From Dehalococcoidia bacterium (GTDB taxonomy: Bacteria > Chloroflexota > Dehalococcoidia > Plut-88900): a stretch of DNA of 64,000 nt. The stretch is from positions 2,176,001 to 2,240,000 of the forward strand of contig OZ240219.1 in NCBI GenBank assembly GCA_965197645.1, in the 5' to 3' direction. How positions within the stretch are numbered: position 1 is the stretch's first letter; each line of letters begins with the position of its first letter. This document shows, one piece after another, positions 1-64,000 of this stretch. Made by a program: the position numbers and the translations under genes. Below the pieces are notes generated by a model. That model ran no database searches, was not told the origin of the DNA, and was given only the letters and a program-made list of their open reading frames with translations.

Positions 1-1372
1 CTTCCCTCACGATACCCTGTACCGTTCTTCGGCCAATTCTCTTTTCGGCCCTTAAGACCTTTCCTTCCTTCTGATCGAATATCGGTATGAGTGGGAACAC
101 CTTCGAAAACAGCAGCACCATCATCGTCACGAATGCGAAGGAGCCTATCACCAGCAGTATTTCGATTATGCTGGGCCTGTAGGTGCCCCAGGAGAAGGTG
201 AACTCCTGTTTCCGGGCCAACCCCGGCACGATGATCAGCAGCCGCTCCAGCCACATCCCCACGTTGACCAGGACCGAGGTTATCAACATCATCCAGATGT
301 TTCTCCGCACGCTGCGGAATAGCCACATAGGCACGGGTATGAAGAAGGCCGTGATTGCGAACACAATGAACAGGAAGTTCCATGGCCATTCGAAGAAGAG
401 CAGGTTTCTGTAGGCTAGCTCTGCGCTCTCCATACTGTAGATGCTGAACAGGACTTCCAACAGGAAGAAGAAGAACCAGGTGGTGCCTACAATCACCAGC
501 AGCTTGCCGAGAGCGTCGAAGTGCTCCGGGCGTATATAGTTTTCCCACTTGAAGCACCAGCGCAGCAGCACCATCATCGTGACCACCGCCGACACACCCG
601 AGTGGACCGCTCCGATAACGAAGTAGGGGGCGAAGATGGTGGAGTGCCAGCTTGACACAGCCATCGCCATGCCGAAGTCCCATGACACTATGCTGTGCAC
701 CGAGACGAAGACGGGCAGTATCAGCGCCGATAGCAGTATTCCAGCTATGGCCTGGAACCTCCACTGTCGAGGCGTTCCCCTCCAGCCCAGCGATAGCACA
801 CCGAATATCTCCTTCTTAATGCCCGTGCTCCGGTCCCGTATCACTGCGAAGTCCGGGACCAGGGCTATGAATACGAACAGCGATGCTCCGGTCAGGTAGG
901 TGAAGATGGCGCTGGGGTCCCATATCAGGGGGGACCTTACGTTGGGCCATATACCCCGGGCGAAGTCGTAGGGGAAAACCCAGTAGAAGATTCGCCACGG
1001 CCTTCCGGTGTGCATCAGGGGGAAGAGAGCGGCAGTCATCAGCGAAAAGACCGTAAGCACCTCTGCTGCCCTGGTGACCGGTCTTCGCCACTCAGCCTGG
1101 CTCAACCGCAGGATCGATGAGATCATCACCCCGGCGTGGCTGATGCCGACCCAGAAAACGAAGTTGGTTATGAAGAACCCCCACATGACTGGTCGGTTCA
1201 GACCGGTCACGCCGATGCCTTGGTTGACCATGTAGCCGAATGCGCCTCCGGCGGTCGCAACCATCAAAGCACACATGAGTACGACGACAAACCACCACCT
1301 GGGGTGCTTTTCAGTGCCAACCAGAAGCTCATCGTTCATCTGAGCGTCGGTTAGCTGTACTCGTTCTTGCAT
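1..1372 (-). CDS. NrfD/PsrC-family membrane subunit, ActC/QrcD-like (partial, runs off the left edge)
   Basis: Not in the ORF track because there is no stop in the window. Manual translation from ATG 1372: MQERVQLTDAQMNDELL...WGFFITNFVFWVGISHAG...EWRRPVTRAAE...HTGRPWR...SPLIWD, typical ActC motifs; the same frame is open at the left edge. Confidence 0.9.
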   Translation of the reverse strand, partial: MQERVQLTDAQMNDELLVGTEKHPRWWFVVVLMCALMVATAGGAFGYMVNQGIGVTGLNRPVMWGFFITNFVFWVGISHAGVMISSILRLSQAEWRRPVTRAAEVLTVFSLMTAALFPLMHTGRPWRIFYWVFPYDFARGIWPNVRSPLIWDPSAIFTYLTGASLFVFIALVPDFAVIRDRSTGIKKEIFGVLSLGWRGTPRQWRFQAIAGILLSALILPVFVSVHSIVSWDFGMAMAVSSWHSTIFAPYFVIGAVHSGVSAVVTMMVLLRWCFKWENYIRPEHFDALGKLLVIVGTTWFFFFLLEVLFSIYSMESAELAYRNLLFFEWPWNFLFIVFAITAFFIPVPMWLFRSVRRNIWMMLITSVLVNVGMWLERLLIIVPGLARKQEFTFSWGTYRPSIIEILLVIGSFAFVTMMVLLFSKVFPLIPIFDQKEGKVLRAEKRIGRRTVQGIVRE

Positions 1373-1404
1373 TCAGTATCTCCGGTATCGCTTAGCGGCT
1401 ACTG

Positions 1405-2820
1405 TCACTCAGGCTTTGCCAGTACCAGGTATTTCTTGCGCAGGACGGTCCTCACCGTGGTCAGGAGGTGCCCCTCCTTGACCTCCCACATCGAGAGGAC
1501 CGGGATTATCTTGCTGACCACCAGGAACACGAAGAAGGGTATGGCGAGGCCGCCGATAATGATGAGGTAGTCTGGGCCTTCGGGCCAGTTGGTCTGGAAG
1601 TAGTGAGGCACATCGAATCCCGTCGTCGGCCGTACTTCTCCAAAGGTGTGGTGGCTGGCTATCTCCGCATCGGTGAAGGAGAAGGTGGCCACGTACAGGC
1701 GGATCTTGTCGAAGAAAGCTCCTACGAGAATCACCGCCGATGCTATGGCCGGTCCCTTGACGCTCCGGCGTACCGAGTTCCACATCAGGATCAGGAAGGG
1801 AACGGCAAAGCTGAGGAAGATTCCCAGGTAGAAGGCCACCCTGTAGGGACCGATCATCAGCAGCTGGAGTATGTTCTGCTCTTCCGGCTTACGGCCGTAC
1901 CAGAAGGTGACGAACCCTGCGAACCAGAAGTAGAACCACAGCAGGGTGAGAGCGATAAGTATCTTGCTCAGCGCCCAGAACTGCTCCATGAAGATATATT
2001 TATCGTAGCCGCCCAGGTATCGGACCAGAATGAGGGTCACCAGCACCGTGGCGATACCGGTCTGAAGCCCGGTCAAGGCCTGGAAGGCTGGGAATATGGC
2101 GTCCAGCCAGCCGGGCACCAGGCTCATACCGAACTCGGAAGAGACCACGAAATGGGCGTAAATCAGCAACAGGAAGTAGAGTCCGCCCAGCATACCCTGG
2201 CCCGCTTTCAACACGGGCCACTGGTGGGGCGTGCCCTTCCATCCGGTTGACATAAGTCGTGCTATGCGGCCCCTGATGCCCGTGGTCTTCTTCGACATCG
2301 TGGCCATATCGGGAATGGAGGAGACCCACAGCAACGCCAGTCCACACAATACCAGGAATCCCATTGCCAGCAGGTCCAGGAGCTTGGGAGCTCCCCACGG
2401 CCATTCGAACCAGATGGTCCGCCGGCCCTCGAGGGGTGGCAGGGTCCATAGCAGCGGAATGAACATCAGGAAGTTGACCACGCCCACAGCAGCGAACAAC
2501 TCCGATATCCTGGCCAGGGGACGGCGCCAGTGGGTCTTGGCCATCCTCATTGTGATGGATACCAGCAGGGCGCTCTGGGTGGTGGTGAACAGGAAGACGT
2601 AGATAGCGGCGTAGTAGCCCCAGTTGGTCCTGTCCCCGAAGCCGTCCAGGGCTTTGATGATAAAGCCGACGACTCCCAGGGCCACCAGGATGCCAAAGAT
2701 CCCAACCGCCGTCCTGTAGGCAGAGCCTACAGAGAGGGTGCGGCTGATGACATCCTCGTTGACCTCCCCGTCGGTGGGAGGGGTTTCGAGGTATTGGGAC
2801 TCGTGCTCCTCGCTAGCCAT
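1405..2820 (-). CDS. Second NrfD-family polytopic membrane protein (ActF-like, degenerate)
   Basis: About 10 hydrophobic segments; WRRPLARISE and GW..AIFP motifs; lacks the SHAG and HxGRP motifs of the neighbouring paralog. Confidence 0.8.
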   Translation of the reverse strand: MASEEHESQYLETPPTDGEVNEDVISRTLSVGSAYRTAVGIFGILVALGVVGFIIKALDGFGDRTNWGYYAAIYVFLFTTTQSALLVSITMRMAKTHWRRPLARISELFAAVGVVNFLMFIPLLWTLPPLEGRRTIWFEWPWGAPKLLDLLAMGFLVLCGLALLWVSSIPDMATMSKKTTGIRGRIARLMSTGWKGTPHQWPVLKAGQGMLGGLYFLLLIYAHFVVSSEFGMSLVPGWLDAIFPAFQALTGLQTGIATVLVTLILVRYLGGYDKYIFMEQFWALSKILIALTLLWFYFWFAGFVTFWYGRKPEEQNILQLLMIGPYRVAFYLGIFLSFAVPFLILMWNSVRRSVKGPAIASAVILVGAFFDKIRLYVATFSFTDAEIASHHTFGEVRPTTGFDVPHYFQTNWPEGPDYLIIIGGLAIPFFVFLVVSKIIPVLSMWEVKEGHLLTTVRTVLRKKYLVLAKPE

Positions 2821-3523
2821 GCGCCTCGACTTTCTTCAGATATACCACGTTGGGTTCCGTGCCCAGCTTCTCGAGCAGCTTGTAGTGCCGATCATCCTTG
2901 GCCAGTTTGGCCACTTTGCTCTTCTTATCGTTGATATCCCCGAAGACCAGAGCGTCGGTGGGGCAGGTCTGGACACAGGCGGGCTGAAGCTCGCCGTCCT
3001 CCAGGTCCCGGCCGTCCTTCTCTATCTCCTGCTCCTTCCGCCTGATCCTCTGCACGCAGAAGGTGCATTTCTCCATGATTCCCCGGGTTCGGACAGTGAC
3101 GTCCGGGTTCAACTGGTTCTCCAGCGAGTCGGGCCACTCGGGCTCCCAGAAATTGAAGAAGCGGACGTTGTACGGATCGTTGTTGGCGCAGTAACGGGTA
3201 CCCACGCAGCGGTTGTAGACCTGTACGTTAAGCCCCTCGTTGTTGTGGTAGGTGGCGTAGACGGGGCAGACCGGTTCGCACGGGGCATTATCGCACTGCT
3301 GACACATGATCGGCAGGAACCTCGCCTTGACGTTGGGGAACTCGCCCTCCCAGTAGCGTTCAATCCGTATCCACTCTATGGCCCGCCGCTGGTGGAAGTG
3401 GTCTTCGTCGTTGATCGGGATGTTGTTCTCCGCTTGGCATGCCACTACGCAGGCCTGGCAGCCGGTACAGCGGTCGTTGTCCACCACCATCGTCCATTTG
3501 CGATTATCTTCCTGCTTGGACAA
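2813..3523 (-). CDS. 4Fe-4S dicluster protein (NrfC/DmsB/QrcC/ActB2-like)
   Basis: CTGCQACVVAC, CQQCDNAPCEPVCP, CVGTRYCANN, EKCTFC...PACVQTCP motifs. Confidence 0.92.
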   Translation of the reverse strand: MSKQEDNRKWTMVVDNDRCTGCQACVVACQAENNIPINDEDHFHQRRAIEWIRIERYWEGEFPNVKARFLPIMCQQCDNAPCEPVCPVYATYHNNEGLNVQVYNRCVGTRYCANNDPYNVRFFNFWEPEWPDSLENQLNPDVTVRTRGIMEKCTFCVQRIRRKEQEIEKDGRDLEDGELQPACVQTCPTDALVFGDINDKKSKVAKLAKDDRHYKLLEKLGTEPNVVYLKKVEAHG

Positions 3524-3534
3524 ATCAGTCCTCC

Positions 3535-5787
3535 TCAGTGGCTCTCGCCTGACCCGCCGTTACTCTCTTGGATTTGTATCAGATCGGTTTCCGGCGCCGG
3601 CAGGGCGACCACCGTACCCTCGAACTTGGGCAGGGTTCTCTCTTTGCTCGTCTTCGTTACCCGGACCTTGGTCGCATTCCAGGCCAGTGTCCCCGTGTGT
3701 ACGTCTACGAAGGGGGCGAGAATGGATATTGGGTTGGTGCCCCTATTCTCGGCGTAGCGGCCCATGCCTTGGTGTCCCTGTCCCACCGGCATGCTGACGG
3801 TACCCGGGGGGCTCCCCGGGTTCACGTAGGCCGGCGCCTCCAACGAGCCGTGTAAAGAGCGGATTTCTACTATATCGTTGGTCTTGACGGACAGCCGTTC
3901 CGCGTCGGCCATGCTGAGGTCCACCCACGTATCCCATACCACGGTGGTAATCGGGTCTGGGGTGGCCTGCAGCCAGGGCAGGCTGGCACCGCGACCGTCA
4001 GTCAATGCCAAGCTCTGGTAAAGGACCAGGTTGAACTCCTTATCTCCGGGGGCGCTCTCGAACGCCGGGCTTATCGCCTTCTGGGGCAGCTCGGCGAGAT
4101 TGACCTCTTTGCTCGGCTTGGAGTCCAGATCGTACCAGACGCCCCTCCGAAGCAACCCAAGCCAGAAGGTCTCGAAGTCTCCGGACTGGACAGAGCCTCT
4201 ATTCAACGCCTGGAGCTCCCTGGCTCCCTCTCGCAACGCATCCTTGAACGTGTTCCAGGGCAGCGCCGATGCCGCCCGCCCGCCCAGCTGCTTTGCAACC
4301 GCTATCAACTCGTCCCCAAAGGCGCTGGTGTTATAGAACTGCTTCACAGCCGGCTGTTGGTAGCTGACTGTTTCGTAGCCGGGGCCCGGTTCGGGGACGT
4401 CGTCGCCCCAGGACTCCAGGTAGGTGTGGTCCGGCATTATCAGGTCTGCCTGGGCCGTGGTCTCATCCATGAAACTGGAGAAGCTGGCGATGAATTCTAC
4501 GTTGGAAAGCGCATCCGGAAGCCCGACTTTGGCGGGTAGTCCGTAGACCGGGTTTGCTCCCCGGACCATCATCAGCTTGATATTGCCGTCCCTCATCCCG
4601 TCGACGATCCCCTGCCAGTCTTTGAACGTCGTGGGCGGTGGTTTGTCCATTCCAGACAACGGAGGCTCGGGATTGAAGTACATCCCACCCTTCTTGCCTA
4701 CGCTTCCAACCAGGGTGTTCAGGGCGTAAATCGCCATCAGGTTGAAGGTGCCGTTGGTATGGGCCGCCGCCGAGTTGCCGCCGATGGCGAGGCTGGGTTG
4801 GTTATGGGCGAAATCGCGGGCCAAACTCACGATCTTGGACGAACTGACGCCGATCTCATCGGCTACGGTGTTAGGATCGAAGGCCTGCAGCCGCTCGACC
4901 CCTTCGCCTTTGGTCATTGCACTTGCAGCCGCCGAATCGCCCAGTCCTTCATCCACGATGACGTGAGCCATGCTCAGTGCCAGGAGTCCCTCCATGCCGG
5001 GATTTACGTACACCCACTCGTCAGCGTTGGCCGCCGTCATGGAGAACCGGCTGTCCACCGCTACTATGGACGGGTCACCGTCCTTACCCTGCTGCATGGC
5101 GCCGTAGCCCCTGTTGTAGCGCACCGTAGAGAGCCAGGTCTCCAGCATGTCCGCTCCGAAGGACAGAAGGTATCTGGTGTTTTCCAGATCGAACTCGGGC
5201 AGGCGTTCCTCGTTGTAAAGCTCCTTCATCGCCCCCCGGAGGTTGGTGGTCCGCTCCATAGTCTCGTAGGCAGCGTATCGAGAGCCCACGCCGTCGGCGA
5301 ACCGTCTGGCTACTTTGGCCAGCTGACCCCGTAACGGCTCGGTGACCAGGAGCATCTGGCCTCGGGCGAACCGTCCTATCTGAGCGGCCAGATCCCGTCG
5401 GGCCTGGTCCCACGAGATATCTTCGTATTCGCCCGAACCCCTGGCTCCAACGAGGCGCTTCGGCCCGTTTATCCGGTCGGGATGATACAGCGCCTGAAGT
5501 CCGGCATGGCCTCGCACGCAGAGCTTGCCGCGGCTTATGGGATGGTTGGGGTTGCCCTCGATCTTCTTGGCCCGGCCCTCCATGACGCGGGTTACGATGC
5601 CGCATCCGGCAGGGCACTGGCCGCAGGTGCTGGCGTACCAATTGTCGGTGCCGCTGACCAAGTCTTCGGGCAACTCGACCGGGCTCTGTACCAGTATCTC
5701 CCTGTCCGCGAAGCCGCACGCCTTGAAGATCACCGCCCCGAGGGAGGAGATTCCGGCCAACTTTAGAAACTGTCGTCGCGAAGGCAC
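3535..5787 (-). CDS. Molybdopterin-oxidoreductase-family subunit (QrcB/ActB1-like) with Tat lipoprotein signal
   Basis: SRRQFLK Tat motif followed by FKAC; CGQCPAGC...KLC FS0 motif; C-terminal molydop-binding domain. Confidence 0.9.
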   Translation of the reverse strand: MPSRRQFLKLAGISSLGAVIFKACGFADREILVQSPVELPEDLVSGTDNWYASTCGQCPAGCGIVTRVMEGRAKKIEGNPNHPISRGKLCVRGHAGLQALYHPDRINGPKRLVGARGSGEYEDISWDQARRDLAAQIGRFARGQMLLVTEPLRGQLAKVARRFADGVGSRYAAYETMERTTNLRGAMKELYNEERLPEFDLENTRYLLSFGADMLETWLSTVRYNRGYGAMQQGKDGDPSIVAVDSRFSMTAANADEWVYVNPGMEGLLALSMAHVIVDEGLGDSAAASAMTKGEGVERLQAFDPNTVADEIGVSSSKIVSLARDFAHNQPSLAIGGNSAAAHTNGTFNLMAIYALNTLVGSVGKKGGMYFNPEPPLSGMDKPPPTTFKDWQGIVDGMRDGNIKLMMVRGANPVYGLPAKVGLPDALSNVEFIASFSSFMDETTAQADLIMPDHTYLESWGDDVPEPGPGYETVSYQQPAVKQFYNTSAFGDELIAVAKQLGGRAASALPWNTFKDALREGARELQALNRGSVQSGDFETFWLGLLRRGVWYDLDSKPSKEVNLAELPQKAISPAFESAPGDKEFNLVLYQSLALTDGRGASLPWLQATPDPITTVVWDTWVDLSMADAERLSVKTNDIVEIRSLHGSLEAPAYVNPGSPPGTVSMPVGQGHQGMGRYAENRGTNPISILAPFVDVHTGTLAWNATKVRVTKTSKERTLPKFEGTVVALPAPETDLIQIQESNGGSGESH

Positions 5788-5862
5788 TCTATTTTCCCGT
5801 TACAACTAGTCCGTAGCTAAACGCTCGACATAACTGATGTTTTCTCGACATAACAATCATGA

Positions 5863-6423
5863 TTAGTAGTGGCAGACCACGCAGTCCGTAGGTGCATTGT
5901 TGGCCCTATGACAGTCCACGCAGTCGCCCATCTTGAGGTCTCTAACCTGCTCTACCACGGCCATCCCTCCCACGTCGCCATGACACTCGGAACACGGGAT
6001 TCCGGCCGTAATGTGGGGCTGGTGTGTAAATTGCACGTGATCGGGAAGCCTGTGCACCCGCTTCCAGTCCACCGGAGTCCCGGTATCGAAGAAGTTGCGC
6101 AGCTTGGCCAACTCGGGGCTCTCCGCCCTTATGAAATCGCCGTCCCCCAGGTCCTTGTGGCAGAACAGGCACTGCTCCAGGGCGGGTATGGAAGCTGCTT
6201 CCTGGTCCTCGACGGTACGGTGGCAGAAGGTGCACTCTATCCCTACTGTTTCCACGTGGGTAGCGTGGGAGAAGGCTATAGGCTGCGTGGGACCTTCCCC
6301 CATACCGAACACCTGGAATGGCGTGGTGAACACCGCTCTAACGAAGAATACGGCGGCTAGAACGAGGACTACAGTAACACAAAGGCCAAAGAGGGGAGCG
6401 GTTATTTTGACGATTGTCGGCAT
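5863..6423 (-). CDS. Membrane-anchored pentaheme cytochrome c (ActA/QrcA-like)
   Basis: Five CxxCH motifs (CTFCH, CLFCH, CSECH, CVDCH, CVVCH); N-terminal TM helix; QPIAFSH and LPDHVQFTH motifs. Confidence 0.92.
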   Translation of the reverse strand: MPTIVKITAPLFGLCVTVVLVLAAVFFVRAVFTTPFQVFGMGEGPTQPIAFSHATHVETVGIECTFCHRTVEDQEAASIPALEQCLFCHKDLGDGDFIRAESPELAKLRNFFDTGTPVDWKRVHRLPDHVQFTHQPHITAGIPCSECHGDVGGMAVVEQVRDLKMGDCVDCHRANNAPTDCVVCHY

Positions 6424-6497
6424 CTGCTACTGATGAGTTGAGATCTGGATGCTATCCGACTCCTGCAAGCTCATCCCACATGGACCTGGTCTCTCGC

Positions 6498-6791
6498 CTA
6501 TAACCACCATCTGGAATAGATGTCTCCCCAGGAGCCGTGAGCGTTGAGACCGATGTAGATAAGGAAGGACGCGATACCGGCGAGGGCTGCCAGCGCCACC
6601 ATATAGAACAGCGGCCGTGCCTTGTTGAAATCTTCCGGAATGTGGCCCGAGGCCACCAGGGAGGGAATCAGGGCGTGGGCTATCAACATGTTCAGGGCGA
6701 AGAGGATGGCTAAGCCGGGTACGAACAGCAATCCGAAAAGGAAGTCCCCAATGTCCGACCAGTTTCCTCTGGTAATGAAATCAGGGTCCAC
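6498..6791 (-). CDS. Small two-TM membrane protein, first gene of the respiratory operon
   Basis: Two hydrophobic helices; AGAGG upstream of the GTG start; co-oriented with the cytochrome gene. Confidence 0.7.
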   Translation of the reverse strand: MDPDFITRGNWSDIGDFLFGLLFVPGLAILFALNMLIAHALIPSLVASGHIPEDFNKARPLFYMVALAALAGIASFLIYIGLNAHGSWGDIYSRWWL

Positions 6792-7022
6792 TATTTGCCT
6801 CTTTTTGTAGCTGGCGCCAAGATTGTGAAGAGATTATCATATGAAAAATGCCATTGCAAGGGTTTTTAGAGCCAAGTCCACTCACTAATTTAAATCCCCA
6901 TGGCATGACCCGGCGAGTAGGGCAGGGGAGAGGGTGAGCGACTTGCAATCTAACTACCCCGGAGATAGTATGAGCGCCGAACTCGGCTGTATACAGGTAG
7001 ACCCGGGAGATTTGAGCAGACC

Positions 7023-7247
7023 ATGAGCGATGACTGGAACAGACGCAGCTTCCTGAAAAAACTGGGATTCGGGCTGGGGGGACTGCTGGCCTTCGGCGGC
7101 CTGGCCGGATGGCTTCAATCCGGGTCCAAGAGCGGCCCTTCATTCCTGTTCAGACGCAAGTCCGCAACGACGGGGCCCCTTAGCGAGGACTCCATATTCT
7201 ACCCTCGAGACCCTGAAATCCGAGCCAAAATGAAGGATTCGGTCTAG
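7023..7247 (+). CDS. Small protein with twin-arginine signal-like N-terminus
   Basis: WNRRSFLKK followed by a hydrophobic stretch; followed by a terminator hairpin. Confidence 0.7.
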   Translation: MSDDWNRRSFLKKLGFGLGGLLAFGGLAGWLQSGSKSGPSFLFRRKSATTGPLSEDSIFYPRDPEIRAKMKDSV

Positions 7248-7284
7248 AGCTTCCGGACTGAGCTCTGTCCCGATCCAGACAAAG

Positions 7285-7317
7285 ACAAAGAGCCCGATGG
7301 CGGTTCGGGCTCTTTGT
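7285..7317. terminator. Bidirectional intrinsic terminator
   Basis: 13-bp stem ACAAAGAGCCCGA/TCGGGCTCTTTGT between convergent genes. Confidence 0.75.
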
Positions 7318-7373
7318 AGAGAGGGGAAGAGGAGGGGAGAGAGAGGGGATTGGGATGTTATGAAGGGTGGTTG

Positions 7374-8123
7374 TCAGTGGGCAGGCTGCTTTTTCACTTG
7401 GGGCAACCTGAAGCTGAGTTGACGGCCTGAGGACTTCCTCGAGGTCAGACTCTCAACTATATCGTTACGAATCTCCCGGTACAGTCGCGGCGCTCGGCGC
7501 TTAAACTCCTCTATACGCTCCCTCAAGATGAGGGAGGCCTGCCGTGCGGCTCGGACCTTGAGCTGGTTCCTGACCCAGATGGTCTTCGTATCCGGGCCCA
7601 TACCCATTCGAGCCAGCAACCCGCCCAGACCCGTCTTCGGCCATTCCTGCCTGAAGATGTATCCATAGGCCTTCGCTTCCCGCTGGCCTATGCTGCTGAC
7701 CAGCGTCCACGGGTTGCTGGAGTGTTTCTCTACGAACTTACCGATTACCTCCTGCACCTGGGCGTGGGCATTGGAAACACACTCGAAGAGATCCACCGCC
7801 AGTCCGGCCCCGAGCACCTGAGGCACTTTCTTGGTTATCCATATGCCTCCGTTGTCCAGGTCCTGCCGGGTAGGGGCAGCGGGATTCATCTCGATGTATC
7901 CTCGGCTCTGCAGTTCAACCAGGCTGGCGAGAAGAATCGTAACGGTCCGGCTTTCCTCGCTCGACGGGGAGTCGTTTCCGATGATGTACAGTAGGAGGGC
8001 CGGATGTTCGTACGCCAAGCGGCGCAACGCGCCCTTGTTGAACGTGGCATTAGATGGATTGTGGTTCCGCACCTGCAACTGATCTTGCTCCTTGTTCCTT
8101 TTGGTTGCCGTAGCTACCTTCAT
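7374..8123 (-). CDS. Hypothetical protein downstream of ftsZ (weak GPP34/GOLPH3-like resemblance)
   Basis: Long ORF; GGAGG 7 nt before ATG 8123 (MKVATATKR); motif LLASLVELQSRGYI. Confidence 0.65.
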   Translation of the reverse strand: MKVATATKRNKEQDQLQVRNHNPSNATFNKGALRRLAYEHPALLLYIIGNDSPSSEESRTVTILLASLVELQSRGYIEMNPAAPTRQDLDNGGIWITKKVPQVLGAGLAVDLFECVSNAHAQVQEVIGKFVEKHSSNPWTLVSSIGQREAKAYGYIFRQEWPKTGLGGLLARMGMGPDTKTIWVRNQLKVRAARQASLILRERIEEFKRRAPRLYREIRNDIVESLTSRKSSGRQLSFRLPQVKKQPAH

Positions 8124-8420
8124 GACTTGCTCCTCCCAAAGTCTCCGTCCGAATTTCCCGGCGTGGGCCCCTGGATTGCCACCTCCTATAGGCCCGCTCC
8201 CGATGTAGGTCCTCAAGTGCTTATCGGGTAACACCGGTGTTTCACCCGGATCTGTGCATCTGGTTCTTGTCCCTCAACCAGGGGCCTGTTGGCCCTGGAA
8301 CAGGCCCTTCGGCCCCTGGTCTATCAACCACCTCCTGGTGAATTTCCTCGATCTTTCTATCGGCTGATGAATTTGGCTGGGCTTGTCGAGAGCCCCGTGA
8401 CTAGCCTGTACGTTGCTCGT

Positions 8421-9533
8421 CTACAGGTCAAAAGCATCGGGATCGAAGCTCTGTTGTTTCCTGGACAGGGCTGAAGGGGCCCTCACCCTGAACTGGACAC
8501 CGGGCATGAACTGGGACATCTTGCCCTTGATGTTGCTGAGAACGCCATCGTTTTGAAGGCCCGTAGCGATCATCGTAAGCTTCACCATGTCGCCCAGCTC
8601 GTTGTCGATCGACATTCCGAAGAATATCGTGGCGTCCTTTCGAACGGTTTTATTTATCAGGTCACCTGCTGCGTTGACGCCACCCAGGGTTAGGTCTTCT
8701 CCTCCTTTTACCGAAAACAGGACTCCTCGGGCACCCTTGATCGACAAGTTGAGTAGGGGGTTGGTTATCGCCTGGCGGGCAGCCTCGAGAGCTCCCATGT
8801 TGCCCCGGCCTACGCCCATGGCCATCAGTGCTCCGCCCGGGTAGGCCATAATCGTCTTGACGTCTGCGAAATCTACGTTGATCTCGCCGGGGACGTTAAC
8901 CAGCTCGGAGACGCTCATGATCCCCTGGGTTACCACTTCGTCTGCGGTGCGGAACGCCTCGGACATGCCGGCTTCGTGGTCCACAAAGTGGAGGAGCCGG
9001 TCATTGTGTATCACTATCAGATTGTCTACGTGGTTTCGGAAGCGGGCCACGCCGGCTATGGCCTGGCTCAGCCGCCGATCGCCTTCAAAGCTGAAAGGCG
9101 TAGTAACGACACCCACCACCAAGGCTCCCATGCTCCTGGTTATCTCGGCTACTGCGGGAGCGGCGCCGGTCCCGGTGCCGCCGCCCATGCCGGCGGTAAT
9201 GAACACCAGCTCGGCGTCCTTCAGAGCCTTTCTCAACAAGGTCGAGGACTCCTCTGCAGCCCTGGCGCCGACTCGGGAATCCCCGCCGGCGCCCCATCCA
9301 TGGGTCAGGTTCTCACCTATCTGCAGTACGGTGGCGCCGTGGCTCACCGACTCCAACGACTTGATGTCGGTGTTCACAACGACGAACTCGACGCCCGGTA
9401 CATCGTGGGAGAGCATTCGGCGGACACAGTTGCACCCGCCACCGCCAACCCCTATTACCTTAATCCTCGCGGGCGCTCGCTCTACGGCGAGCTTGGAAAT
9501 CGCTTTGCTTTGTAACAACTGCTCTACTACCAA
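8421..9533 (-). CDS. ftsZ: FtsZ-family tubulin-like GTPase (stand-alone paralog)
   Basis: GVGGGGCN, GWGAG, GMGGGTGTG, PFSFEG and NVDFAD motifs; AAGGAG before the TTG start. Confidence 0.95.
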   Translation of the reverse strand: MVVEQLLQSKAISKLAVERAPARIKVIGVGGGGCNCVRRMLSHDVPGVEFVVVNTDIKSLESVSHGATVLQIGENLTHGWGAGGDSRVGARAAEESSTLLRKALKDAELVFITAGMGGGTGTGAAPAVAEITRSMGALVVGVVTTPFSFEGDRRLSQAIAGVARFRNHVDNLIVIHNDRLLHFVDHEAGMSEAFRTADEVVTQGIMSVSELVNVPGEINVDFADVKTIMAYPGGALMAMGVGRGNMGALEAARQAITNPLLNLSIKGARGVLFSVKGGEDLTLGGVNAAGDLINKTVRKDATIFFGMSIDNELGDMVKLTMIATGLQNDGVLSNIKGKMSQFMPGVQFRVRAPSALSRKQQSFDPDAFDL

Positions 9534-9724
9534 TTTCCACTCCTTCCTTCTGTGATGTTTTCCCTAGTGCCCACTAACCTAACGGACAATCGCAGATGGG
9601 TCGTGGACAATGGGCCTCCACTGAAAACTGGGACATTGAGCCGTAATTCAGCCAATACCACAAATCCTTTGCCGTAAGAAATACGGATATGTCCATAAAC
9701 ATCCTTAACAATAGGCTACAAGCG

Positions 9725-9733
9725 TGATATAAT
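9725..9733 (+). promoter_or_regulatory. Extended -10 promoter (TGnTATAAT) for the DUF5343-like gene
   Basis: TGATATAAT about 20 nt upstream of ATG 9752. Confidence 0.55.
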
Positions 9734-9751
9734 GGACATGGACTCACCGTT

Positions 9752-10483
9752 ATGATGAGTGGTGAAGCTACAAGGGACTTACTACCCCCCTACCCTCCCT
9801 ACTCCGCGTGGCGCCAGCTGCTGCAGGAGCTGCGGTCGGATGTCCCGGCCCGGATAGACCAGAGCTATCTCAGGCTGCACAAATACAACCAGTCCACCGT
9901 GTCCATGTTGCAGAACGCCCTCCGATTTTTGCAGTTGATCGATCAACAGGACGCGCCGACTCCGGAGCTACGATCATTGGTCAAGTCCGAGGGTGAGGAG
10001 TACCAGACCCAATTGCGCCAACTGCTCGGGCAGAGCTACGGGCCGCTGATCTCCGGAATCGATCTCTCTAACATCACCCCGGACCTGCTGCGGGAGCAGT
10101 TCCAGGCGCTGGGGGCCAGGGGCGATGTTGCGCGTAAGTGCGGCTCCTTCTTCGTAGCCCTGGCCAAAGACGCCGGGCTGCGTATCTCGCCTCACCTCCG
10201 ACTCCGCCAGCGCCAGCCCGGCGGACAGACAACTTCTCAACGTCCATCCAAGCCCAAGCGCTCCGCCCCAAATCAGCCCCAGCGCCAGGCCCCGAAGCCG
10301 GTTGCGGAACCTGTAGCGTCCAACAAGGCGCCGGACAACTCCGCCATCAGCCTTATCCTGGACAAGTTTCCTGCCTTTGACCCCAACTGGGACCAGGAGA
10401 CGGTAGAAAGGTGGCGGGACAGCATGGAAGCGCTTCTCAAGACCGCCCTGGGCAAAGGGAACGCTCCGCAGCCGAGCAGCTAG
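9752..10483 (+). CDS. DUF5343-like protein
   Basis: N-terminal PPYPPY...VPARIDQSYL...ALRFLQLID...PT and C-terminal LDKFPAFDPNW, recalled as DUF5343 family features. Confidence 0.7.
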   Translation: MMSGEATRDLLPPYPPYSAWRQLLQELRSDVPARIDQSYLRLHKYNQSTVSMLQNALRFLQLIDQQDAPTPELRSLVKSEGEEYQTQLRQLLGQSYGPLISGIDLSNITPDLLREQFQALGARGDVARKCGSFFVALAKDAGLRISPHLRLRQRQPGGQTTSQRPSKPKRSAPNQPQRQAPKPVAEPVASNKAPDNSAISLILDKFPAFDPNWDQETVERWRDSMEALLKTALGKGNAPQPSS

Positions 10484-10539
10484 CGTTCGCCGGCCGGTTG
10501 CAGGGATATGCTAGTATCCCAGCGTAGGATCGCAGCGTT

Positions 10540-11130
10540 ATGGTCAAACCTCCGATAGGGATAGACCTGGATGGGGTAATATGCCGCCCTCCGTTGGGTC
10601 TTAACCTAAGCATATACAGGGGACCCTATGTCGGCCGCAAGAAACGAAGTCTCTATCCTAAGTTCGGCGAGAATCCCCTCGTCTCCTTGGTCTTGACATT
10701 GAAATACATGGGCCGCCGGCCGATGTATGATGCCCGCTCCGGCCTGCAGGCCATTCGGGAGCACAGAGACCTGTTCCTCGTCACCAGCCGAAACAGCCTG
10801 GTCCATGATCAGGTGGTGGCATGGCTCTCCCACAACGATCTTCTCCCGCTCTTTTCCGCCATCCACACCAACGACTCCGGGCTCCCTTCGCCCGAGTTTA
10901 AAGAGCGGAAGGTGCGTGAGCTGGGCATATCGGAGTTCGTCGACGACGATGGTCGTGTCGCCGACTATCTCGCCCGGCGAGGCCTTGCTCGAATCTACCT
11001 GAGAGACTGGCCCCGGAACCACGGCTACCGGTACGCGGACAATGTGACGCGAGTCCCTTCCCTACTCCGGGTGGCAACCCTCCTGGCCGAGCGGGATGGC
11101 GAAATGCCGCCGGGTGCACCGGCGGCATGA
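10540..11130 (+). CDS. HAD-superfamily protein (5'-nucleotidase-like)
   Basis: IDLDGV, VTSR, K and FVDD HAD motifs. Confidence 0.8.
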   Translation: MVKPPIGIDLDGVICRPPLGLNLSIYRGPYVGRKKRSLYPKFGENPLVSLVLTLKYMGRRPMYDARSGLQAIREHRDLFLVTSRNSLVHDQVVAWLSHNDLLPLFSAIHTNDSGLPSPEFKERKVRELGISEFVDDDGRVADYLARRGLARIYLRDWPRNHGYRYADNVTRVPSLLRVATLLAERDGEMPPGAPAA

Positions 11131-11146
11131 AAGATGCCCCTGATAT

Positions 11147-11175
11147 TTGACGGGCATATTTTGTTACCTTACACT
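11147..11175 (+). promoter_or_regulatory. Sigma70-type promoter of the lipid operon
   Basis: TTGACG-17 nt-TACACT upstream of ATG 11223. Confidence 0.6.
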
Positions 11176-11222
11176 CAGTGCAGGATTCCTCATCTCACTG
11201 AATACCGATATCGAGTCGCCGA

Positions 11223-11966
11223 ATGAAGGCAGTTCTACTGGCAGGGGGGCGGGGAACACGGTTGCGCCCCCTCACCGATGACATCCCGAAGTCGATGGTG
11301 CCCGTGTGCAATAAGCCGATCCTGCAATGGCAGCTGGAGTGGTTGAAGGCACAGGGTGTCAGCGAGTTCGTCCTATCTCTGGGCCACCTGCCCGATAGGG
11401 TCCGCGATCACTTTGGCGATGGCGGAGACTTCGGCGTGTCGATCCAGTATGCTGTGGAAGACGAGCCGTTAGGCACCGCCGGCGGGCTGCGAAGGGCACT
11501 GGAAGTAGCCCGGATCGATGGCCCCTTCTTCGCAACCAACGGAGATGTGCTCACCAATCTGAACCCCGGCCGATTGGAGGCCCAGCGTCGGGCCTTGAAG
11601 GCGGTGGGCGGGATCAGCCTCGTGGCCCTGACCTCGCCCTATGGGATCGTCGAGATGGGTGGAAACGGTCTGGTCCGGTCCTTCCGTGAGAAACCCACCC
11701 TGCCCGACTACTGGCTCAGCGCGGGGGTCTACAGCTTCGGCCCCGAGATACTATCCTACCTCCCTGTTAGGGGAAGCCTGGAGCACGAGGTGTTCCCTCT
11801 GCTGTCCAGGCGTAATCTTCTGGCGGCATACAAGTTCGATAGCTGCCTGTGGCGCTCCATCGATGGACACAAGGACCTGGAGGAAGCGTCAGAGCATATG
11901 GCGAGCATGGCCGATCCGACATTGAGCGCTACGCCCCAATCCCTCAGTCCTCAGCCCACTCCGTGA
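11223..11966 (+). CDS. Nucleotidyltransferase (sugar/polyol-phosphate NTP transferase)
   Basis: LAGGRGTRLRP...PK, EPLGTAG, NGD and EKP motifs. Confidence 0.9.
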   Translation: MKAVLLAGGRGTRLRPLTDDIPKSMVPVCNKPILQWQLEWLKAQGVSEFVLSLGHLPDRVRDHFGDGGDFGVSIQYAVEDEPLGTAGGLRRALEVARIDGPFFATNGDVLTNLNPGRLEAQRRALKAVGGISLVALTSPYGIVEMGGNGLVRSFREKPTLPDYWLSAGVYSFGPEILSYLPVRGSLEHEVFPLLSRRNLLAAYKFDSCLWRSIDGHKDLEEASEHMASMADPTLSATPQSLSPQPTP

Positions 11967-11987
11967 GTACACCTATCTACGCAGCCC

Positions 11988-14291
11988 ATGGGAAAGCTTA
12001 GCGAATTCTACTCGGGCAAGACGCTATTCCTCACGGGAGGAACGGGCCTGGTCGGCAAGGTACTGGTGGAGGCGATGCTCCGCCAGCTCTCCGATATCGA
12101 GAAGATATACGTTCTAATACGCCCCAAGCCCCGCCCGGGCGGCGTCACCGTCACTAGCGAAGACCGGCTTCGGCAGGAGGTCCAGGGCTCAGCCGCCTTC
12201 GACCTGCCGCGATCAGAACAGAGAGAGACTCTCTCCGATCTCTTCCAAGCCAAGGTCAAGGCGGTGGAGGGCGACCTCGCGTTGGAGAAGATGGGCCTCG
12301 ATGACGATACCTACCGGACGCTGCAGCGAGAGGTCAATATCCTGATCAACTGCGCTGCTATCGTCTCCTTCGATGCCGCCATAGATAACGCCCTGGCCCT
12401 GAATGCCCTGGGCCCCAGACGGCTCCTGGAGTTCGCCAGAGGGTGTGAGGACGTCGGCGTGGTCCAGGTCTCCACCTGTTATGTGAATGCGGCCCGCACC
12501 GGGTCCATCTATGAAGAGCCCTTAGACCCTCGATGGACCGTCGGCCAGGCTGGCGGCGTCGATAAGAGACCTTACGAGGTCGACGAGGAGATTGCCGCCA
12601 TTGCCAAACGCGCCCGGGAGATTAGAGAGGCCTCGGGAGAACCCAAAACAAAAGCCGATACCGAACTGATTGACGGCAAGGTCTCCGAGTTCGGCATGAA
12701 GTGGGCCCAGGCCCGCGGCTGGCACGATGTATACACCTTCACCAAGGCCATGGGCGAGCAGATATTCGGCAAGGATTTGGGCACGACCCGGGGTGCGATC
12801 ATCCGACCCGCCATCATCGAAAGCGTGTGGCGTTCCCCCCTACCCGGCTGGCTGAACGGGTATCGAATGCTGGACCCTCTCATCGTAGCCTACGGCCGCG
12901 GCCGTTTGATCGATTTCCCCGGCAACGGATCGAGCATACTCGACATAATACCTGTTGATTTAGTCGTAAACTCCATTCTGGCCATAGCTCGCGAGGTATA
13001 TCAGGGCCGGTCCAAACCGGTCTATCAGATAGCGTCCGGAATGGAGAATCCGTTGACCCTCCAGGGGTTTGCCGACCTGGTGGACGAGTACTTCCAGGAG
13101 AACCCCTTCGAGAGCCAGACGAACGGTCAGGGACGCGGCAGGGAGCTTAAGAAGCCCACCTTTCCCAATACTCAGACCTTCCTTCGCAGGTTGAAGCGCC
13201 GGTACTACCTTCCTGCTAAGGTGGCCAAAGCCCTGGTGACACCCCTATCCTTTACACACTGGGGCCGGGCCAAGAAGGTGGATCTCCGTACCAAGCTCTC
13301 CGCTCTGGAGCGTCTTCATCAATACGGGCGGCTCTACGGTCCCTACGCCGAGAGCAACTGCGAGTTTCAGACCGTTAACACCAGGGAGGCCTGGCGAGCC
13401 CTCGATGCCGAGGACCGGGAGAGCTTCAACTTCGACATCTCCCAGCTTGACTGGCCCACCTACATCAAACGGGTACACGTGCCCGGGGTGAAGAAATATC
13501 TACTGGGCATGACTGATGAGCCACCGAACGAAGCGGAATTGGAAGCGGCCCTGGAGGCGCACGGCCCAGCTTCGCCACTGCCCCAATCGTTGATGGGCAA
13601 CCTGCCCACCTTCGAGGAGCTGGAGCCGTGGCTGAGGCCAAATATAGTCAGGAGCACCATCAGGAAGATGGGTTCGGCCGTGGTGTTTATCGGGTTCAAT
13701 CTCTGGGTTCGCCACCATTCCAAAGGGTTGGAGAACGTGCCGGACAAGGGGCCCTTCATAGTCGCTTCCAACCACTCCAGCCATCTGGACGCTCCGGCCA
13801 TTCTCTTCGCCCTATCAAAGCGCCCCTTTGAGATCCATCCGACGGCGGCCAAGGACTACTTCTTTGGGGACAAGCTCAAAGCGATTCTGGTCCGCAGCGT
13901 GTTCCGAGCAATCCCCTTCGAAAGGCGCGGCCCGGCAACCGATGGTCTTCACCTACCCCTTGGCATACTGAAAATGGGACGCCCCATGGTCTTCTTCCCC
14001 GAAGGCGGCAGAAGTAAGTCCGGCAAGATCCTGACCTTCAAGAACGGGATAGGTATGCTTGGCCTTATGTCAGGCGCTCCCGTGGTACCCGCTCGAATCT
14101 CTGGATCGTACCAGTCCATGCCTAAAGGCAGCCGTTTCCCCAAACGAGGCCGGGTGACGGTCCGGTTCGGGCCCCCGATTCTCACCGAGCCCTACAGGGC
14201 GCGTATCGATGCCACCAGCATCGCCGAGGTCTGCCGAGAGCTTTCCAGCGACGTGCAGAAGGCCGTCGAGGCGCTGAATGGCAAACGATAG
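11988..14291 (+). CDS. Fatty acyl-CoA reductase (FAR) fused to PlsC-type acyltransferase
   Basis: TGGTGLVGK, YTFTK, IRPAIIES, DIIPVD (FAR); NHSSHLD and FPEGGRS (acyltransferase). Confidence 0.9.
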   Translation: MGKLSEFYSGKTLFLTGGTGLVGKVLVEAMLRQLSDIEKIYVLIRPKPRPGGVTVTSEDRLRQEVQGSAAFDLPRSEQRETLSDLFQAKVKAVEGDLALEKMGLDDDTYRTLQREVNILINCAAIVSFDAAIDNALALNALGPRRLLEFARGCEDVGVVQVSTCYVNAARTGSIYEEPLDPRWTVGQAGGVDKRPYEVDEEIAAIAKRAREIREASGEPKTKADTELIDGKVSEFGMKWAQARGWHDVYTFTKAMGEQIFGKDLGTTRGAIIRPAIIESVWRSPLPGWLNGYRMLDPLIVAYGRGRLIDFPGNGSSILDIIPVDLVVNSILAIAREVYQGRSKPVYQIASGMENPLTLQGFADLVDEYFQENPFESQTNGQGRGRELKKPTFPNTQTFLRRLKRRYYLPAKVAKALVTPLSFTHWGRAKKVDLRTKLSALERLHQYGRLYGPYAESNCEFQTVNTREAWRALDAEDRESFNFDISQLDWPTYIKRVHVPGVKKYLLGMTDEPPNEAELEAALEAHGPASPLPQSLMGNLPTFEELEPWLRPNIVRSTIRKMGSAVVFIGFNLWVRHHSKGLENVPDKGPFIVASNHSSHLDAPAILFALSKRPFEIHPTAAKDYFFGDKLKAILVRSVFRAIPFERRGPATDGLHLPLGILKMGRPMVFFPEGGRSKSGKILTFKNGIGMLGLMSGAPVVPARISGSYQSMPKGSRFPKRGRVTVRFGPPILTEPYRARIDATSIAEVCRELSSDVQKAVEALNGKR

Positions 14292-15012
14292 CGCCGGAGC
14301 AAACGTAGGCGCCTTCTTCGACGTCGATGGGACTATCGCCAACTCCAACCTCATCCACCCCTACGCTGACTTCCGTCTGAGCAACGCCGGCCCCATCGGT
14401 AAGATGGCATGGCTCGCCCGAATCGCCTCCAGTCTGCCCTACTACGCTGTCCTGGATACCCTCAACAGGGCCTGGTTCAACCGGGCGTTCATTCGCAGCT
14501 ACAAGGGAGTGCACGTGGAACGGCTCTACTCATGGGCCCGGTCTCGAGGCCGGGAGTTCTGGTCGAGCCGCCTGTATCCCGCTGCCGTGACCCGGATTCA
14601 GTTTCACCAGGAGCAGGGCCACAAGATCGTGCTGGTGACCGGAGGGTTGAAGCCTGTCGTCGAGCCGCTGGCCCAAATGCTGAATGCCGATGGTCTTGGC
14701 GCCGTGGTGCCGGAGACTGTGGGCTCCCGTTTGACGGGCGAGACCGTCGGAGGCGTACTCTCCGGAGCAGCCAAGGCGAAGACCGCCGTCCGGATGGCTG
14801 ACGAGCTCGGCATAGACCTGAACAGCAGCTATGCCTACGCCGACAGCTACGCCGACGTTGAGTTCCTCCAGTGCGCCGCTCATCCGATAGCGGTCAATCC
14901 GGACCGCCGGTTACGCAGAGTCGTCCGAGCCAGGGGGTGGGAATCTCACCGGTGGGCCAAGGCCAGGGCCTCCGAACTATCGCTCTCCACCACCTCGATG
15001 AAAAGGCGGTAG
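14278..15012 (+). CDS. HAD-IB family phosphatase (SerB-like)
   Basis: FFDVDGT, VTG, K, AYADSYAD and AVNPD; overlaps the upstream gene by 14 nt. Confidence 0.9.
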   Translation: MANDSAGANVGAFFDVDGTIANSNLIHPYADFRLSNAGPIGKMAWLARIASSLPYYAVLDTLNRAWFNRAFIRSYKGVHVERLYSWARSRGREFWSSRLYPAAVTRIQFHQEQGHKIVLVTGGLKPVVEPLAQMLNADGLGAVVPETVGSRLTGETVGGVLSGAAKAKTAVRMADELGIDLNSSYAYADSYADVEFLQCAAHPIAVNPDRRLRRVVRARGWESHRWAKARASELSLSTTSMKRR

Positions 15013-15037
15013 ACTTTCAGCAATCCGGTGATCGACG

Positions 15038-16276
15038 ATGAAAGCCCTCCTCTTCAAGAAGAGCATCCCCAGATATCTATGGACTCGTGTACTGACCTCG
15101 GGATCGTCCAGGTTGGCTACAGCGCCGGGTTCCTGCCTGTCCCTGCAGGACGTTCCGGCCCCCCGTTTGCCCAACTCCTCCTGGGTACGGGTGAGGCCTC
15201 TCCTCAGCGGTATATGCGGCTCTGATCTATCGGTGATCAGGTGCCAGGGAAGCGCCTTTCTTTCCGGCATGACCTCTTTCCCGTTCATCCCGGGGCACGA
15301 GGTGTACGGGGAGGTGATCGAGACGGGACCGGAGGTGAAGACCGTCGGCCTCGAAGATCGGGTCGTGGTGGAGCCTGCCCTCGGCTGTGAAGTCCGAGGT
15401 TTCCCGGATCTCTGTACGGCATGTCGGGACGGCAGGCATGCCAACTGCCTGCGGGTTACTCAAGGAGACATTGCAGAAGGCCTGCAAACAGGTTTTTGTC
15501 GCAGTGTCGGCGGTGGCTGGGGAGACCAGCTGGTCGCCCACCAAAGCCAGCTTCACAAAACTGCACCGGACCTGCCGGCCGAGGCCGCCGTGCTGGTGGA
15601 GCCCTTCAGCTGCGCCGTACACGCGGTGTTGCGATCTGGCGTTGGCCAAAACGACCGTGTGTTGGTAGTGGGTTGCGGCCCCATCGGGCTCCTCACCGTC
15701 GCTGCGTTGCGGAGCCTGGTGGCCAACTGCGAGATCGTCGTCGTTGCTAAACATCCGCATCAGCGGGCGCTGGCACAATCTCTCGGAGCCGACCACATCG
15801 TCTCAGAGGGGCAGAAGGGCTACGAAAGGCTGGCCAGCCTAACCGAGGCGCAGATCAGGAAGACGGCCCTGGGCAAACCAGCCGTTCTAGGTGGTTTCTC
15901 CCACGTTTTCGAGTGTGTCGGTTCGCCGGGGGCGCTGGAAGACGCCGTGCGGTGGGCATCGGACAACGGAACCGTGATGATGCAGGGAATGCCCTCCGGG
16001 GCAGGGGCCGATCTGGTACCCTTGTGGTACAAGCAGGTCAGCCTAGTCGGGAGCTACGCCTACGGATTGGAAGACGTGAAGGGCGGACCGGTCAAGACCT
16101 TCCAGCTGGCGTTGGACCTGATGAGAAAGGACGGGCTGGCCGAAAGGCTGGCCCAACTGGTGCGGCACAAGTACCCGTTGAGCCGCTACAAAGAGGCCAT
16201 CTATACGGCTATGCACGCCGGACGGTTGGGCAGTGTGAAGACCGTCTTCGATGTCACCGACGGCGCTCTAAACTAG
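15038..16276 (+). CDS. Zinc-dependent (MDR) alcohol/polyol dehydrogenase
   Basis: GICGSD, GHE, structural Zn cysteines and GCGPIG. Confidence 0.9.
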   Translation: MKALLFKKSIPRYLWTRVLTSGSSRLATAPGSCLSLQDVPAPRLPNSSWVRVRPLLSGICGSDLSVIRCQGSAFLSGMTSFPFIPGHEVYGEVIETGPEVKTVGLEDRVVVEPALGCEVRGFPDLCTACRDGRHANCLRVTQGDIAEGLQTGFCRSVGGGWGDQLVAHQSQLHKTAPDLPAEAAVLVEPFSCAVHAVLRSGVGQNDRVLVVGCGPIGLLTVAALRSLVANCEIVVVAKHPHQRALAQSLGADHIVSEGQKGYERLASLTEAQIRKTALGKPAVLGGFSHVFECVGSPGALEDAVRWASDNGTVMMQGMPSGAGADLVPLWYKQVSLVGSYAYGLEDVKGGPVKTFQLALDLMRKDGLAERLAQLVRHKYPLSRYKEAIYTAMHAGRLGSVKTVFDVTDGALN

Positions 16277-16288
16277 ACGAGGACAAAC

Positions 16289-17899
16289 ATGGCGAAAACC
16301 CCTACCCAAGCCCTTGAACTGGACAAGGAGAAGCTTGTCACCCGAGTGGAGAAGTCAGGCGAGCGGTATCTGTTCTTCTACGGCGAGGGGTTTCGGTACG
16401 AGAAGCTGCCGGTGGGAACGCGAGTCGTCTACCCGCCTCCACCCCTCCCCCCCATCGAAGACGTGGACGCGGCCATCGAGCAGGCACTGGAGAACCCACT
16501 GGACGCCGATCCGCTCTCGGCCCAGCTCCGAGCCGGGATGAAGCTGACCATCGCCTTCGACGACATCTCCCTGCCCCTGCCCCCGATGCGTTCGCCCGAC
16601 ATCCGGAAGAGGGTCATCGAGAAGGTGGTCGCCAAAGCGACAGAGCGCGGCGTCGAGGACATCCACCTCATCGCGGCCCTGGGTCTTCATCGCTCCATGA
16701 CCCCCGGCGAGCTGAAGGGAATCTTGGGTCGAAAGCTGTTCAACCAGTTTCACCCGGACAGGCTGTACAACTTCGATGCCGAGGACAAGGAGAACCTCAT
16801 AGTCCTGGGAAAGACCTCCCGCGGGCAGGAGGTGGAGATATCCCGAAGGGTGGGCGAGTCGGACCTGCTGGTGTACGTCAACATCAACCTGGTCTCCATG
16901 GATGGGGGCGAGAAATCGATCAACACGGGGCTGGTCAGCTATCGCAGCATCCGCCATCATCACAACGTCGATACGCTGATGCACTCCGAGTCCTACATGG
17001 ACCCGACGAGGTCAGCCCTCCACGACGCCTGCCAGGGCATGCAGACCGTAGTCGACGAGAACCTCAAGGTGTTCAAGATCGAGACCGCCATCAACACCAA
17101 CGCCTTCCCATCGGTCCTGAGGCACCTCCAGATGCAGGAGTCCGAGTGGAAGATATGGGACAGAGCGACATTCCATGCCAACCGGTTGTCCCTGGACCGC
17201 ATGCCCTTCCAGCTCCGCTGGAACATATTCCAGAAGATGAAGTCTCCCTACGGGATGACCGACATCGCCGCCGGCGCCACTGCCCCGGTGCACGATCAGA
17301 TACTGAGCAGCGTATACCGGCAGCAGGCTGTACCCGTATCCGGTCAGGCCGACGTGATGGTGTTAGGGATGCCGTACCTCAGTCCCTACAACGTCAACTC
17401 CTATTTGAACCCGATACTGGTCCACGTTCTTGGAGTGGGGTACGTCTTCAATCTGTATCGCGGGAAGCCGTTGGTCCGTCGAGGCGGGGTGATGATATTC
17501 ACCCATCCCCTCGAAGAACGGTTCAACGAGACCCACCATCCGTCATACGTGGACTTCTATAACAACGTGCTGACCGAGACACGGGACGCCGCCGAGATCG
17601 AGTCCCGGTTCGAGGAGGAGTTCGCTCACAACCAGCGATACATAGACCTGTACCGAAACTCCTACGCCTACCACGGCGTCCATCCCTTCTACATGTGGTA
17701 CTGGGCCTGCTACGGCCAGGATTATCTGGGCAGGATCATCGTGGTGGGCGCAAAGGACAAGGCAGTGGCCGACAGGCTGGGATACGAGACCGCCCCCAAC
17801 ATGGAGATGGCCCTCGCCATGGCCCAGGATACCGTAGGCAACAACCCCGAAATATCCATGTACCACTTCCCGCCCATATTCCTGTGCGACGTAGACTAG
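16289..17899 (+). CDS. LarA (lactate racemase)/DUF2088-superfamily protein
   Basis: ALENP...L, FDDISLP, IAALGLHR, DGGEKS and IRHHH motifs align with the LarA N-terminal domain. Confidence 0.8.
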   Translation: MAKTPTQALELDKEKLVTRVEKSGERYLFFYGEGFRYEKLPVGTRVVYPPPPLPPIEDVDAAIEQALENPLDADPLSAQLRAGMKLTIAFDDISLPLPPMRSPDIRKRVIEKVVAKATERGVEDIHLIAALGLHRSMTPGELKGILGRKLFNQFHPDRLYNFDAEDKENLIVLGKTSRGQEVEISRRVGESDLLVYVNINLVSMDGGEKSINTGLVSYRSIRHHHNVDTLMHSESYMDPTRSALHDACQGMQTVVDENLKVFKIETAINTNAFPSVLRHLQMQESEWKIWDRATFHANRLSLDRMPFQLRWNIFQKMKSPYGMTDIAAGATAPVHDQILSSVYRQQAVPVSGQADVMVLGMPYLSPYNVNSYLNPILVHVLGVGYVFNLYRGKPLVRRGGVMIFTHPLEERFNETHHPSYVDFYNNVLTETRDAAEIESRFEEEFAHNQRYIDLYRNSYAYHGVHPFYMWYWACYGQDYLGRIIVVGAKDKAVADRLGYETAPNMEMALAMAQDTVGNNPEISMYHFPPIFLCDVD

Positions 17900-17902
17900 A
17901 CA

Positions 17903-18811
17903 ATGGATATAGGTCAGCGTTGGACGGTGATCGCCAACCCCGTATCGGGAAAGGGTAAGGGGCGAAAGCTGGGCGGCCGGGTTGCTAGGCTGCTGGCCCG
18001 TTCCGGCGTAGAGTCCAACCTCCTCTGGACCAGCGGCCCCGGAGATGCGGAACGGCTGGCCGGCGAGTCGATATCCAAGGGAGTTGACGGCATAGTTGCC
18101 TGTGGCGGCGACGGCACTCTTCACGAGGTGGTCAACGGCGTGTACGGCTCTTCCGAGCACCCCGAAACCGTGCCCATCGCCGTGGCTCCCGCCGGCCGGT
18201 GCAACGATTTCCGCCGCACCCTGAATCTGCCTAAAGAGCCGATGGAGACCGTAGGAAGTATCGTGGATGGCTCCATCAAGCGGGTAGACCTTGGACGGAT
18301 CGAGGGCCGCTACTTCACCACGGTGGCAACCCTGGGCTTCGATAGCGCCGTGAGCCGGTACGTAGCCAGCGGCAGACATCCCTTCTTTCTCACCGGCGCC
18401 CCAGCCTACGTGTACGCAGTCCTCGCTCAGCTGATCAGCTACCACGATGTCCCGGTCAGATTGAAGGGGGACTCTCTGGACTTCGAAGGCGCCGTCTTCC
18501 TCGCTGCCACGGGCAACACCCCCGTCTATGGCGGCGCCATGAAGATAGCCCCCAGCGCCGTGGCGGACGATGGCTTCTTGGACCTGTGCCTCGTCAGGTC
18601 CGTCAATCGCTGGGAGGTGCTGAAGATGCTGCCTCGGATATTCAATGGGGGCCACGTCCACCATCCGGCGGTATCAATGCACCGGCTAACCCGATTGGCC
18701 ATCGAATCGGACGAGAGCCTTCCCGTCTGGGCGGACGGTGAGCCGATGGCGCAGACGCCGACAACCATAGAGGTGGTGCCCGAGGGTCTCTCTATAGTGG
18801 CGCCGGGGTAG
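17903..18811 (+). CDS. Diacylglycerol/lipid kinase (DgkB/YegS family)
   Basis: NPVSG, GGDGT, GRCNDF, GGAM and DGE motifs. Confidence 0.9.
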   Translation: MDIGQRWTVIANPVSGKGKGRKLGGRVARLLARSGVESNLLWTSGPGDAERLAGESISKGVDGIVACGGDGTLHEVVNGVYGSSEHPETVPIAVAPAGRCNDFRRTLNLPKEPMETVGSIVDGSIKRVDLGRIEGRYFTTVATLGFDSAVSRYVASGRHPFFLTGAPAYVYAVLAQLISYHDVPVRLKGDSLDFEGAVFLAATGNTPVYGGAMKIAPSAVADDGFLDLCLVRSVNRWEVLKMLPRIFNGGHVHHPAVSMHRLTRLAIESDESLPVWADGEPMAQTPTTIEVVPEGLSIVAPG

Positions 18812-18833
18812 CCCGGCCTCTCCACGACGCGAA

Positions 18834-18872
18834 AAGAGGCGCCCCGATTTGACCGGAGCGCCTCTTCTCTTT
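18834..18872 (+). terminator. Intrinsic terminator of the lipid operon
   Basis: AAGAGGCGC...GCGCCTCTT stem followed by CTCTTT. Confidence 0.7.
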
Positions 18873-19015
18873 CAGCCTGTCCTATAAAGACGGATGTTTT
18901 TCTCCCAGCCGCCCGCCCTCAGACGGTTTTGTAGCCGGGGGCACATCCCCCAAGCCCCCTGCCAGAGGGAAGTTTCCCTCTGGACTCCCTCTATTCGAGG
19001 TTCTCAGGCAGGCTT
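18873..19015. mobile_element. Degenerate copy of the 143-bp MITE
   Basis: Colinear with 20778..20920 (core GGGGGCACATCCCCCA.GCCCCCTGCCAGAGGGAAGTTTCCCTCTGGACTC); decayed terminal inverted repeats. Confidence 0.7.
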
Positions 19016-19032
19016 GTCGGCCCTCTGGGGAA

Positions 19033-20205
19033 TCAGTTCATGTGGTATTCCCGCAGCATGTTGGCGCCGAGGATCTTGGTCTGGTCCTCCTCCGAAAGCT
19101 CGCTGATGTTCTTCTTCAGCGAACCCAGCGGGTCGCCATGTCCCTCGGGGTGGGGGTAATCGGAGCCCCAGCCCAGCTTGTGGGCCCCTACCAACTGGGC
19201 CATGGAGGTGAAGGTGGGCTCGTCGGCCTCACCGGTTATCCAGCACTGACGCTCGAAGTACTCGCTCGGCATCATCTTCATCTTGGTGTTGGTGACGTAA
19301 CCGGTCTTGTAGAACTCCCGCCGGTCAATCTTCTCGTCCATCAGGTACAGCCAGTGGGCGATCCACCCACAGCCCGTCTCAACCACACCCAGGCTCAGAT
19401 TGGGGAATCGATCGAAGACCGCTCCCTGGAAGAAGCTGGTGAAGGCCAGCTGGCAGTCCCCGTTGAAGTAGACGTTGAAAAACCAGGGGTTGACCGTCCA
19501 GCTCGATGGGTAGAGCTCGTGGCCGACGTGCTTCGGAGTGCTGCTCACGTGTATCCCTATCGGCAGCCCGATCTCTTCGCACTCGGCCCAGAAGGGATCG
19601 TAGTACTCCTCGCCATAGGGGATGCCGTTGGTGGGGTTGGGGAACAGATATACGCCCTTTACGCCCCGCTCGGCGGCTCGGCGCACTTCCTTCACGGCCA
19701 GGTTAACATCCATCAGCGATATCGACGCCGTGGCGATGAGCCGGTCCGGATAGGGCTTGCAGAAATCTGTGATCCAGTCGTTGTAGACGCTGGTGTGGGC
19801 GGCCGCCAGCTCGGCGTCACCGCACTCGGATTGCCAGTTCAGTCCCAGCGAGGGGTAGAGGACAGAGACATCGATACCGTGCTCATCGTTCCATGCGACA
19901 CGGGCGTGGGGATCGGTGCCACCCGGAATCTGGCTGATCTCCCAGTCCAGGGTGCCGGGAACGAAGCCATCCTTCGTCCGTCGGGAGATCTCATCGTCCA
20001 ACCCGCCCAGGCCTCCGAGGAGCCCACCATTGAGACAGGCGGACTTCTTGCCGTCTATCTCCAGGTACTCCAGCTGGTCCTCGCCCCTGGAGATGCGCAT
20101 TGCCCTATCCCGGTACTTCGGATCCAGGTTGTCCAGCCACAGACGCCCCGGCTCCAGGATGTGGCCATCCGCGTCGACTATTTTGCTGCCATTGGTCCCC
20201 GCCAT
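19033..20205 (-). CDS. Amidohydrolase family protein (Amidohydro_2)
   Basis: DADGH, IH, ETGCGW and GSDYPH motifs; AAGGAG before ATG 20205. Confidence 0.9.
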   Translation of the reverse strand: MAGTNGSKIVDADGHILEPGRLWLDNLDPKYRDRAMRISRGEDQLEYLEIDGKKSACLNGGLLGGLGGLDDEISRRTKDGFVPGTLDWEISQIPGGTDPHARVAWNDEHGIDVSVLYPSLGLNWQSECGDAELAAAHTSVYNDWITDFCKPYPDRLIATASISLMDVNLAVKEVRRAAERGVKGVYLFPNPTNGIPYGEEYYDPFWAECEEIGLPIGIHVSSTPKHVGHELYPSSWTVNPWFFNVYFNGDCQLAFTSFFQGAVFDRFPNLSLGVVETGCGWIAHWLYLMDEKIDRREFYKTGYVTNTKMKMMPSEYFERQCWITGEADEPTFTSMAQLVGAHKLGWGSDYPHPEGHGDPLGSLKKNISELSEEDQTKILGANMLREYHMN

Positions 20206-20301
20206 AGTGCACTCCTTCCAAACTCGCAACACCCGAGTAGCAGTTGGTTGACTCGATTATAGTTAAAGGACTGGTGCAGGTCAAAACCTGGGCAACGGGC
20301 T

Positions 20302-20691
20302 CTAGCTGCTCGGGAACTCCACCCTGACCAGGGGAGCCCTGGAGAGCCAGTTGTCCAGGTCATCGCCATACCCAAGTCTTGCCGTGATCTCGCCCAGGAT
20401 GCGCCGGCGCTCGCCCTCCTCGAAAATCGGACTCGCCTTCGCCGGGATGTCGGCGGTGGCGTTGTGCTTCAGGTGAAAGGTGAACTCCGGGTTGGCGATC
20501 ATGTTGGCCAACCATCCCCGGGAGCCCGGCGTTCCGGTGATGTAGATTTCATCTTCCAGGTTGTGGAACCATATCTCCACCCTCCGCGGCGTTCCCGATC
20601 TTCTGCCCGTGGTGGTTATATCTATGGTGCGGTCCCATTCGGTGGCGTCTTTGGTCAGCGCCTCTTTGATGTCGTCCTGCATGTTAGTCAC
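20302..20691 (-). CDS. Deazaflavin (F420)-dependent nitroreductase-like / split-barrel protein
   Basis: TTTGRRSG.PR and WLANMIANP motifs. Confidence 0.8.
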   Translation of the reverse strand: MTNMQDDIKEALTKDATEWDRTIDITTTGRRSGTPRRVEIWFHNLEDEIYITGTPGSRGWLANMIANPEFTFHLKHNATADIPAKASPIFEEGERRRILGEITARLGYGDDLDNWLSRAPLVRVEFPSS

Positions 20692-20777
20692 TCCAGTGCC
20701 CTCATCCTAGCAGCGTGCTGATAAACACTGTCAATCATTACCCCACCCTCCTTCCTGACCTGGAAAAATAGAGAACA

Positions 20778-20920
20778 GAGCTTGTCTCAAAAGTACGGAC
20801 GTCTTAGTCCCAACCGCCCGCCCTCGGAAGGTTTTGTAGCTGGGGGAACATCCCCCAGGCCCCCTGCCAGAGGGAAGTTTCCCTCTGGACTCTCTCAAAG
20901 CAGGGTTCTGAGACAGGCTC
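20778..20920. mobile_element. MITE with terminal inverted repeats and 4-bp target duplication
   Basis: Ends GAGCTTGTCTCAAAA / TTCTGAGACAGGCTC; AACA on both sides (20774-20777 and 20921-20924). Confidence 0.75.
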
Positions 20921-20929
20921 AACAAAGAT

Positions 20930-21015
20930 AATTTCTGAGGGAGGCCCTTTCAGCGGGCTCAGGGCAGGCTCTCAGACTCCTGACAAAGGGGTGAAGCCCC
21001 TCTGCACACCCCAGA
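20930..21015. repeat. Repeat module B (TCTGAGGGA...GCGGGCTCAGGGCAGGCTCTCAGACTCC...GCCCCTCTGCACACCCCA)
   Basis: Closely similar to 55335..55437 and, inverted, to about 30688..30750 and 30330..30378. Confidence 0.8.
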
Positions 21016-21031
21016 TTTTATCGGCGTGATG

Positions 21032-21451
21032 TTACCAACGCTGGCCGTAAGCGTGGTCCGGTTTTATCAGGACTATCGCTCTGCGGTCCTCTTTCATAAC
21101 CCGGTCGTACTCCTCCCAGTCCGGGTGCTCCCCTCCGCCGCACGCTCGGTACGCATCCCTGAGCTCCAGTCGAAGCTTCTCGTGGTCCGTGTTGTCCCAA
21201 TCGGTAACCTCCACCCTGCCTTCTATCACGGCCCACTCGCCCCAGTTCCCGCTCACGACTATCACCGTGCAGCGGGGGTCTCTCGCCAGGTTCTTGAGCT
21301 TGGCCGAGCTGCCAATCAGGACTGTCACCACTCCCTCTTTGTAGGCGCCCGCATTGACCACGCTCGTCTGGGCGGCCCCGTTTCTTCGAAACGTGGTTAT
21401 CACTGCATTGTTGTGTTCCTCGAAAAAGGATCTCCAGTCCTCGAAACTCAT
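21032..21451 (-). CDS. PPOX-class F420-dependent oxidoreductase
   Basis: TFRRNG...S, K.KNLARDPR and EGR motifs. Confidence 0.85.
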   Translation of the reverse strand: MSFEDWRSFFEEHNNAVITTFRRNGAAQTSVVNAGAYKEGVVTVLIGSSAKLKNLARDPRCTVIVVSGNWGEWAVIEGRVEVTDWDNTDHEKLRLELRDAYRACGGGEHPDWEEYDRVMKEDRRAIVLIKPDHAYGQRW

Positions 21452-21577
21452 CTATTCCTCCTTTGAGTGAGACTAGCAGGGTGTTGATAAATTCTACTTG
21501 TCTCCCATTGCTCTCGTCCGGCTGCCCCTGGCAGTACAACTTGCCGGTTACCGTATCTTCTATTGTACTATGACGGT

Positions 21578-22651
21578 ATGAGACCAACGAGTCTGTTCCC
21601 AACCACAGTCGTCGGCTCGATGCCCCGGCCGTTGTACATCCAGGACCTGGTAAATGATAGAGTCGCCGGACGGTTGTCCTTCGCCGAGTTCCAGCGGCTG
21701 ATGGACCGGGCCATCCCCGTTGTTGTTCAGATGCAAGAGCAGGCCGGGATAGAGATTGTGTCCGACGGCGAGTGGAGGAGGGTCTCCTACTCCGATGTCA
21801 TCGCCGACATCTGCGACGGCTTTCAATACATGACCAAAGAGGTCCAGGGTGAGATACAGAGGGTCCCGGTGGTGGTGGGAGAGCTGAAACCTATCAGACC
21901 CGGACGGTTCGCCGAGGAGGCCCGGTTCCTCAAGACAGTGACCGATAGCAGGATTAAAATTGCTATGCCGTCGCCCTTCCTGCTGGGAGAGCGGCTGTGG
22001 GACCCGGACTACTCTTCCCATGCCTACCCCACGAGAAAGGACTTTACCGAGGCGCTGCTCCCCATTCTCCGGCAGGAGCTTGTACATCTTCGGGACGAAG
22101 ACACCGACATCGCCCAGTTCGACGACACCCAGTTCTGCCTCTTCGTCGATGCTGAGAACCGTGCCCGCTATGCCGACCCCGTCGCAGAGATGGACTACTG
22201 CGTCGATATGCTCAACCGCATCGTGGAGGGCATCAAGGGCATCACCCTCGCCGTACACCTGTGTCGCCGCTACAAAGGGAGATCCGGCTGGTTCGGGGAG
22301 GGCGGCTACGATGCCATACTCCCCGCATTGAGCAAGCTGGACGTGGACCTTCTTCTGATGGAGTTCGCCATGCCCATGTCAGGGGGCATGGATGTGCTCG
22401 AGAAACTGCCCGAGAGGATGAGTCTCGGCATCGGTTGCATCGATGTCCGCAACCCGGACACGGAGACCCCTGGCCAGGTAGTCGAAAGGATACAGTCGGC
22501 CCTTAGCTTCGTAGCCCCGGAAAGGGTGTACATGCAGCCCGATTGCGGTTTCGCTCCCGGCAGCGACATGGACATCTCTCTGGATGAGGCTTACGGCAAG
22601 CTGGCAAGCATGGGTGAGGCGGCGCGCATGCTTCGCCACAACCACGCTTAG
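21578..22651 (+). CDS. Cobalamin-independent methionine synthase II-like (MetE C-terminal domain) protein
   Basis: TTVVGSMPRP, SDGEWRR, HLC and PDCG Zn-ligand motifs. Confidence 0.88.
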   Translation: MRPTSLFPTTVVGSMPRPLYIQDLVNDRVAGRLSFAEFQRLMDRAIPVVVQMQEQAGIEIVSDGEWRRVSYSDVIADICDGFQYMTKEVQGEIQRVPVVVGELKPIRPGRFAEEARFLKTVTDSRIKIAMPSPFLLGERLWDPDYSSHAYPTRKDFTEALLPILRQELVHLRDEDTDIAQFDDTQFCLFVDAENRARYADPVAEMDYCVDMLNRIVEGIKGITLAVHLCRRYKGRSGWFGEGGYDAILPALSKLDVDLLLMEFAMPMSGGMDVLEKLPERMSLGIGCIDVRNPDTETPGQVVERIQSALSFVAPERVYMQPDCGFAPGSDMDISLDEAYGKLASMGEAARMLRHNHA

Positions 22652-22733
22652 CCTCGATTTGCCCCGGAAGTCCCGACCAAGTATCCTGTGCGGCGGATTG
22701 ATACCCTCAGAAAGATCAACCAGGAGGCGAACT

Positions 22734-23129
22734 ATGGAGACAAGAAACGTAATGCCGTGGACCTGGTCGGAAGCCGCCGGGTTTGTTCAGGCGAAAGAGA
22801 TATCTGGCGTGGAGAAGGTCCTTATCTGTTCCGGCCAGACCTCGGTGGATGCCGATGGCAACGCGATGCACGCGGGAGACATGGCCGCCCAGATCGCCCA
22901 GGCCCTGGACAACCTGAAGACGGTGCTGGACGATGCTGGGTTCAGTATGACGGACATCGTGCGGCTGAATTACTACGTCACCGATCTTGACCTGTTCCTG
23001 GAGTCGGAAGAAAAGGGTGCGAAACTCCTTGTCGACGAGGGAGTTCAACCAACCAGCACCTTGCTGGGTGTAACGGCCCTCTTCCTTCCAGAGCTGATGG
23101 TGGAGATCGAAGTCACCGCTATGAAGTAG
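22734..23129 (+). CDS. Rid (YjgF/UK114) family protein
   Basis: SGQ and ELMVEIE motifs; AGGAGG before ATG 22734; lacks the catalytic Arg. Confidence 0.88.
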   Translation: METRNVMPWTWSEAAGFVQAKEISGVEKVLICSGQTSVDADGNAMHAGDMAAQIAQALDNLKTVLDDAGFSMTDIVRLNYYVTDLDLFLESEEKGAKLLVDEGVQPTSTLLGVTALFLPELMVEIEVTAMK

Positions 23130-23159
23130 ACTCGACATAACGTACCTCAGGAGGCAGCT

Positions 23160-23678
23160 ATGGACGCCCGAGATCTGACCGAGAGCGCCTTGAACGAGCT
23201 GGACGGGGACCTGACGGACAGCCTGAACGGCCTTGCCACAACGGAACTTGCCTGGCAGCCCAGCAATGAGGCCAACTCCATACTGTTCAACTTCTGGCAT
23301 CTCATCCGAGCCGAAGATCTTTGGGTGAACGTTCTGGCTCAAGACAAGGCCAGCGTCTTCGAGAAGGCCGGCTGGGCCGAGAAGTGGGGCCTTCCAGTGG
23401 GAGATACGGGCTACGGCTATACCGCCGAGAAGCTTGCGTCCTTTCCCCAAATCCCCATCGATGAGCTCCGGGCGTACTACGCTGAGGTAAGAAGGGTAAG
23501 CCTTGCTTACCTCGGGACCCTCAACCCTTCGGACCTCGATCAGCCGCTTAGGGTGGAGCGTCCCGGGCGCGAGGGGCTCAATGTGGGGGGCATGTTCGCC
23601 CACGTCCTTTGCGAGTTGGGCCAGCACGTCGGCCACATCCGATACCTGCGAGGCCTGCAGCGGGGCATGAACAAATAG
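23160..23678 (+). CDS. DinB family protein
   Basis: NSI...WH...ED and QHVGH motifs. Confidence 0.85.
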   Translation: MDARDLTESALNELDGDLTDSLNGLATTELAWQPSNEANSILFNFWHLIRAEDLWVNVLAQDKASVFEKAGWAEKWGLPVGDTGYGYTAEKLASFPQIPIDELRAYYAEVRRVSLAYLGTLNPSDLDQPLRVERPGREGLNVGGMFAHVLCELGQHVGHIRYLRGLQRGMNK

Positions 23679-23754
23679 GGGGTGCGGTCCAGCATTACCG
23701 TTCCTCTCCCGTATGAATGCCGGGACTGGAGTTCGTCTCGAGAGGACTGACGTT

Positions 23755-24010
23755 CCCCTCAGGACTAACTCCCCCTCGCCCGCAACCACCACGACCGAAG
23801 GACTGAATCCATACCCTCGTCATCGCAAGGCCCGACAAAGTCGGGGCGTGGTAATCTACGGTCAGGCTTCCTTCCAAATGCACGGCACCTGGGTTGATGG
23901 AAAGGCGCCCCACCCCAAGTGGCTCTGCCCTCCCACCCGCCCTGGGACGTTATTATATCTGGGGGCACATCCCCCAGGCCCGCTGCCAGAGGGAAGCCCT
24001 CTGGACTCCC
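23755..24010. repeat. Composite intergenic repeat (modules C+A)
   Basis: Colinear similarity with 30444..30650 (TGAATCCATACC.TCGTCAT.GC.AG.CCCGAC...GTCGGGGCGTGG.AATCT, then GGGGG.ACATCCCCCAGGCCC.CTGCCAGAGG). Confidence 0.8.
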
Positions 24011-24115
24011 AGGATTGGATCCGCCGGCACCCCGCCCTTGGACTGAGAAACAACCCACCACGGGAGAAAGTGCGCCCCGGAGCCCTTACCGACCGGAGAA
24101 TTCCGTGGCGAAAGC

Positions 24116-25867
24116 TTAGGTCTGGGAGAGACGCCGCCTGAAATAGATGGTGATAACCAGCAGGACGGTTACCGCGAACAGGACCAGGGCGGAGACGGCG
24201 GACATCATCGGCGCGAACTCGGCTACTATGCCGTCCCACATGTTGACCGGAAGGGTCCGGAAGGTGGGGTCCCTCACCCAACTGGCTATGATCGCCTCGT
24301 TGAACGAGACCAGAAAAGCGAACAGTCCGGCCACTATCATTCCGGGATAGACCTGGGGCAGCAGGACCCTGACCCAGGTCTTCCAGCGGCTTGCTCCCAG
24401 ACTCATAGCCGCCTGTTCGTGGACGGCGTCAGCACTCCGTAGGGTTGCGTTCAGGATGATCACCACGAACGGTAGCGCCAGCAACGAGTGGGGGATCACC
24501 AGCCCTATCATCGTACCTATCAACCAATAAACGTTGTTGAAGTAGAAGAGCCACAGAGCCAGGCCGGTCATGGTAGTGGGTATTATCAGGGGGGTTAGTA
24601 CCAGGCCGCTGAGAATTCCCTTGCCGGGGAAGCTGCCCCGCACCAGGCCATAGGACACCAGGGCGCCCAGGGGCACCGCCACCACCACCACGATGGCGGC
24701 AACCTCCAGGCTCGTAATCGTAGCCTGTATCCAGTCCACGCCGCTCTCTCCGCTGGTGAAGTAGTTCTTGATCCACCTGAAGCTGAAATCTGTAGGCGGG
24801 AAATAGATGAACTGCTTATCGTTGAATCCCAGGGGTATGACAATGAGGCTGGGCAGTATCAGGTAGAAAGATATGAGGGATACCATGACGGAAAGGGTGA
24901 TGCGTCTCCGTCCATCCACGGCATCCCAGTTTGCTCGCATGTGCATCAGTGCGTCGCCGGCGCGATACATGGCGCCGAAACCTATGAACCGGGCGAAGAT
25001 GAGGTAGAGGAGCAGGATAACCCCCAGTAGTATCATCGCTCTTGCCGCGCCCACTGAGCTGCCGGAACCAATGAAGGAGGCCATGCCCCTATCGTTTACA
25101 GTGCCCAGCACCACCGGGGCCACCGTGTGTCCCGCGCTGAGGATGAGGACCAGCATCGCTCCGGCAAAGACACCCGGCATGCTCATGGGCAGGAACACCT
25201 TCCGGAAGGCCTGGAAGGGGCTGGCGCCGAGGCTCTGGGCCATTCTGGGCAGATTTGGCGGAATTCCCCTCATGACCGCGTACATCGGCAGGATCATGAA
25301 GGGCAGAAAGATGTGAACCATCCCCACGCTGACCGATGTCTGATTGAACAGCAGCTCCCACGGCTCGTCGGATATCTGTAGGGTCTGGATCGCATCGTTG
25401 ACCGGTCCTCGCCGTCCCAGGATCACCCGCCATGAGTAGGTCTGGGCAATCAAACTGGTAATGAAGGGAATGAGCACCGCCACCAGCACCACCCCTCGTG
25501 CCCTGCCCCAGCTTGTTGCCAGGAAGTAGGCCACAGGATAGCCGAGAAGGATGCAGGCGAGCGTGGTCGTAGCGCAGAGCTCGACGGTGGTCTGCCATAT
25601 CTTCCAGTAGTCAACTCCTCGGAAGTTGATGTCCAGCGCTTCTCTATAGGCCTCGAGTCCGAAATCGCCCCTGAAGTAGAAGCTGCTCTTCAGCGTGTCG
25701 AACATTGGGACGATGAAGAAGGCTATCAAGAGAGCCGCGGCAGGCAGCACCAGAAGGAGGTAGTATCCCTCCTGCTTGGCCCTGATTATCAACAACCTTC
25801 TCTGGCCCGGCTCCCTTGCGCCGGACAGGCTGGAGATGGCTCGTTGGGCTGTGGCAACGCCTAGCAT
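24116..25867 (-). CDS. Fused double ABC permease (PotB+PotC-like)
   Basis: Two EAA loops (AQSLGASPFQAFRKV and EQAAMSLGASRWK) and about 12 TM segments. Confidence 0.88.
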   Translation of the reverse strand: MLGVATAQRAISSLSGAREPGQRRLLIIRAKQEGYYLLLVLPAAALLIAFFIVPMFDTLKSSFYFRGDFGLEAYREALDINFRGVDYWKIWQTTVELCATTTLACILLGYPVAYFLATSWGRARGVVLVAVLIPFITSLIAQTYSWRVILGRRGPVNDAIQTLQISDEPWELLFNQTSVSVGMVHIFLPFMILPMYAVMRGIPPNLPRMAQSLGASPFQAFRKVFLPMSMPGVFAGAMLVLILSAGHTVAPVVLGTVNDRGMASFIGSGSSVGAARAMILLGVILLLYLIFARFIGFGAMYRAGDALMHMRANWDAVDGRRRITLSVMVSLISFYLILPSLIVIPLGFNDKQFIYFPPTDFSFRWIKNYFTSGESGVDWIQATITSLEVAAIVVVVAVPLGALVSYGLVRGSFPGKGILSGLVLTPLIIPTTMTGLALWLFYFNNVYWLIGTMIGLVIPHSLLALPFVVIILNATLRSADAVHEQAAMSLGASRWKTWVRVLLPQVYPGMIVAGLFAFLVSFNEAIIASWVRDPTFRTLPVNMWDGIVAEFAPMMSAVSALVLFAVTVLLVITIYFRRRLSQT

Positions 25868-26029
25868 GTGTCTAAACGTATAAGGTGGTCTTGCTCAGTA
25901 AAGCGGGCTTCGAGGGGAAAAAGTGAGGCACCGAAAAGCTATAGTATCATAGCATTGTGATTTTTGGTACTTTAGGCGTCCGGCCAGTTATAATTGACAC
26001 ATTAACTCAACACCAAAATGGAGTGCTGT

Positions 26030-26899
26030 ATGCCCGATGAACGGAGGCTGCGCCTTCTGGCGGTAACGGCCCACCCTGACGACGAGACCTTCGGATGTGG
26101 AGGTGTTCTGGCGAAGTACGCCGGCGAGGGAGTCACTGTCTCCGTGGTCTGCGCCACGCGCGGCGAAGCGGGACAGATCAGCGATCCTTCTCTGGCCACC
26201 CAAGAAAACCTGGGAGAGGTCAGGGAGAAGGAGCTACAGCGGGCCTGTCAGGCGCTGGGCGTTCGCAATCTAGAGGTACTGGGTTACAGGGACTCCGGCA
26301 TGGAGGGCACCGAGTCCAACCATGATCCCCGGTCTTTGCTCCAGGCCGAGCGGACCGGGTTGATCGGCAAGATTGTGGCGGCCGTTCGCAAAGAAAAGCC
26401 CCAAGTGGTCATCACCTTCGATCCCTCGGGCGGCTACGGGCATCCGGACCACATCACCATCCACGAGGCCACCTTGAAAGCCTTCTTCTTGGCGTCCGAC
26501 GCCGAGCAGTACGCGGCCCAGCTTACCAACGGTTTGAGTCCCTTCGCACCTCGGAAGCTCTACTACTTCGTGTTTGCTAGAAGTAGCGCCATCGCTTTTC
26601 GCCAGGCCTTGGAGGAGGCGGGCGCAGCCAACGATATCATCGAGAGGGAAGAGTCAATGGGCGTGCCGGACGAAGAGATATCCACGATGCTCGACGTCAG
26701 GCAGTACTCGGATATCCAGGAACGGGCCGCTCGAGCCCATCAGACCCAGATGAGAGAGGACGATGCCTTCGACTGGATGCCGGAAGAGGTCAAAGACCGC
26801 TTCCTGTCAACCGAGTATCTGGTCAGGGCCGTTCCACCCTTTGTCGCTGGTGACGACCCTGTTGAAACGGACCTGTTCGACGGGATATCCGGCCCGTAA
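26030..26899 (+). CDS. PIG-L/MshB-family deacetylase
   Basis: AHPDDE, TRGEAG, YRDSGM and YGHPDH motifs. Confidence 0.9.
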   Translation: MPDERRLRLLAVTAHPDDETFGCGGVLAKYAGEGVTVSVVCATRGEAGQISDPSLATQENLGEVREKELQRACQALGVRNLEVLGYRDSGMEGTESNHDPRSLLQAERTGLIGKIVAAVRKEKPQVVITFDPSGGYGHPDHITIHEATLKAFFLASDAEQYAAQLTNGLSPFAPRKLYYFVFARSSAIAFRQALEEAGAANDIIEREESMGVPDEEISTMLDVRQYSDIQERAARAHQTQMREDDAFDWMPEEVKDRFLSTEYLVRAVPPFVAGDDPVETDLFDGISGP

Positions 26900-27010
26900 A
26901 AGCCCTCAGTTAAGCGCCCCAAATTCCCGAAAAATTGGCCGTATAGACATTGACACTCCGTGCCTGTAAACAGGTATCATGAATGCAAAGTTCCATTACG
27001 GAGGTAGTAG

Positions 27011-27154
27011 ATGCAGGGTTACTGCGTGAAGTGCAGAGCTTCTAAAGAGATTAGCGGTGCAAAACAGATCACGATGAAAAATGGTCGTCCGGCCACCCAG
27101 GGCACCTGCCCGGATTGTGGCACCAAGATGTTCCGTATCGGCAAGGCGGCGTAA
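27011..27154 (+). CDS. DUF5679 zinc-ribbon mini-protein (47 aa)
   Basis: Manual translation MQGYCVKCRASKEISGAKQITMKNGRPATQGTCPDCGTKMFRIGKAA; GGAGG upstream; below the ORF-track size cutoff. Confidence 0.88.
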   Translation: MQGYCVKCRASKEISGAKQITMKNGRPATQGTCPDCGTKMFRIGKAA

Positions 27155-27295
27155 GCAAAACCTGTCCACAAACAACCCGGTAATAACAACGGAGCCGGCT
27201 CTCCATTTCAAGGGAGAGGCCGATACTCAGTTCAAGGCTCTGGTAAAGTGGAATAGACGGCTCTGTTTTTCGGAGATAGTCTCCACGGCAGTCAA

Positions 27296-27336
27296 AATCA
27301 CCCTCGAAACAGTCTGTTCGGGGGTGATTCTCTTTT
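27296..27336 (+). terminator. Intrinsic terminator
   Basis: AATCACCCTCGAA/TTCGGGGGTGATT stem followed by CTCTTTT. Confidence 0.7.
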
Positions 27337-27434
27337 CATGCCGGCGGATTAGCACTGCGGCGGACCTGCCTCAGAAACTCGTTTGAGGGAGTACGGAGGT
27401 CGTGTAACAGGGCCGGGACCAGAGTCACGTATAA

Positions 27435-27809
27435 GTGGATAGACAACGGTTCGAAGTGCTGGTGTCCAAGGCATTTGCGGGCCTGGATGAGGAGTTCCGG
27501 TCCAGGCTGGACAACGTCGTCATAGGCGTACAGGACTGGCCTACCCAGGACCAGCTGGAAACCGTAGATCTTCGGGATCGTTGGGACCTACTCGGGCTGT
27601 ACGAGGGCATTCCGCTCACCGACCGGGGCGTCAGCTACAACCTGGTCCTTCCGGATCGCATTACAATATTTCAGAGGCCGGTCGAAGCGGTATGCGCCAG
27701 CGACGAGGAGATAGAGGAAGAGGTGAGGTCCGTCCTCCGTCACGAGATCGCCCATCATTTCGGCATCGATGACGACCGGCTGGACGAGCTGGAGGCAGCA
27801 GACTACTGA
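27435..27809 (+). CDS. Zincin-like metallopeptidase (DUF1025 family)
   Basis: LLGLYEGIPL, PDRITIF and HEIAHHFG motifs. Confidence 0.9.
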   Translation: MDRQRFEVLVSKAFAGLDEEFRSRLDNVVIGVQDWPTQDQLETVDLRDRWDLLGLYEGIPLTDRGVSYNLVLPDRITIFQRPVEAVCASDEEIEEEVRSVLRHEIAHHFGIDDDRLDELEAADY

Positions 27810-27827
27810 TCCTGGAGGAACCCCTGG

Positions 27828-29267
27828 ATGTCAAATCAAAATGAGATCGCCTTCATGGACGCCACTGCTCAGGCGGAGCTGGTGCGTCGAAAAGAGATCA
27901 AGCCCATCGAGCTGGTTGACAACGCCATCGAGCGGATCGAACGGCTCAACCCGACACTCAACGCTGTGGTCACCCCGATGTACGATGAGGCGCGGGCCAT
28001 CGCCACCGGCCAGTTGCCGCACGGCCCCTTCACCGGCGTTCCCTTCCTGCTAAAGGACCTGGGGGCCTTCTGCGCCGATGTACAGCTGACCATGGGATCG
28101 GCCTTCATGAAGGACTTCGTTCCCGACCATGACACAGAGCTGGTAAAGCGCTACAGGCGGTCCGGCCTGATCATCCTCGGTAAGACCAACACCCCGGAGT
28201 ATGGCCTTTACGGTACCACCGAACCCCATCTTTTCGGCCCCAGCCGCAATCCCTGGAACACTGACCGGAGCACCAGTGGCTCCAGCGGAGGTACTGCAGC
28301 GGCGGTGGCTTCGGGAATGGTGCCTATGGCCCACGGCAACGATGGCGGCGGCTCCATCCGCGGACCAGCCTCCTTTTGCGGACTCTACGGGCTCAAACCC
28401 ACCCGTGCCAGAAATCCCTTTGGCCCGGACTTCGGCGACCTGGTCGGGGGCCTTCCCAGTGAGCACGTCCTGACTCGGTCGGTGCGGGACAGCGCTGCTG
28501 CCTTGGACGCCACCTCCGGGCCCGATGTCGGGGACCCCTACTGGGCTCCACCACCGGAGGGGCTCTTCCTGGACGAGCTCGGGAAAGATCCAGGAAGACT
28601 GCGTGTGGCCTTGACCGCCCAGGTACCCGGTGGAACGCCGGTACACGACGACTGCGTCGCCGCTGCCAGGGAAGCCGCCGAGCTGTGTCAGCGGCTGGGA
28701 CATGAGGTGGAAGAGGCGATTCCAACCATCACAGAGCCCGCCGATCGGATCAAAGAGGCATACGATCTGCTGTGGCCTGTCTTCGCATCATGGATGATAA
28801 ACAGTGCCGCCAGGGCCAGCGGCAGAACACCCACAGAGGACCAGTTCGAACCGACGACCTGGGAGCTGTATCGCCGGGGCGAGGAGGTCAATGCGGCCCA
28901 GTTTCTGATGGCCAACGAGACCTTCCAGCGGCTGGCCAGGGACATCGCCCGGTTCCACCTGGACTACGATGTGTGGCTCACGCCCGCCGATGCAAATCCG
29001 CCTTTCCTTATCGACTCTCCCCAGCCGTCGGCGGACGATACGCCGGGGGACACCGCGCTCGCTGTCGCTCTGTCCACTTTCACCCAGCTCCACAACATAA
29101 CCGGACAGCCGGCCGCCTCTATCCCGCTCCACTGGAACGCCGAGGGTATCCCAATCGGGGTACAGGTCGCCACGCCCTTCGGGGACGAAGCCACCATGTT
29201 CCGTTTGTCGGCCCAGATGGAGGAGGCGCTGCCGTGGGCTCATCGGCGTCCGCCGGTTTCGGCTTAG
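27828..29267 (+). CDS. Amidase (amidase signature family)
   Basis: LLKDL, GSSGG and GNDGGGSIR motifs. Confidence 0.92.
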
Positions 29268-29376
29268 CCATGCGGCGCCTACCTCCGCCTTGTCACCAGC
29301 GCCGGCCGTTTCCTCGTTGCTGTTGACGCGCACGGAATAATATGAGCAGGACCTTAATAACCGAGGAGGAGCTAGA

Positions 29377-30246
29377 ATGCAATACGGAGTAGTTTTCCCG
29401 CAGACTGAAATAGGCTCAGACCCGGGACCCGTGAAAGAGTTCGCCCAGGCCGCCGAACGCTTGGGCTACGATAGCTTGATGATCTACGACCACGTTGTGG
29501 GCGGCGATCCTGCCACCAGGCCCGGTTGGGACGGCTTCTATCAGCTGCAGCACCTGTTCCACGAACCATTCGTCCTGATGGGCTACCTGGCCGGAGCTAC
29601 CGAGAGGATCCAGTTCGTCACCGGAATCATCATCCTGCCCCAGCGTCAGACTGCACTGGTGGCGAAACAGGCGGCGGAGGTCGACGTGTTGAGCGGCGGC
29701 CGGCTGGTGTTGGGGATCGGCGTGGGCTGGAACGATATCGAGTTCGAGGCCCTGGGTGAGAACTTCAAGGACCGGGGACGCCGCTCCGAGGAGCAGATGG
29801 AAGTGCTCAGGACTCTTTGGACCAGCGAGTCGGTGGATTTCACCGGCAAGTGGCACCGCATCGATAATGCCGGGCTTAACCCCCTTCCCGTCCAACGCCC
29901 CATTCCCATGTGGATAGGTGGAGACATCGATGTGGTGCTCAAGAGGATCGGCCGTCTCGGCGATGGCTGGATACCCCTGGGCCTACCGGACCAGTCCAAA
30001 GGCGCCGTGGAAAAGCTGCGGAGCTACACCCGGGACGCCGGGCGGGATCCGGCCGACATCGCCGTGGCTGCGGTGGCCCATCTGGAGACCAGCAGCTTCA
30101 GTGAAGTCATCGATGAGGCCAAGGCCTGGAAGGAGCTGGGCGCCACCCACTTCTACGTCGATACCATGCGGGCCGGCCTGGACACCCCACAGCAGCACAT
30201 CGAGACCATCACCGAGTTCAAGAAGGCCCTCGAGGAGGTGGGCTAG
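29377..30246 (+). CDS. LLM-class F420-dependent oxidoreductase
   Basis: YDHV, LPQRQTALVAKQ and GIGVGWN..EF motifs. Confidence 0.9.
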   Translation: MQYGVVFPQTEIGSDPGPVKEFAQAAERLGYDSLMIYDHVVGGDPATRPGWDGFYQLQHLFHEPFVLMGYLAGATERIQFVTGIIILPQRQTALVAKQAAEVDVLSGGRLVLGIGVGWNDIEFEALGENFKDRGRRSEEQMEVLRTLWTSESVDFTGKWHRIDNAGLNPLPVQRPIPMWIGGDIDVVLKRIGRLGDGWIPLGLPDQSKGAVEKLRSYTRDAGRDPADIAVAAVAHLETSSFSEVIDEAKAWKELGATHFYVDTMRAGLDTPQQHIETITEFKKALEEVG

Positions 30247-30826
30247 AGGCAGGGCGAGGCCCTGCACCCATAACATGAAGGAAGAGATCCCGAAGCGCGT
30301 CTTTGCCGGGCCTGCCTGACGGCAAGGCAGGAGCCTGAAAGCCTGCTCTGAGCCCACCGAAGGGGTGTCCCTCGGACACCACTTGTCCTCCCATTCCGGC
30401 CGGCGGATGGTCGAAACAGACCAGATTGCTTCGCTTCCTCCGACCCCCTCAGAACTGACTCTCCCTCGCTTGCAACGACGGCCAAGGCTAGATTGAATCC
30501 ATACCTTCGTCATTGCGAGCCCCGACGAGGTCGGGGCGTGGCAATCTGGCGAGGTGTGGAACCCCTCCCCAGGTGGTTGTTCCCTCCCGCCCACCCTGGG
30601 GGGTTATGTGTCTTGGGGGAACATCCCCCAGGCCCCCTGCCAGAGGCAGGGCGAGGCCCTGCACCCACAACATGAGGGAAGAGAGCGAAGCCCCTTTGAC
30701 GGGAGTCTGAGAGCCTGCCCTGAGCCCGCCGAAGGGGTATCCCTCGGAAATTCTCTTGTTTTCTGTCTCCTTGCCAGGGGGAAGTTCCCATCTGGATTTC
30801 CCCAAAGCGGGGTTCCGAGACAGGCT
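30245..30826. repeat. Large mosaic of nested repeat modules between convergent genes
   Basis: About 43-nt direct repeat (30245..30287 and 30642..30684), two inverted B modules, C+A modules, and a MITE right end (GGTTCCGAGACAGGCTC). Confidence 0.8.
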
Positions 30827-33729
30827 CACGCGCTGGTCTTGACGGCGTCTCGAAGCACCTCTACCAGGTGCCTCGCCCTGCGGCCTGTGCCGTGCTCTAT
30901 CTGCTGGCGGCACGAAATGCCGGTCACAGCTACCTCCCACTCCGCTCCCTTGCCCCGCACTGCGGGGAACAACCTGTCCTCACCTATAGCCATCGATAAA
31001 TCGTAGTGCTCCTTCTCATAGCCGAAGGCGCCGGCCATTCCGCAGCACCCCGCATTGACCAGCTCGACCGAGTGGCCCGGCGGCATCGAGAGGGCCTTGA
31101 TAGAGGCCCCCGTACCCAGTAGCGCTTTCTGGTGACAGTGGCCGTGGAACAGGACCGATCTGGAATCGCCGCTAAACGTCAGGCCCAAGTTACCCTGCTC
31201 CTGGCACCTCACCAGGAACTCATCGATGAGAAGCGATTGTTCCGCCACCACCTTCGATTTTTCGTTCCGAAGCAGGTCGGGATACTCGTCCCGAAGGGTC
31301 AGGAGGCAGCTGGGCTCGCACCCGATGATGAGCGTTCCCTGGGATGCCCAGGGATACAGGCGGTCGACGTTGCGTTCGGCCTGGTTCTTTGCCCTGGCAA
31401 GCATCCCCTTCGAGATCATCGGCCGCCCGCAGCAGCCGGCGTTGGCCAGGACCACCCTGTACCCGGCCTGCTCCAGCAGCTCCACCGCGGCGATGCCCAC
31501 CTCAGGGGTGTTGAAGTTCATGAAAGTGTCGTTGAAGAGAACCACTTCACCCTTTGCGCCATCGCCCAGGGGCCGATGCGACCTGAACCACGCCGGAAAG
31601 GTCTGCTTGGCGAAGCTCGGCAACGGCCGGTCTTTGTGCACCCGGAGTAGCGAGTGCAGCAACCCTCGAGCGCCAGGCGCCTTGCTCAGCCAGTTCGATA
31701 TGGGGCTGAGGGCACACCCCAGCCGATTCAGCCGGTTGATGTTGGCGAACAGCCGGGAACGCAAGGGTATCCCGTGGGCTGAGTTGTAATTGTCCAGGAA
31801 CTCGTACTTCAGCTTGGCCATGTCCACCAGCGAAGGGCACTCGCCCTTGCAGCCTTTGCACTCGAGGCACAGGTCCAGAGCGTCGTGGAGTCGTCGGCTG
31901 GCCAGCCCGTCCTTGGACATGGTCCCGGAGAGGACGGCTCTGAGCAGGTTGGCTCGACCCCGCGTCGAGTGCTCCTCCTCCTTTGTGACCTGGTAGGAGG
32001 GGCACATCGTCCCGTCCGCCTTCCTGCAGGCGCCCATCCCGTTGCACATCTCCACTGCGCCGGCGTAGCTCCCGAACTTTGAAAAGTCCAGGCTGGCGGT
32101 GACGTGACGGGCCTTATAGCTGGCGCCGTACCGCAGGTTTTCGTCCATCGGCGGGCATTGGACTATCTTCCCCGGATTCATGATGCCCTGGGGGTCGAAG
32201 GCATTTTTCAGCTCGACGAAGGCATCGTACAGCTTGGGGCCGAACATCTTGGAGGTCCATACCCCTCGGACGATGCCGTCGCCGTGTTCACCGCTCAGAG
32301 AGCCTCCGAACTCAAGGACGAGGTCCGCCACCTCCTCGGCGATGGACAGCATGCCGTCGATCCCCTGCCGCGTCTTGAGGTTGATCAGAGGCCGGATGTG
32401 GAGGCAGCCGACGCTGGCGTGCCCATAGTACCCCGCCTCAGTGCTGTGGGCCTTGACGATCTCATCGAATCTTCTAACGAAGTCTCCCAGCTTCTCCGGG
32501 TCGACAGCGGTGTCCTCTACGAAGGGGATCGGTTTGGCGTCGCCGGTCACACTCATCAGCAGGCCCAGGCCGGCCTTGCGTACCGACCACGCCTTGGCCT
32601 GCGCACCCCCGTCCGACAGGTTGACGCAGGCGTATCCTAACCCCCGTCCCAGCATATCCGTTCGGAAAGCCTCCATCTTGCCGGCGACCTCGGCCTCCGT
32701 GTCCCCGAAGTGCTCGACGAGGAGCATCGCCCCCGGGTCACCTTCGACAAAGGTCATGTTGCGGCTGACGGCCAGCGATGACCGGGCCAACCTCAACACC
32801 ATGTCGTCGACAAACTCCACGGCTGCCGGACCGTGCTCCAGCACCGCCGGTGCGGCGTCGCACGCCTCGAAGATGTCCTTGAAGTGGAGGACCGACGTGC
32901 CGGTGCACCGCGGCACGGGCTCCAGCTTCACTTTCGCCTCGGTTATGGTGCACAGAGTTCCTTCCGAGCCTACGATCAGACGGGCCAGGTTGAACGGCCT
33001 GCCGCCGGTATATTCGTCCAGGTTGTAGCCGCTGACCCGCCGCATGATCCTCGGGTAGCGGGCCTCTATCTCCGCACTGTTCTCCCGGGCGATTCTCAAC
33101 GCCTCCCGATGCACCTCCGACTCGAAGTTGTCTCCCGCCATCCTGGCCTCCAACTCCTCCGGGGAGAGTGTCCTCAGGTGGGACTGGCTGCCGTCGGACA
33201 GTATCACTTGCAACTCCATCACCTGGTCCAGAGTTTTGCCGTAGAGGATGGAGTGAGCGCCGCAGGAGTTGTTCCCGATGGCGCCCCCTATGGTCGAGCG
33301 ATTGGCCGTCGTAGGGTCGGGAGCGAAATGAAGCCGATGGTCCGATAGCTGACGGTTCAGCGATTCCAGCACTATCCCCGGCTGCACCCGTGCCCACCCC
33401 TCTTCGGCATCGACCTCCAACACGCTGCTCATGTACTTGCTGAAGTCCATGACGATGCCATGGTTTACTGCCTGCCCCGATAGGCTGGTGCCTCCGCCAC
33501 GGGGAAGCAGAGGGACCCGCTCCCGTTTGGCCAGGTCCACCACGGCCAGCACGTCGTCCACGTTGCGGGGCACGACTACCCCCACGGGCATCATCTGGTA
33601 GATGCTGGCATCGGTGCTGTAGAGGACGCGGGAGGCCTGATCGAAGCGCACCTCTCCGGACACCCGCTTGGTCAGCTCGCGGGCCAGCTCCTCGGTCTCA
33701 CGCCGGCTTTTCGTCGCGCTGGAGGCCAT
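30826..33729 (-). CDS. FAD-linked oxidase with Fe-S domain (YdiJ / GlcD-GlcF fusion)
   Basis: RGGGTSL.GQ, GSEGTL, GEHGDG, CNGMGAC, CLECKGCKGECP and CCG domains. Confidence 0.92.
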   Translation of the reverse strand: MASSATKSRRETEELARELTKRVSGEVRFDQASRVLYSTDASIYQMMPVGVVVPRNVDDVLAVVDLAKRERVPLLPRGGGTSLSGQAVNHGIVMDFSKYMSSVLEVDAEEGWARVQPGIVLESLNRQLSDHRLHFAPDPTTANRSTIGGAIGNNSCGAHSILYGKTLDQVMELQVILSDGSQSHLRTLSPEELEARMAGDNFESEVHREALRIARENSAEIEARYPRIMRRVSGYNLDEYTGGRPFNLARLIVGSEGTLCTITEAKVKLEPVPRCTGTSVLHFKDIFEACDAAPAVLEHGPAAVEFVDDMVLRLARSSLAVSRNMTFVEGDPGAMLLVEHFGDTEAEVAGKMEAFRTDMLGRGLGYACVNLSDGGAQAKAWSVRKAGLGLLMSVTGDAKPIPFVEDTAVDPEKLGDFVRRFDEIVKAHSTEAGYYGHASVGCLHIRPLINLKTRQGIDGMLSIAEEVADLVLEFGGSLSGEHGDGIVRGVWTSKMFGPKLYDAFVELKNAFDPQGIMNPGKIVQCPPMDENLRYGASYKARHVTASLDFSKFGSYAGAVEMCNGMGACRKADGTMCPSYQVTKEEEHSTRGRANLLRAVLSGTMSKDGLASRRLHDALDLCLECKGCKGECPSLVDMAKLKYEFLDNYNSAHGIPLRSRLFANINRLNRLGCALSPISNWLSKAPGARGLLHSLLRVHKDRPLPSFAKQTFPAWFRSHRPLGDGAKGEVVLFNDTFMNFNTPEVGIAAVELLEQAGYRVVLANAGCCGRPMISKGMLARAKNQAERNVDRLYPWASQGTLIIGCEPSCLLTLRDEYPDLLRNEKSKVVAEQSLLIDEFLVRCQEQGNLGLTFSGDSRSVLFHGHCHQKALLGTGASIKALSMPPGHSVELVNAGCCGMAGAFGYEKEHYDLSMAIGEDRLFPAVRGKGAEWEVAVTGISCRQQIEHGTGRRARHLVEVLRDAVKTSA

Positions 33730-34397
33730 TAGACCAGGCCGCATACCTGCGCCGGAGTCTCAAGCAGGTAGTCGGGCTCGGATTGGACCAGCAGTTCCTT
33801 GGCTGTGGCCCCCCATAGAGCGCCCGCCGAGGTGACCTCCGCGTTCTTGGCCGCCGTTATATCGATGTGGCTGTCGCCAACCATCAGCGCTTCTGCCGAG
33901 GTGATGTCCAGCTTGTCCAGGGCGAACAGTATAGGCGCCGGCTTTGGTTTGCTTTCTTCCACGTCTCCCCAGCCGACGACACAGTCGAACAGGTCCAGCA
34001 CGCCCAGTCGCTGCATCTCCACCACCACCCCGTAAGGCCCGTCCTCGTTTTCCAGGAGCTTGGCCTTGGAAGTGACAATCCCCAGGAGGACTCCCTGGTC
34101 CTTTAGCCGGCCCAGCATCTCCTCGATGCCATCGAACAGCCGGACCGATTTGGTGCCGTTTCGCCAGTACCACCTCTGGTAGTCGGTCCACATCTTCTGG
34201 GCCGTTTCCCGGTCACCGACCAGGTCCGTCCAGATGTCGATCTGGGGCCGGCCCGCCCAGTCCTTCATTACCTGGTCCAGGTCTACGCTAGAGTCCAGCA
34301 CCCCCTCGGCGGCGACCTCCGCGGCCTTGATACGGGCGGAGAAGGTGTCGCACAGAGTATCGTCGTAATCGAACAGGACGGCCTTGAATGGGGACAT
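33729..34397 (-). CDS. HAD-IA hydrolase (Gph/PpaX-like)
   Basis: FDYDDT, VTSK, KP.P and GDS..D; TAATG coupling to the next gene. Confidence 0.88.
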   Translation of the reverse strand: MSPFKAVLFDYDDTLCDTFSARIKAAEVAAEGVLDSSVDLDQVMKDWAGRPQIDIWTDLVGDRETAQKMWTDYQRWYWRNGTKSVRLFDGIEEMLGRLKDQGVLLGIVTSKAKLLENEDGPYGVVVEMQRLGVLDLFDCVVGWGDVEESKPKPAPILFALDKLDITSAEALMVGDSHIDITAAKNAEVTSAGALWGATAKELLVQSEPDYLLETPAQVCGLV

Positions 34398-34409
34398 CAG
34401 ATGCTCAAG

Positions 34410-35741
34410 CTAGCTCGGGATGTACTTGCGCCAGTCGAGCGTGGCTTCCGGCTGGTCGACATAAAGAGGCTGTACCGCGTGCAATACCTCGATGGCGGCG
34501 CGACGTCCGGTCTCCAGAGCTCCATGCACACACTCCGCACTCCGACCTTCGGCGGTCGCCTCTCCGGCCCAGTACAGAGGTGGTGTAGGGGAAGCCAGGT
34601 CGGCCCGCAGCCCGCCTCCACCAACGGTCCCCACGCTCACGCCGCCCAGCGCCCACGGGTCTGCGGCCCAATCTACGATGTCCAGGCTGACCAGCTCCTC
34701 TTCCAGGTCGACCCCCGGAAACATCTCTCCCAGCTCGCTGAACATCATCGAGCGAATCCTACCCGGATCGCCCTTGAACTCCTCGGCGCGGTCCGCTCCC
34801 AGGAACATGATCAGGGTCGGTGGGCCGGGCCTGTCCCAGAAGTGGGAGCTGTAGCTACCGAGCAACGAGTCTCCGTGCTGGAAGCCGAGGACCTTGCCCA
34901 GCGTATCCTCCCAGAAGGGCCGCTGGGACTCGACCACCACCTTTATGAGCGGTCCCATTCCCAACTCCTCTATAGCCCGCGCCTTTTTCTCTGTCAGCTC
35001 CGGGGTGAACTCGATCTTCCCGGACTGCAGCACCCCGAGCGATGCGGTGACGATGGCGGTCTTTGCTTCAAACTCCCCCGCTGAAGAGTGTACCCGTACT
35101 CCGTCCTCTCCCCACTCGACGGCTGAGGCCGGGCTGTCGAACCGGACGGAGTCCATTAACGGCTCGCTCAACCTGCGCCACAGCTCGCTGTAACCCTCCA
35201 CGATCGAGAAGTTCAGGCTCTCCGGAGACACCAGGCTCCAGGCGTGCTGAGCCGACTTGGAGCTCGCTTTGTGGGGATCTATCGGCGTCATGATCCGCAT
35301 CGTAGACGTGATCGAGTCCAGCTGGGCTTCGCTGAATCCGTAGTTCACCAATGCCTCGTGCAGGCTGACGTTGTCCCCATCCGGACAGTCCAGCGCCTCT
35401 GCTAACTGCCTGTAAGCCTGGTCGATATCCGGTTCCGGATCGTAGTTCCACTCGCCGTTTTCGAACACCGGGTTTAGACGCCTTTCTTCCATCGGCACGA
35501 AATGGGTCGTCAGACCGAGCCGGACCAGCAGCTCCCAGGTTGCCACCGTCGCACCGTGTACCAGCTGAGCGCCCCGCTCGACGGCGCTGCCGTCGGAGAG
35601 GGGCTTGCTGTGAGCCCTGCCCCCAATGTGGTCCCGGGCTTCCAGCACCAGCATCCTTCTGCCCGCTTCCTGAAGGGTGACGCCGGCGATCAGGCCCGCA
35701 GGCCCGGCTCCGATTACTATGCAATCATACTCTTCAGCCAT
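34410..35741 (-). CDS. Flavin-dependent amine oxidase family protein
   Basis: GAGPAG, EARDHIGGR and AGEAT...VHGALETG motifs. Confidence 0.9.
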   Translation of the reverse strand: MAEEYDCIVIGAGPAGLIAGVTLQEAGRRMLVLEARDHIGGRAHSKPLSDGSAVERGAQLVHGATVATWELLVRLGLTTHFVPMEERRLNPVFENGEWNYDPEPDIDQAYRQLAEALDCPDGDNVSLHEALVNYGFSEAQLDSITSTMRIMTPIDPHKASSKSAQHAWSLVSPESLNFSIVEGYSELWRRLSEPLMDSVRFDSPASAVEWGEDGVRVHSSAGEFEAKTAIVTASLGVLQSGKIEFTPELTEKKARAIEELGMGPLIKVVVESQRPFWEDTLGKVLGFQHGDSLLGSYSSHFWDRPGPPTLIMFLGADRAEEFKGDPGRIRSMMFSELGEMFPGVDLEEELVSLDIVDWAADPWALGGVSVGTVGGGGLRADLASPTPPLYWAGEATAEGRSAECVHGALETGRRAAIEVLHAVQPLYVDQPEATLDWRKYIPS

Positions 35742-35898
35742 CTCTCACCTTCGGGATAAGGTAGTGCATACAACTCACTGCTGTCGCTTATACTGGAGCG
35801 CTCCCAGGTTGTCAAGGATTTCTGTTGACGGTTGGCCGGCGCCACGGTTACACTCCAACCCTACTCACCCAGAACCGTGAAATCTAGAGGATGGCAAG

Positions 35899-36519
35899 AT
35901 GGCTGATCCCGTGAAGGTGCAGGTCTTCTCCGACTACATATGACCCTGGTGCTACATCGGTCTGGAGCGGATCGAACGACTGGAGTCCGAGTACGACGTC
36001 GATGTCGAGTGGAAGGCCTTTCTACTCAAACCCGACGTTCCCCCCGAGGGGGAGCCGTATCCCCTCAAGGAAGGCGAGACCAACGAGCTCAGGGGCCACA
36101 TGAGAGACTCGGCGGAGGAGGCCGGCCTGACGAAAATGCGCCGCCAGACCCTCACTCCCAACACCCGCCCCTCCTTCGAGGTGGGGGAGTTCGCCAAGGA
36201 GAAAGGCCTCTTCGACCAGTTCCACAAGAGCATGTTCCAGGCCTTCTGGGAAGAGGGCAAGAACATCGGCGCCGATGGCGTCTTGGAGCAGATCCTGCAA
36301 AGCTCCGGCCTGGACTGGGAAGAATACGCATCCTCGGAGCACCGAACCCACTATACTCAAAAGGTGGAGGGCCAGCTAATGGAGTCCCGTATGTACGGGA
36401 TAACGGGGGTACCCGCCTTCATCCTGGACAGGTATCTGATCTCGGGGGCGCAGCCCTACCAGGTCTTTCAGCAGGTGATGGAGCACATCCAGAAGGAGCG
36501 CAGCTCAGAGGGGCCCTAG
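35899..36519 (+). CDS. DsbA/FrnE-family thiol oxidoreductase, probable selenoprotein (U-P-W-C)
   Basis: ATG 35899 gives MADPVKVQVFSDYI-[TGA 35941]-PWCYIG, in frame with ORF 36100..36519 (GITGVPAF, SGAQP); a hairpin follows the TGA. Confidence 0.85.
35957..35975 (+). promoter_or_regulatory. Bacterial SECIS-like hairpin
   Basis: Stem TCGGTCT/GGATCGA with loop GGAGC; 20 nt separate the loop from the TGA. Confidence 0.65.
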
Positions 36520-36607
36520 TCTCGGTCTTGCAGGCCTGTTCTGTTCGAAAGGAGACCTTGGGCGGGTCGCCGGTGAATGCGACCCGGCGTTGATAATAGG
36601 TTAAGTC

Positions 36608-36949
36608 CTACCCGTCCTCGAACGCTTCCGGCTGCTGGTACACGTTGAACGTCAGCCCGTAGGGATCGCTCAAGTAACAGGGCCTACCCAGGCCCTCCCA
36701 CCGGACCACGCGACACCCGGCCCCTACCAGCTCCCTCTTCGCCTCCTCTATGTCGGGCACCAGAAACTCCATGACCGGCCCCTTCCTATCTCCCGGGTCG
36801 ACATAAAGTGTGATGGGTCCAGCTTCGAACGCCGTCGAATCCCCCTCCACTCCTTTGATTGGAAGGCCCAATACGTCCCTGTAGAACCCCACAGCCGCCT
36901 CGGCGTCCGGAGCCTCCAGAGCGATGTTAGTGCTGTACTTGTACGGCAC
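36608..36949 (-). CDS. VOC/glyoxalase family protein
   Basis: AVGFYRDVLGL and DPYG motifs. Confidence 0.85.
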   Translation of the reverse strand: MPYKYSTNIALEAPDAEAAVGFYRDVLGLPIKGVEGDSTAFEAGPITLYVDPGDRKGPVMEFLVPDIEEAKRELVGAGCRVVRWEGLGRPCYLSDPYGLTFNVYQQPEAFEDG

Positions 36950-37049
36950 AAAAGTCCTCCATACCCTTGCTTAAGCTGGCATCTTTTCCATGCCTCTACA
37001 AGCATATACTCGGTGGCCCCCTCATCGTGAAGCGGTAGGACGAAAGCTC

Positions 37050-38053
37050 TCAGTTGAAGAATGGATCTTGGCCCTGTTCAATTCCAGCGACGATCCGTGA
37101 CTTCCTTTTGACCCAATCCATGTAAGAGATGTAGTAGGCAGGGTCGTGCTTCTGGATAGCTGCTCGCATTTCTACAATTTGCCGCTGGTCTCCCTTCAGC
37201 TCGAGTTCCTCCAACTGCCGGGTCAAGTTCTGCAAAGTAGGGTCAGTTGTTTCGGGCGGCTGAAGAGCCTCTCTTCGCTGGGTCACGTGGACGCGGGTCG
37301 CTTCTCCCTTCAGCTTCTTGATTGCTCCTCCGAGTACCCCTCTTACGTCACTATGGTCCTCCATGTCCATCGCTCTACGCAAAGCTGACTCAGACTCGTA
37401 GAAGCGGATATCCCCCAATGCCCAGGCCGACCATTGTCTTACCTCCACCGACCGATCATTAAGGGCCGCTATCAGGCGAGGTCCCGCATCCTGAAACTTC
37501 AAATTGCCCAGTGCCCAGGCAGACCATGCTCGGACATCTTTCCACGGATCATCAAGCGCAGCGATCAAGCGTGGCCCCGCCTCCCGATACTTCAAATTGC
37601 CCAGCGCATAAGCCGACCATTCTCTTACCTCCGGTGACGGATCGTTAAGGGCCGCGATCAAGCGTGGCCCTGCCTCCCGATACTTCAACTTGCCAAGAGC
37701 TGAGGCTGAATATGCTCGAACTCCTGGCGAACGATCATCGAGAGTGGTTACCAAGCGTGGCCCCGCCTCCAGGTAACGCAGCTCGCCCAGCTTCCACGCC
37801 GCCCATGCTCGAACTTCTGGTGACCGCTCATCAAGAGCGTCGATAAGGAGTTGCGCCGTCCCTGGTATCTCTGCTTGCTTATATCCCATGTACATCTGCT
37901 CCCGGCGTTAGAGTCCTCTTCAGATTGAAGCAATTCAACAACGTTCAGACCAAATTGAGAGCGCTTTTCCTCGGTGGCAAGCTGCTGCCTTTGCCCTTCT
38001 GCAAGCCTCTTCACTCGGCGTCCAATCACGGCTTGTCCGACGACTTCGGTCAT
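37050..38053 (-). pseudogene. HEAT/PBS-lyase repeat protein with apparent frameshift near 37860
   Basis: 31-aa (93-nt) repeats; the upstream frame (ATG 38053, overlapping the previous stop) carries the first half of a repeat that continues in a different frame. Confidence 0.7.
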
Positions 38054-39510
38054 TCGTTGCGAAGCTCTTCGGGCCACGGAACATCGCTGGGCAGCGGGCG
38101 GACCGGGGCACGGTGGGAGGCCCGCGGCGCCTGGCCCAGTTCCACACCCGCGGCTTGAGCCGACAACATGGCGATCTCCTCCCGGCACCGTCTTCCCTGG
38201 CAGTGGCCCAGGCCGGCGCGGGTGGTCCGCTTCACCTGGTCCAGATCGAGAGCCCCAGCGTTCTTCAGACCTTCGAAATTGCGGGCGCCCTGCTCCTTGC
38301 CTACACGCCCCAGAGGCTTCGGGGGAGCGGCGTCAAGGAGCTCCCCGCGGGTTACCTCCTCGCAGGGGCACACGTGGACATCCATACCTCCGGCGGATAC
38401 CAGCGACGACAGCCAGGCTGAGCGATACGCGGCGACGGGACCGCCTCCCACGACGCCCAATGTCGGGATCAACCCCGTTCGCGTCTTCTCGGCCTCAGCT
38501 TCGTCTACCAGCCCCAGCGATTCGGCGACCGAAAGCGCCGCCAGCCTACCCTGTCTCGCCGCTATCTCCGGGTTGTGTACCATGTTCTCGGTGAACCCGT
38601 CGACGTCACCGGCCACGTAGACATTGCCCACCCTGGTGCGCCGGTACTCGTCCCGGTCCGGCACGTAGCCGCCAAGCTCGGCCCGGAAGCTCATGAGACA
38701 TCCGGTGAGATCGGCAAGCTCCACGTTGGGTACCAGGCCTATAGCCAGGCACACGGTGTCGCAACCTATCTCCGTTTCGCTGTCTCCGTCTATCGGGCGG
38801 ATGACCAGAGACTCAACTTCCCTGTGGCCTCGTGCCTCCTGTACGGTGTGGGAGGTATGGAAAGGAACGCCTGTCGCTTCCACCTTCAATCGGAGGTCCT
38901 CCGATCCCCTCACTTCGGTCGATACGTCCACGATGCCGGCCACTTCGATGTTGTGCTCCATGGCCTTCAAGGCTGTCGCCAGCCCCAGGTCTCCGGAACC
39001 GAGAACGACCATCCTGGTCCCGTTCAGCGCCTGGTATCGACTGATGAGGGAATCGACGGCGTTGGCACCCATGACACCTGCCAGGTTACGGCCGGGAAAG
39101 CCAAGCACAAAATCCCTGGCCCCCGTGGCCAGTATCAGGTTGTCGTACTCCAGGAGCCAGGCCCGCTTGTCATCGGCGAGGCCAAGAATCGGCGCCTCTA
39201 GCTGACGGCCGTGCTCCTGGCTGACGAAACTGCCCCACACGTAGGTGCCCAGCTGCACGTCGACGCCAGCGTCTCCAACGGAAGAGAGCAGGCTATTGGA
39301 CTGGACTATTCGTCGGAGCATCAACTCCTTGTCCTGGACAGTGGTCATCATCCTCTGGCCGAAGTAGAGGGGTACGTCCGAGGCCATCATCGATAAGTCC
39401 AGGGGGTTCTCGTCGATGAGGGTAACCTCAACGCCTAACCTGGCAGCCTCGAGGGCCGCCGACGCTCCCGCAACCCCGCCGCCCACAACCGCTAGCTGTA
39501 CCCTGTCCAT
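38050..39510 (-). CDS. FAD/NAD(P)-dependent oxidoreductase with BFD-like [2Fe-2S] domain (HcnB/SoxA/OoxA-like)
   Basis: GGGVAG, ATGA, GSGDLG, YVAGD and CPCEEV...GHCQGRRC motifs. Confidence 0.85.
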   Translation of the reverse strand: MDRVQLAVVGGGVAGASAALEAARLGVEVTLIDENPLDLSMMASDVPLYFGQRMMTTVQDKELMLRRIVQSNSLLSSVGDAGVDVQLGTYVWGSFVSQEHGRQLEAPILGLADDKRAWLLEYDNLILATGARDFVLGFPGRNLAGVMGANAVDSLISRYQALNGTRMVVLGSGDLGLATALKAMEHNIEVAGIVDVSTEVRGSEDLRLKVEATGVPFHTSHTVQEARGHREVESLVIRPIDGDSETEIGCDTVCLAIGLVPNVELADLTGCLMSFRAELGGYVPDRDEYRRTRVGNVYVAGDVDGFTENMVHNPEIAARQGRLAALSVAESLGLVDEAEAEKTRTGLIPTLGVVGGGPVAAYRSAWLSSLVSAGGMDVHVCPCEEVTRGELLDAAPPKPLGRVGKEQGARNFEGLKNAGALDLDQVKRTTRAGLGHCQGRRCREEIAMLSAQAAGVELGQAPRASHRAPVRPLPSDVPWPEELRNE

Positions 39511-39568
39511 GATCGTATCGAGGCGTTAGTCCGGGTCGTGGGGAACGCGCTCTCCGGGCATATGGGAC

Positions 39569-40765
39569 TTAGCCGCTGCTCGGAATCAGCTGGCCCGGCC
39601 GCTCCAGGATCTGCTTGAGCCTGCGCAGGAAGCTGGCAGCCGGCGCCCCGTCCACCACTCGGTGGTCGATGGTCAGGCTGAGCGTGCCCATCTCTCTCAC
39701 TACGATTTCGTCACCCTGGACCACCGGTTTCTTCGCTATCCTACCCACGCCCAGGATGGCGGTCTGTCCCGTGTTCAGGATCGGGGTGAACCCGTCCACC
39801 GAGCCCAGGACGGTGAGGGTGAATGTCCCGCCGGCCATGTGGTCGGGCAGGAGCTTGCCGTTCTGCGCCTTATCGACCAGCGCTATCCGCTCTTCCGCCA
39901 GCCCGATGACGTCTTTCCCGTTCACGTCCTTGATCACCGGGACGACCAGCCCGTCGTCGAGGGCCACCGCCAGCCCGATATTGACCTGGCTATAGTAGTG
40001 GATACTCCCATCGACCATTGCCGAGTTGAGCTTCGGGTGCCTTTGGAGGGCCTCTCCGCAGGCTTTCATGAAGAAGTCCGCCGTCGAGAGGGTCACGCCG
40101 CTCTTCTGGGACCCCTCTTTGCGCAGTGCGCCAGCATCGGTCATGTCCACGTCCAGGTGGAGGGTCAGCTGGGCCGTATTGGCCAGGCTCGAGTGCATGC
40201 GCTCGGCTATGATCTTGCGCATGCCCTGCACCGGCGACACCTCCGAGGGCTCCGGCATCCCTGGCATGGCGGGCGTCGACCGTCCGGCCCCTTTCTGCTC
40301 GGCGTAAGCGCGAACGTCGGACTCGGTAATCCTACCGCCGGTTCGGGCCGGCGGCACCTGGGCTATGTCGATATCCAGCTTGGCAGCCAGCCTTCGAGCG
40401 CTGGGCGCCGCTCGGACTCCTTCCGCTGCAGGCGCCGACCGTGAAGCCGATGCCGCGCTGGAGGCGGGCGTCGCCTGTGATGCGGCTGCGGGTGGGCTGC
40501 TGGGTTTGGGTACCTCGGGAGCCGGTTCTCCTTCCGCCAGCAGAAAGGCTATCAGCCCCTCGACGGGCACAACATCGCCCTCCTGGGCTACGGGATGAAA
40601 CAGGCCCACATTCGGGGCTTCGAGCTCGTAGGTGATCTTCTCCGTGGTTATCTCGGCCAGCGGCTCACCCAGGCTCACTGATTCCCCGGCATTCTTGTGC
40701 CACTTCGCCAGGGTCCCCTCGGTCATTATCATGCCCAGGTGGGGCATGCGGATCTCCGTGGCCAT
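39569..40765 (-). CDS. Dihydrolipoamide acyltransferase (E2)
   Basis: Lipoyl TEK motif, PSARRLA binding domain and DHRVVDG catalytic motif. Confidence 0.93.
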   Translation of the reverse strand: MATEIRMPHLGMIMTEGTLAKWHKNAGESVSLGEPLAEITTEKITYELEAPNVGLFHPVAQEGDVVPVEGLIAFLLAEGEPAPEVPKPSSPPAAASQATPASSAASASRSAPAAEGVRAAPSARRLAAKLDIDIAQVPPARTGGRITESDVRAYAEQKGAGRSTPAMPGMPEPSEVSPVQGMRKIIAERMHSSLANTAQLTLHLDVDMTDAGALRKEGSQKSGVTLSTADFFMKACGEALQRHPKLNSAMVDGSIHYYSQVNIGLAVALDDGLVVPVIKDVNGKDVIGLAEERIALVDKAQNGKLLPDHMAGGTFTLTVLGSVDGFTPILNTGQTAILGVGRIAKKPVVQGDEIVVREMGTLSLTIDHRVVDGAPAASFLRRLKQILERPGQLIPSSG

Positions 40766-40768
40766 GCC

Positions 40769-41836
<1,068 letters not shown>

Positions 41837-41860
41837 CGTCCTGTCCTGGGGGATTCTGCT

Positions 41861-42847
41861 CTACCGGTAGTTGACGTAAACATCGTTCATCAGCTCTTCG
41901 GGCTCCGGCCAGGAGCTCTCGTCGGCGTACTTCACCGCCGCGTCTATCCTCTCCAGGACGTCCTCGTCGATCTTCTCCAGCTCGTCCCTGGTGATCTCTC
42001 CGCTCTCCAGCACGTGGATTTTGAAGGTCTCTATGCAGTCCTTGCTGCGGTAGTGGTCCTCCTCTTCCTTAGTCCGGTAGCCCAGCGGATTGTCGGCGCC
42101 GAAGTGTCCGTAGTATCGATAGGTCTGGGCCTCTATGACGGTTGGCCCTTCGCCGGCGCGGGCTCGTCTCACTGCCTCCTTGCAGACCTTGTACATTTCG
42201 ACTGTGTCCTGACCGTCGACGTGCACCCCCGGCATCCCGTAGCCCGCTCCCCGGGCGCTCACCGAGCCCCCGGCCAGCGAGTACTCCACCGGAGTGGCCT
42301 CGGCGTACCCGTTGTTTTCGCAGATGAAGATCACCCCCAGCTTCCAGATGGAGGCCAGGTTCATCGATTCGTGGAGGGCGCCCTGGTTCGCTCCGCCGTC
42401 CCCGAAGAAAACTACGGCAACCTGATCGGTGCCCCGGACCTTGGCGCTCAGGGCTGCGCCGGTGGCCACCGGCACGTTGGAGGCGATGACGCCGTTGGCG
42501 CCCAGCATGCCGACGTCCAGGTCGGCGATGTGCATCGTGCCTCCCTTGCCCTTGTTTGTACCCGTGGCCTTGCCCATCAGCTCGGCCATCATCTTGTTGG
42601 GGTCTACACCTTTGGCCAGGCAGTGATGGTGGCTGCGATGATTCCCCAGCACGTAGTCATCGGGTCTCAGGTGGGTGCATATCCCTGCCGCTACCGATTC
42701 CTGTCCCACCGACGAGTGGATGCCGCCTATCGGTTTCCCCGAGTCGGCCTCCCTATTTGCCCTCTCCTCGAACTGGCGTATGGTGGCCATGGTCTTGTAA
42801 AGCCACAGCATCTCATCTCTATTCGGGGCGTTTTCCGGGTTCGCCAT
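41861..42847 (-). CDS. TPP-dependent dehydrogenase E1 alpha subunit (AcoA/PdhA-like)
   Basis: GKGGTMH, GDGGANQG...ENN and YRYYGH motifs. Confidence 0.93.
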   Translation of the reverse strand: MANPENAPNRDEMLWLYKTMATIRQFEERANREADSGKPIGGIHSSVGQESVAAGICTHLRPDDYVLGNHRSHHHCLAKGVDPNKMMAELMGKATGTNKGKGGTMHIADLDVGMLGANGVIASNVPVATGAALSAKVRGTDQVAVVFFGDGGANQGALHESMNLASIWKLGVIFICENNGYAEATPVEYSLAGGSVSARGAGYGMPGVHVDGQDTVEMYKVCKEAVRRARAGEGPTVIEAQTYRYYGHFGADNPLGYRTKEEEDHYRSKDCIETFKIHVLESGEITRDELEKIDEDVLERIDAAVKYADESSWPEPEELMNDVYVNYR

Positions 42848-43087
42848 TGAATTCCTCCCCTGGGCCGGCTAAACCGCCGAAGACGATGCCACCCTTTGCC
42901 GCGTGCTCGCCTTTTGCAGCATACTGGGATTCTGTGGGGGTTGGGGTGTCATCGTGAGTGTAAATTGGGGGCTGCCTACCTGTCAACGCTGGGCGCGCTC
43001 TACCCAGCTTTGGAGAATTGGACTCAGTCGAGTCAACTGGTACTCTATGGGCGCTCACCAGTCGGCCCCGAAGGAGGCGTTTTCACA

Positions 43088-43960
43088 ATGAATGTGCAAG
43101 AGGGCTTTATCGACGTGACCGGAGGCAAAGTCTGGTATCGGATCGCCGGTTCGGGCGGCTCGGTCCCTCTAATGGTGCTCCACGGAGGACCGGGCTACCC
43201 CCACGACGATCTGGAAGCCCTCGACCCGCTCTCCGACCAGCGGCCCGTCGTCTACTACGATCAGCTCGGTTGCGGCAGATCGGACCGCCCGGACGATCTG
43301 TCCCTTTGGAAGGCGCCGCGTTTCGTAGAAGAGCTGGGCCGGGTGCGGAGCGCCCTGGGCTTGGATAGAGTCCACATTCTCGGCCACTCCTGGGGCAGCA
43401 TGCTCGCCACCGATTACGCCTTGACCCAGCCTGAAGGCCTGGTGGCTCTGATTCTCGCCAGCCCGCCGATAAGCGTTCCCCGCTGGCTTGAAGATGCGGA
43501 AAAGCTCAAGGCCACTCTGCCGGTGGAGGTGCAGGAGGCCATCGCCAAACACGAGGCCGCCGGCACCGTGGACTCCCAAGAGTATCAGGGCGCTACTAAA
43601 GAGTTCAACAAGCGGTTCGTCTGCCGCCTCGACCCGTTGCCCGAGGTCATGGTCAAAGCGGAAGCGAGCTTCGGTAAAGTGGTCTACGAGACCATGTGGG
43701 GCCCCACCGAGTTCTACATGACCGGCAACCTGGCCGACTATGATCGCACCGGCCGGCTGAAGGAGATCAAGGCGCCCACCCTCTTCACCTGCGGCCGGTA
43801 CGACGAGGCTACCCCGGAGTCGACGGCCTGGTACCACAGCCTGCTTCCCGGATCGGAGATCGCCATCCTGGAGCACAGCGCCCATATGACCCACCTGGAG
43901 GAGACCGAGCGATACATCGGGATAGTCCGCAATTTCCTGGACCGCGCAGAGGCCGGGTAG
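43088..43960 (+). CDS. Proline iminopeptidase-family alpha/beta hydrolase
   Basis: HGGPG, YDQLGCGRS and GHSWG; AGGAGG before ATG 43088. Confidence 0.9.
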   Translation: MNVQEGFIDVTGGKVWYRIAGSGGSVPLMVLHGGPGYPHDDLEALDPLSDQRPVVYYDQLGCGRSDRPDDLSLWKAPRFVEELGRVRSALGLDRVHILGHSWGSMLATDYALTQPEGLVALILASPPISVPRWLEDAEKLKATLPVEVQEAIAKHEAAGTVDSQEYQGATKEFNKRFVCRLDPLPEVMVKAEASFGKVVYETMWGPTEFYMTGNLADYDRTGRLKEIKAPTLFTCGRYDEATPESTAWYHSLLPGSEIAILEHSAHMTHLEETERYIGIVRNFLDRAEAG

Positions 43961-44056
43961 CATCCCCCGGTTATTGACCAGATATTGACCGCAGGCCCGT
44001 TGGCGTATAGAATGCCGGCAACGGGTTCGAAGGCGAAAAAGCAAAGGAGACCGTAC

Positions 44057-45412
44057 ATGGTGACCCAGAACTACGAAGAGCTAAAACAGATCGCGAAGGA
44101 CAACTTCTGGCCCCACTCCCAACAGGTTAGCGAGTTCGACGACGAGGGAGGCCTGCAGGTTATCACCAAGGGAGAGGGAGTCTGGGTGGAGGACGTTAGC
44201 GGAAACAGGTACGTCGACGTTCTCTCCGGCATGTGGCTCGTCAACATCGGCTACGGTCGCAAGGAAGTGGCCCAGGCAGCGGCGGAGCAGATCGGCACGG
44301 TGCACTATTCGCCCGAGAACACGACCAACATCCCGGCCTTGACACTTTCCAAGAAGGTGGCATCGCTGTCCAAGGACCCCAAGAGCCGGGTGTTCTTCGT
44401 AAGCGGCGGCTCCGAGGCGGTCGAAACCGCCCTCCAGATGGCTCGCAGATATCATTCCATCAGGGGTGAACCGGGCCGGTTCAAGTTCATAAGCAGAAAG
44501 GACTCCTATCACGGCGCCACCTTCGGATGCATGGGCCTGGGCGGATACAAGGGCACCGCAGAGTTCGGTCCGCTGGTGCCGGGCGGCAACGTCCACGTGA
44601 CCCAGCCTTATCCTTACCGTTGCCAGTACTGCAGCGACAAAGGCGGTTGCAACCTGGAGTGCGCCAGGGACGTTGAGCGGGCCATCGAGCACGAAGGTAA
44701 GGAGACGATAGCCGCCATGATCGGCGAGCCCATCTCCACCGTGAGCACCGAGGCGCCCCACAAAGACTACTGGCCGATGATACGAGAGATATGCGACAAG
44801 AACGGCGTTCTGCTGATCGCCGATGAGGTGATCACGGGCTTCGGCCGCACGGGTAAGATGCTCGGCCAGGAGCACTGGGACTACGTCCCCGACATCACCA
44901 CCATGGCCAAGGGTCTCTCCAGCGGATACGTACCCATCGGCGCCACCATGGCCCGAAAAGAGATAGCTGACGAGTTCGTCGGTAGCGAAGATAAGACCTT
45001 CCACCACCTGTTTACTTTCGGTGGCCACCCCGGCGCCATGGCCGCTGCGCTGAAGAACCTGGAGATCATGGAAGGCGAGGGGATGGTGGAGAACAGCGCC
45101 GCCATGGGCCAGTACCTCTACGACCAGCTCCAGACCCTGTACGAGCACGAGATCGTCGGTAACATAACGGGCGGAGTTGGACTGCTCGCATCGGTGGAGC
45201 TGGTGAAGGACCGGGCCACCAAGGAGAAGTTCCCGCAAGAGCTGAAGCTTGGCGACAAGCTGACGGAAGGTTTCCTCAAGAGAGGAATCCTGACCAGGCA
45301 GCGGGGCGAGATGATCTTCCTCAGCCCGCCCCTGTGCATCACCCGCGATGAGGTTGATCACATAGTCAAGGGCCTCAACGAGTCGATATCCGACGCTGCC
45401 GCTACCCTATAG
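44057..45412 (+). CDS. Class III PLP-dependent aminotransferase
   Basis: SGGSEA, SYHG, DEVITGFGRTG and AKGL motifs. Confidence 0.93.
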   Translation: MVTQNYEELKQIAKDNFWPHSQQVSEFDDEGGLQVITKGEGVWVEDVSGNRYVDVLSGMWLVNIGYGRKEVAQAAAEQIGTVHYSPENTTNIPALTLSKKVASLSKDPKSRVFFVSGGSEAVETALQMARRYHSIRGEPGRFKFISRKDSYHGATFGCMGLGGYKGTAEFGPLVPGGNVHVTQPYPYRCQYCSDKGGCNLECARDVERAIEHEGKETIAAMIGEPISTVSTEAPHKDYWPMIREICDKNGVLLIADEVITGFGRTGKMLGQEHWDYVPDITTMAKGLSSGYVPIGATMARKEIADEFVGSEDKTFHHLFTFGGHPGAMAAALKNLEIMEGEGMVENSAAMGQYLYDQLQTLYEHEIVGNITGGVGLLASVELVKDRATKEKFPQELKLGDKLTEGFLKRGILTRQRGEMIFLSPPLCITRDEVDHIVKGLNESISDAAATL

Positions 45413-45458
45413 TAGCCGTAACGTAACGCCGGGCCTCGGCTCGAGTACCTGGCAAACA

Positions 45459-45496
45459 ATCGGCCTCCAGGAGACATCCTGGAGGCCGATGCTTTT
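45459..45496. terminator. Intrinsic terminator
   Basis: 14-bp stem ATCGGCCTCCAGGA/TCCTGGAGGCCGAT followed by GCTTTT. Confidence 0.75.
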
Positions 45497-45597
45497 CCGG
45501 CGCCAATTCAGGCTGGAGGTAGCTTCCAGTTGGCCGGTATCGTTCGGGCGGTGTTGTGGCCGAAGTCCCCGTCACTCCCCCACGCCGATGAGCCCCG

Positions 45598-47274
45598 CTA
45601 GCTGAGGACGTATCTTCGATTTAGCGCCACTTGATCAACGGCCTCCGAGGTCACGATTGCCCCGTCCACCGATACCTCATACGTGTCCAGGTTCACGTCT
45701 ATGTCGGGGCTGAGGCTGTTGTGCAGCATGTGACGCTTGGATACCCCGCGGACGTTCCTGACGGGCAGCAGCTGGCGCCGGCTGCCCAGTTTGCCTTCCA
45801 ACCCCTCCTCCATCGATGCCTGGGAGACGAAGAAAGCGCTCAGCCTGGCGGGAGCATGTCCCAACCCGCCGAAGGAGGGGCCGTAGATCACGGGCTCGCA
45901 GCTCCTGATCGATCCGTTACCCTCGCCGAGGACGGACCAAGATGCGAATCCCGCCTTGATCACCACCTCCGGCTTGACGCCGAAGAACCGAGGGTCCCAC
46001 AGCACAATGTCGGCCATCTTGCCCTTTTCCAGCGACCCGACGTAGTCCGAAATCCCGTGGGTCACCGCCGGGTTGATAGTGTACTTGGCGATGTACCGGA
46101 GGATCCGATCGTTGTCGTGCTCGGTATCGTCGGCGCCGCGTTCCTGCTTCATCTTGTGGGCTAGCTGCCAGGTCCGGGAGATCACTTCACCGATGCGCCC
46201 GAAGCCCTGGGAGTCGGAGTTGATGATGGGAATGGCGCCGACGTCGTTGAGATAGTTCTCGGCGGCCATGGTGCCGTGTCGGATGAGGCCATCTCTCGTC
46301 GCCACGTCCTCGGGCAGATTCAGATCCAGGTCGTGGACCGGGCCGGCGGTCATCATGCTTTCCACGTAGGTGCCGGCGGTGTAGGGGAGGGTGGGGTTCG
46401 TAGACGACGTTACCATGCTATCGATACCGGCTATCCTGATCAGGTCCGGCGCATGCCCTCCTCCCGAACCCTCGATGTGGTACACGTGGACTGCGCGCCC
46501 GCCCACGGCATCTATCGTGTCCGCGAGCTGCATGGACTCGTGGAGACCATCGGTGTGGAGGGCCACGGAGACGTCATACTCGTCGGCGACGGTCAAGCAG
46601 CCATCAACGATGTATGGGAAAGTGCCCGAGTACTCGTGGATCTTGAGCCCGCAAGCGCCGTCTTCTATGACCCTGGCCAGCGGCTCCCGGTGGCTTTGCG
46701 CCCCTCTGCCCTGCACGCCCAGGTTTACCGGCAGCTCCTCGAACGCCTGGAAGTAGGTGTGTATCACCGAAGCGTTGTTGGTGTTGTGACCTGCGCCGAT
46801 CAACGTGGTCAGCCCTGACGTGAGGGCCGCCTTCATCTGGGATGGCGCATAGTAGATGTGGACGTGGGTATCTATCCCTCCGGCCGTCGCTATCAGCTTG
46901 TTGCCGGGATGGATGACCGTGTTGGGCCCCACCTCCAAGTCTATATCGTCCACGATGTCGGGGTTGCCGGAGCGACCGACGCCCGCTATCAACCCGTCCT
47001 TCACCCCGATGTCTCCCTTGAAGATTCCCAGCACCGGATCGATTATCAACACGTGGCTGATGAGGAGGTCCAGCTCGCTGTCCCCGGGCGATCGGTAGCC
47101 GTACATCATACCGGTCCGCATCGTCTTGCCCCATCCCCTCAGCACTTCATCCCCGTAGGAGGTGTAGTCGGCTTCGACCTTTGCTATCAGGTCGGTATCG
47201 CCGAGCCTTACCCGGTCGCCTGCGGCGGGCCCGTACAGAGTGTTGTATCTGGTCCGATCCATCTCGAACGACAT
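45598..47274 (-). CDS. ureC: Urease alpha-subunit homolog (divergent, orphan)
   Basis: GGIDTHVH, LKIHE, HTD, HIEGSGGGHAPD, SSTNPT, SDSQ..GRIGE and YTINPA motifs. Confidence 0.85.
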   Translation of the reverse strand: MSFEMDRTRYNTLYGPAAGDRVRLGDTDLIAKVEADYTSYGDEVLRGWGKTMRTGMMYGYRSPGDSELDLLISHVLIIDPVLGIFKGDIGVKDGLIAGVGRSGNPDIVDDIDLEVGPNTVIHPGNKLIATAGGIDTHVHIYYAPSQMKAALTSGLTTLIGAGHNTNNASVIHTYFQAFEELPVNLGVQGRGAQSHREPLARVIEDGACGLKIHEYSGTFPYIVDGCLTVADEYDVSVALHTDGLHESMQLADTIDAVGGRAVHVYHIEGSGGGHAPDLIRIAGIDSMVTSSTNPTLPYTAGTYVESMMTAGPVHDLDLNLPEDVATRDGLIRHGTMAAENYLNDVGAIPIINSDSQGFGRIGEVISRTWQLAHKMKQERGADDTEHDNDRILRYIAKYTINPAVTHGISDYVGSLEKGKMADIVLWDPRFFGVKPEVVIKAGFASWSVLGEGNGSIRSCEPVIYGPSFGGLGHAPARLSAFFVSQASMEEGLEGKLGSRRQLLPVRNVRGVSKRHMLHNSLSPDIDVNLDTYEVSVDGAIVTSEAVDQVALNRRYVLS

Positions 47275-47444
47275 TGAGAGTCCTTTCAGCCGGCTCGGTG
47301 GGAACGACGGCTCAGATTATACATCCATTGAGAGAGCAATCTAGGCGCGGCCGTGTGCTACAATACGTCGCTGCCACCCAACGTCAGCTGCTGGACCAAC
47401 GCCCGTGAGGTCTGGTCTCGCTCCGGCAGTAACGAGGTCTCGAA

Positions 47445-48260
47445 ATGGGTTTCAATACGATAAAGCTGGACAAGAGCGACCGGGTCGCCGTCATCACCCT
47501 TGACCGGCCGGAGAAGATGAACGCCCTCAGCGGGGAGCTGCTGGGCGAGCTGGACCAGGCCTTCGATGACGTTCACGCCGACCAGGATGTCAACGTGCTG
47601 GTGGTGACCGGCAACGGCAGGGCCTTTTCCGCCGGTTTCGACCTTACCCCGGGCGGCGCCAGGCCGGAGCGACCGGCCACCGCAGATTGGGACTCGACCC
47701 ACCTGGCCCCTCGCATACTGATGAAGCTGTGGAACATCCGCCAGCCCACCATCAGCGCCGTAAATGGCTATGCCCTGGCGGCGGGCAACGTTCTCGCCAT
47801 GTCCGCGGATATCGTCATAGCTTCCGAGGAGGCCAAGTTCGGGGAGCCCGAGATTCGACACGTCGCCCACTCTCCCGCCGTGCTCCTTCCCTTCATGATC
47901 CCCCTAAGGCATCTCCACTGGCTCTACTACACCGGCGACATGATAGATGCCAGGACGGCGGAAAAGTGGAACATGGTGAACCTGGTGGTCCCCCACGACC
48001 GGCTCATGGAGGAGACCCTGAAGGTAGCCGAACGGATAGCTAAGGTGCCGCCCTACGCCACCCAGATGATGAAGCGCAGCATCAAGAGCGCCTACGACAA
48101 GATGGGCTTCACCGAGGCCTTCGAGCACCACTTGATGCTGAGAATGATCGAGAACACCGCTAGTCACGTACCCGAGCGCCAGGCTTTGGACATCATCCGG
48201 CAGGAGCAGGGCCTAAAGGCGTTCCTTGAGGCCCGCGACGGCCCGTTCAGGGAAGAGTAG
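47445..48260 (+). CDS. Enoyl-CoA hydratase/isomerase (crotonase) family protein
   Basis: RPEKMNA, FSAGFDL, AVNG and FGEPE motifs. Confidence 0.9.
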   Translation: MGFNTIKLDKSDRVAVITLDRPEKMNALSGELLGELDQAFDDVHADQDVNVLVVTGNGRAFSAGFDLTPGGARPERPATADWDSTHLAPRILMKLWNIRQPTISAVNGYALAAGNVLAMSADIVIASEEAKFGEPEIRHVAHSPAVLLPFMIPLRHLHWLYYTGDMIDARTAEKWNMVNLVVPHDRLMEETLKVAERIAKVPPYATQMMKRSIKSAYDKMGFTEAFEHHLMLRMIENTASHVPERQALDIIRQEQGLKAFLEARDGPFREE

Positions 48261-48267
48261 GAGCTAC

Positions 48268-48669
48268 ATGATTGACCAGAAGACCGAACAGTTTTTGAAG
48301 CGCACACTCGTTGCGGTAATCGGCACCATTGATGCGCATGGCCGGCCTCGAACAGCGCCCATCTGGTACCACTGGGAGGATGGGGCCGCCTACATGTTCA
48401 CCGATCGCAGCACGCTGAAATGGCGCAACATTCTGCGAAATCCCCAAGCATCCCTGTGTATAGACGACCGTAATCCGCCGTACAAGCTGGTATCGATGGA
48501 TGGCCCGGTGGAGGAGGTGGACAGGTCCGTCTACCAGCTGATAAAGGGCATGGCTTTGAGGTACTACGGCGAGAAGGAAGGGCAGGCCTTCGCCGACAAC
48601 TACAAGGACGAGCCGGAGAACGTGGTGGCGTTCAAGCTGACGCCCCGGCACGTAAACGCCGAGCTGTAG
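48268..48669 (+). CDS. PPOX-class F420-dependent oxidoreductase
   Basis: GRPRTAPIW and K.RNILRNP motifs; start at ATG 48268. Confidence 0.85.
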   Translation: MIDQKTEQFLKRTLVAVIGTIDAHGRPRTAPIWYHWEDGAAYMFTDRSTLKWRNILRNPQASLCIDDRNPPYKLVSMDGPVEEVDRSVYQLIKGMALRYYGEKEGQAFADNYKDEPENVVAFKLTPRHVNAEL

Positions 48670-48671
48670 CG

Positions 48672-49724
48672 CTATCCGGCAACCAGGTCGGGACGGCAGG
48701 CCCTCATTGTTGCCAGCACGCCGCCCAATCCCCGCCGTGCCGCCACCACCCGGACCATAGCGATGTCCAGCCCTTGGGACAGACTTCGGAACGCCTGGGC
48801 GGCCCCTTCCGCCTTGCCGAAGTAGCCCACCTTCAGCAGCATATCTGCCGGGAAGGCGTCGGCCAGCTCATCGGGGGATGCATCGTTCTCTCGCATCCTG
48901 TCCAGGTTGGCCAGCGCTTTACCGAATCCCATCCGCTCGAAGTGGGCGCGGTATCCCAGGGACCGGCTTTTGGCTGAGGCCCCCTTAGGCCCTAGGGCGT
49001 AGTCCATAGTCGCCTTAGCGAAGGCCCTCCGAGCCGTATCCACGTCGTCGTCAATACAGACCCGGATGTACTCGGCTACCTTGATGTCTTCAGGGTCCCG
49101 GCCTGCGGTGCTTGCGCCCTCAGTGATGCGCTCCCTGCTCCAGGCGATCTGATCCGGGGTGCACCAGTTGAGGGCCAGCCCGTCGGCCACCTCACCGCCC
49201 AGGCGCAGCATCTTCGGTCCGAGGGCGCCGAGATATACCGGTGTGTTGGGCGTGGGACGAATGAACAGGCTGACCCCGTTCAGCTTGACGCTGGGCCCGT
49301 CGTGGGTGACCTCCTCACCAGCTACTAGCCTGCGGATAGTGGTAACGTAGTCTCTCATCACGTCCAGTGAGGAGACGGCAGGGAGCCCGAACTGCCTTCG
49401 GCCGCCCGGTGTGTATATCCCTCCCGATCCGATGCCCATGATGAAGCGTCCTCCGGTCATCGCGCTCAGCGTGCCCCCGCTCATGGCGAGGCTAAGCGGG
49501 GTGCGAGTGGCCACGGGCGAAACGGAGATGCCCGTCGTCAGCCCGTCGGGGACGACCTCCCTGGTTGCCGCCCATCTGTGAGCACAGACCTGGAAAGAGT
49601 CGTGCCCGGTGCCTTCGGGGGTCCAGATGCTGGTGTAGCCGAGTCTGGCCGCCTCCTTCGAGGCCTCTGCTTCTTCGTCGAAGGAGAGGCGGAGAGTAGG
49701 GTCCAGACCGACGCCTATTTCCAT
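48672..49724 (-). CDS. LLM-class flavin-dependent oxidoreductase
   Basis: WTPE, GGRFIMGIGSG and ALGPKML motifs. Confidence 0.88.
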   Translation of the reverse strand: MEIGVGLDPTLRLSFDEEAEASKEAARLGYTSIWTPEGTGHDSFQVCAHRWAATREVVPDGLTTGISVSPVATRTPLSLAMSGGTLSAMTGGRFIMGIGSGGIYTPGGRRQFGLPAVSSLDVMRDYVTTIRRLVAGEEVTHDGPSVKLNGVSLFIRPTPNTPVYLGALGPKMLRLGGEVADGLALNWCTPDQIAWSRERITEGASTAGRDPEDIKVAEYIRVCIDDDVDTARRAFAKATMDYALGPKGASAKSRSLGYRAHFERMGFGKALANLDRMRENDASPDELADAFPADMLLKVGYFGKAEGAAQAFRSLSQGLDIAMVRVVAARRGLGGVLATMRACRPDLVAG

Positions 49725-49883
49725 GGGATTGTTCCTTCCATTTTCGCTCGATAGTATCAGCCGCCGGCTACTAATTCAATGATCCGTCCCCAACCCCTAC
49801 CGCTTGATCGGTCTCTCTTAGAGGTGGTAGCGCTGGCTCGTCTTGGGGAGATCAATGGAGGTGCCGTCAATCCGCCTCGCTCT

Positions 49884-51227
49884 TTAGCCGACTCCGGCAA
49901 GGGTTGGAGCGCCCGTTGTAGACGACCCCGGATGGCCCGGCATGCCATGCATCGGGCAGCCGATACAGCCACGGGCGGCCCCGCATGGCGCCGTTGAGGG
50001 TGCCGTTGGGTCCGGGGTATCCGCGGCCTGTTCCCTCGGCTCATTCTCTCGGAACAAGTCCAACCGTAGCTGCTTCGCTTTCGGAGGCCGGTGGCCGGGG
50101 AAGACGAGGAACGGCCATGCCCGCTTCTTGATCACACCCATCAGCTGCAGGTCACGCCACGCATCGATGCTATGCTGCTTCCGGTTCTTCACGATCCGGT
50201 CGACGGCGGTAGGCCCCACCCCCGGCACCCTCAGAAGCTGCTCCCTGCCGGAGGAGTTCACGTCCAGGGGGAAAGCCTCCAGGTTCTCCGTGGCGATGGT
50301 GGTCTTCGGGTCCTGGTCCATCGAAAGGTACCCGGATCCGTCGAAGGCCTGCTCTATCTCATCGTTGGAGAACCGGTATATCCTCTTCAGCCAGTCCATC
50401 TGGTAGAGACGGTGGGAGCGGGTCATCGATGTTGCTGGATGCTCCTCCAGGGGAGTGTGGCGTACCGGCTGAAAGTTGGCGTAGTAGGCTCGTTTCAGGT
50501 TCCACTCACCGTAGAGCTGGTCTATCCGACGGAATATCTCCCGGTCGGATTCGTTGGCAGCGCCCACGACGAACTGGGTGGCCTGGCCCACGGCGCCTCC
50601 TGACGCGGCGTGGGTTAGGTCGTTGATCCACTCCATCGGAGCCAGGATGTCCCGCTGCAAGTCCTTCATTTTGCTCAGCACTTTCATCTTCTCCACGGTG
50701 GGAGTCTCGATGTTGACCGAAAGGCGAGTCCCTAGCCGGTGGGCCGCCTCGACGTACTGATACTCGGTGCCGGGCATCACCTTCAGGTGAATGTAGCCCT
50801 TGAACCCGTATCTGTGGCGGATGATCTCCACCACGTCGATGAGCTTTGCCGTGGTCTTCGAGCCGCTGCCCGCCACCCCGGAGCTAAGAAACAATCCGTC
50901 GACAGTGTGGCGGCTCTGGAGCTCCATGAAGGCGCCGGCCAGCTCCTCCCTCTTGAAGGCGAACCGTTTCCTCGGCACCCAGTGGCTGTTGGGACAGAAA
51001 TGGCAGTCCATCTTGCAGAAATCGGTAAACATCACCCTCATGAGGCTGATGGTCTTGCCGTTGGGCATAGAGGCCTTGTAAACGCCGGGCAGCGGGTTCT
51101 TCTTCGGGTCGGAGTAGGGCCTGCGCTCCCGCGGCCGGGATGGCTGCTGGGATAGCATATCGTCACTGGCCATTCCGCCCAGTATCTGAAGCTTCTCGTA
51201 GGTATCGGGAGTGCGCCTGATCAACAT
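49884..51227 (-). CDS. Putative DNA modification/repair radical SAM protein with HhH domain
   Basis: CKMDCHFC, GLFLSSG, YIHLK, RLSVNIE, RLYQ.DWL and LLRVPGVG motifs. Confidence 0.9.
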   Translation of the reverse strand: MLIRRTPDTYEKLQILGGMASDDMLSQQPSRPRERRPYSDPKKNPLPGVYKASMPNGKTISLMRVMFTDFCKMDCHFCPNSHWVPRKRFAFKREELAGAFMELQSRHTVDGLFLSSGVAGSGSKTTAKLIDVVEIIRHRYGFKGYIHLKVMPGTEYQYVEAAHRLGTRLSVNIETPTVEKMKVLSKMKDLQRDILAPMEWINDLTHAASGGAVGQATQFVVGAANESDREIFRRIDQLYGEWNLKRAYYANFQPVRHTPLEEHPATSMTRSHRLYQMDWLKRIYRFSNDEIEQAFDGSGYLSMDQDPKTTIATENLEAFPLDVNSSGREQLLRVPGVGPTAVDRIVKNRKQHSIDAWRDLQLMGVIKKRAWPFLVFPGHRPPKAKQLRLDLFRENEPREQAADTPDPTAPSTAPCGAARGCIGCPMHGMPGHPGSSTTGAPTLAGVG

Positions 51228-51247
51228 TGCCGTGACTCCTTTACAGT

Positions 51248-51261
51248 AGAACGTATGTTCT
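51248..51261. promoter_or_regulatory. LexA (SOS) box, GAAC-N4-GTTC type
   Basis: AGAACGTATGTTCT between a minus-strand TTGACA (51278..51283) and the RBS of the radical SAM gene. Confidence 0.8.
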
Positions 51262-51522
51262 CACGTGACAAAGGGAATGTCAAGAGTAAAGGTAGACCGG
51301 CGTCTACGGGCGGCAAATACGGCAGGCTGTCCCAGGCCGGGGAACTCTCATGCTATGGGCATCGAATTGATTATCCTGTAGAATCCCATTCGCCACGCAG
51401 AAAGTGCTAGACCATGTCCACTCTGGTAATGGATCGGGGCCTTACCCCCTCTTTTCGGTTCAGAATGAGACGAGTTCTTTGCGTGGCAACAGAGCCTCGG
51501 CCTATACCGCAAGGAGGTTCCA

Positions 51523-52251
51523 TTGTCCTGCCCCACACCTCCCTCGCCACCACCTACGTTGCGTGACTACGGACTAACAGAAGAGGAGTACCAGGTCTAT
51601 CTGCATTACAAAAACAAAACGAATAGAACGAACGAAAAGAATAGAACCCTCTCATTTGGGGACACATGGAAAGGGAAAATACTTGGTTTCCTTCGGTTCT
51701 GGCGAAGCGATACCGTTCCCTACTCGTTCAATTACAGCCTACTGTATGAAGAATACTGCCTACCGTATGAAGAATACTGCCTACGATATGAAGAAGCGCG
51801 AGTAACCTATGATTGGGACCGGTGGGATGACTATCTGAACCGGCAGGTGGCTAAGAGGAGACAGAGAAAAGAGGCCAAAAGAGCGAGTTTCAGGAAGAAA
51901 GTCGGCTATTGGCAATCGTTGAAGGCTGTTCGCCTTGAGAAAGAGTGTGCCAGTCTATTCGCACGGCAGGACTACCTTGTAACAGACACGCCACCATCAG
52001 GGGATGAAGGCATTGATCTCATTCTAGAGAAAGATGGGAAGAAAACTGTCGTGCAGTGCAAAGGGTACGAAGACCCAGCCGGGCCTAATATCGTGAGGGA
52101 ACTGTTCGGGAGCATGCATCATTTCAAGGCCGACAGCGCCATACTAGTATGCACAGGAGGTTTCACGAGGGGAGTATGGGACTTCGTTAAAGGAAAGCCG
52201 ATACGCCTGATGTCCGCCAAGACCTTAGCGCAAGAATCAGGTGGGCAATGA
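51523..52251 (+). CDS. Mrr-like PD-(D/E)xK restriction endonuclease domain protein
   Basis: GDEGIDL...VVQCK, VRELFG and GGFT motifs; lower GC than the flanks. Confidence 0.82.
   Translation: MSCPTPPSPPPTLRDYGLTEEEYQVYLHYKNKTNRTNEKNRTLSFGDTWKGKILGFLRFWRSDTVPYSFNYSLLYEEYCLPYEEYCLRYEEARVTYDWDRWDDYLNRQVAKRRQRKEAKRASFRKKVGYWQSLKAVRLEKECASLFARQDYLVTDTPPSGDEGIDLILEKDGKKTVVQCKGYEDPAGPNIVRELFGSMHHFKADSAILVCTGGFTRGVWDFVKGKPIRLMSAKTLAQESGGQ
51737..51795 (+). repeat. 21-nt in-frame tandem repeat (about 2.8 copies)
   Basis: GCCTAC..TATGAAGAATACT repeated, encoding L.YEEYC. Confidence 0.85.
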
Positions 52252-52335
52252 GCGAGTAGTGAATGGAAATAGACAAGCTCCAAAGTCCACGTGATTGGCA
52301 GTCCTGGATACAGGGGGCTGAAAGGAGACATCTAA

Positions 52336-52629
52336 ATGACCACGCCAGAAGACGACCCTCTATACCGGCCTGAGCTCCCCTTCACAAACGGAGCTGTAGC
52401 ACAATTCTTCACTGCCTTGGGCACCGCAATCATGCAGATTGACCGTGTGCCTCGCGAGGAGCTCACAAGCAACAACTTTTTGGAGGCTGTTGCTTACTAT
52501 CGGCAGAATCCAAATTCCTCAGTAGAAACAGCACTTCTCGATGCCCAAACTAGTAAAGAGACCGGAATCTTGCTGGGAATGTTGGAACTAGCTGTTCGCG
52601 AAGCGCGGGATTTGAATCCCCCCAAGTAA
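52336..52629 (+). CDS. Hypothetical protein
   Basis: AAGGAG RBS; 97-aa ORF in the low-GC island. Confidence 0.6.
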   Translation: MTTPEDDPLYRPELPFTNGAVAQFFTALGTAIMQIDRVPREELTSNNFLEAVAYYRQNPNSSVETALLDAQTSKETGILLGMLELAVREARDLNPPK

Positions 52630-52646
52630 GAGTCTTTGCTGTCATC

Positions 52647-52830
52647 TCACGCTACTTTCCTAACCATCCAGCACATCAGATCGGCCTTGCCGCTCAGTAA
52701 CCGGACCAACGCTGTCACCTGGTAGGCCAGAGCAGGCATGATGGCGTGAAGGGTAATCTGCTGTAGACCTCGAACGCAGTGCCACTCCAACCTTCGGGAC
52801 TCCTTCATCGACTTGAGGTTTGCTCTAGAG
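52647..52830 (-). pseudogene. Probable transposase C-terminal remnant
   Basis: KSMKESRRLEWHCVRGLQQITLHA...MVRKVA resembles, from recall, the C-terminus of DDE transposases; no N-terminal part is present. Confidence 0.5.
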
Positions 52831-52936
52831 CCTGACACTTGGCGTATAGTGCTGCCCATTCTAGGTTGTCTCAGTCCGGAAAACGCCAGAGACGGGGAGT
52901 GGGGCCGCCGTGGCTGGGACGGGAACCCTCGGTGGG

Positions 52937-53761
52937 TCAGAGGGGAAGCCTGAACAGCCTCCTAGCGTTGAGAGAGGTCATCGACTCCACGTCCTCCACC
53001 GGTATCTCCTGCAGCTCGGCCACCTTCTCCGCGATGTATCGGACCATCCGGGGTTCGGATACCTTGTCCATGTCGTAGGGGAAGGGACCCTCGGCGCCGG
53101 CCCTGGGGAGAACGTATCCCGGCGAATCGCTGTCCAGCACCATCTGTCCCAGGCTAAGCTCTTTGAACACGCTTCGCAGGCGCTCGGCGAGGGGATGGTG
53201 CAGGGTGACGCTGGCCGAGATGTAGATACCCAAGTCCAGGAGCTTCCTGGCCTCCTTGGGGCTGGCCTGGAAGTTATGAATCATGCCGCCCACCTCGTAC
53301 GCCTTCTCCTCCTTGAAGATGTCCGTCAGGTCCTGGCTGCTGGGCCTGTCCGAGTGCATGTTCAGCGGCAGGTCAAACTCTCTGGCTAACGTGATCATGT
53401 CTCGGAACATGTCCCGGCACTTGCTCCGATCGTCATCCGAGAGGTGGGGCGGGCCGAACATGGGGCCTTCGTAGTCCAGGCCCGTCTCGCCGATGCATAC
53501 CACCTTGGTGCTGTTTCTTATCAGGTCTCGGAACACGTCCAGCTGGTCGGGCGAGTAGGTGTCCAACGAACGAGGGTGCACGCCCACGCCGCAGTACAGG
53601 TCTTCGACCTCCTCGGCGACACGGACGATCTTCTTAGCATCCTCCAGGTCAGACGCCACGGCAACGAACGCCCCGGCGCCCAGCTCTCGGGCTGCTTGGA
53701 AATTGTGCTCTCTGTCCTCGTCGGACTTGTAGCTGAAGTGAATGTGCGAATCGATCAGCAT
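52937..53761 (-). CDS. TatD-family hydrolase
   Basis: IDSHIH, GVHP, IGETGLD, HS and SDSP motifs. Confidence 0.9.
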   Translation of the reverse strand: MLIDSHIHFSYKSDEDREHNFQAARELGAGAFVAVASDLEDAKKIVRVAEEVEDLYCGVGVHPRSLDTYSPDQLDVFRDLIRNSTKVVCIGETGLDYEGPMFGPPHLSDDDRSKCRDMFRDMITLAREFDLPLNMHSDRPSSQDLTDIFKEEKAYEVGGMIHNFQASPKEARKLLDLGIYISASVTLHHPLAERLRSVFKELSLGQMVLDSDSPGYVLPRAGAEGPFPYDMDKVSEPRMVRYIAEKVAELQEIPVEDVESMTSLNARRLFRLPL

Positions 53762-53847
53762 GGCGGTCCTCCCTTGTCCTGAACTCGATTCCGGTCGTGA
53801 CCGTATTATACGGCGTGAGGCCGGCTTCAATCAAAGCCCGGTGGCGC

Positions 53848-55248
53848 CTAGACGGGCGGGTGCTGTCGATGAAGCGGATTGTGCTGCTGGTAAGCGTAGG
53901 CCACTTTCAGCACGGTAGGTTCGTCGAAGGCCTTCCCCGCTATCTGCAGCCCGATAGGCAGCCCCTGGTTGCTGAACCCGCAGGGCACCGATATTGCAGG
54001 TGATCCGACCACGTTAAACAGCACCGACGTGGTCCCTCGCCTCGGTTCGAGCAGGACCATGGGATCTGAGTCCTCAAACCGCTCGGCGGGGATCATGGAA
54101 GCCGGAGACGCTATCACGTCCACCTGTTGAAACACCTTGGATATCTCTCGTTTGAAATAGGTCCTGGCTCGCTGCGCCTGGATGTAGTCCGCGCTGGAGA
54201 AGAGGGCGCCGGTGTACCCGTAGGTACGAAAGACCCGGCCTATGGATTCCGGGTTCGCCCGGAGCAGGTCTTGAAGGACGGTGAATCCCTCGGTCAGGTA
54301 GATGACGGCGCAAGTGATGTCGGCGATCTCCATGTTCGGGACGTCGATTTCGGATACCTCCGCGCCAAGCTCCTGTAGAGCGTCTACGGCCTGGTCCACA
54401 GTGCTTAGCACGTCGGGGTCTGCATCGTCGGCGGCCTCGTCGAAGAATCGGCGCATGACCCCTACCCTGACCCCTCTGATCTCCTCGGTCAGGCCTGACC
54501 GGTAGTTGGGCACGGGGGCTTTGCTGGAGGTGGGGTCCTTCGGATCGTACCCGGCTATCGCTTGAAGCATATGGGCAATGTCCTCGACGGTCCTGGTCAT
54601 CGGGCCGGCGTTGTCCAAGGACCAGCTCAAGGGCATCACGCCGTAACGACTCACCCTGCCGTTGGAGGGCAGCAGCCCGGCGATGCCGTTATGCGATGCC
54701 GGAAACCTTATCGAACCGCCCGTATCCGATCCCAACGCGCCGGCGCACAACCCGGCCGCGACCGCCACCCCCGACCCGCTACTGGACCCACTCGGCACGT
54801 GCTCAGTGTTCCAGGGATTCTTTGGTGGGCTGCCCAAGGCCGGGTCTCCGGTCATGGCCAGCTCGCTCATGTTGACCTTACCGAGAAGCACCGCTCCCGC
54901 GTCTCTGAGCCTCGCTGTGACCGTAGCGTCCTCCAAGGGTATCCGGTCTCTGTACACTTCGGACCCGCCGGAGGTGAGCACCCCCTTGGTATCGAACAGG
55001 TCCTTGAGCGCAATCGGGATGCCGTGCATCGGCCCCCGATAGTTTCCATTTTGTATCTCCGCCTCTGCCGAGCGAGCCTCCGCCAGGGCCGACTCGGGCA
55101 GGACGGTAAGGTAGCTGTCCAGAGCGCCATCGATCTCCTCTATCCGATCCAGGTAGGCACGGGTCAGCTCGACGGGAGAGAGGTCGCCGCTTTTGATCAG
55201 CCTGCTGGCTTCGTCGATGGACAGGTAGAACAGCTCTTCGCTAGCCAT
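53848..55248 (-). CDS. Amidase (GatA/AtzE-like)
   Basis: ALKD, GSSSGS and GSDTGGSIR motifs. Confidence 0.92.
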   Translation of the reverse strand: MASEELFYLSIDEASRLIKSGDLSPVELTRAYLDRIEEIDGALDSYLTVLPESALAEARSAEAEIQNGNYRGPMHGIPIALKDLFDTKGVLTSGGSEVYRDRIPLEDATVTARLRDAGAVLLGKVNMSELAMTGDPALGSPPKNPWNTEHVPSGSSSGSGVAVAAGLCAGALGSDTGGSIRFPASHNGIAGLLPSNGRVSRYGVMPLSWSLDNAGPMTRTVEDIAHMLQAIAGYDPKDPTSSKAPVPNYRSGLTEEIRGVRVGVMRRFFDEAADDADPDVLSTVDQAVDALQELGAEVSEIDVPNMEIADITCAVIYLTEGFTVLQDLLRANPESIGRVFRTYGYTGALFSSADYIQAQRARTYFKREISKVFQQVDVIASPASMIPAERFEDSDPMVLLEPRRGTTSVLFNVVGSPAISVPCGFSNQGLPIGLQIAGKAFDEPTVLKVAYAYQQHNPLHRQHPPV

Positions 55249-55334
55249 ACTCTTCTCACTTCCTCTGGCAGGGTAAGAACCCTTGCGACCATCCCCATGG
55301 CCCCCTTGCTGGCCGGGAAAAGGGTAACAATTTC

Positions 55335-55437
55335 ATCTGAGGGACACTCCCTGGGCGGGCTCAGGGCAGGCTCTCAGACTCCCGGCCCCTAGCGGGAGGT
55401 CCCAGAACAAGAGCTTAGCCCCTCTGCACACCCCAAG
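55335..55437. repeat. Repeat module B
   Basis: TCTGAGGGACA...GCGGGCTCAGGGCAGGCTCTCAGACTCCC...GCCCCTCTGCACACCCCA, matching 20930..21015. Confidence 0.8.
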
Positions 55438-55450
55438 TTTCATCAACCAG

Positions 55451-55642
55451 CTAGGCCTGCTCGCCCTGGGGCAGGTAGGCGGTACCCACCTCCTCGCCTG
55501 TCAGGTCCAGCGCGTGCAGCTCGTCGACGAGGGGCAGGTACCCCGCCAGGGCCTCCGAGACCCAGCCGCGCTCCTCCTCGGTCAAGCTCAGCCCTGCACG
55601 TTTCAACAGCGTCTCCAGCTCGGAATCATCGAACTCCGGCAT
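55451..55642 (-). CDS. Small GatC/AtzG-like amidase partner protein
   Basis: 63-aa acidic helical protein (LLKRAGLSLTEEE...LHALDL..EE) directly upstream of the amidase. Confidence 0.65.
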   Translation of the reverse strand: MPEFDDSELETLLKRAGLSLTEEERGWVSEALAGYLPLVDELHALDLTGEEVGTAYLPQGEQA

Positions 55643-55680
55643 CTATCCCTCCTGTCGTGGCGACTGGATAATGCCCTTCT

Positions 55681-56469
55681 TCATACCAATTCTCCTCGTA
55701 AGACCGTGACCGCTTGGCCACTGATGTAGACCCGGTCGTCCCGCACACGGACCCGCAGCACGCCACCGCGTGAAGAAGCCTGGTAGGCCACAAACTCCAG
55801 CTTTCCCAACCGCTTTGCCCAGAAGGGTCCCAGGCAGCAGTGGGCAGAACCGGTTACCGGATCCTCAGCGATGCCCGACCTGGGAGCGAAGAACCTGGAA
55901 ACGAAATCGTACCCGGATGTTCCGGCGCGGGCGGTCACGATTACGCCTCGACAGTCCACCTTGGCCAACCGGCCTATGTCCGGGCTGAGCTCCCTGACCA
56001 TCTCTTCCGATTCCACCTGCACCAGGTAGTCGGAGCCGTTCCTACCTACGTACAGGGGCACCGCGCCCAGGGCTTCTACGAGGCCATCTGGAGGGACGGC
56101 CTCCGTCTCCGGCTTCGCCGGGAAATCCAGCTCGATCCAGCCGTTCGCCTGTCGGGCCAGCAACAGCCCGCTCCTCGTGTTGAACCGGGCCTGGCTATCG
56201 GGTCCTATGCGGCCTTGCTCCCAGAGGACGTGGGCGCTGGCCAGGGTGGCGTGTCCGCACAGGTCCACCTCGGTGGTCGGGGTGAACCAGCGCAGGTCGT
56301 AGCCGTCGCCGTTGGGGTGCAGGAACGCAGTCTCGGATAGGTTCATCTCCAGGGCCACGTGCCGCATCCAGCCTTCTTCCGCAGGCCCGTCCAATACGCA
56401 GACAGCTGCCGGATTGCCGCTGAAAGGTCTATCCGTGAATGCATCCACCTGGACTATCTCGAGACCCAC
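55681..56469 (-). CDS. PhzF-family epimerase/isomerase
   Basis: VDAF..GNPA, SETAF, EVDLCGHAT and EDPVTGSA motifs. Confidence 0.92.
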   Translation of the reverse strand: MGLEIVQVDAFTDRPFSGNPAAVCVLDGPAEEGWMRHVALEMNLSETAFLHPNGDGYDLRWFTPTTEVDLCGHATLASAHVLWEQGRIGPDSQARFNTRSGLLLARQANGWIELDFPAKPETEAVPPDGLVEALGAVPLYVGRNGSDYLVQVESEEMVRELSPDIGRLAKVDCRGVIVTARAGTSGYDFVSRFFAPRSGIAEDPVTGSAHCCLGPFWAKRLGKLEFVAYQASSRGGVLRVRVRDDRVYISGQAVTVLRGELV

Positions 56470-56485
56470 GAAGGTCCCTCCTATC

Positions 56486-57631
56486 TCAGGCCACCGCCGA
56501 TTCCAGCTCCTCCATGGTCAGCTCTATCCCGAAGCCCGGCGCATCGCTGGGCACCAGGTAGCCGTTCTTGGGAAGGGCCATCCCGGGGGTGGGGCGCATC
56601 CCATCGTAGAGGGACGCGCCGGCAGCCGTCTCCATGAACATCTCCCCGTAGGTGTTGCTCGGCATAGCGTAGCAGACGTGCTGGCCGTAGGCATCGTTGG
56701 AGCCGAGGTGCATCATCACCTGGATGCCGGCCGCCTCGGCGATGTGGCAAATCTTGACAGAAGCCGTCACGCCACCGACGTACTGGATGTCCGGCTGGAA
56801 GATATCCACCAGCTGTCTGCCGGCCGCATCCAGAAAGGGTAGTGGGGTGTGCCAGCGTTCACCTGAGGAAAGGGTCTGCCAGGGCACGCGTCTGCGTATC
56901 TGCTCGTAGTTTCGAAAATCATCGGGGACCAGGAAGTCCTCCACCCACTTCAGCCTGTAAGGCCTCAGCAGCTCGATCTGCCGAACGATGAACTCCACGT
57001 CCGATACCGAGGAGTAGAAGTCCATCATCAACTCAGTCCCGTCACCGATCTGCTCCCTGGTCTCCGATGCGTTCTTCTCGTTCCTGGCAAGGGCGGCCAG
57101 CTTATCGTTGGGCGTCCGGGCGCCTAACAGCTTGACCGCCTTGAATCCCAACTCCATGTACCACTCGATGTCGTGGCCAGTGGCGTAGCACGTAGTGCGG
57201 TCCTTGGCCGGCCCGCCCAGCAGCTCATACACGGGTGTCCGGAGCAGTTTGCCTTTCAGGTCCCACAGTGCGAGGTCCACAGCGCTCACTGCGTGGCTGG
57301 CCAGCCCGGTTACGCCGTAGTGGGTCGAGGCTTGGAACATCAGGTTATAGGCCAGCTCCGTGGCCATGCAGTTACGTCCGCGGAGCAGCGGCGCGAAGTG
57401 ATCGTTGATGATGGAGGGGATGGGCCCGGTGTGGCTGGTCATCCCCATGCCCCACGTCCCATCTTCGGCGGTGGCGATGCACACCACCTGGCCCCAGTCC
57501 GGAGTGTAGCTGGTGGCCGTGAAGCGGTCATCGGAATCGAGGCCGGTATACCAAGCCGCCTTCGGCGCATCCGGATCGCCGAACTTACCGATCCCACCCA
57601 TCGGGACTGCGCGAATGTCTTTGATCTTCAT
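56486..57631 (-). CDS. Enolase-superfamily acid-sugar dehydratase (RhmD-like)
   Basis: SAVDLALWDLKGK, MMD, WVED, GE, QPD and PGFG motifs. Confidence 0.88.
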   Translation of the reverse strand: MKIKDIRAVPMGGIGKFGDPDAPKAAWYTGLDSDDRFTATSYTPDWGQVVCIATAEDGTWGMGMTSHTGPIPSIINDHFAPLLRGRNCMATELAYNLMFQASTHYGVTGLASHAVSAVDLALWDLKGKLLRTPVYELLGGPAKDRTTCYATGHDIEWYMELGFKAVKLLGARTPNDKLAALARNEKNASETREQIGDGTELMMDFYSSVSDVEFIVRQIELLRPYRLKWVEDFLVPDDFRNYEQIRRRVPWQTLSSGERWHTPLPFLDAAGRQLVDIFQPDIQYVGGVTASVKICHIAEAAGIQVMMHLGSNDAYGQHVCYAMPSNTYGEMFMETAAGASLYDGMRPTPGMALPKNGYLVPSDAPGFGIELTMEELESAVA

Positions 57632-57686
57632 GGCGATTTACTCCTTTTCAGCGGCTGTAGCCTTCCGACGTGAAATTGCGAAGGGA

Positions 57687-58568
57687 CTAGGTGTGGCCAC
57701 GGGCCTCACCGATGCGGCTTTTCTTTCTTGTTATGGGCAGCACCTCGTTGAGGCTGCCCGATCGGAACCCATCCATGTCCAACGTGACATAAGAGTACCC
57801 TATAGTGCGGAGATACTCGGTTATGCTGCTCCTGGTCGCCCCGTCGAGGAGGACGGGGAAATCGTCGGGGTGCACCTCGATCCTGGCGACGGCATCGTGG
57901 TGACGCACCCTGAGCTGTGTTATTCCCAGGCCTCGCAGGAACTCCTCCGCCTTGGCGATCCGGTCCAGCGCCTCCACGGTGACCGGCGTGCCGTAGGGTA
58001 TGCGGGAGGAGAGGCAGGCTTGGGCCGGCTTGTCCCAGGTGGGAAGGCCCATCTCTTTGGATAGCGCTCGTATCTCCGCCTTGTTGAGCCCCACCTCGAC
58101 CATTGGACTTCGCACACGGTAGTCCTTGGCCGCTTTCAAGCCGGGCCGAAAATCCCCCAGATCGTCGGTGTTGGCGCCGTTGGCTATCGATGCGAACCCC
58201 TCTTCCTCTGCCAGCTTCGTGAGCACGGTGTACAGCTCGTCCTTGCAGAAGTAGCAGCGGTTGGGCCTGTTTGCCTGATAGTCGGCCCTCTCCACCTCGT
58301 TGGTGCGGATGACCCGATGGTTCAGCCCGAGGCGGCTCGCCAAGGCTACCGCATCATCCAGCTCTGACGGCGCCAGGCTGGGCGAGGCGGCGGTGACGGA
58401 CAGGGACCGGTACCCCAGGACCTGATGGGCCGTGTTGGCGAGAAAAGCGCTGTCAACGCCGCCCGAATAGGCCACTATCACCGAGCCCATCTCCCGGAGG
58501 AGTGAGTTTAGGTCGGCCAGTTTCTCCGTCGCGTCTTTGGCGCGTTCGGTCTCAGGCTTGAGTTTCAT
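57687..58568 (-). CDS. larE: ATP-dependent sulfur transferase for the nickel-pincer cofactor
   Basis: SGGVDS, RCYFCK, DFRPG, KPAQACLSSRIPYG and GFRSGS motifs. Confidence 0.92.
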   Translation of the reverse strand: MKLKPETERAKDATEKLADLNSLLREMGSVIVAYSGGVDSAFLANTAHQVLGYRSLSVTAASPSLAPSELDDAVALASRLGLNHRVIRTNEVERADYQANRPNRCYFCKDELYTVLTKLAEEEGFASIANGANTDDLGDFRPGLKAAKDYRVRSPMVEVGLNKAEIRALSKEMGLPTWDKPAQACLSSRIPYGTPVTVEALDRIAKAEEFLRGLGITQLRVRHHDAVARIEVHPDDFPVLLDGATRSSITEYLRTIGYSYVTLDMDGFRSGSLNEVLPITRKKSRIGEARGHT

Positions 58569-58577
58569 GGGGATGCT

Positions 58578-59729
58578 TCACTGTATGACGGCCAGGTCCG
58601 GTGTACCGTCGTTGAGTTGCTCCAGTCCGTCTGCGGTCAGGTGGTAGCAGGCGCCTATGAGAATGCCTATCTCGTCCTCGGGGACCTGTAGGCAGGTGTG
58701 CAGATAGAAGACCATCCCCGGCTGGAATATCTCGTCCGACTCACGAATGATGCTTAGCGGGTCGAGCCAGCTGGGTGGATAGGCCGCCGAGATGCCCACC
58801 CCGAACCTCATGGGAGCATAGTCGGCCAGGCCCTTGTCCTCCAACGGCCTCAGCGAAGCTTCTTCGGCTTCCGATACAGGGCCTCCGACGTGAATGGCAT
58901 CCGTTCCCGCCTGTAGCGCCTCCGCGGCGGCGGCATGCAGCTCCACCGTCCTCGCCGACGGCTCTCCCAACGAGTAGGTCTTCATCGCCACACACTGATA
59001 GCGGCGAGCTACTCCGGCGAACTCGACGTGGACCAGGTCTCCCGGCTCCATCTCCCGGTCGACGGCCAGTGCATGCCCGCCAGGCGTGCGAGACCCGGAG
59101 GCGACCCATGTCGGCATCGCCGCATAGTCGCTGCCCCTGGACCTCATCGCGTACTCGATCTCCGCCGCCAGCTGTATTTCGGTAATTCCAGGACGGGAGC
59201 TGGTCAACACTGTTTCCATGCCGGCGTTCACGTACTGCGCCGCCTGCCGGATGTATCCAAGCTCCGCCTCCGACTTTATGAGCCTCGCCCTCCCTACGAT
59301 GTTCGTGCTGTCTTCGACAGTACTGCCGCCCAGGGCATCCTTGAGCTTCTGGGCGTAGGCCGCGGTCAGAGCATAGCTCTGCAGGTCCAGCCCGATCTTG
59401 CCGCCCAGGATCCCCTTCTCTTTGGCGACGCTCGCGATGACCTCCGCAGGACTCTCGGCGCCGTAGTGATACGTTCTGACGTCCTGCACCCACGATGTCT
59501 CCTGGGCCAGAGGTACGTCCACGTCCCGGATTACCAGGGTGGGTTCATCGTCACCCGTGGTGAAGACCAGCCCCTGCTCGCTGAAGTGGGTATGGGCGTC
59601 GTACCCCCCGATGTAGTACAGGTGCTCGGGCGCTACGCAGACGCACCCGTTGATTCCTGCCTGGCGCAGGTTTTCCCTGGCCCTTTCCAAACGCTCTCGA
59701 TGTTCCGACTCGGGAAATGCCGGTCCCAA
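58578..59729 (-). CDS. M24/creatinase-fold hydrolase (ectoine hydrolase/creatinase-like)
   Basis: Creatinase_N domain plus RLIKSEAE and PGITE motifs; canonical metal ligands are replaced. Confidence 0.85.
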   Translation of the reverse strand: MGPAFPESEHRERLERARENLRQAGINGCVCVAPEHLYYIGGYDAHTHFSEQGLVFTTGDDEPTLVIRDVDVPLAQETSWVQDVRTYHYGAESPAEVIASVAKEKGILGGKIGLDLQSYALTAAYAQKLKDALGGSTVEDSTNIVGRARLIKSEAELGYIRQAAQYVNAGMETVLTSSRPGITEIQLAAEIEYAMRSRGSDYAAMPTWVASGSRTPGGHALAVDREMEPGDLVHVEFAGVARRYQCVAMKTYSLGEPSARTVELHAAAAEALQAGTDAIHVGGPVSEAEEASLRPLEDKGLADYAPMRFGVGISAAYPPSWLDPLSIIRESDEIFQPGMVFYLHTCLQVPEDEIGILIGACYHLTADGLEQLNDGTPDLAVIQ

Positions 59730-59742
59730 TTCTTGCCTCCTA

Positions 59743-60999
59743 TCAGTCCAGAACTGCTATAGCTTCGATTTCGATTAACGCGTTGGGATTGAGTATCCGG
59801 TTGCAGATCGTCGTGGTGACGGCGGGCAGTGAGTCGCCGAAGAACTCTCGCCGTACCTCGGCGGCCTCGGCGTAGCCCGGCAGGCCCGCCTCGTCGATGT
59901 AGTCGGTTATCTTGACCACGTCCCTGAAGCCGGCGCCTCCGGCTTCGAGCACCTCGGCGATGTTGCGGTAAGTCTGGCGGGCCTGGGCCGCAATGCCTCC
60001 TTCGGCCAGCTTGCCGGTGGACCTGTCCTGGCCCGTCGCCCCCGACACGAAGAACAGGTTCCCCTTCTTCACTCCGGGCATGAACGTCAGGCCCTGGGCC
60101 AACGCCCGGTCCGCCATCACGATCTCCCGCTTCCCTTCCTTCACCGCCACCATGTTGATCTCGATAAGCCAGTCGGGGGCGAAGAGGGCCACGATCACCA
60201 CGCCTGTGGAGGCGGGAAACTCGTCTCCAAAGATCTCATGACGAATGTCTGCGGTGGCCCGGTAGAAGGGTCGAGCCGCCGGGACGATGTAGTCCCGGGT
60301 CATGATAACGTCTTCAAAGGTCAGCCCGGCGTCGCCCAGTATCAGCTCGAATTTCTCGTACAGGAAGCGGGTCTGCTCGACGAGGGTCTCGTGGGAGTGG
60401 ACCTGCCACTTCTCGTCCAGGTACCAGGGGGCCTGCCCCGCCGACCAGAGAACTCCGTTCTTGTAAACGCCGGGCCGGTTGGTGCCCCACTCGTAGAACT
60501 GGGCAGCCTTGTCGGGTTCCGGCGGGAAGCCGGGATTGATGTATCGTTTCTCGCCTGGCCTCATGTCCAGCGTCAGATCGGAGTTGACGGTGGCCCCGAG
60601 GTTGAGATTGCCCTGTACGAATATGCCGGTCCCCGGGGCGTAGTTCTTCCCGAACGACTCCTCCCACGCCGGCGGTCGTTTCGGTGGGCCCAGATTGCTC
60701 CAGGCCTGGTCCCGGATCGGCTTTCCTCCCGCGCTGCCTTGGAACAGGTCCAGGTTCACCAGGTGCTCCGGTCCGGCGCCCGCAGCCTCGATGAGGGTGC
60801 GCTGCTTCTCCATGACCACCGACATCTGCTCTTCGGCGTCGCCGGCGCACCCAATCCTGCCCGTATCCGGGTTCTCCCGTTCCGCCGTCTGGCCGGACAG
60901 GAACAGCAGCCCGCCCTTTTCCACGGCCAGCGAGTAGGGGAGGTCCATGTAGTCGAAATAGGGCCAGCTAGCGGGTTTGATGATTCGCTTATCGGCCAT
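59743..60999 (-). CDS. Triple-domain Rid (YjgF) family protein
   Basis: Three repeats (LFLSGQ, LWSAGQ, FFVSGA; LIEI at the ends of repeats 2 and 3); GGAGGA before ATG 60999. Confidence 0.82.
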   Translation of the reverse strand: MADKRIIKPASWPYFDYMDLPYSLAVEKGGLLFLSGQTAERENPDTGRIGCAGDAEEQMSVVMEKQRTLIEAAGAGPEHLVNLDLFQGSAGGKPIRDQAWSNLGPPKRPPAWEESFGKNYAPGTGIFVQGNLNLGATVNSDLTLDMRPGEKRYINPGFPPEPDKAAQFYEWGTNRPGVYKNGVLWSAGQAPWYLDEKWQVHSHETLVEQTRFLYEKFELILGDAGLTFEDVIMTRDYIVPAARPFYRATADIRHEIFGDEFPASTGVVIVALFAPDWLIEINMVAVKEGKREIVMADRALAQGLTFMPGVKKGNLFFVSGATGQDRSTGKLAEGGIAAQARQTYRNIAEVLEAGGAGFRDVVKITDYIDEAGLPGYAEAAEVRREFFGDSLPAVTTTICNRILNPNALIEIEAIAVLD

Positions 61000-61906
61000 C
61001 CGTTCCTCCACCGGTCTGGTCCAACCCCAGAATGCGGGCTGCGTTGAGGCCGAGTATCGCCTCGACATCGTTATCGGTCAACTTCACGCCGAACCTCCGG
61101 CCCGTGGTTGGCAGCTCCCGGAAGACGTTGACGCAATCCATCAAGGGCATCGTACTTCGGAGGCCGGGGAAGTCGCTGCCCCACACCACCCGCTCGATGC
61201 CGAGTCGGTTTCTCATGCGGTCTATCGCGCTTACATACTCTTCCGGTTCGTCGTTGAGGAGTCCCTGCCATTCGGAGAGCTCCAGTATCATGTTGGGGTG
61301 ACTTCGAGCCACCGTAATGCAGTCTTGCCACCAATCGCCGCCGGCGTGTCCCATTATCATTACCAGATTGGGAAAGTCTGCAGCAACCTGATCGTACTCC
61401 AGGGGATGGGTGAACCTGCTGTAGAGGCTGGGATGAATCCCCGGCCCCGAGTGGAACAGCACCGGAATCCCGTGACTTACGCACAGCTCGTAGATCGGGT
61501 AGCATGCCCTATCGTGCGGGAAGTAGCCCACCGTCGGGTGAAACTTGATGCCCCGAACGCCCGACTCTCTTATCGCACAGTCAAAACGGTCGGCCGCACC
61601 GGGTCTGCGTGGGTCGATCCCATAGAACGGAATGATGCGGTCCGGATACAGCTCGCCGGCCCTGGTGATAAAAAGGTTCTCCTCATCGATGTTGAAGGGC
61701 GCCGGACCCAAACGAGGCTCGAAGTCGGCGACGAAGAGGACACTCCGGTCTATTCCGGCGCCGTCCATCTCCTCTACGGTCTCCTTAGCCGTCTCCTCCC
61801 AATCGAAGGTTACGGGTGGAGGCGGTACGTGTCCCGGTACCCCCGCGTAGGCCTCGGGGAACCGTTCCTGTACCGACCACATGTGCCTGTGTATGTCGAT
61901 TATCAT
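60989..61906 (-). CDS. Amidohydrolase family protein
   Basis: IDIHRH, KFHP, FHSG, GHAG and GSDFP motifs. Confidence 0.9.
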   Translation of the reverse strand: MIIDIHRHMWSVQERFPEAYAGVPGHVPPPPVTFDWEETAKETVEEMDGAGIDRSVLFVADFEPRLGPAPFNIDEENLFITRAGELYPDRIIPFYGIDPRRPGAADRFDCAIRESGVRGIKFHPTVGYFPHDRACYPIYELCVSHGIPVLFHSGPGIHPSLYSRFTHPLEYDQVAADFPNLVMIMGHAGGDWWQDCITVARSHPNMILELSEWQGLLNDEPEEYVSAIDRMRNRLGIERVVWGSDFPGLRSTMPLMDCVNVFRELPTTGRRFGVKLTDNDVEAILGLNAARILGLDQTGGGTDGR

Positions 61907-62031
61907 GACGCCGATAAGGGCATGGCGCTAACGATGGCTCAGCGTTGGCGCCGCAGTGATGCCAGCATTATAAACCGAAAACTGGTAACCTTTCTCGATG
62001 AAGGAATCATAGCGAGGTTGAGAGGACTTAC

Positions 62032-62643
62032 ATGAGCACGCAGGACCGACTTGACATGCCCCTCGGCGAGGCTATCTTCACGTTAAGGGCCATCAGGAGG
62101 CTCAAACCCGACCCCATCCCCGACGCCGACATTCGAGACATCCTGGAAGCGACGATCCACGCTCCCAACGGCGGAAACCAGCAGTCCTGGCGATTCATCG
62201 TGGTGACCAACCCCGAGCTGAGGTCCAAGCTGGGAGAGCTGTACCGCGAAGCCTGGTGGGCCAAGCGAAGAGACGACGGCATCAGAGGCCCGGAGGACGT
62301 CCCGCCCGGCAAGGGCGTCATGCGCTCCGCTATGAGACTGGCGGACGAGATCGGCGACTCGCCGGTGATAGTCCTGATGTGCGCCACCGGTACGGGGCCC
62401 GCACAAGCCGCATCGATAATACCGGCGGCCCAGAACATGCTACTGGCCGCCAGGGCCCTGGGCATTGGCGGCACCATCACCACCCTTCACCCCCAGGTCG
62501 ATGAACGAGTCAACAGCCTGTTCGGCATACCGGATACCGCTCAGGTGGTCTACTGCATTCCGCTGGGCTATCCGAGGGGCCGCTTTGGGCCCACAAGCAG
62601 AAAGCCCCAGGACGAGGTCTGCTCCTACAACAGCTGGGAGTAA
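62032..62643 (+). CDS. Nitroreductase family protein
   Basis: RAIRR, APNGGN.Q.W, QNMLLAARALG and LGYP motifs. Confidence 0.9.
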   Translation: MSTQDRLDMPLGEAIFTLRAIRRLKPDPIPDADIRDILEATIHAPNGGNQQSWRFIVVTNPELRSKLGELYREAWWAKRRDDGIRGPEDVPPGKGVMRSAMRLADEIGDSPVIVLMCATGTGPAQAASIIPAAQNMLLAARALGIGGTITTLHPQVDERVNSLFGIPDTAQVVYCIPLGYPRGRFGPTSRKPQDEVCSYNSWE

Positions 62644-62689
62644 CCGTTCGAGAAGCCAGGCACGCCGGGGGACGACGGGCTGCAGATGA

Positions 62690-63880
62690 CTAGCCCACCG
62701 TGCTGCTGCTAAACAGCTCCTTCACCTCGTTGGGCGTGAATCCGGCCTCTTCCAGGATCTCCCTGGTGTGCTCCCCGAGGAGGGGCGCACGCCGCTTCAC
62801 CTTGCCGGGATTGGCCTTGATCCTTAGCGGGATGTTGACCATCTCGGTCTTGCCGACGCCCGGATAGTCCATGGTCAAACCGTAGCCGTTGGCTTTCACC
62901 TGCTCGCTCTGGAGGACGTGCTTTCGGTTGACCACCGGGGCACACGGAACGTCGTTTTCCTTGAGGACTGTCAGCCACTCGTCCAGTGGCTTGGTGGACA
63001 AGAGGCCATCTAGGAGCTCCCGTAGCAGCCCACTGTGCTTGGTCCTGCTCAGGGCCGTCGCAAACCTCTCGTCCTCCGCCAGGTGAGGCTCACCCAGGGC
63101 GTGACACAGGGAGACAAACTCCCCGTCGCTGATGATGACGATGTCTATCCACTTGTCATCCGAGCACCTGTAGGGGAGGTAGAGGGTCTGGTGGGCATGC
63201 TCCATATTTCCGTTTTGAGGGGCCGACTCGGCGTCCAGCCCGACCATGTCGACCGCCTGCATCGCCATAGCCATGTGCAGAAGAGAGGTCTCGATCTCCT
63301 GGCCCTGTCCGGTCCTCTCTCGATGAAGCAACGCCAGGGCCACGCCGTAGCACACTGCCCATGGAGTCGACATGTCGGAGGCCCATATCCCCGTGGCTAC
63401 CGGAGGCGAGTCCGGCGAGGCCTGCCGCATCATGCCAGACATCGCCTGAAACAGCCGATCGTAGCCTCGCCGGCCGGCGTAGGGGCCCTCGTCACCGAAC
63501 GCGCTCAGCCTGGCGTAGATGAGACGGGGGTTGACACGCCGGAGCGACTCGTAGTCGTACCCCAGCCGCCGTGCGCCCTCCAACCGGAAGTTGTTGAGGA
63601 CCACGTCGCACCACTTCACCAGCCGGTGGATGATCTCCTTGCCCTCGGGGCGGGCGATGTTCACGGCTATGCTCCGCTTTCCCCGGCCTGCGATGATCCA
63701 TGAGCGGCTCTCGTTGTTGGGCATGGGAGAGCTGCTGAACGTCCTTCGAGCGTTGTCGCCGGCCAGCGGCTCCACCTTGATCACCTCTGCACCCTGATCC
63801 GCTAGATAGGCCCCCGCCAACGGGATCGCCCACATGGATGCCAGGTCCAGGACTTTGACGCCTTCGAGAACTCCAGGCAT
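62690..63880 (-). CDS. CaiB/BaiF family III CoA-transferase
   Basis: VIKVEP..GD, GKRS, NFR, GYD and APLLGEHT motifs; catalytic Asp in WASD. Confidence 0.92.
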   Translation of the reverse strand: MPGVLEGVKVLDLASMWAIPLAGAYLADQGAEVIKVEPLAGDNARRTFSSSPMPNNESRSWIIAGRGKRSIAVNIARPEGKEIIHRLVKWCDVVLNNFRLEGARRLGYDYESLRRVNPRLIYARLSAFGDEGPYAGRRGYDRLFQAMSGMMRQASPDSPPVATGIWASDMSTPWAVCYGVALALLHRERTGQGQEIETSLLHMAMAMQAVDMVGLDAESAPQNGNMEHAHQTLYLPYRCSDDKWIDIVIISDGEFVSLCHALGEPHLAEDERFATALSRTKHSGLLRELLDGLLSTKPLDEWLTVLKENDVPCAPVVNRKHVLQSEQVKANGYGLTMDYPGVGKTEMVNIPLRIKANPGKVKRRAPLLGEHTREILEEAGFTPNEVKELFSSSTVG

Positions 63881-64000
63881 TTTCACTCCTCCAGGTTTGA
63901 AAAGGCAAGTGGGAACCATCATTATAAGCCCTGGACAAAAAGGGGGGCGGATGAGATTAAACAGTCGGGACGTAGTGAACGTACTCTTCCGGCAGACCGG

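Follow-up and report, generated by a model that had tools for sequence, protein, structure and literature searches.

A stretch of 64,000 nucleotides from a Dehalococcoidia genome (the window) contains a six-gene operon that is probably this Dehalococcoidia family's version of the bacterial elb-type pathway for alkyl-ether glycerolipids. The conserved core of the pathway would consist of four activities: a fatty acyl reductase (FAR), an acyltransferase (AT), a HAD-IB phosphatase and a nickel-pincer (NPN) enzyme of the LarA (lactate racemase) family. Every one of the 12 genomes sampled from the window's own family has the operon, but outside that family it is found in only 2 of 289 genomes of the class.

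Gene content and boundaries of the operon

The ORFs from 11223 to 18811 form a real operon of six genes, all on the + strand and all apparently intact, and their spacing (in order +21, -14 [an overlap], +25, +12 and +3 nt) confirms the tight coupling that had been claimed for them. The first gene (11223..11966) encodes a sugar-1-phosphate nucleotidyltransferase of 247 amino acids (Pfam NTP_transferase, 128 bits), for which an NCBIfam search gave no equivalog at cut-off, the best models all scoring far below. The second (11988..14291) encodes a FAR-AT fusion of 767 amino acids that combines NAD_binding_4 (188.6 bits), Sterile (55 bits) and Acyltransferase (72.7 bits) Pfam domains in one protein, and that is the sole strong FAR match and one of three PlsC-type acyltransferases in the genome. 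By its predicted domains, the fusion is ElbD-like without the ligase and ACP, that is, of FARAT-like architecture, with a PlsC/AGPAT-type acyltransferase. The lack of ligase and ACP, which had been remarked on earlier, applies to the fusion but not to the genome, as a separate ligase-ACP-AT gene lies ∼790 kb away. The third gene (14278..15012) encodes a HAD-IB family hydrolase/phosphatase of 244 amino acids (TIGR01490, 115.5 bits, cut-off 98.3; Pfam HAD, 99.8 bits), the counterpart of ElbB. It is followed by a Zn-dependent medium-chain dehydrogenase of the polyol or threonine-dehydrogenase type (15038..16276; 412 amino acids; ADH_N and ADH_zinc_N), whose nearest NCBIfam models (Tdh, scyllo-inosose 3-dehydrogenase, idonate 5-dehydrogenase and galactitol-1-P 5-dehydrogenase) all score under cut-off, by the LarA homologue (16289..17899), and by a soluble lipid (diacylglycerol) kinase of the YegS/Rv2252/BmrU type (17903..18811; 302 amino acids; TIGR00147, 162.7 bits, cut-off 118.65; DAGK_cat and YegS_C).

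The sigma-70 promoter of the preliminary description is a candidate only: the hexamers TTGACG-17-TACACT are present upstream of the first gene (11147..11175, + strand; 9 of 12 positions matched), but the frequency of such sites is not above chance (2 found versus 2.8 ± 1.7 in shuffles). Terminator-like hairpins are indeed found 3' of the last stop (18833..18893, + strand): one at ∼18833-18870, identified by eye as an inverted repeat with a T-rich run behind it, and a site at 18877-18893 identified by a scanner. Contigs from the sponge metatranscriptome run X11 match positions 11366-11556, 18365-18615 and 18619-18801 with 3, 0 and 2 differences, which is a weak hint of expression of the operon, DNA carry-over being possible.

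Upstream of the operon, with a terminator-like hairpin (11124-11138) between them, lies an ORF of 196 amino acids (10540..11130, + strand), for which Pfam and PDB sequence searches gave no match. Its AlphaFold model (pLDDT 76, pTM 0.75) predicts a HAD-superfamily fold: a Foldseek search against the PDB gave 136 matches at E ≤ 0.001, and those listed all belong to the HAD superfamily or are enzymes engineered from its members. Counterparts that are 53-56% identical lie directly 5' of the FAR-AT gene in two relatives (loci L008 and L009). Judging from the model, the ORF is possibly an accessory phosphatase.

Conservation of the cluster across phyla

Loss of synteny in relatives had been set in advance as the observation that would speak against the proposed pathway; instead, we find that synteny around the LarA homologue is conserved far above chance. 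In 80 loci with a LarA homologue 50-71% identical to that of the window, the neighbours within 6 kb include a FAR in 66 loci, an acyltransferase in 71, a HAD-IB protein in 72 and a Zn-dehydrogenase in 71; when only the 52 loci with sufficient flanking sequence are counted, the corresponding numbers are 49, 49, 49 and 48. According to the titles of the sequence records, the loci span at least eight phyla, with carriers in Chloroflexota, Actinomycetota, Acidobacteriota, Poribacteria, Planctomycetota (Gemmataceae), Cyanobacteria, Thermodesulfobacteriota and Binatota. In a Zixiibacteriota locus, the LarA homologue is present and these neighbours are absent. The LarA homologue is the best-conserved gene and the most constant member of the cluster, in agreement with the central role first ascribed to it.

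These counts also bear on the standing of three genes that had been seen as additions to the operon. The Zn-dehydrogenase belongs to the core, and the lipid kinase recurs in some elb-like clusters: it is adjacent in 6 of the 80 loci (four from Dehalococcoidia, L013 and L025) and more distant in L017, and a sponge preprint reports DAG kinases adjoining elb-like clusters. The nucleotidyltransferase is a lineage-specific local add-on, outside the conserved core. In none of the 80 loci does it come within 6 kb of the LarA homologue, and its 55%-identical orthologues in two close relatives (G001 and G002) lie ∼140 kb from the cluster, in G002 among unrelated genes.

The way in which the parts are fused differs between lineages. 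FAR and HAD share one frame with no stop between them in 55 of the 80 loci (Pfam agrees in the 3 of 3 that were checked), and the FAR-AT fusion is found in four, all from Dehalococcoidia. In four other loci (L012, L017, L025 and L082), a full ElbD-type FAR-ligase-ACP-AT gene directly adjoins the LarA homologue, and the gene order in L082 (HAD, LarA homologue, ElbD-like) is the same as that of elbB-elbC-elbD. The relation to the elb ether-lipid system thus holds. Because the same parts adjoin the LarA homologue with shifting fusions, the operon is a variant of the Myxococcus elb system, a re-fused version of that gene set and not the distinct route suggested in the preliminary description.

Comparison with the elb genes of Myxococcus xanthus

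The M. xanthus elbABCDE genes (MXAN_1531-1527; Lorenzen et al. 2014, as reported in PMC9131029 and PMC13012113) and the window operon have in common the FAR and AGPAT-type acyltransferase domains, and both have an adjoining HAD-type hydrolase and a further conserved protein, here the LarA homologue. The differences are that the window fusion lacks the ligase and ACP of ElbD, that a Zn-dehydrogenase takes the place of the ElbA/ElbE-type SDRs, and that the window operon additionally encodes a lipid kinase and a nucleotidyltransferase. In PMC9131029, ElbB is a HAD protein, which bears out the earlier statement that a HAD gene lies next to elbD, and ElbC, encoded beside elbD, is 'a protein of unknown function'. 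For a DUF2088 gene next to elbD, also named earlier, we found no statement in the accessible literature; ElbD-type genes do adjoin the LarA homologue in the four loci above. By analogy of gene order, we infer that the LarA homologue is the counterpart of ElbC.

Genetic work in M. xanthus shows that alkyl and vinyl ether lipids require ElbD; it covers ElbD and possibly ElbE, the elbB phenotype was ascribed to polarity, and the accessible text describes no elbC mutant (PMC9131029). ElbD homologues are no guarantee of ether lipids, since Pontiella has them and no ether lipids were detected in it (PMC11868695). Alternatively, the operon could make a different product from the fatty alcohol or aldehyde, for example wax esters, alkyl phosphates or long-chain diol or polyol lipids. 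The polyol-type dehydrogenase would then tailor a polyol head or backbone together with the sugar-like LarA homologue. The similarity of the dehydrogenase to polyol and sugar-phosphate dehydrogenases, the suspected carbohydrate role of the closest solved LarA homologues and the nucleotidyltransferase as first gene would all fit such a product. Several carriers (Streptomyces, Actinomadura and Nocardioides) are not known as ether-lipid producers, which we count in its favour as well. However, the same core adjoins bona fide ElbD-type genes, with ElbD tied to ether lipids by the genetics just cited; no aldolase, wax synthase or glycosyltransferase is found in the operon; and the cluster is conserved without the nucleotidyltransferase. 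We consider a non-ether product very unlikely.

The active site and cofactor of the LarA homologue

The LarA homologue (536 amino acids) has a Lar_N domain and is assigned to the LarAH14/15/16 family (NF052592, 818.3 bits, cut-off 740). No other protein of the genome matches Lar_N, yet larB, larC and larE are all encoded: larE (57687..58568, - strand; TIGR00268, 338 bits, cut-off 150) lies 39 kb from the operon, and larC (G000:C1:1647625-1648758) and larB (2773113-2773739) lie elsewhere in the genome. Similarly, among 50 other genomes that carry the LarA homologue, it is the single Lar_N match in 33, and larC is detected in 48, in 8 of them no more than 7 kb away.

The closest solved structures are those of single-histidine LarA homologues, 9q2u (1.8e-37) and 9q3j. 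Using residue roles from Desguin 2020 and PMC12611868, we find that the LarA homologue retains counterparts of D72, H108, K184 and H200, among them one catalytic His and the Lys and His that bind the nickel pincer; its D92, H134, K209 and H225 do not vary in any of the 81 aligned sequences. Counterparts of H174 and R75 are missing. The second acid/base His is absent from all 81 family members, and His is never among the four commonest residues at positions 192-205; at position 95, equivalent to R75, the carboxylate-binding Arg is replaced across the family by Leu (77 of 81), Ile or Val. The single-histidine enzymes LarASp and LarABw (PDB 9q2u, 9q3k and 9q3j; PMC12611868), which together with groups 14/15 of Desguin 2020 are the closest known members of the superfamily, align with both LarA domains (residues 29-244 and 346-522) and share the Lys and His that bind the cofactor, the Asp that binds ribose, the one catalytic His and the lack of a second one. 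They differ in having an invariant Asn for the second His and Lys for R75, and in being set among glycolytic or sugar genes (PMC12611868), whereas the window family has a four-residue deletion at the second-His site (HMMER alignment), Leu at the R75 position and lipid-gene surroundings.

Because the second catalytic His and the carboxylate-binding Arg are missing, the LarA homologue is unlikely to be a racemase, and the stereo-inversion once proposed for it is disfavoured. In its favour, inversion at a C2 stereocentre is the reaction of every LarA-superfamily member characterised so far, M. xanthus TG-1 is written 'rac' in PMC9131029, and it has been suggested that the subfamily with the Asn substitution contains one-base racemases that work in one direction (PMC12611868). 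Nevertheless, given the residues that are lost and the doubts of Desguin 2020 that such homologues invert stereocentres, it is highly improbable that the LarA homologue is a true epimerase that gives unusual lipid stereochemistry by inverting C2 in backbone glycerol or in some other polyol intermediate. None of the seven substrates assayed was turned over by a Frankia LarAH14 enzyme; a Phytophthora 'LarAH15' is a gluconate 2-epimerase, although that number may not denote the LarAH group of the window homologue.

Other routes to the ether bond

A direct FAR-acyltransferase fusion of similar layout occurs in the plasmanyl pathway of FARAT and AGPS, in which FAR-GNPAT fusions work with AGPS in M. 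xanthus (MXAN_1675/1676) and in the protists Tetrahymena and Dictyostelium (PMC13012113). The window genome also encodes an AGPS homologue (529 amino acids; G000:C1:2257259-2258848), whose best solved relatives are the AGPS entries 2uuu (5.9e-57) and 4bby (5.9e-51), compared to 1.3e-21 for D-lactate dehydrogenase, and an AGPS-like gene (at least 41% identity) is present in 12 of the 50 other genomes with the LarA homologue. Thus, an enzyme other than the LarA homologue could form the ether bond in this organism. In a eukaryote-like route of this kind, FAR would give the fatty alcohol, the acyltransferase acyl-DHAP and the AGPS homologue the ether bond, the Zn-dehydrogenase would reduce alkyl-DHAP, and the LarA homologue, HAD protein and kinase would serve later or accessory steps. 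We regard this route as rather unlikely. The AGPS gene is separated from the operon by ∼62 kb and has ABC-2 transporter and rhodanese genes as neighbours, whereas the operon partners of the fusion are the HAD protein, Zn-dehydrogenase, LarA homologue and kinase. Moreover, an AGPS query gave no match at E ≤ 1e-20 in 23 of the 50 genomes, including each of the four Dehalococcoidia relatives with the same operon; two of these four are recorded as complete chromosomes. The ElbD route of M. xanthus works without AGPS (PMC9131029), and the AGPS route leaves the status of the LarA homologue as most constant member unexplained. The anaerobic enzymes Ger and PlsA-PlsR likewise make bacterial sn-1 alkyl ethers (Sahonero-Canavesi 2022, cited in PMC11150832), but they belong to unrelated protein families, and none of their domains are found in the operon.

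A proposed pathway

In the elb-type pathway that we favour, the products would be 1-O-alkyl glycerolipids. The fatty acyl reductase would form a fatty aldehyde or alcohol, with the PlsC/AGPAT-type acyltransferase presumably acting from its position fused straight onto the reductase, and the HAD-IB phosphatase and the LarA-family enzyme would fill the places of ElbB and ElbC. The polyol-type Zn-dehydrogenase, present in most lineages, would act on the glycerol-phosphate backbone by interconverting keto and hydroxy groups at C2, a role that may fall elsewhere to the SDRs ElbE and ElbA or to an alkyl-DHAP reductase. The lipid kinase of some lineages would turn alkyl(acyl)glycerol back into a phosphatidate-level lipid to which a head group can be attached. 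Having both a phosphatase and a kinase in the operon seems futile unless the two enzymes have different intermediates as substrates.

We hypothesize that the LarA homologue forms the ether bond. Most likely, its cofactor would be a transient acceptor of hydride from a secondary alcohol of a lipid intermediate; the resulting carbonyl would permit chemistry at the neighbouring carbon, for example the exchange of an sn-1 acyl group for the FAR-derived fatty alcohol, and the hydride would then be returned to the same face. The LarA homologue may in this way perform the uncharacterized chemistry of the elb pathway.

A LarA homologue is encoded with a reductase-acyltransferase fusion

All six ORFs of the operon (11223-18811) lie on the + strand at the positions stated in the preliminary description. 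The first (11223-11966, +, 247 aa) encodes a sugar-1-phosphate nucleotidyltransferase, recognized by Pfam and NCBIfam models with no specific equivalog at cut-off, and the second (11988-14291, +, 767 aa) encodes a fusion of a fatty acyl reductase (FAR) and an acyltransferase, with matches to NAD_binding_4 (188.6 bits), Sterile (55 bits) and PlsC-type Acyltransferase (72.7 bits). These are followed by a HAD-IB hydrolase (14278-15012, +, 244 aa; TIGR01490, 115.5 bits against a cut-off of 98.3), a Zn-dehydrogenase whose nearest relatives are threonine, inosose, idonate and galactitol-1-P dehydrogenases (15038-16276, +, 412 aa), the LarA homologue (16289-17899, +, 536 aa) and a YegS-type lipid kinase with DAGK_cat and YegS_C domains (17903-18811, +, 302 aa; TIGR00147, 162.7 bits against 118.65). 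The LarA homologue scores 818.3 bits against NF052592 (‘LarAH14/15/16’, cut-off 740), and the match covers model positions 2-519 of 520.

The intergenic spacings are, in operon order, +21, -14, +25, +12 and +3 nt, with the start of the HAD-IB gene overlapping the stop of the FAR-acyltransferase gene by 14 nt. The translations contain what we take to be nucleotide-binding glycine motifs, a reductase Tyr/Lys pair, an acyltransferase His/Asp block, a HAD Asp-x-Asp start and a kinase GGDGT motif. A promoter-like site is present at 11147-11175, of a kind that is no commoner in the window than in shuffled sequence, and hairpins are found 3' of the last stop codon of the operon.

The neighbourhood of the LarA homologue is conserved across phyla

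Conserved synteny in relatives, which the preliminary description had looked to as a check, is indeed found. When genome contigs were searched for relatives of the LarA homologue, at least 595 were found and the best 80 (50-71% identity) were kept; the window proteins were compared with these 80 loci by tblastn, counting as a neighbour any match within 6 kb of the LarA homologue. Four components are neighbours of the LarA homologue in 66-72 of these best 80 of at least 595 relatives: the FAR part in 66, the acyltransferase part in 71, the HAD-IB gene in 72 and the Zn-dehydrogenase in 71. The lipid kinase is a neighbour in 6 of the same 80 loci, and the nucleotidyltransferase, by tblastn, in none. 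Restricting the count to the 52 loci that have 5 kb or more of upstream and 3 kb or more of downstream sequence gives similar results, with FAR, the acyltransferase and HAD-IB each present in 49 and the Zn-dehydrogenase in 48. The 80 loci come from Chloroflexota, Actinomycetota, Acidobacteriota, Poribacteria, Gemmataceae, Cyanobacteria, Thermodesulfobacteriota and Binatus, although the sample is mostly Actinomycetota and related genomes within it are non-independent; no Myxococcota locus is among these best 80 of at least 595 relatives.

The same parts are variously fused across the loci. In 55 of the 80 loci, FAR and HAD share a reading frame that no stop interrupts, and this fusion was upheld by Pfam in all three loci checked (L027, L029 and L035). 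The FAR-acyltransferase fusion seen in the window is found in all four Dehalococcoidia loci. In four others (L012, L017, L025 and L082), a full ElbD-type FAR-ligase-ACP-acyltransferase of 1455-1498 aa directly adjoins the LarA homologue. In the cyanobacterial locus L040, the genes near the homologue include a ligase-ACP-acyltransferase, a HAD gene and a short-chain dehydrogenase (SDR).

Within the class, a LarA homologue above the family cut-off is present in 14 of 301 sampled genomes, comprising all 12 from the window's own family (including the window's genome) and 2 of the 289 others. We also noted a second, shorter LarA-like paralogue in most genomes of this family (for example, at G070:C1:2447400-2448806 in one relative), which has an open frame of ∼486-518 aa and scores 210-230 bits against NF052592, below the cut-off.

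Genes added to the operon and other features of the window

The nucleotidyltransferase has orthologues (55% identity) in two other genomes, G001 and G002, located ∼140 kb from the clusters of those genomes, and the G002 orthologue sits among unrelated genes. Since this gene is a neighbour in none of the 80 loci and its orthologues are far from the clusters, we consider it a local addition. We rejected the idea that the nucleotidyltransferase and a downstream amidohydrolase represent a rearrangement shared with G002, because the two amidohydrolases are only 27% identical. Immediately upstream of the operon, a 196-aa ORF (10540-11130, +) matched no sequence family; it is conserved just upstream of the FAR-acyltransferase gene in two of the compared loci, L008 and L009. 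Its modelled fold is that of a HAD-superfamily hydrolase, and it may be a second phosphatase of the locus. The preceding 243-aa ORF (9752-10483, +) has a low-complexity Pro/Gln-rich middle and a weak match to DUF5343 (E 0.0017, below cut-off), with counterparts of 38-42% identity upstream in L008 and L009.

The other genes in the window belong to unrelated metabolism. Three genes at 2813-6423 (-) resemble QrcABC, a menaquinone reductase, with multihaem cytochrome, molybdopterin-like and Fe-S subunits that score below equivalog cut-offs. A gene at 30826-33744 (-) encodes a 972-aa YdiJ-like fusion of an FAD-linked oxidase and a GlpC-like Fe-S domain (637.8 bits against a cut-off of 1350), and the gene after it encodes a HAD phosphatase of the PpaX or phosphoglycolate-phosphatase type. 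A urease alpha-subunit-like gene is found at 45598-47274 (-), scoring 712.8 bits against PRK13207 (cut-off 354) and 652.4 against TIGR01792 (cut-off 680), with no further urease subunit among the scanned neighbours. A 22-nt palindromic element of the CCAGAGGGAAGTTTCCCTCTGG type is intergenic at 18962-18983, 20867-20888 and 30774-30795; with up to 3 mismatches, there are 5 matches on both strands compared to 0 expected. Metagenome contigs at ∼18937-18991 have very high depth and many loose ends. These observations suggest that the element is a dispersed REP-like repeat.

The operon is probably a variant of the elb cluster

The genes that surround the LarA homologue resemble the elb ether-lipid genes of Myxococcus xanthus, in which genetic evidence shows that alkyl and vinyl ether lipids depend on ElbD (PMC9131029). 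As in ElbD, FAR and PlsC/AGPAT-type acyltransferase domains are combined in one protein, the 767-aa fusion, and a HAD-type hydrolase adjoins the reductase-acyltransferase just as ElbB, described as a HAD-like protein, adjoins the elb genes (PMC9131029). Unlike M. xanthus ElbD, the window fusion has neither an acyl-CoA ligase (AMP-binding) domain nor an ACP domain, as had been reported in the preliminary description. The operon has a Zn-dehydrogenase instead of an NAD-dependent epimerase/dehydratase SDR of the ElbE/ElbA type, such as that present in L040. The gene order in L082 (HAD, LarA homologue, ElbD-like) is that of elbB-C-D, and this order, together with the ElbD-type neighbours, leads us to read the operon as a re-fused elb cluster. 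The operon is real and, on this reading, is a variant of the elb-type cluster, and the suggestion that it specifies a distinct route gives way to one in which the same parts are variously fused.

The LarA homologue would then be the putative counterpart of ElbC. PMC9131029 and PMC13012113 present ElbC, the neighbour of elbD, as a protein or domain without an assigned function. In the ESM Atlas, a Lar_N cluster matched at a score of 0.92 has Myxococcota as its commonest phylum, a lead towards this equivalence.

The cofactor pathway is retained, but the racemase active site is not

In the window's genome (3.21 Mb in one contig, 94% complete), Lar_N matches one protein alone, the LarA homologue of the operon, yet all three genes for making the nickel-pincer cofactor (NPN), larB, larC and larE, are present, each above its cut-off. 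Similarly, among 50 other genomes that carry the LarA homologue, 48 have larC and 33 have the homologue as their sole Lar_N match; leaving out two unpublished genomes (G031 and G044), the numbers are 47 and 31 of 48. In 8 of the 50, larC and the LarA homologue are no more than 7 kb apart. We conclude from these counts that the cofactor pathway is maintained for the LarA homologue. The larE gene itself is inside the window (57687-58568, -), in a region (55681-58568, -) where it adjoins an L-rhamnonate-dehydratase-like enolase-family gene and a PhzF-family isomerase, and no LarA homologue.

Over both of its domains, the LarA homologue aligns with its closest solved relatives, the single-histidine homologues 9q2u/9q3k (1.8e-37) and 9q3j (4.9e-28); next come malate racemase (9.8e-13) and the LarA of L. 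plantarum (3.4e-08). We mapped residues by HMMER alignment to 9q2u and 6d6z, and applied the residue roles from Desguin 2020 and PMC12611868 to an alignment of 81 family sequences. D92, H134, K209 and H225 are invariant in all 81 and correspond to D72, which binds ribose, H108, the first catalytic His, K184, which binds the cofactor, and H200, the Ni ligand, in reference LarA numbering (Desguin 2020; PMC12611868). The position of the second catalytic His, H174, is a gap in the HMMER alignment of the window protein, and His is not among the four commonest residues at any of positions 192-205 of the 81-sequence alignment. R75, the residue that contacts both the phosphate of the cofactor and the carboxylate of the substrate (Desguin 2020; PMC12611868), is replaced at position 95 by Leu in 77 sequences, Ile in 3 and Val in 1. 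In total, 107 of the 536 positions are identical in at least 80 of the 81 sequences, and a near-invariant C-terminal His/Trp/Tyr cluster includes H335, H417, H462, H465 and W470-W472.

The second catalytic His and the carboxylate-binding Arg are thus both missing from the racemase/epimerase site, which counts against the earlier proposal that the LarA homologue inverts backbone stereochemistry. Groups 14 and 15 have no equivalent of H174 (PMC12611868), and such homologues may not invert a stereocentre, another hydride-mediated reaction being possible (Desguin 2020). Frankia LarAH14 showed no activity with any of the seven substrates tried. An enzyme called ‘LarAH15’ in Phytophthora acts as a gluconate 2-epimerase and its pocket is GntE-like, although its number may denote another group. 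For the LarA homologue of the operon, we rejected the role of stand-alone sugar-acid epimerase in view of its linkage to FAR, HAD and acyltransferase genes across phyla.

Other ether-lipid candidates are encoded elsewhere in the genome

The operon fusion is one of three PlsC-type acyltransferases in the genome. A stand-alone ligase-ACP-acyltransferase of 830 aa (AMP-binding, PP-binding and Acyltransferase domains; G000:C1:1395575-1398067, equivalent to L103:9576-12068, - strand) is encoded ∼790 kb from the operon, among restriction-modification, HNH and metallo-beta-lactamase-fold genes. This protein corresponds to the C-terminal two thirds of an ElbD, and therefore the half of ElbD that is ‘missing’ from the fusion exists separately in the genome.

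An ether bond might also be made by an alkyl-DHAP synthase (AGPS), as in the FARAT/AGPS plasmanyl route. The genome resembles this route in having both a FAR-acyltransferase fusion and a 529-aa AGPS homologue (G000:C1:2257259-2258848, equivalent to L102:10260-11849, - strand, outside the window), but the two are unlinked, the latter being ∼62 kb past the operon and adjoining two ABC-2 transporter pairs and a four-domain rhodanese. Its PDB matches favour AGPS (2uuu, 5.9e-57) over D-lactate dehydrogenase (1.3e-21), and it is a candidate for a second route to ether-bond formation, of the eukaryote-like kind also known from M. xanthus. Queried with this protein, 27 of the 50 carrier genomes match at E≤1e-20 and 12 of the 50 at 41% identity or more, and AGPS was not found at E≤1e-20 in the four Dehalococcoidia relatives that share the operon, two of which are recorded as complete chromosomes. 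By this search, the operon therefore does not as a rule require AGPS. The PEDS1/CarF desaturase (PF10520) had no match in this genome or in any of 14 control genomes.

A proposed role for the LarA homologue

On balance, we favour the reading that this is an elb-type ether-lipid operon in which the LarA homologue is a catalytic member that is not a racemase. What we observed is a set of genes, how it is conserved and fused, the genes for the cofactor and the pattern of active-site residues; from these we infer a mechanism in which the FAR part would supply a fatty aldehyde or alcohol, the acyltransferase part would acylate an acceptor at the glycerol-phosphate level, the Zn-dehydrogenase would set the redox level of C2, and the HAD enzyme and kinase would shuttle intermediates between the glycerol and phosphatidate levels. 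The LarA homologue would carry the cofactor but has only one acid/base residue and no carboxylate site. We read it as a transient oxidant, which would oxidise a secondary alcohol, allow chemistry at the neighbouring carbon and return the hydride to the same face. The most appealing candidate reaction would exchange the sn-1 acyl for an alkyl group, as AGPS does on acyl-DHAP.

It is rather unlikely, in our estimate, that the LarA homologue (ElbC type) forms the ether bond itself in the AGPS-independent bacterial pathway. In that case, NPN would take up hydride temporarily, either from C2 of 1-acyl-glycerol-3-phosphate or, in a ‘hydrogen-borrowing’ etherification, from the fatty alcohol. While the carbonyl persists, the FAR-derived alkyl group could take the place of the acyl group, after which the hydride would be returned. 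If so, one redox-neutral enzyme would replace AGPS and alkyl-DHAP reductase, and the LarA superfamily would gain its first lipid substrate and its first reaction other than an isomerisation.

DNA runs from three studies contain at least half of the sampled words of the operon. Contigs from a sponge metatranscriptome are nearly identical to parts of its first and last genes, with most of the operon free of contig cover, a gap that speaks neither for nor against expression; this match is a weak hint of expression, as DNA can occur in RNA libraries.

How the ether bond arises by the ElbD route in aerobic bacteria is an unsolved problem, and reviews describe the conversion of fatty acids to alkyl ether lipids as unknown (PMC9131029). 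Bacterial alkyl glycerol ethers, including precursors of the brGDGT palaeoclimate markers, are credited to elb genes from genome data alone, and ElbD homologues of Chloroflexota, Poribacteria and Acidobacteriota have already been published, as have DAG kinases that neighbour elb-like clusters (PMC11868695; sponge preprint). LarA homologues without the second His have no known substrate (PMC12611868; Desguin 2020). We found no literature that links a nickel-pincer enzyme to ether lipids, although supplementary tables (Desguin 2020 S1/S3 and the sponge-paper clusters) may list this context. The operon and its relatives bring these two problems together, in that they suggest a lipid as the substrate of an orphan nickel-pincer enzyme and put forward a candidate catalyst for a lipid step that has none assigned; the four- or five-gene set provides a small testable system that does not require the 1,450-aa ElbD. 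The chief value of these results is that they give an orphan nickel-pincer enzyme a testable place in the synthesis of bacterial ether lipids.
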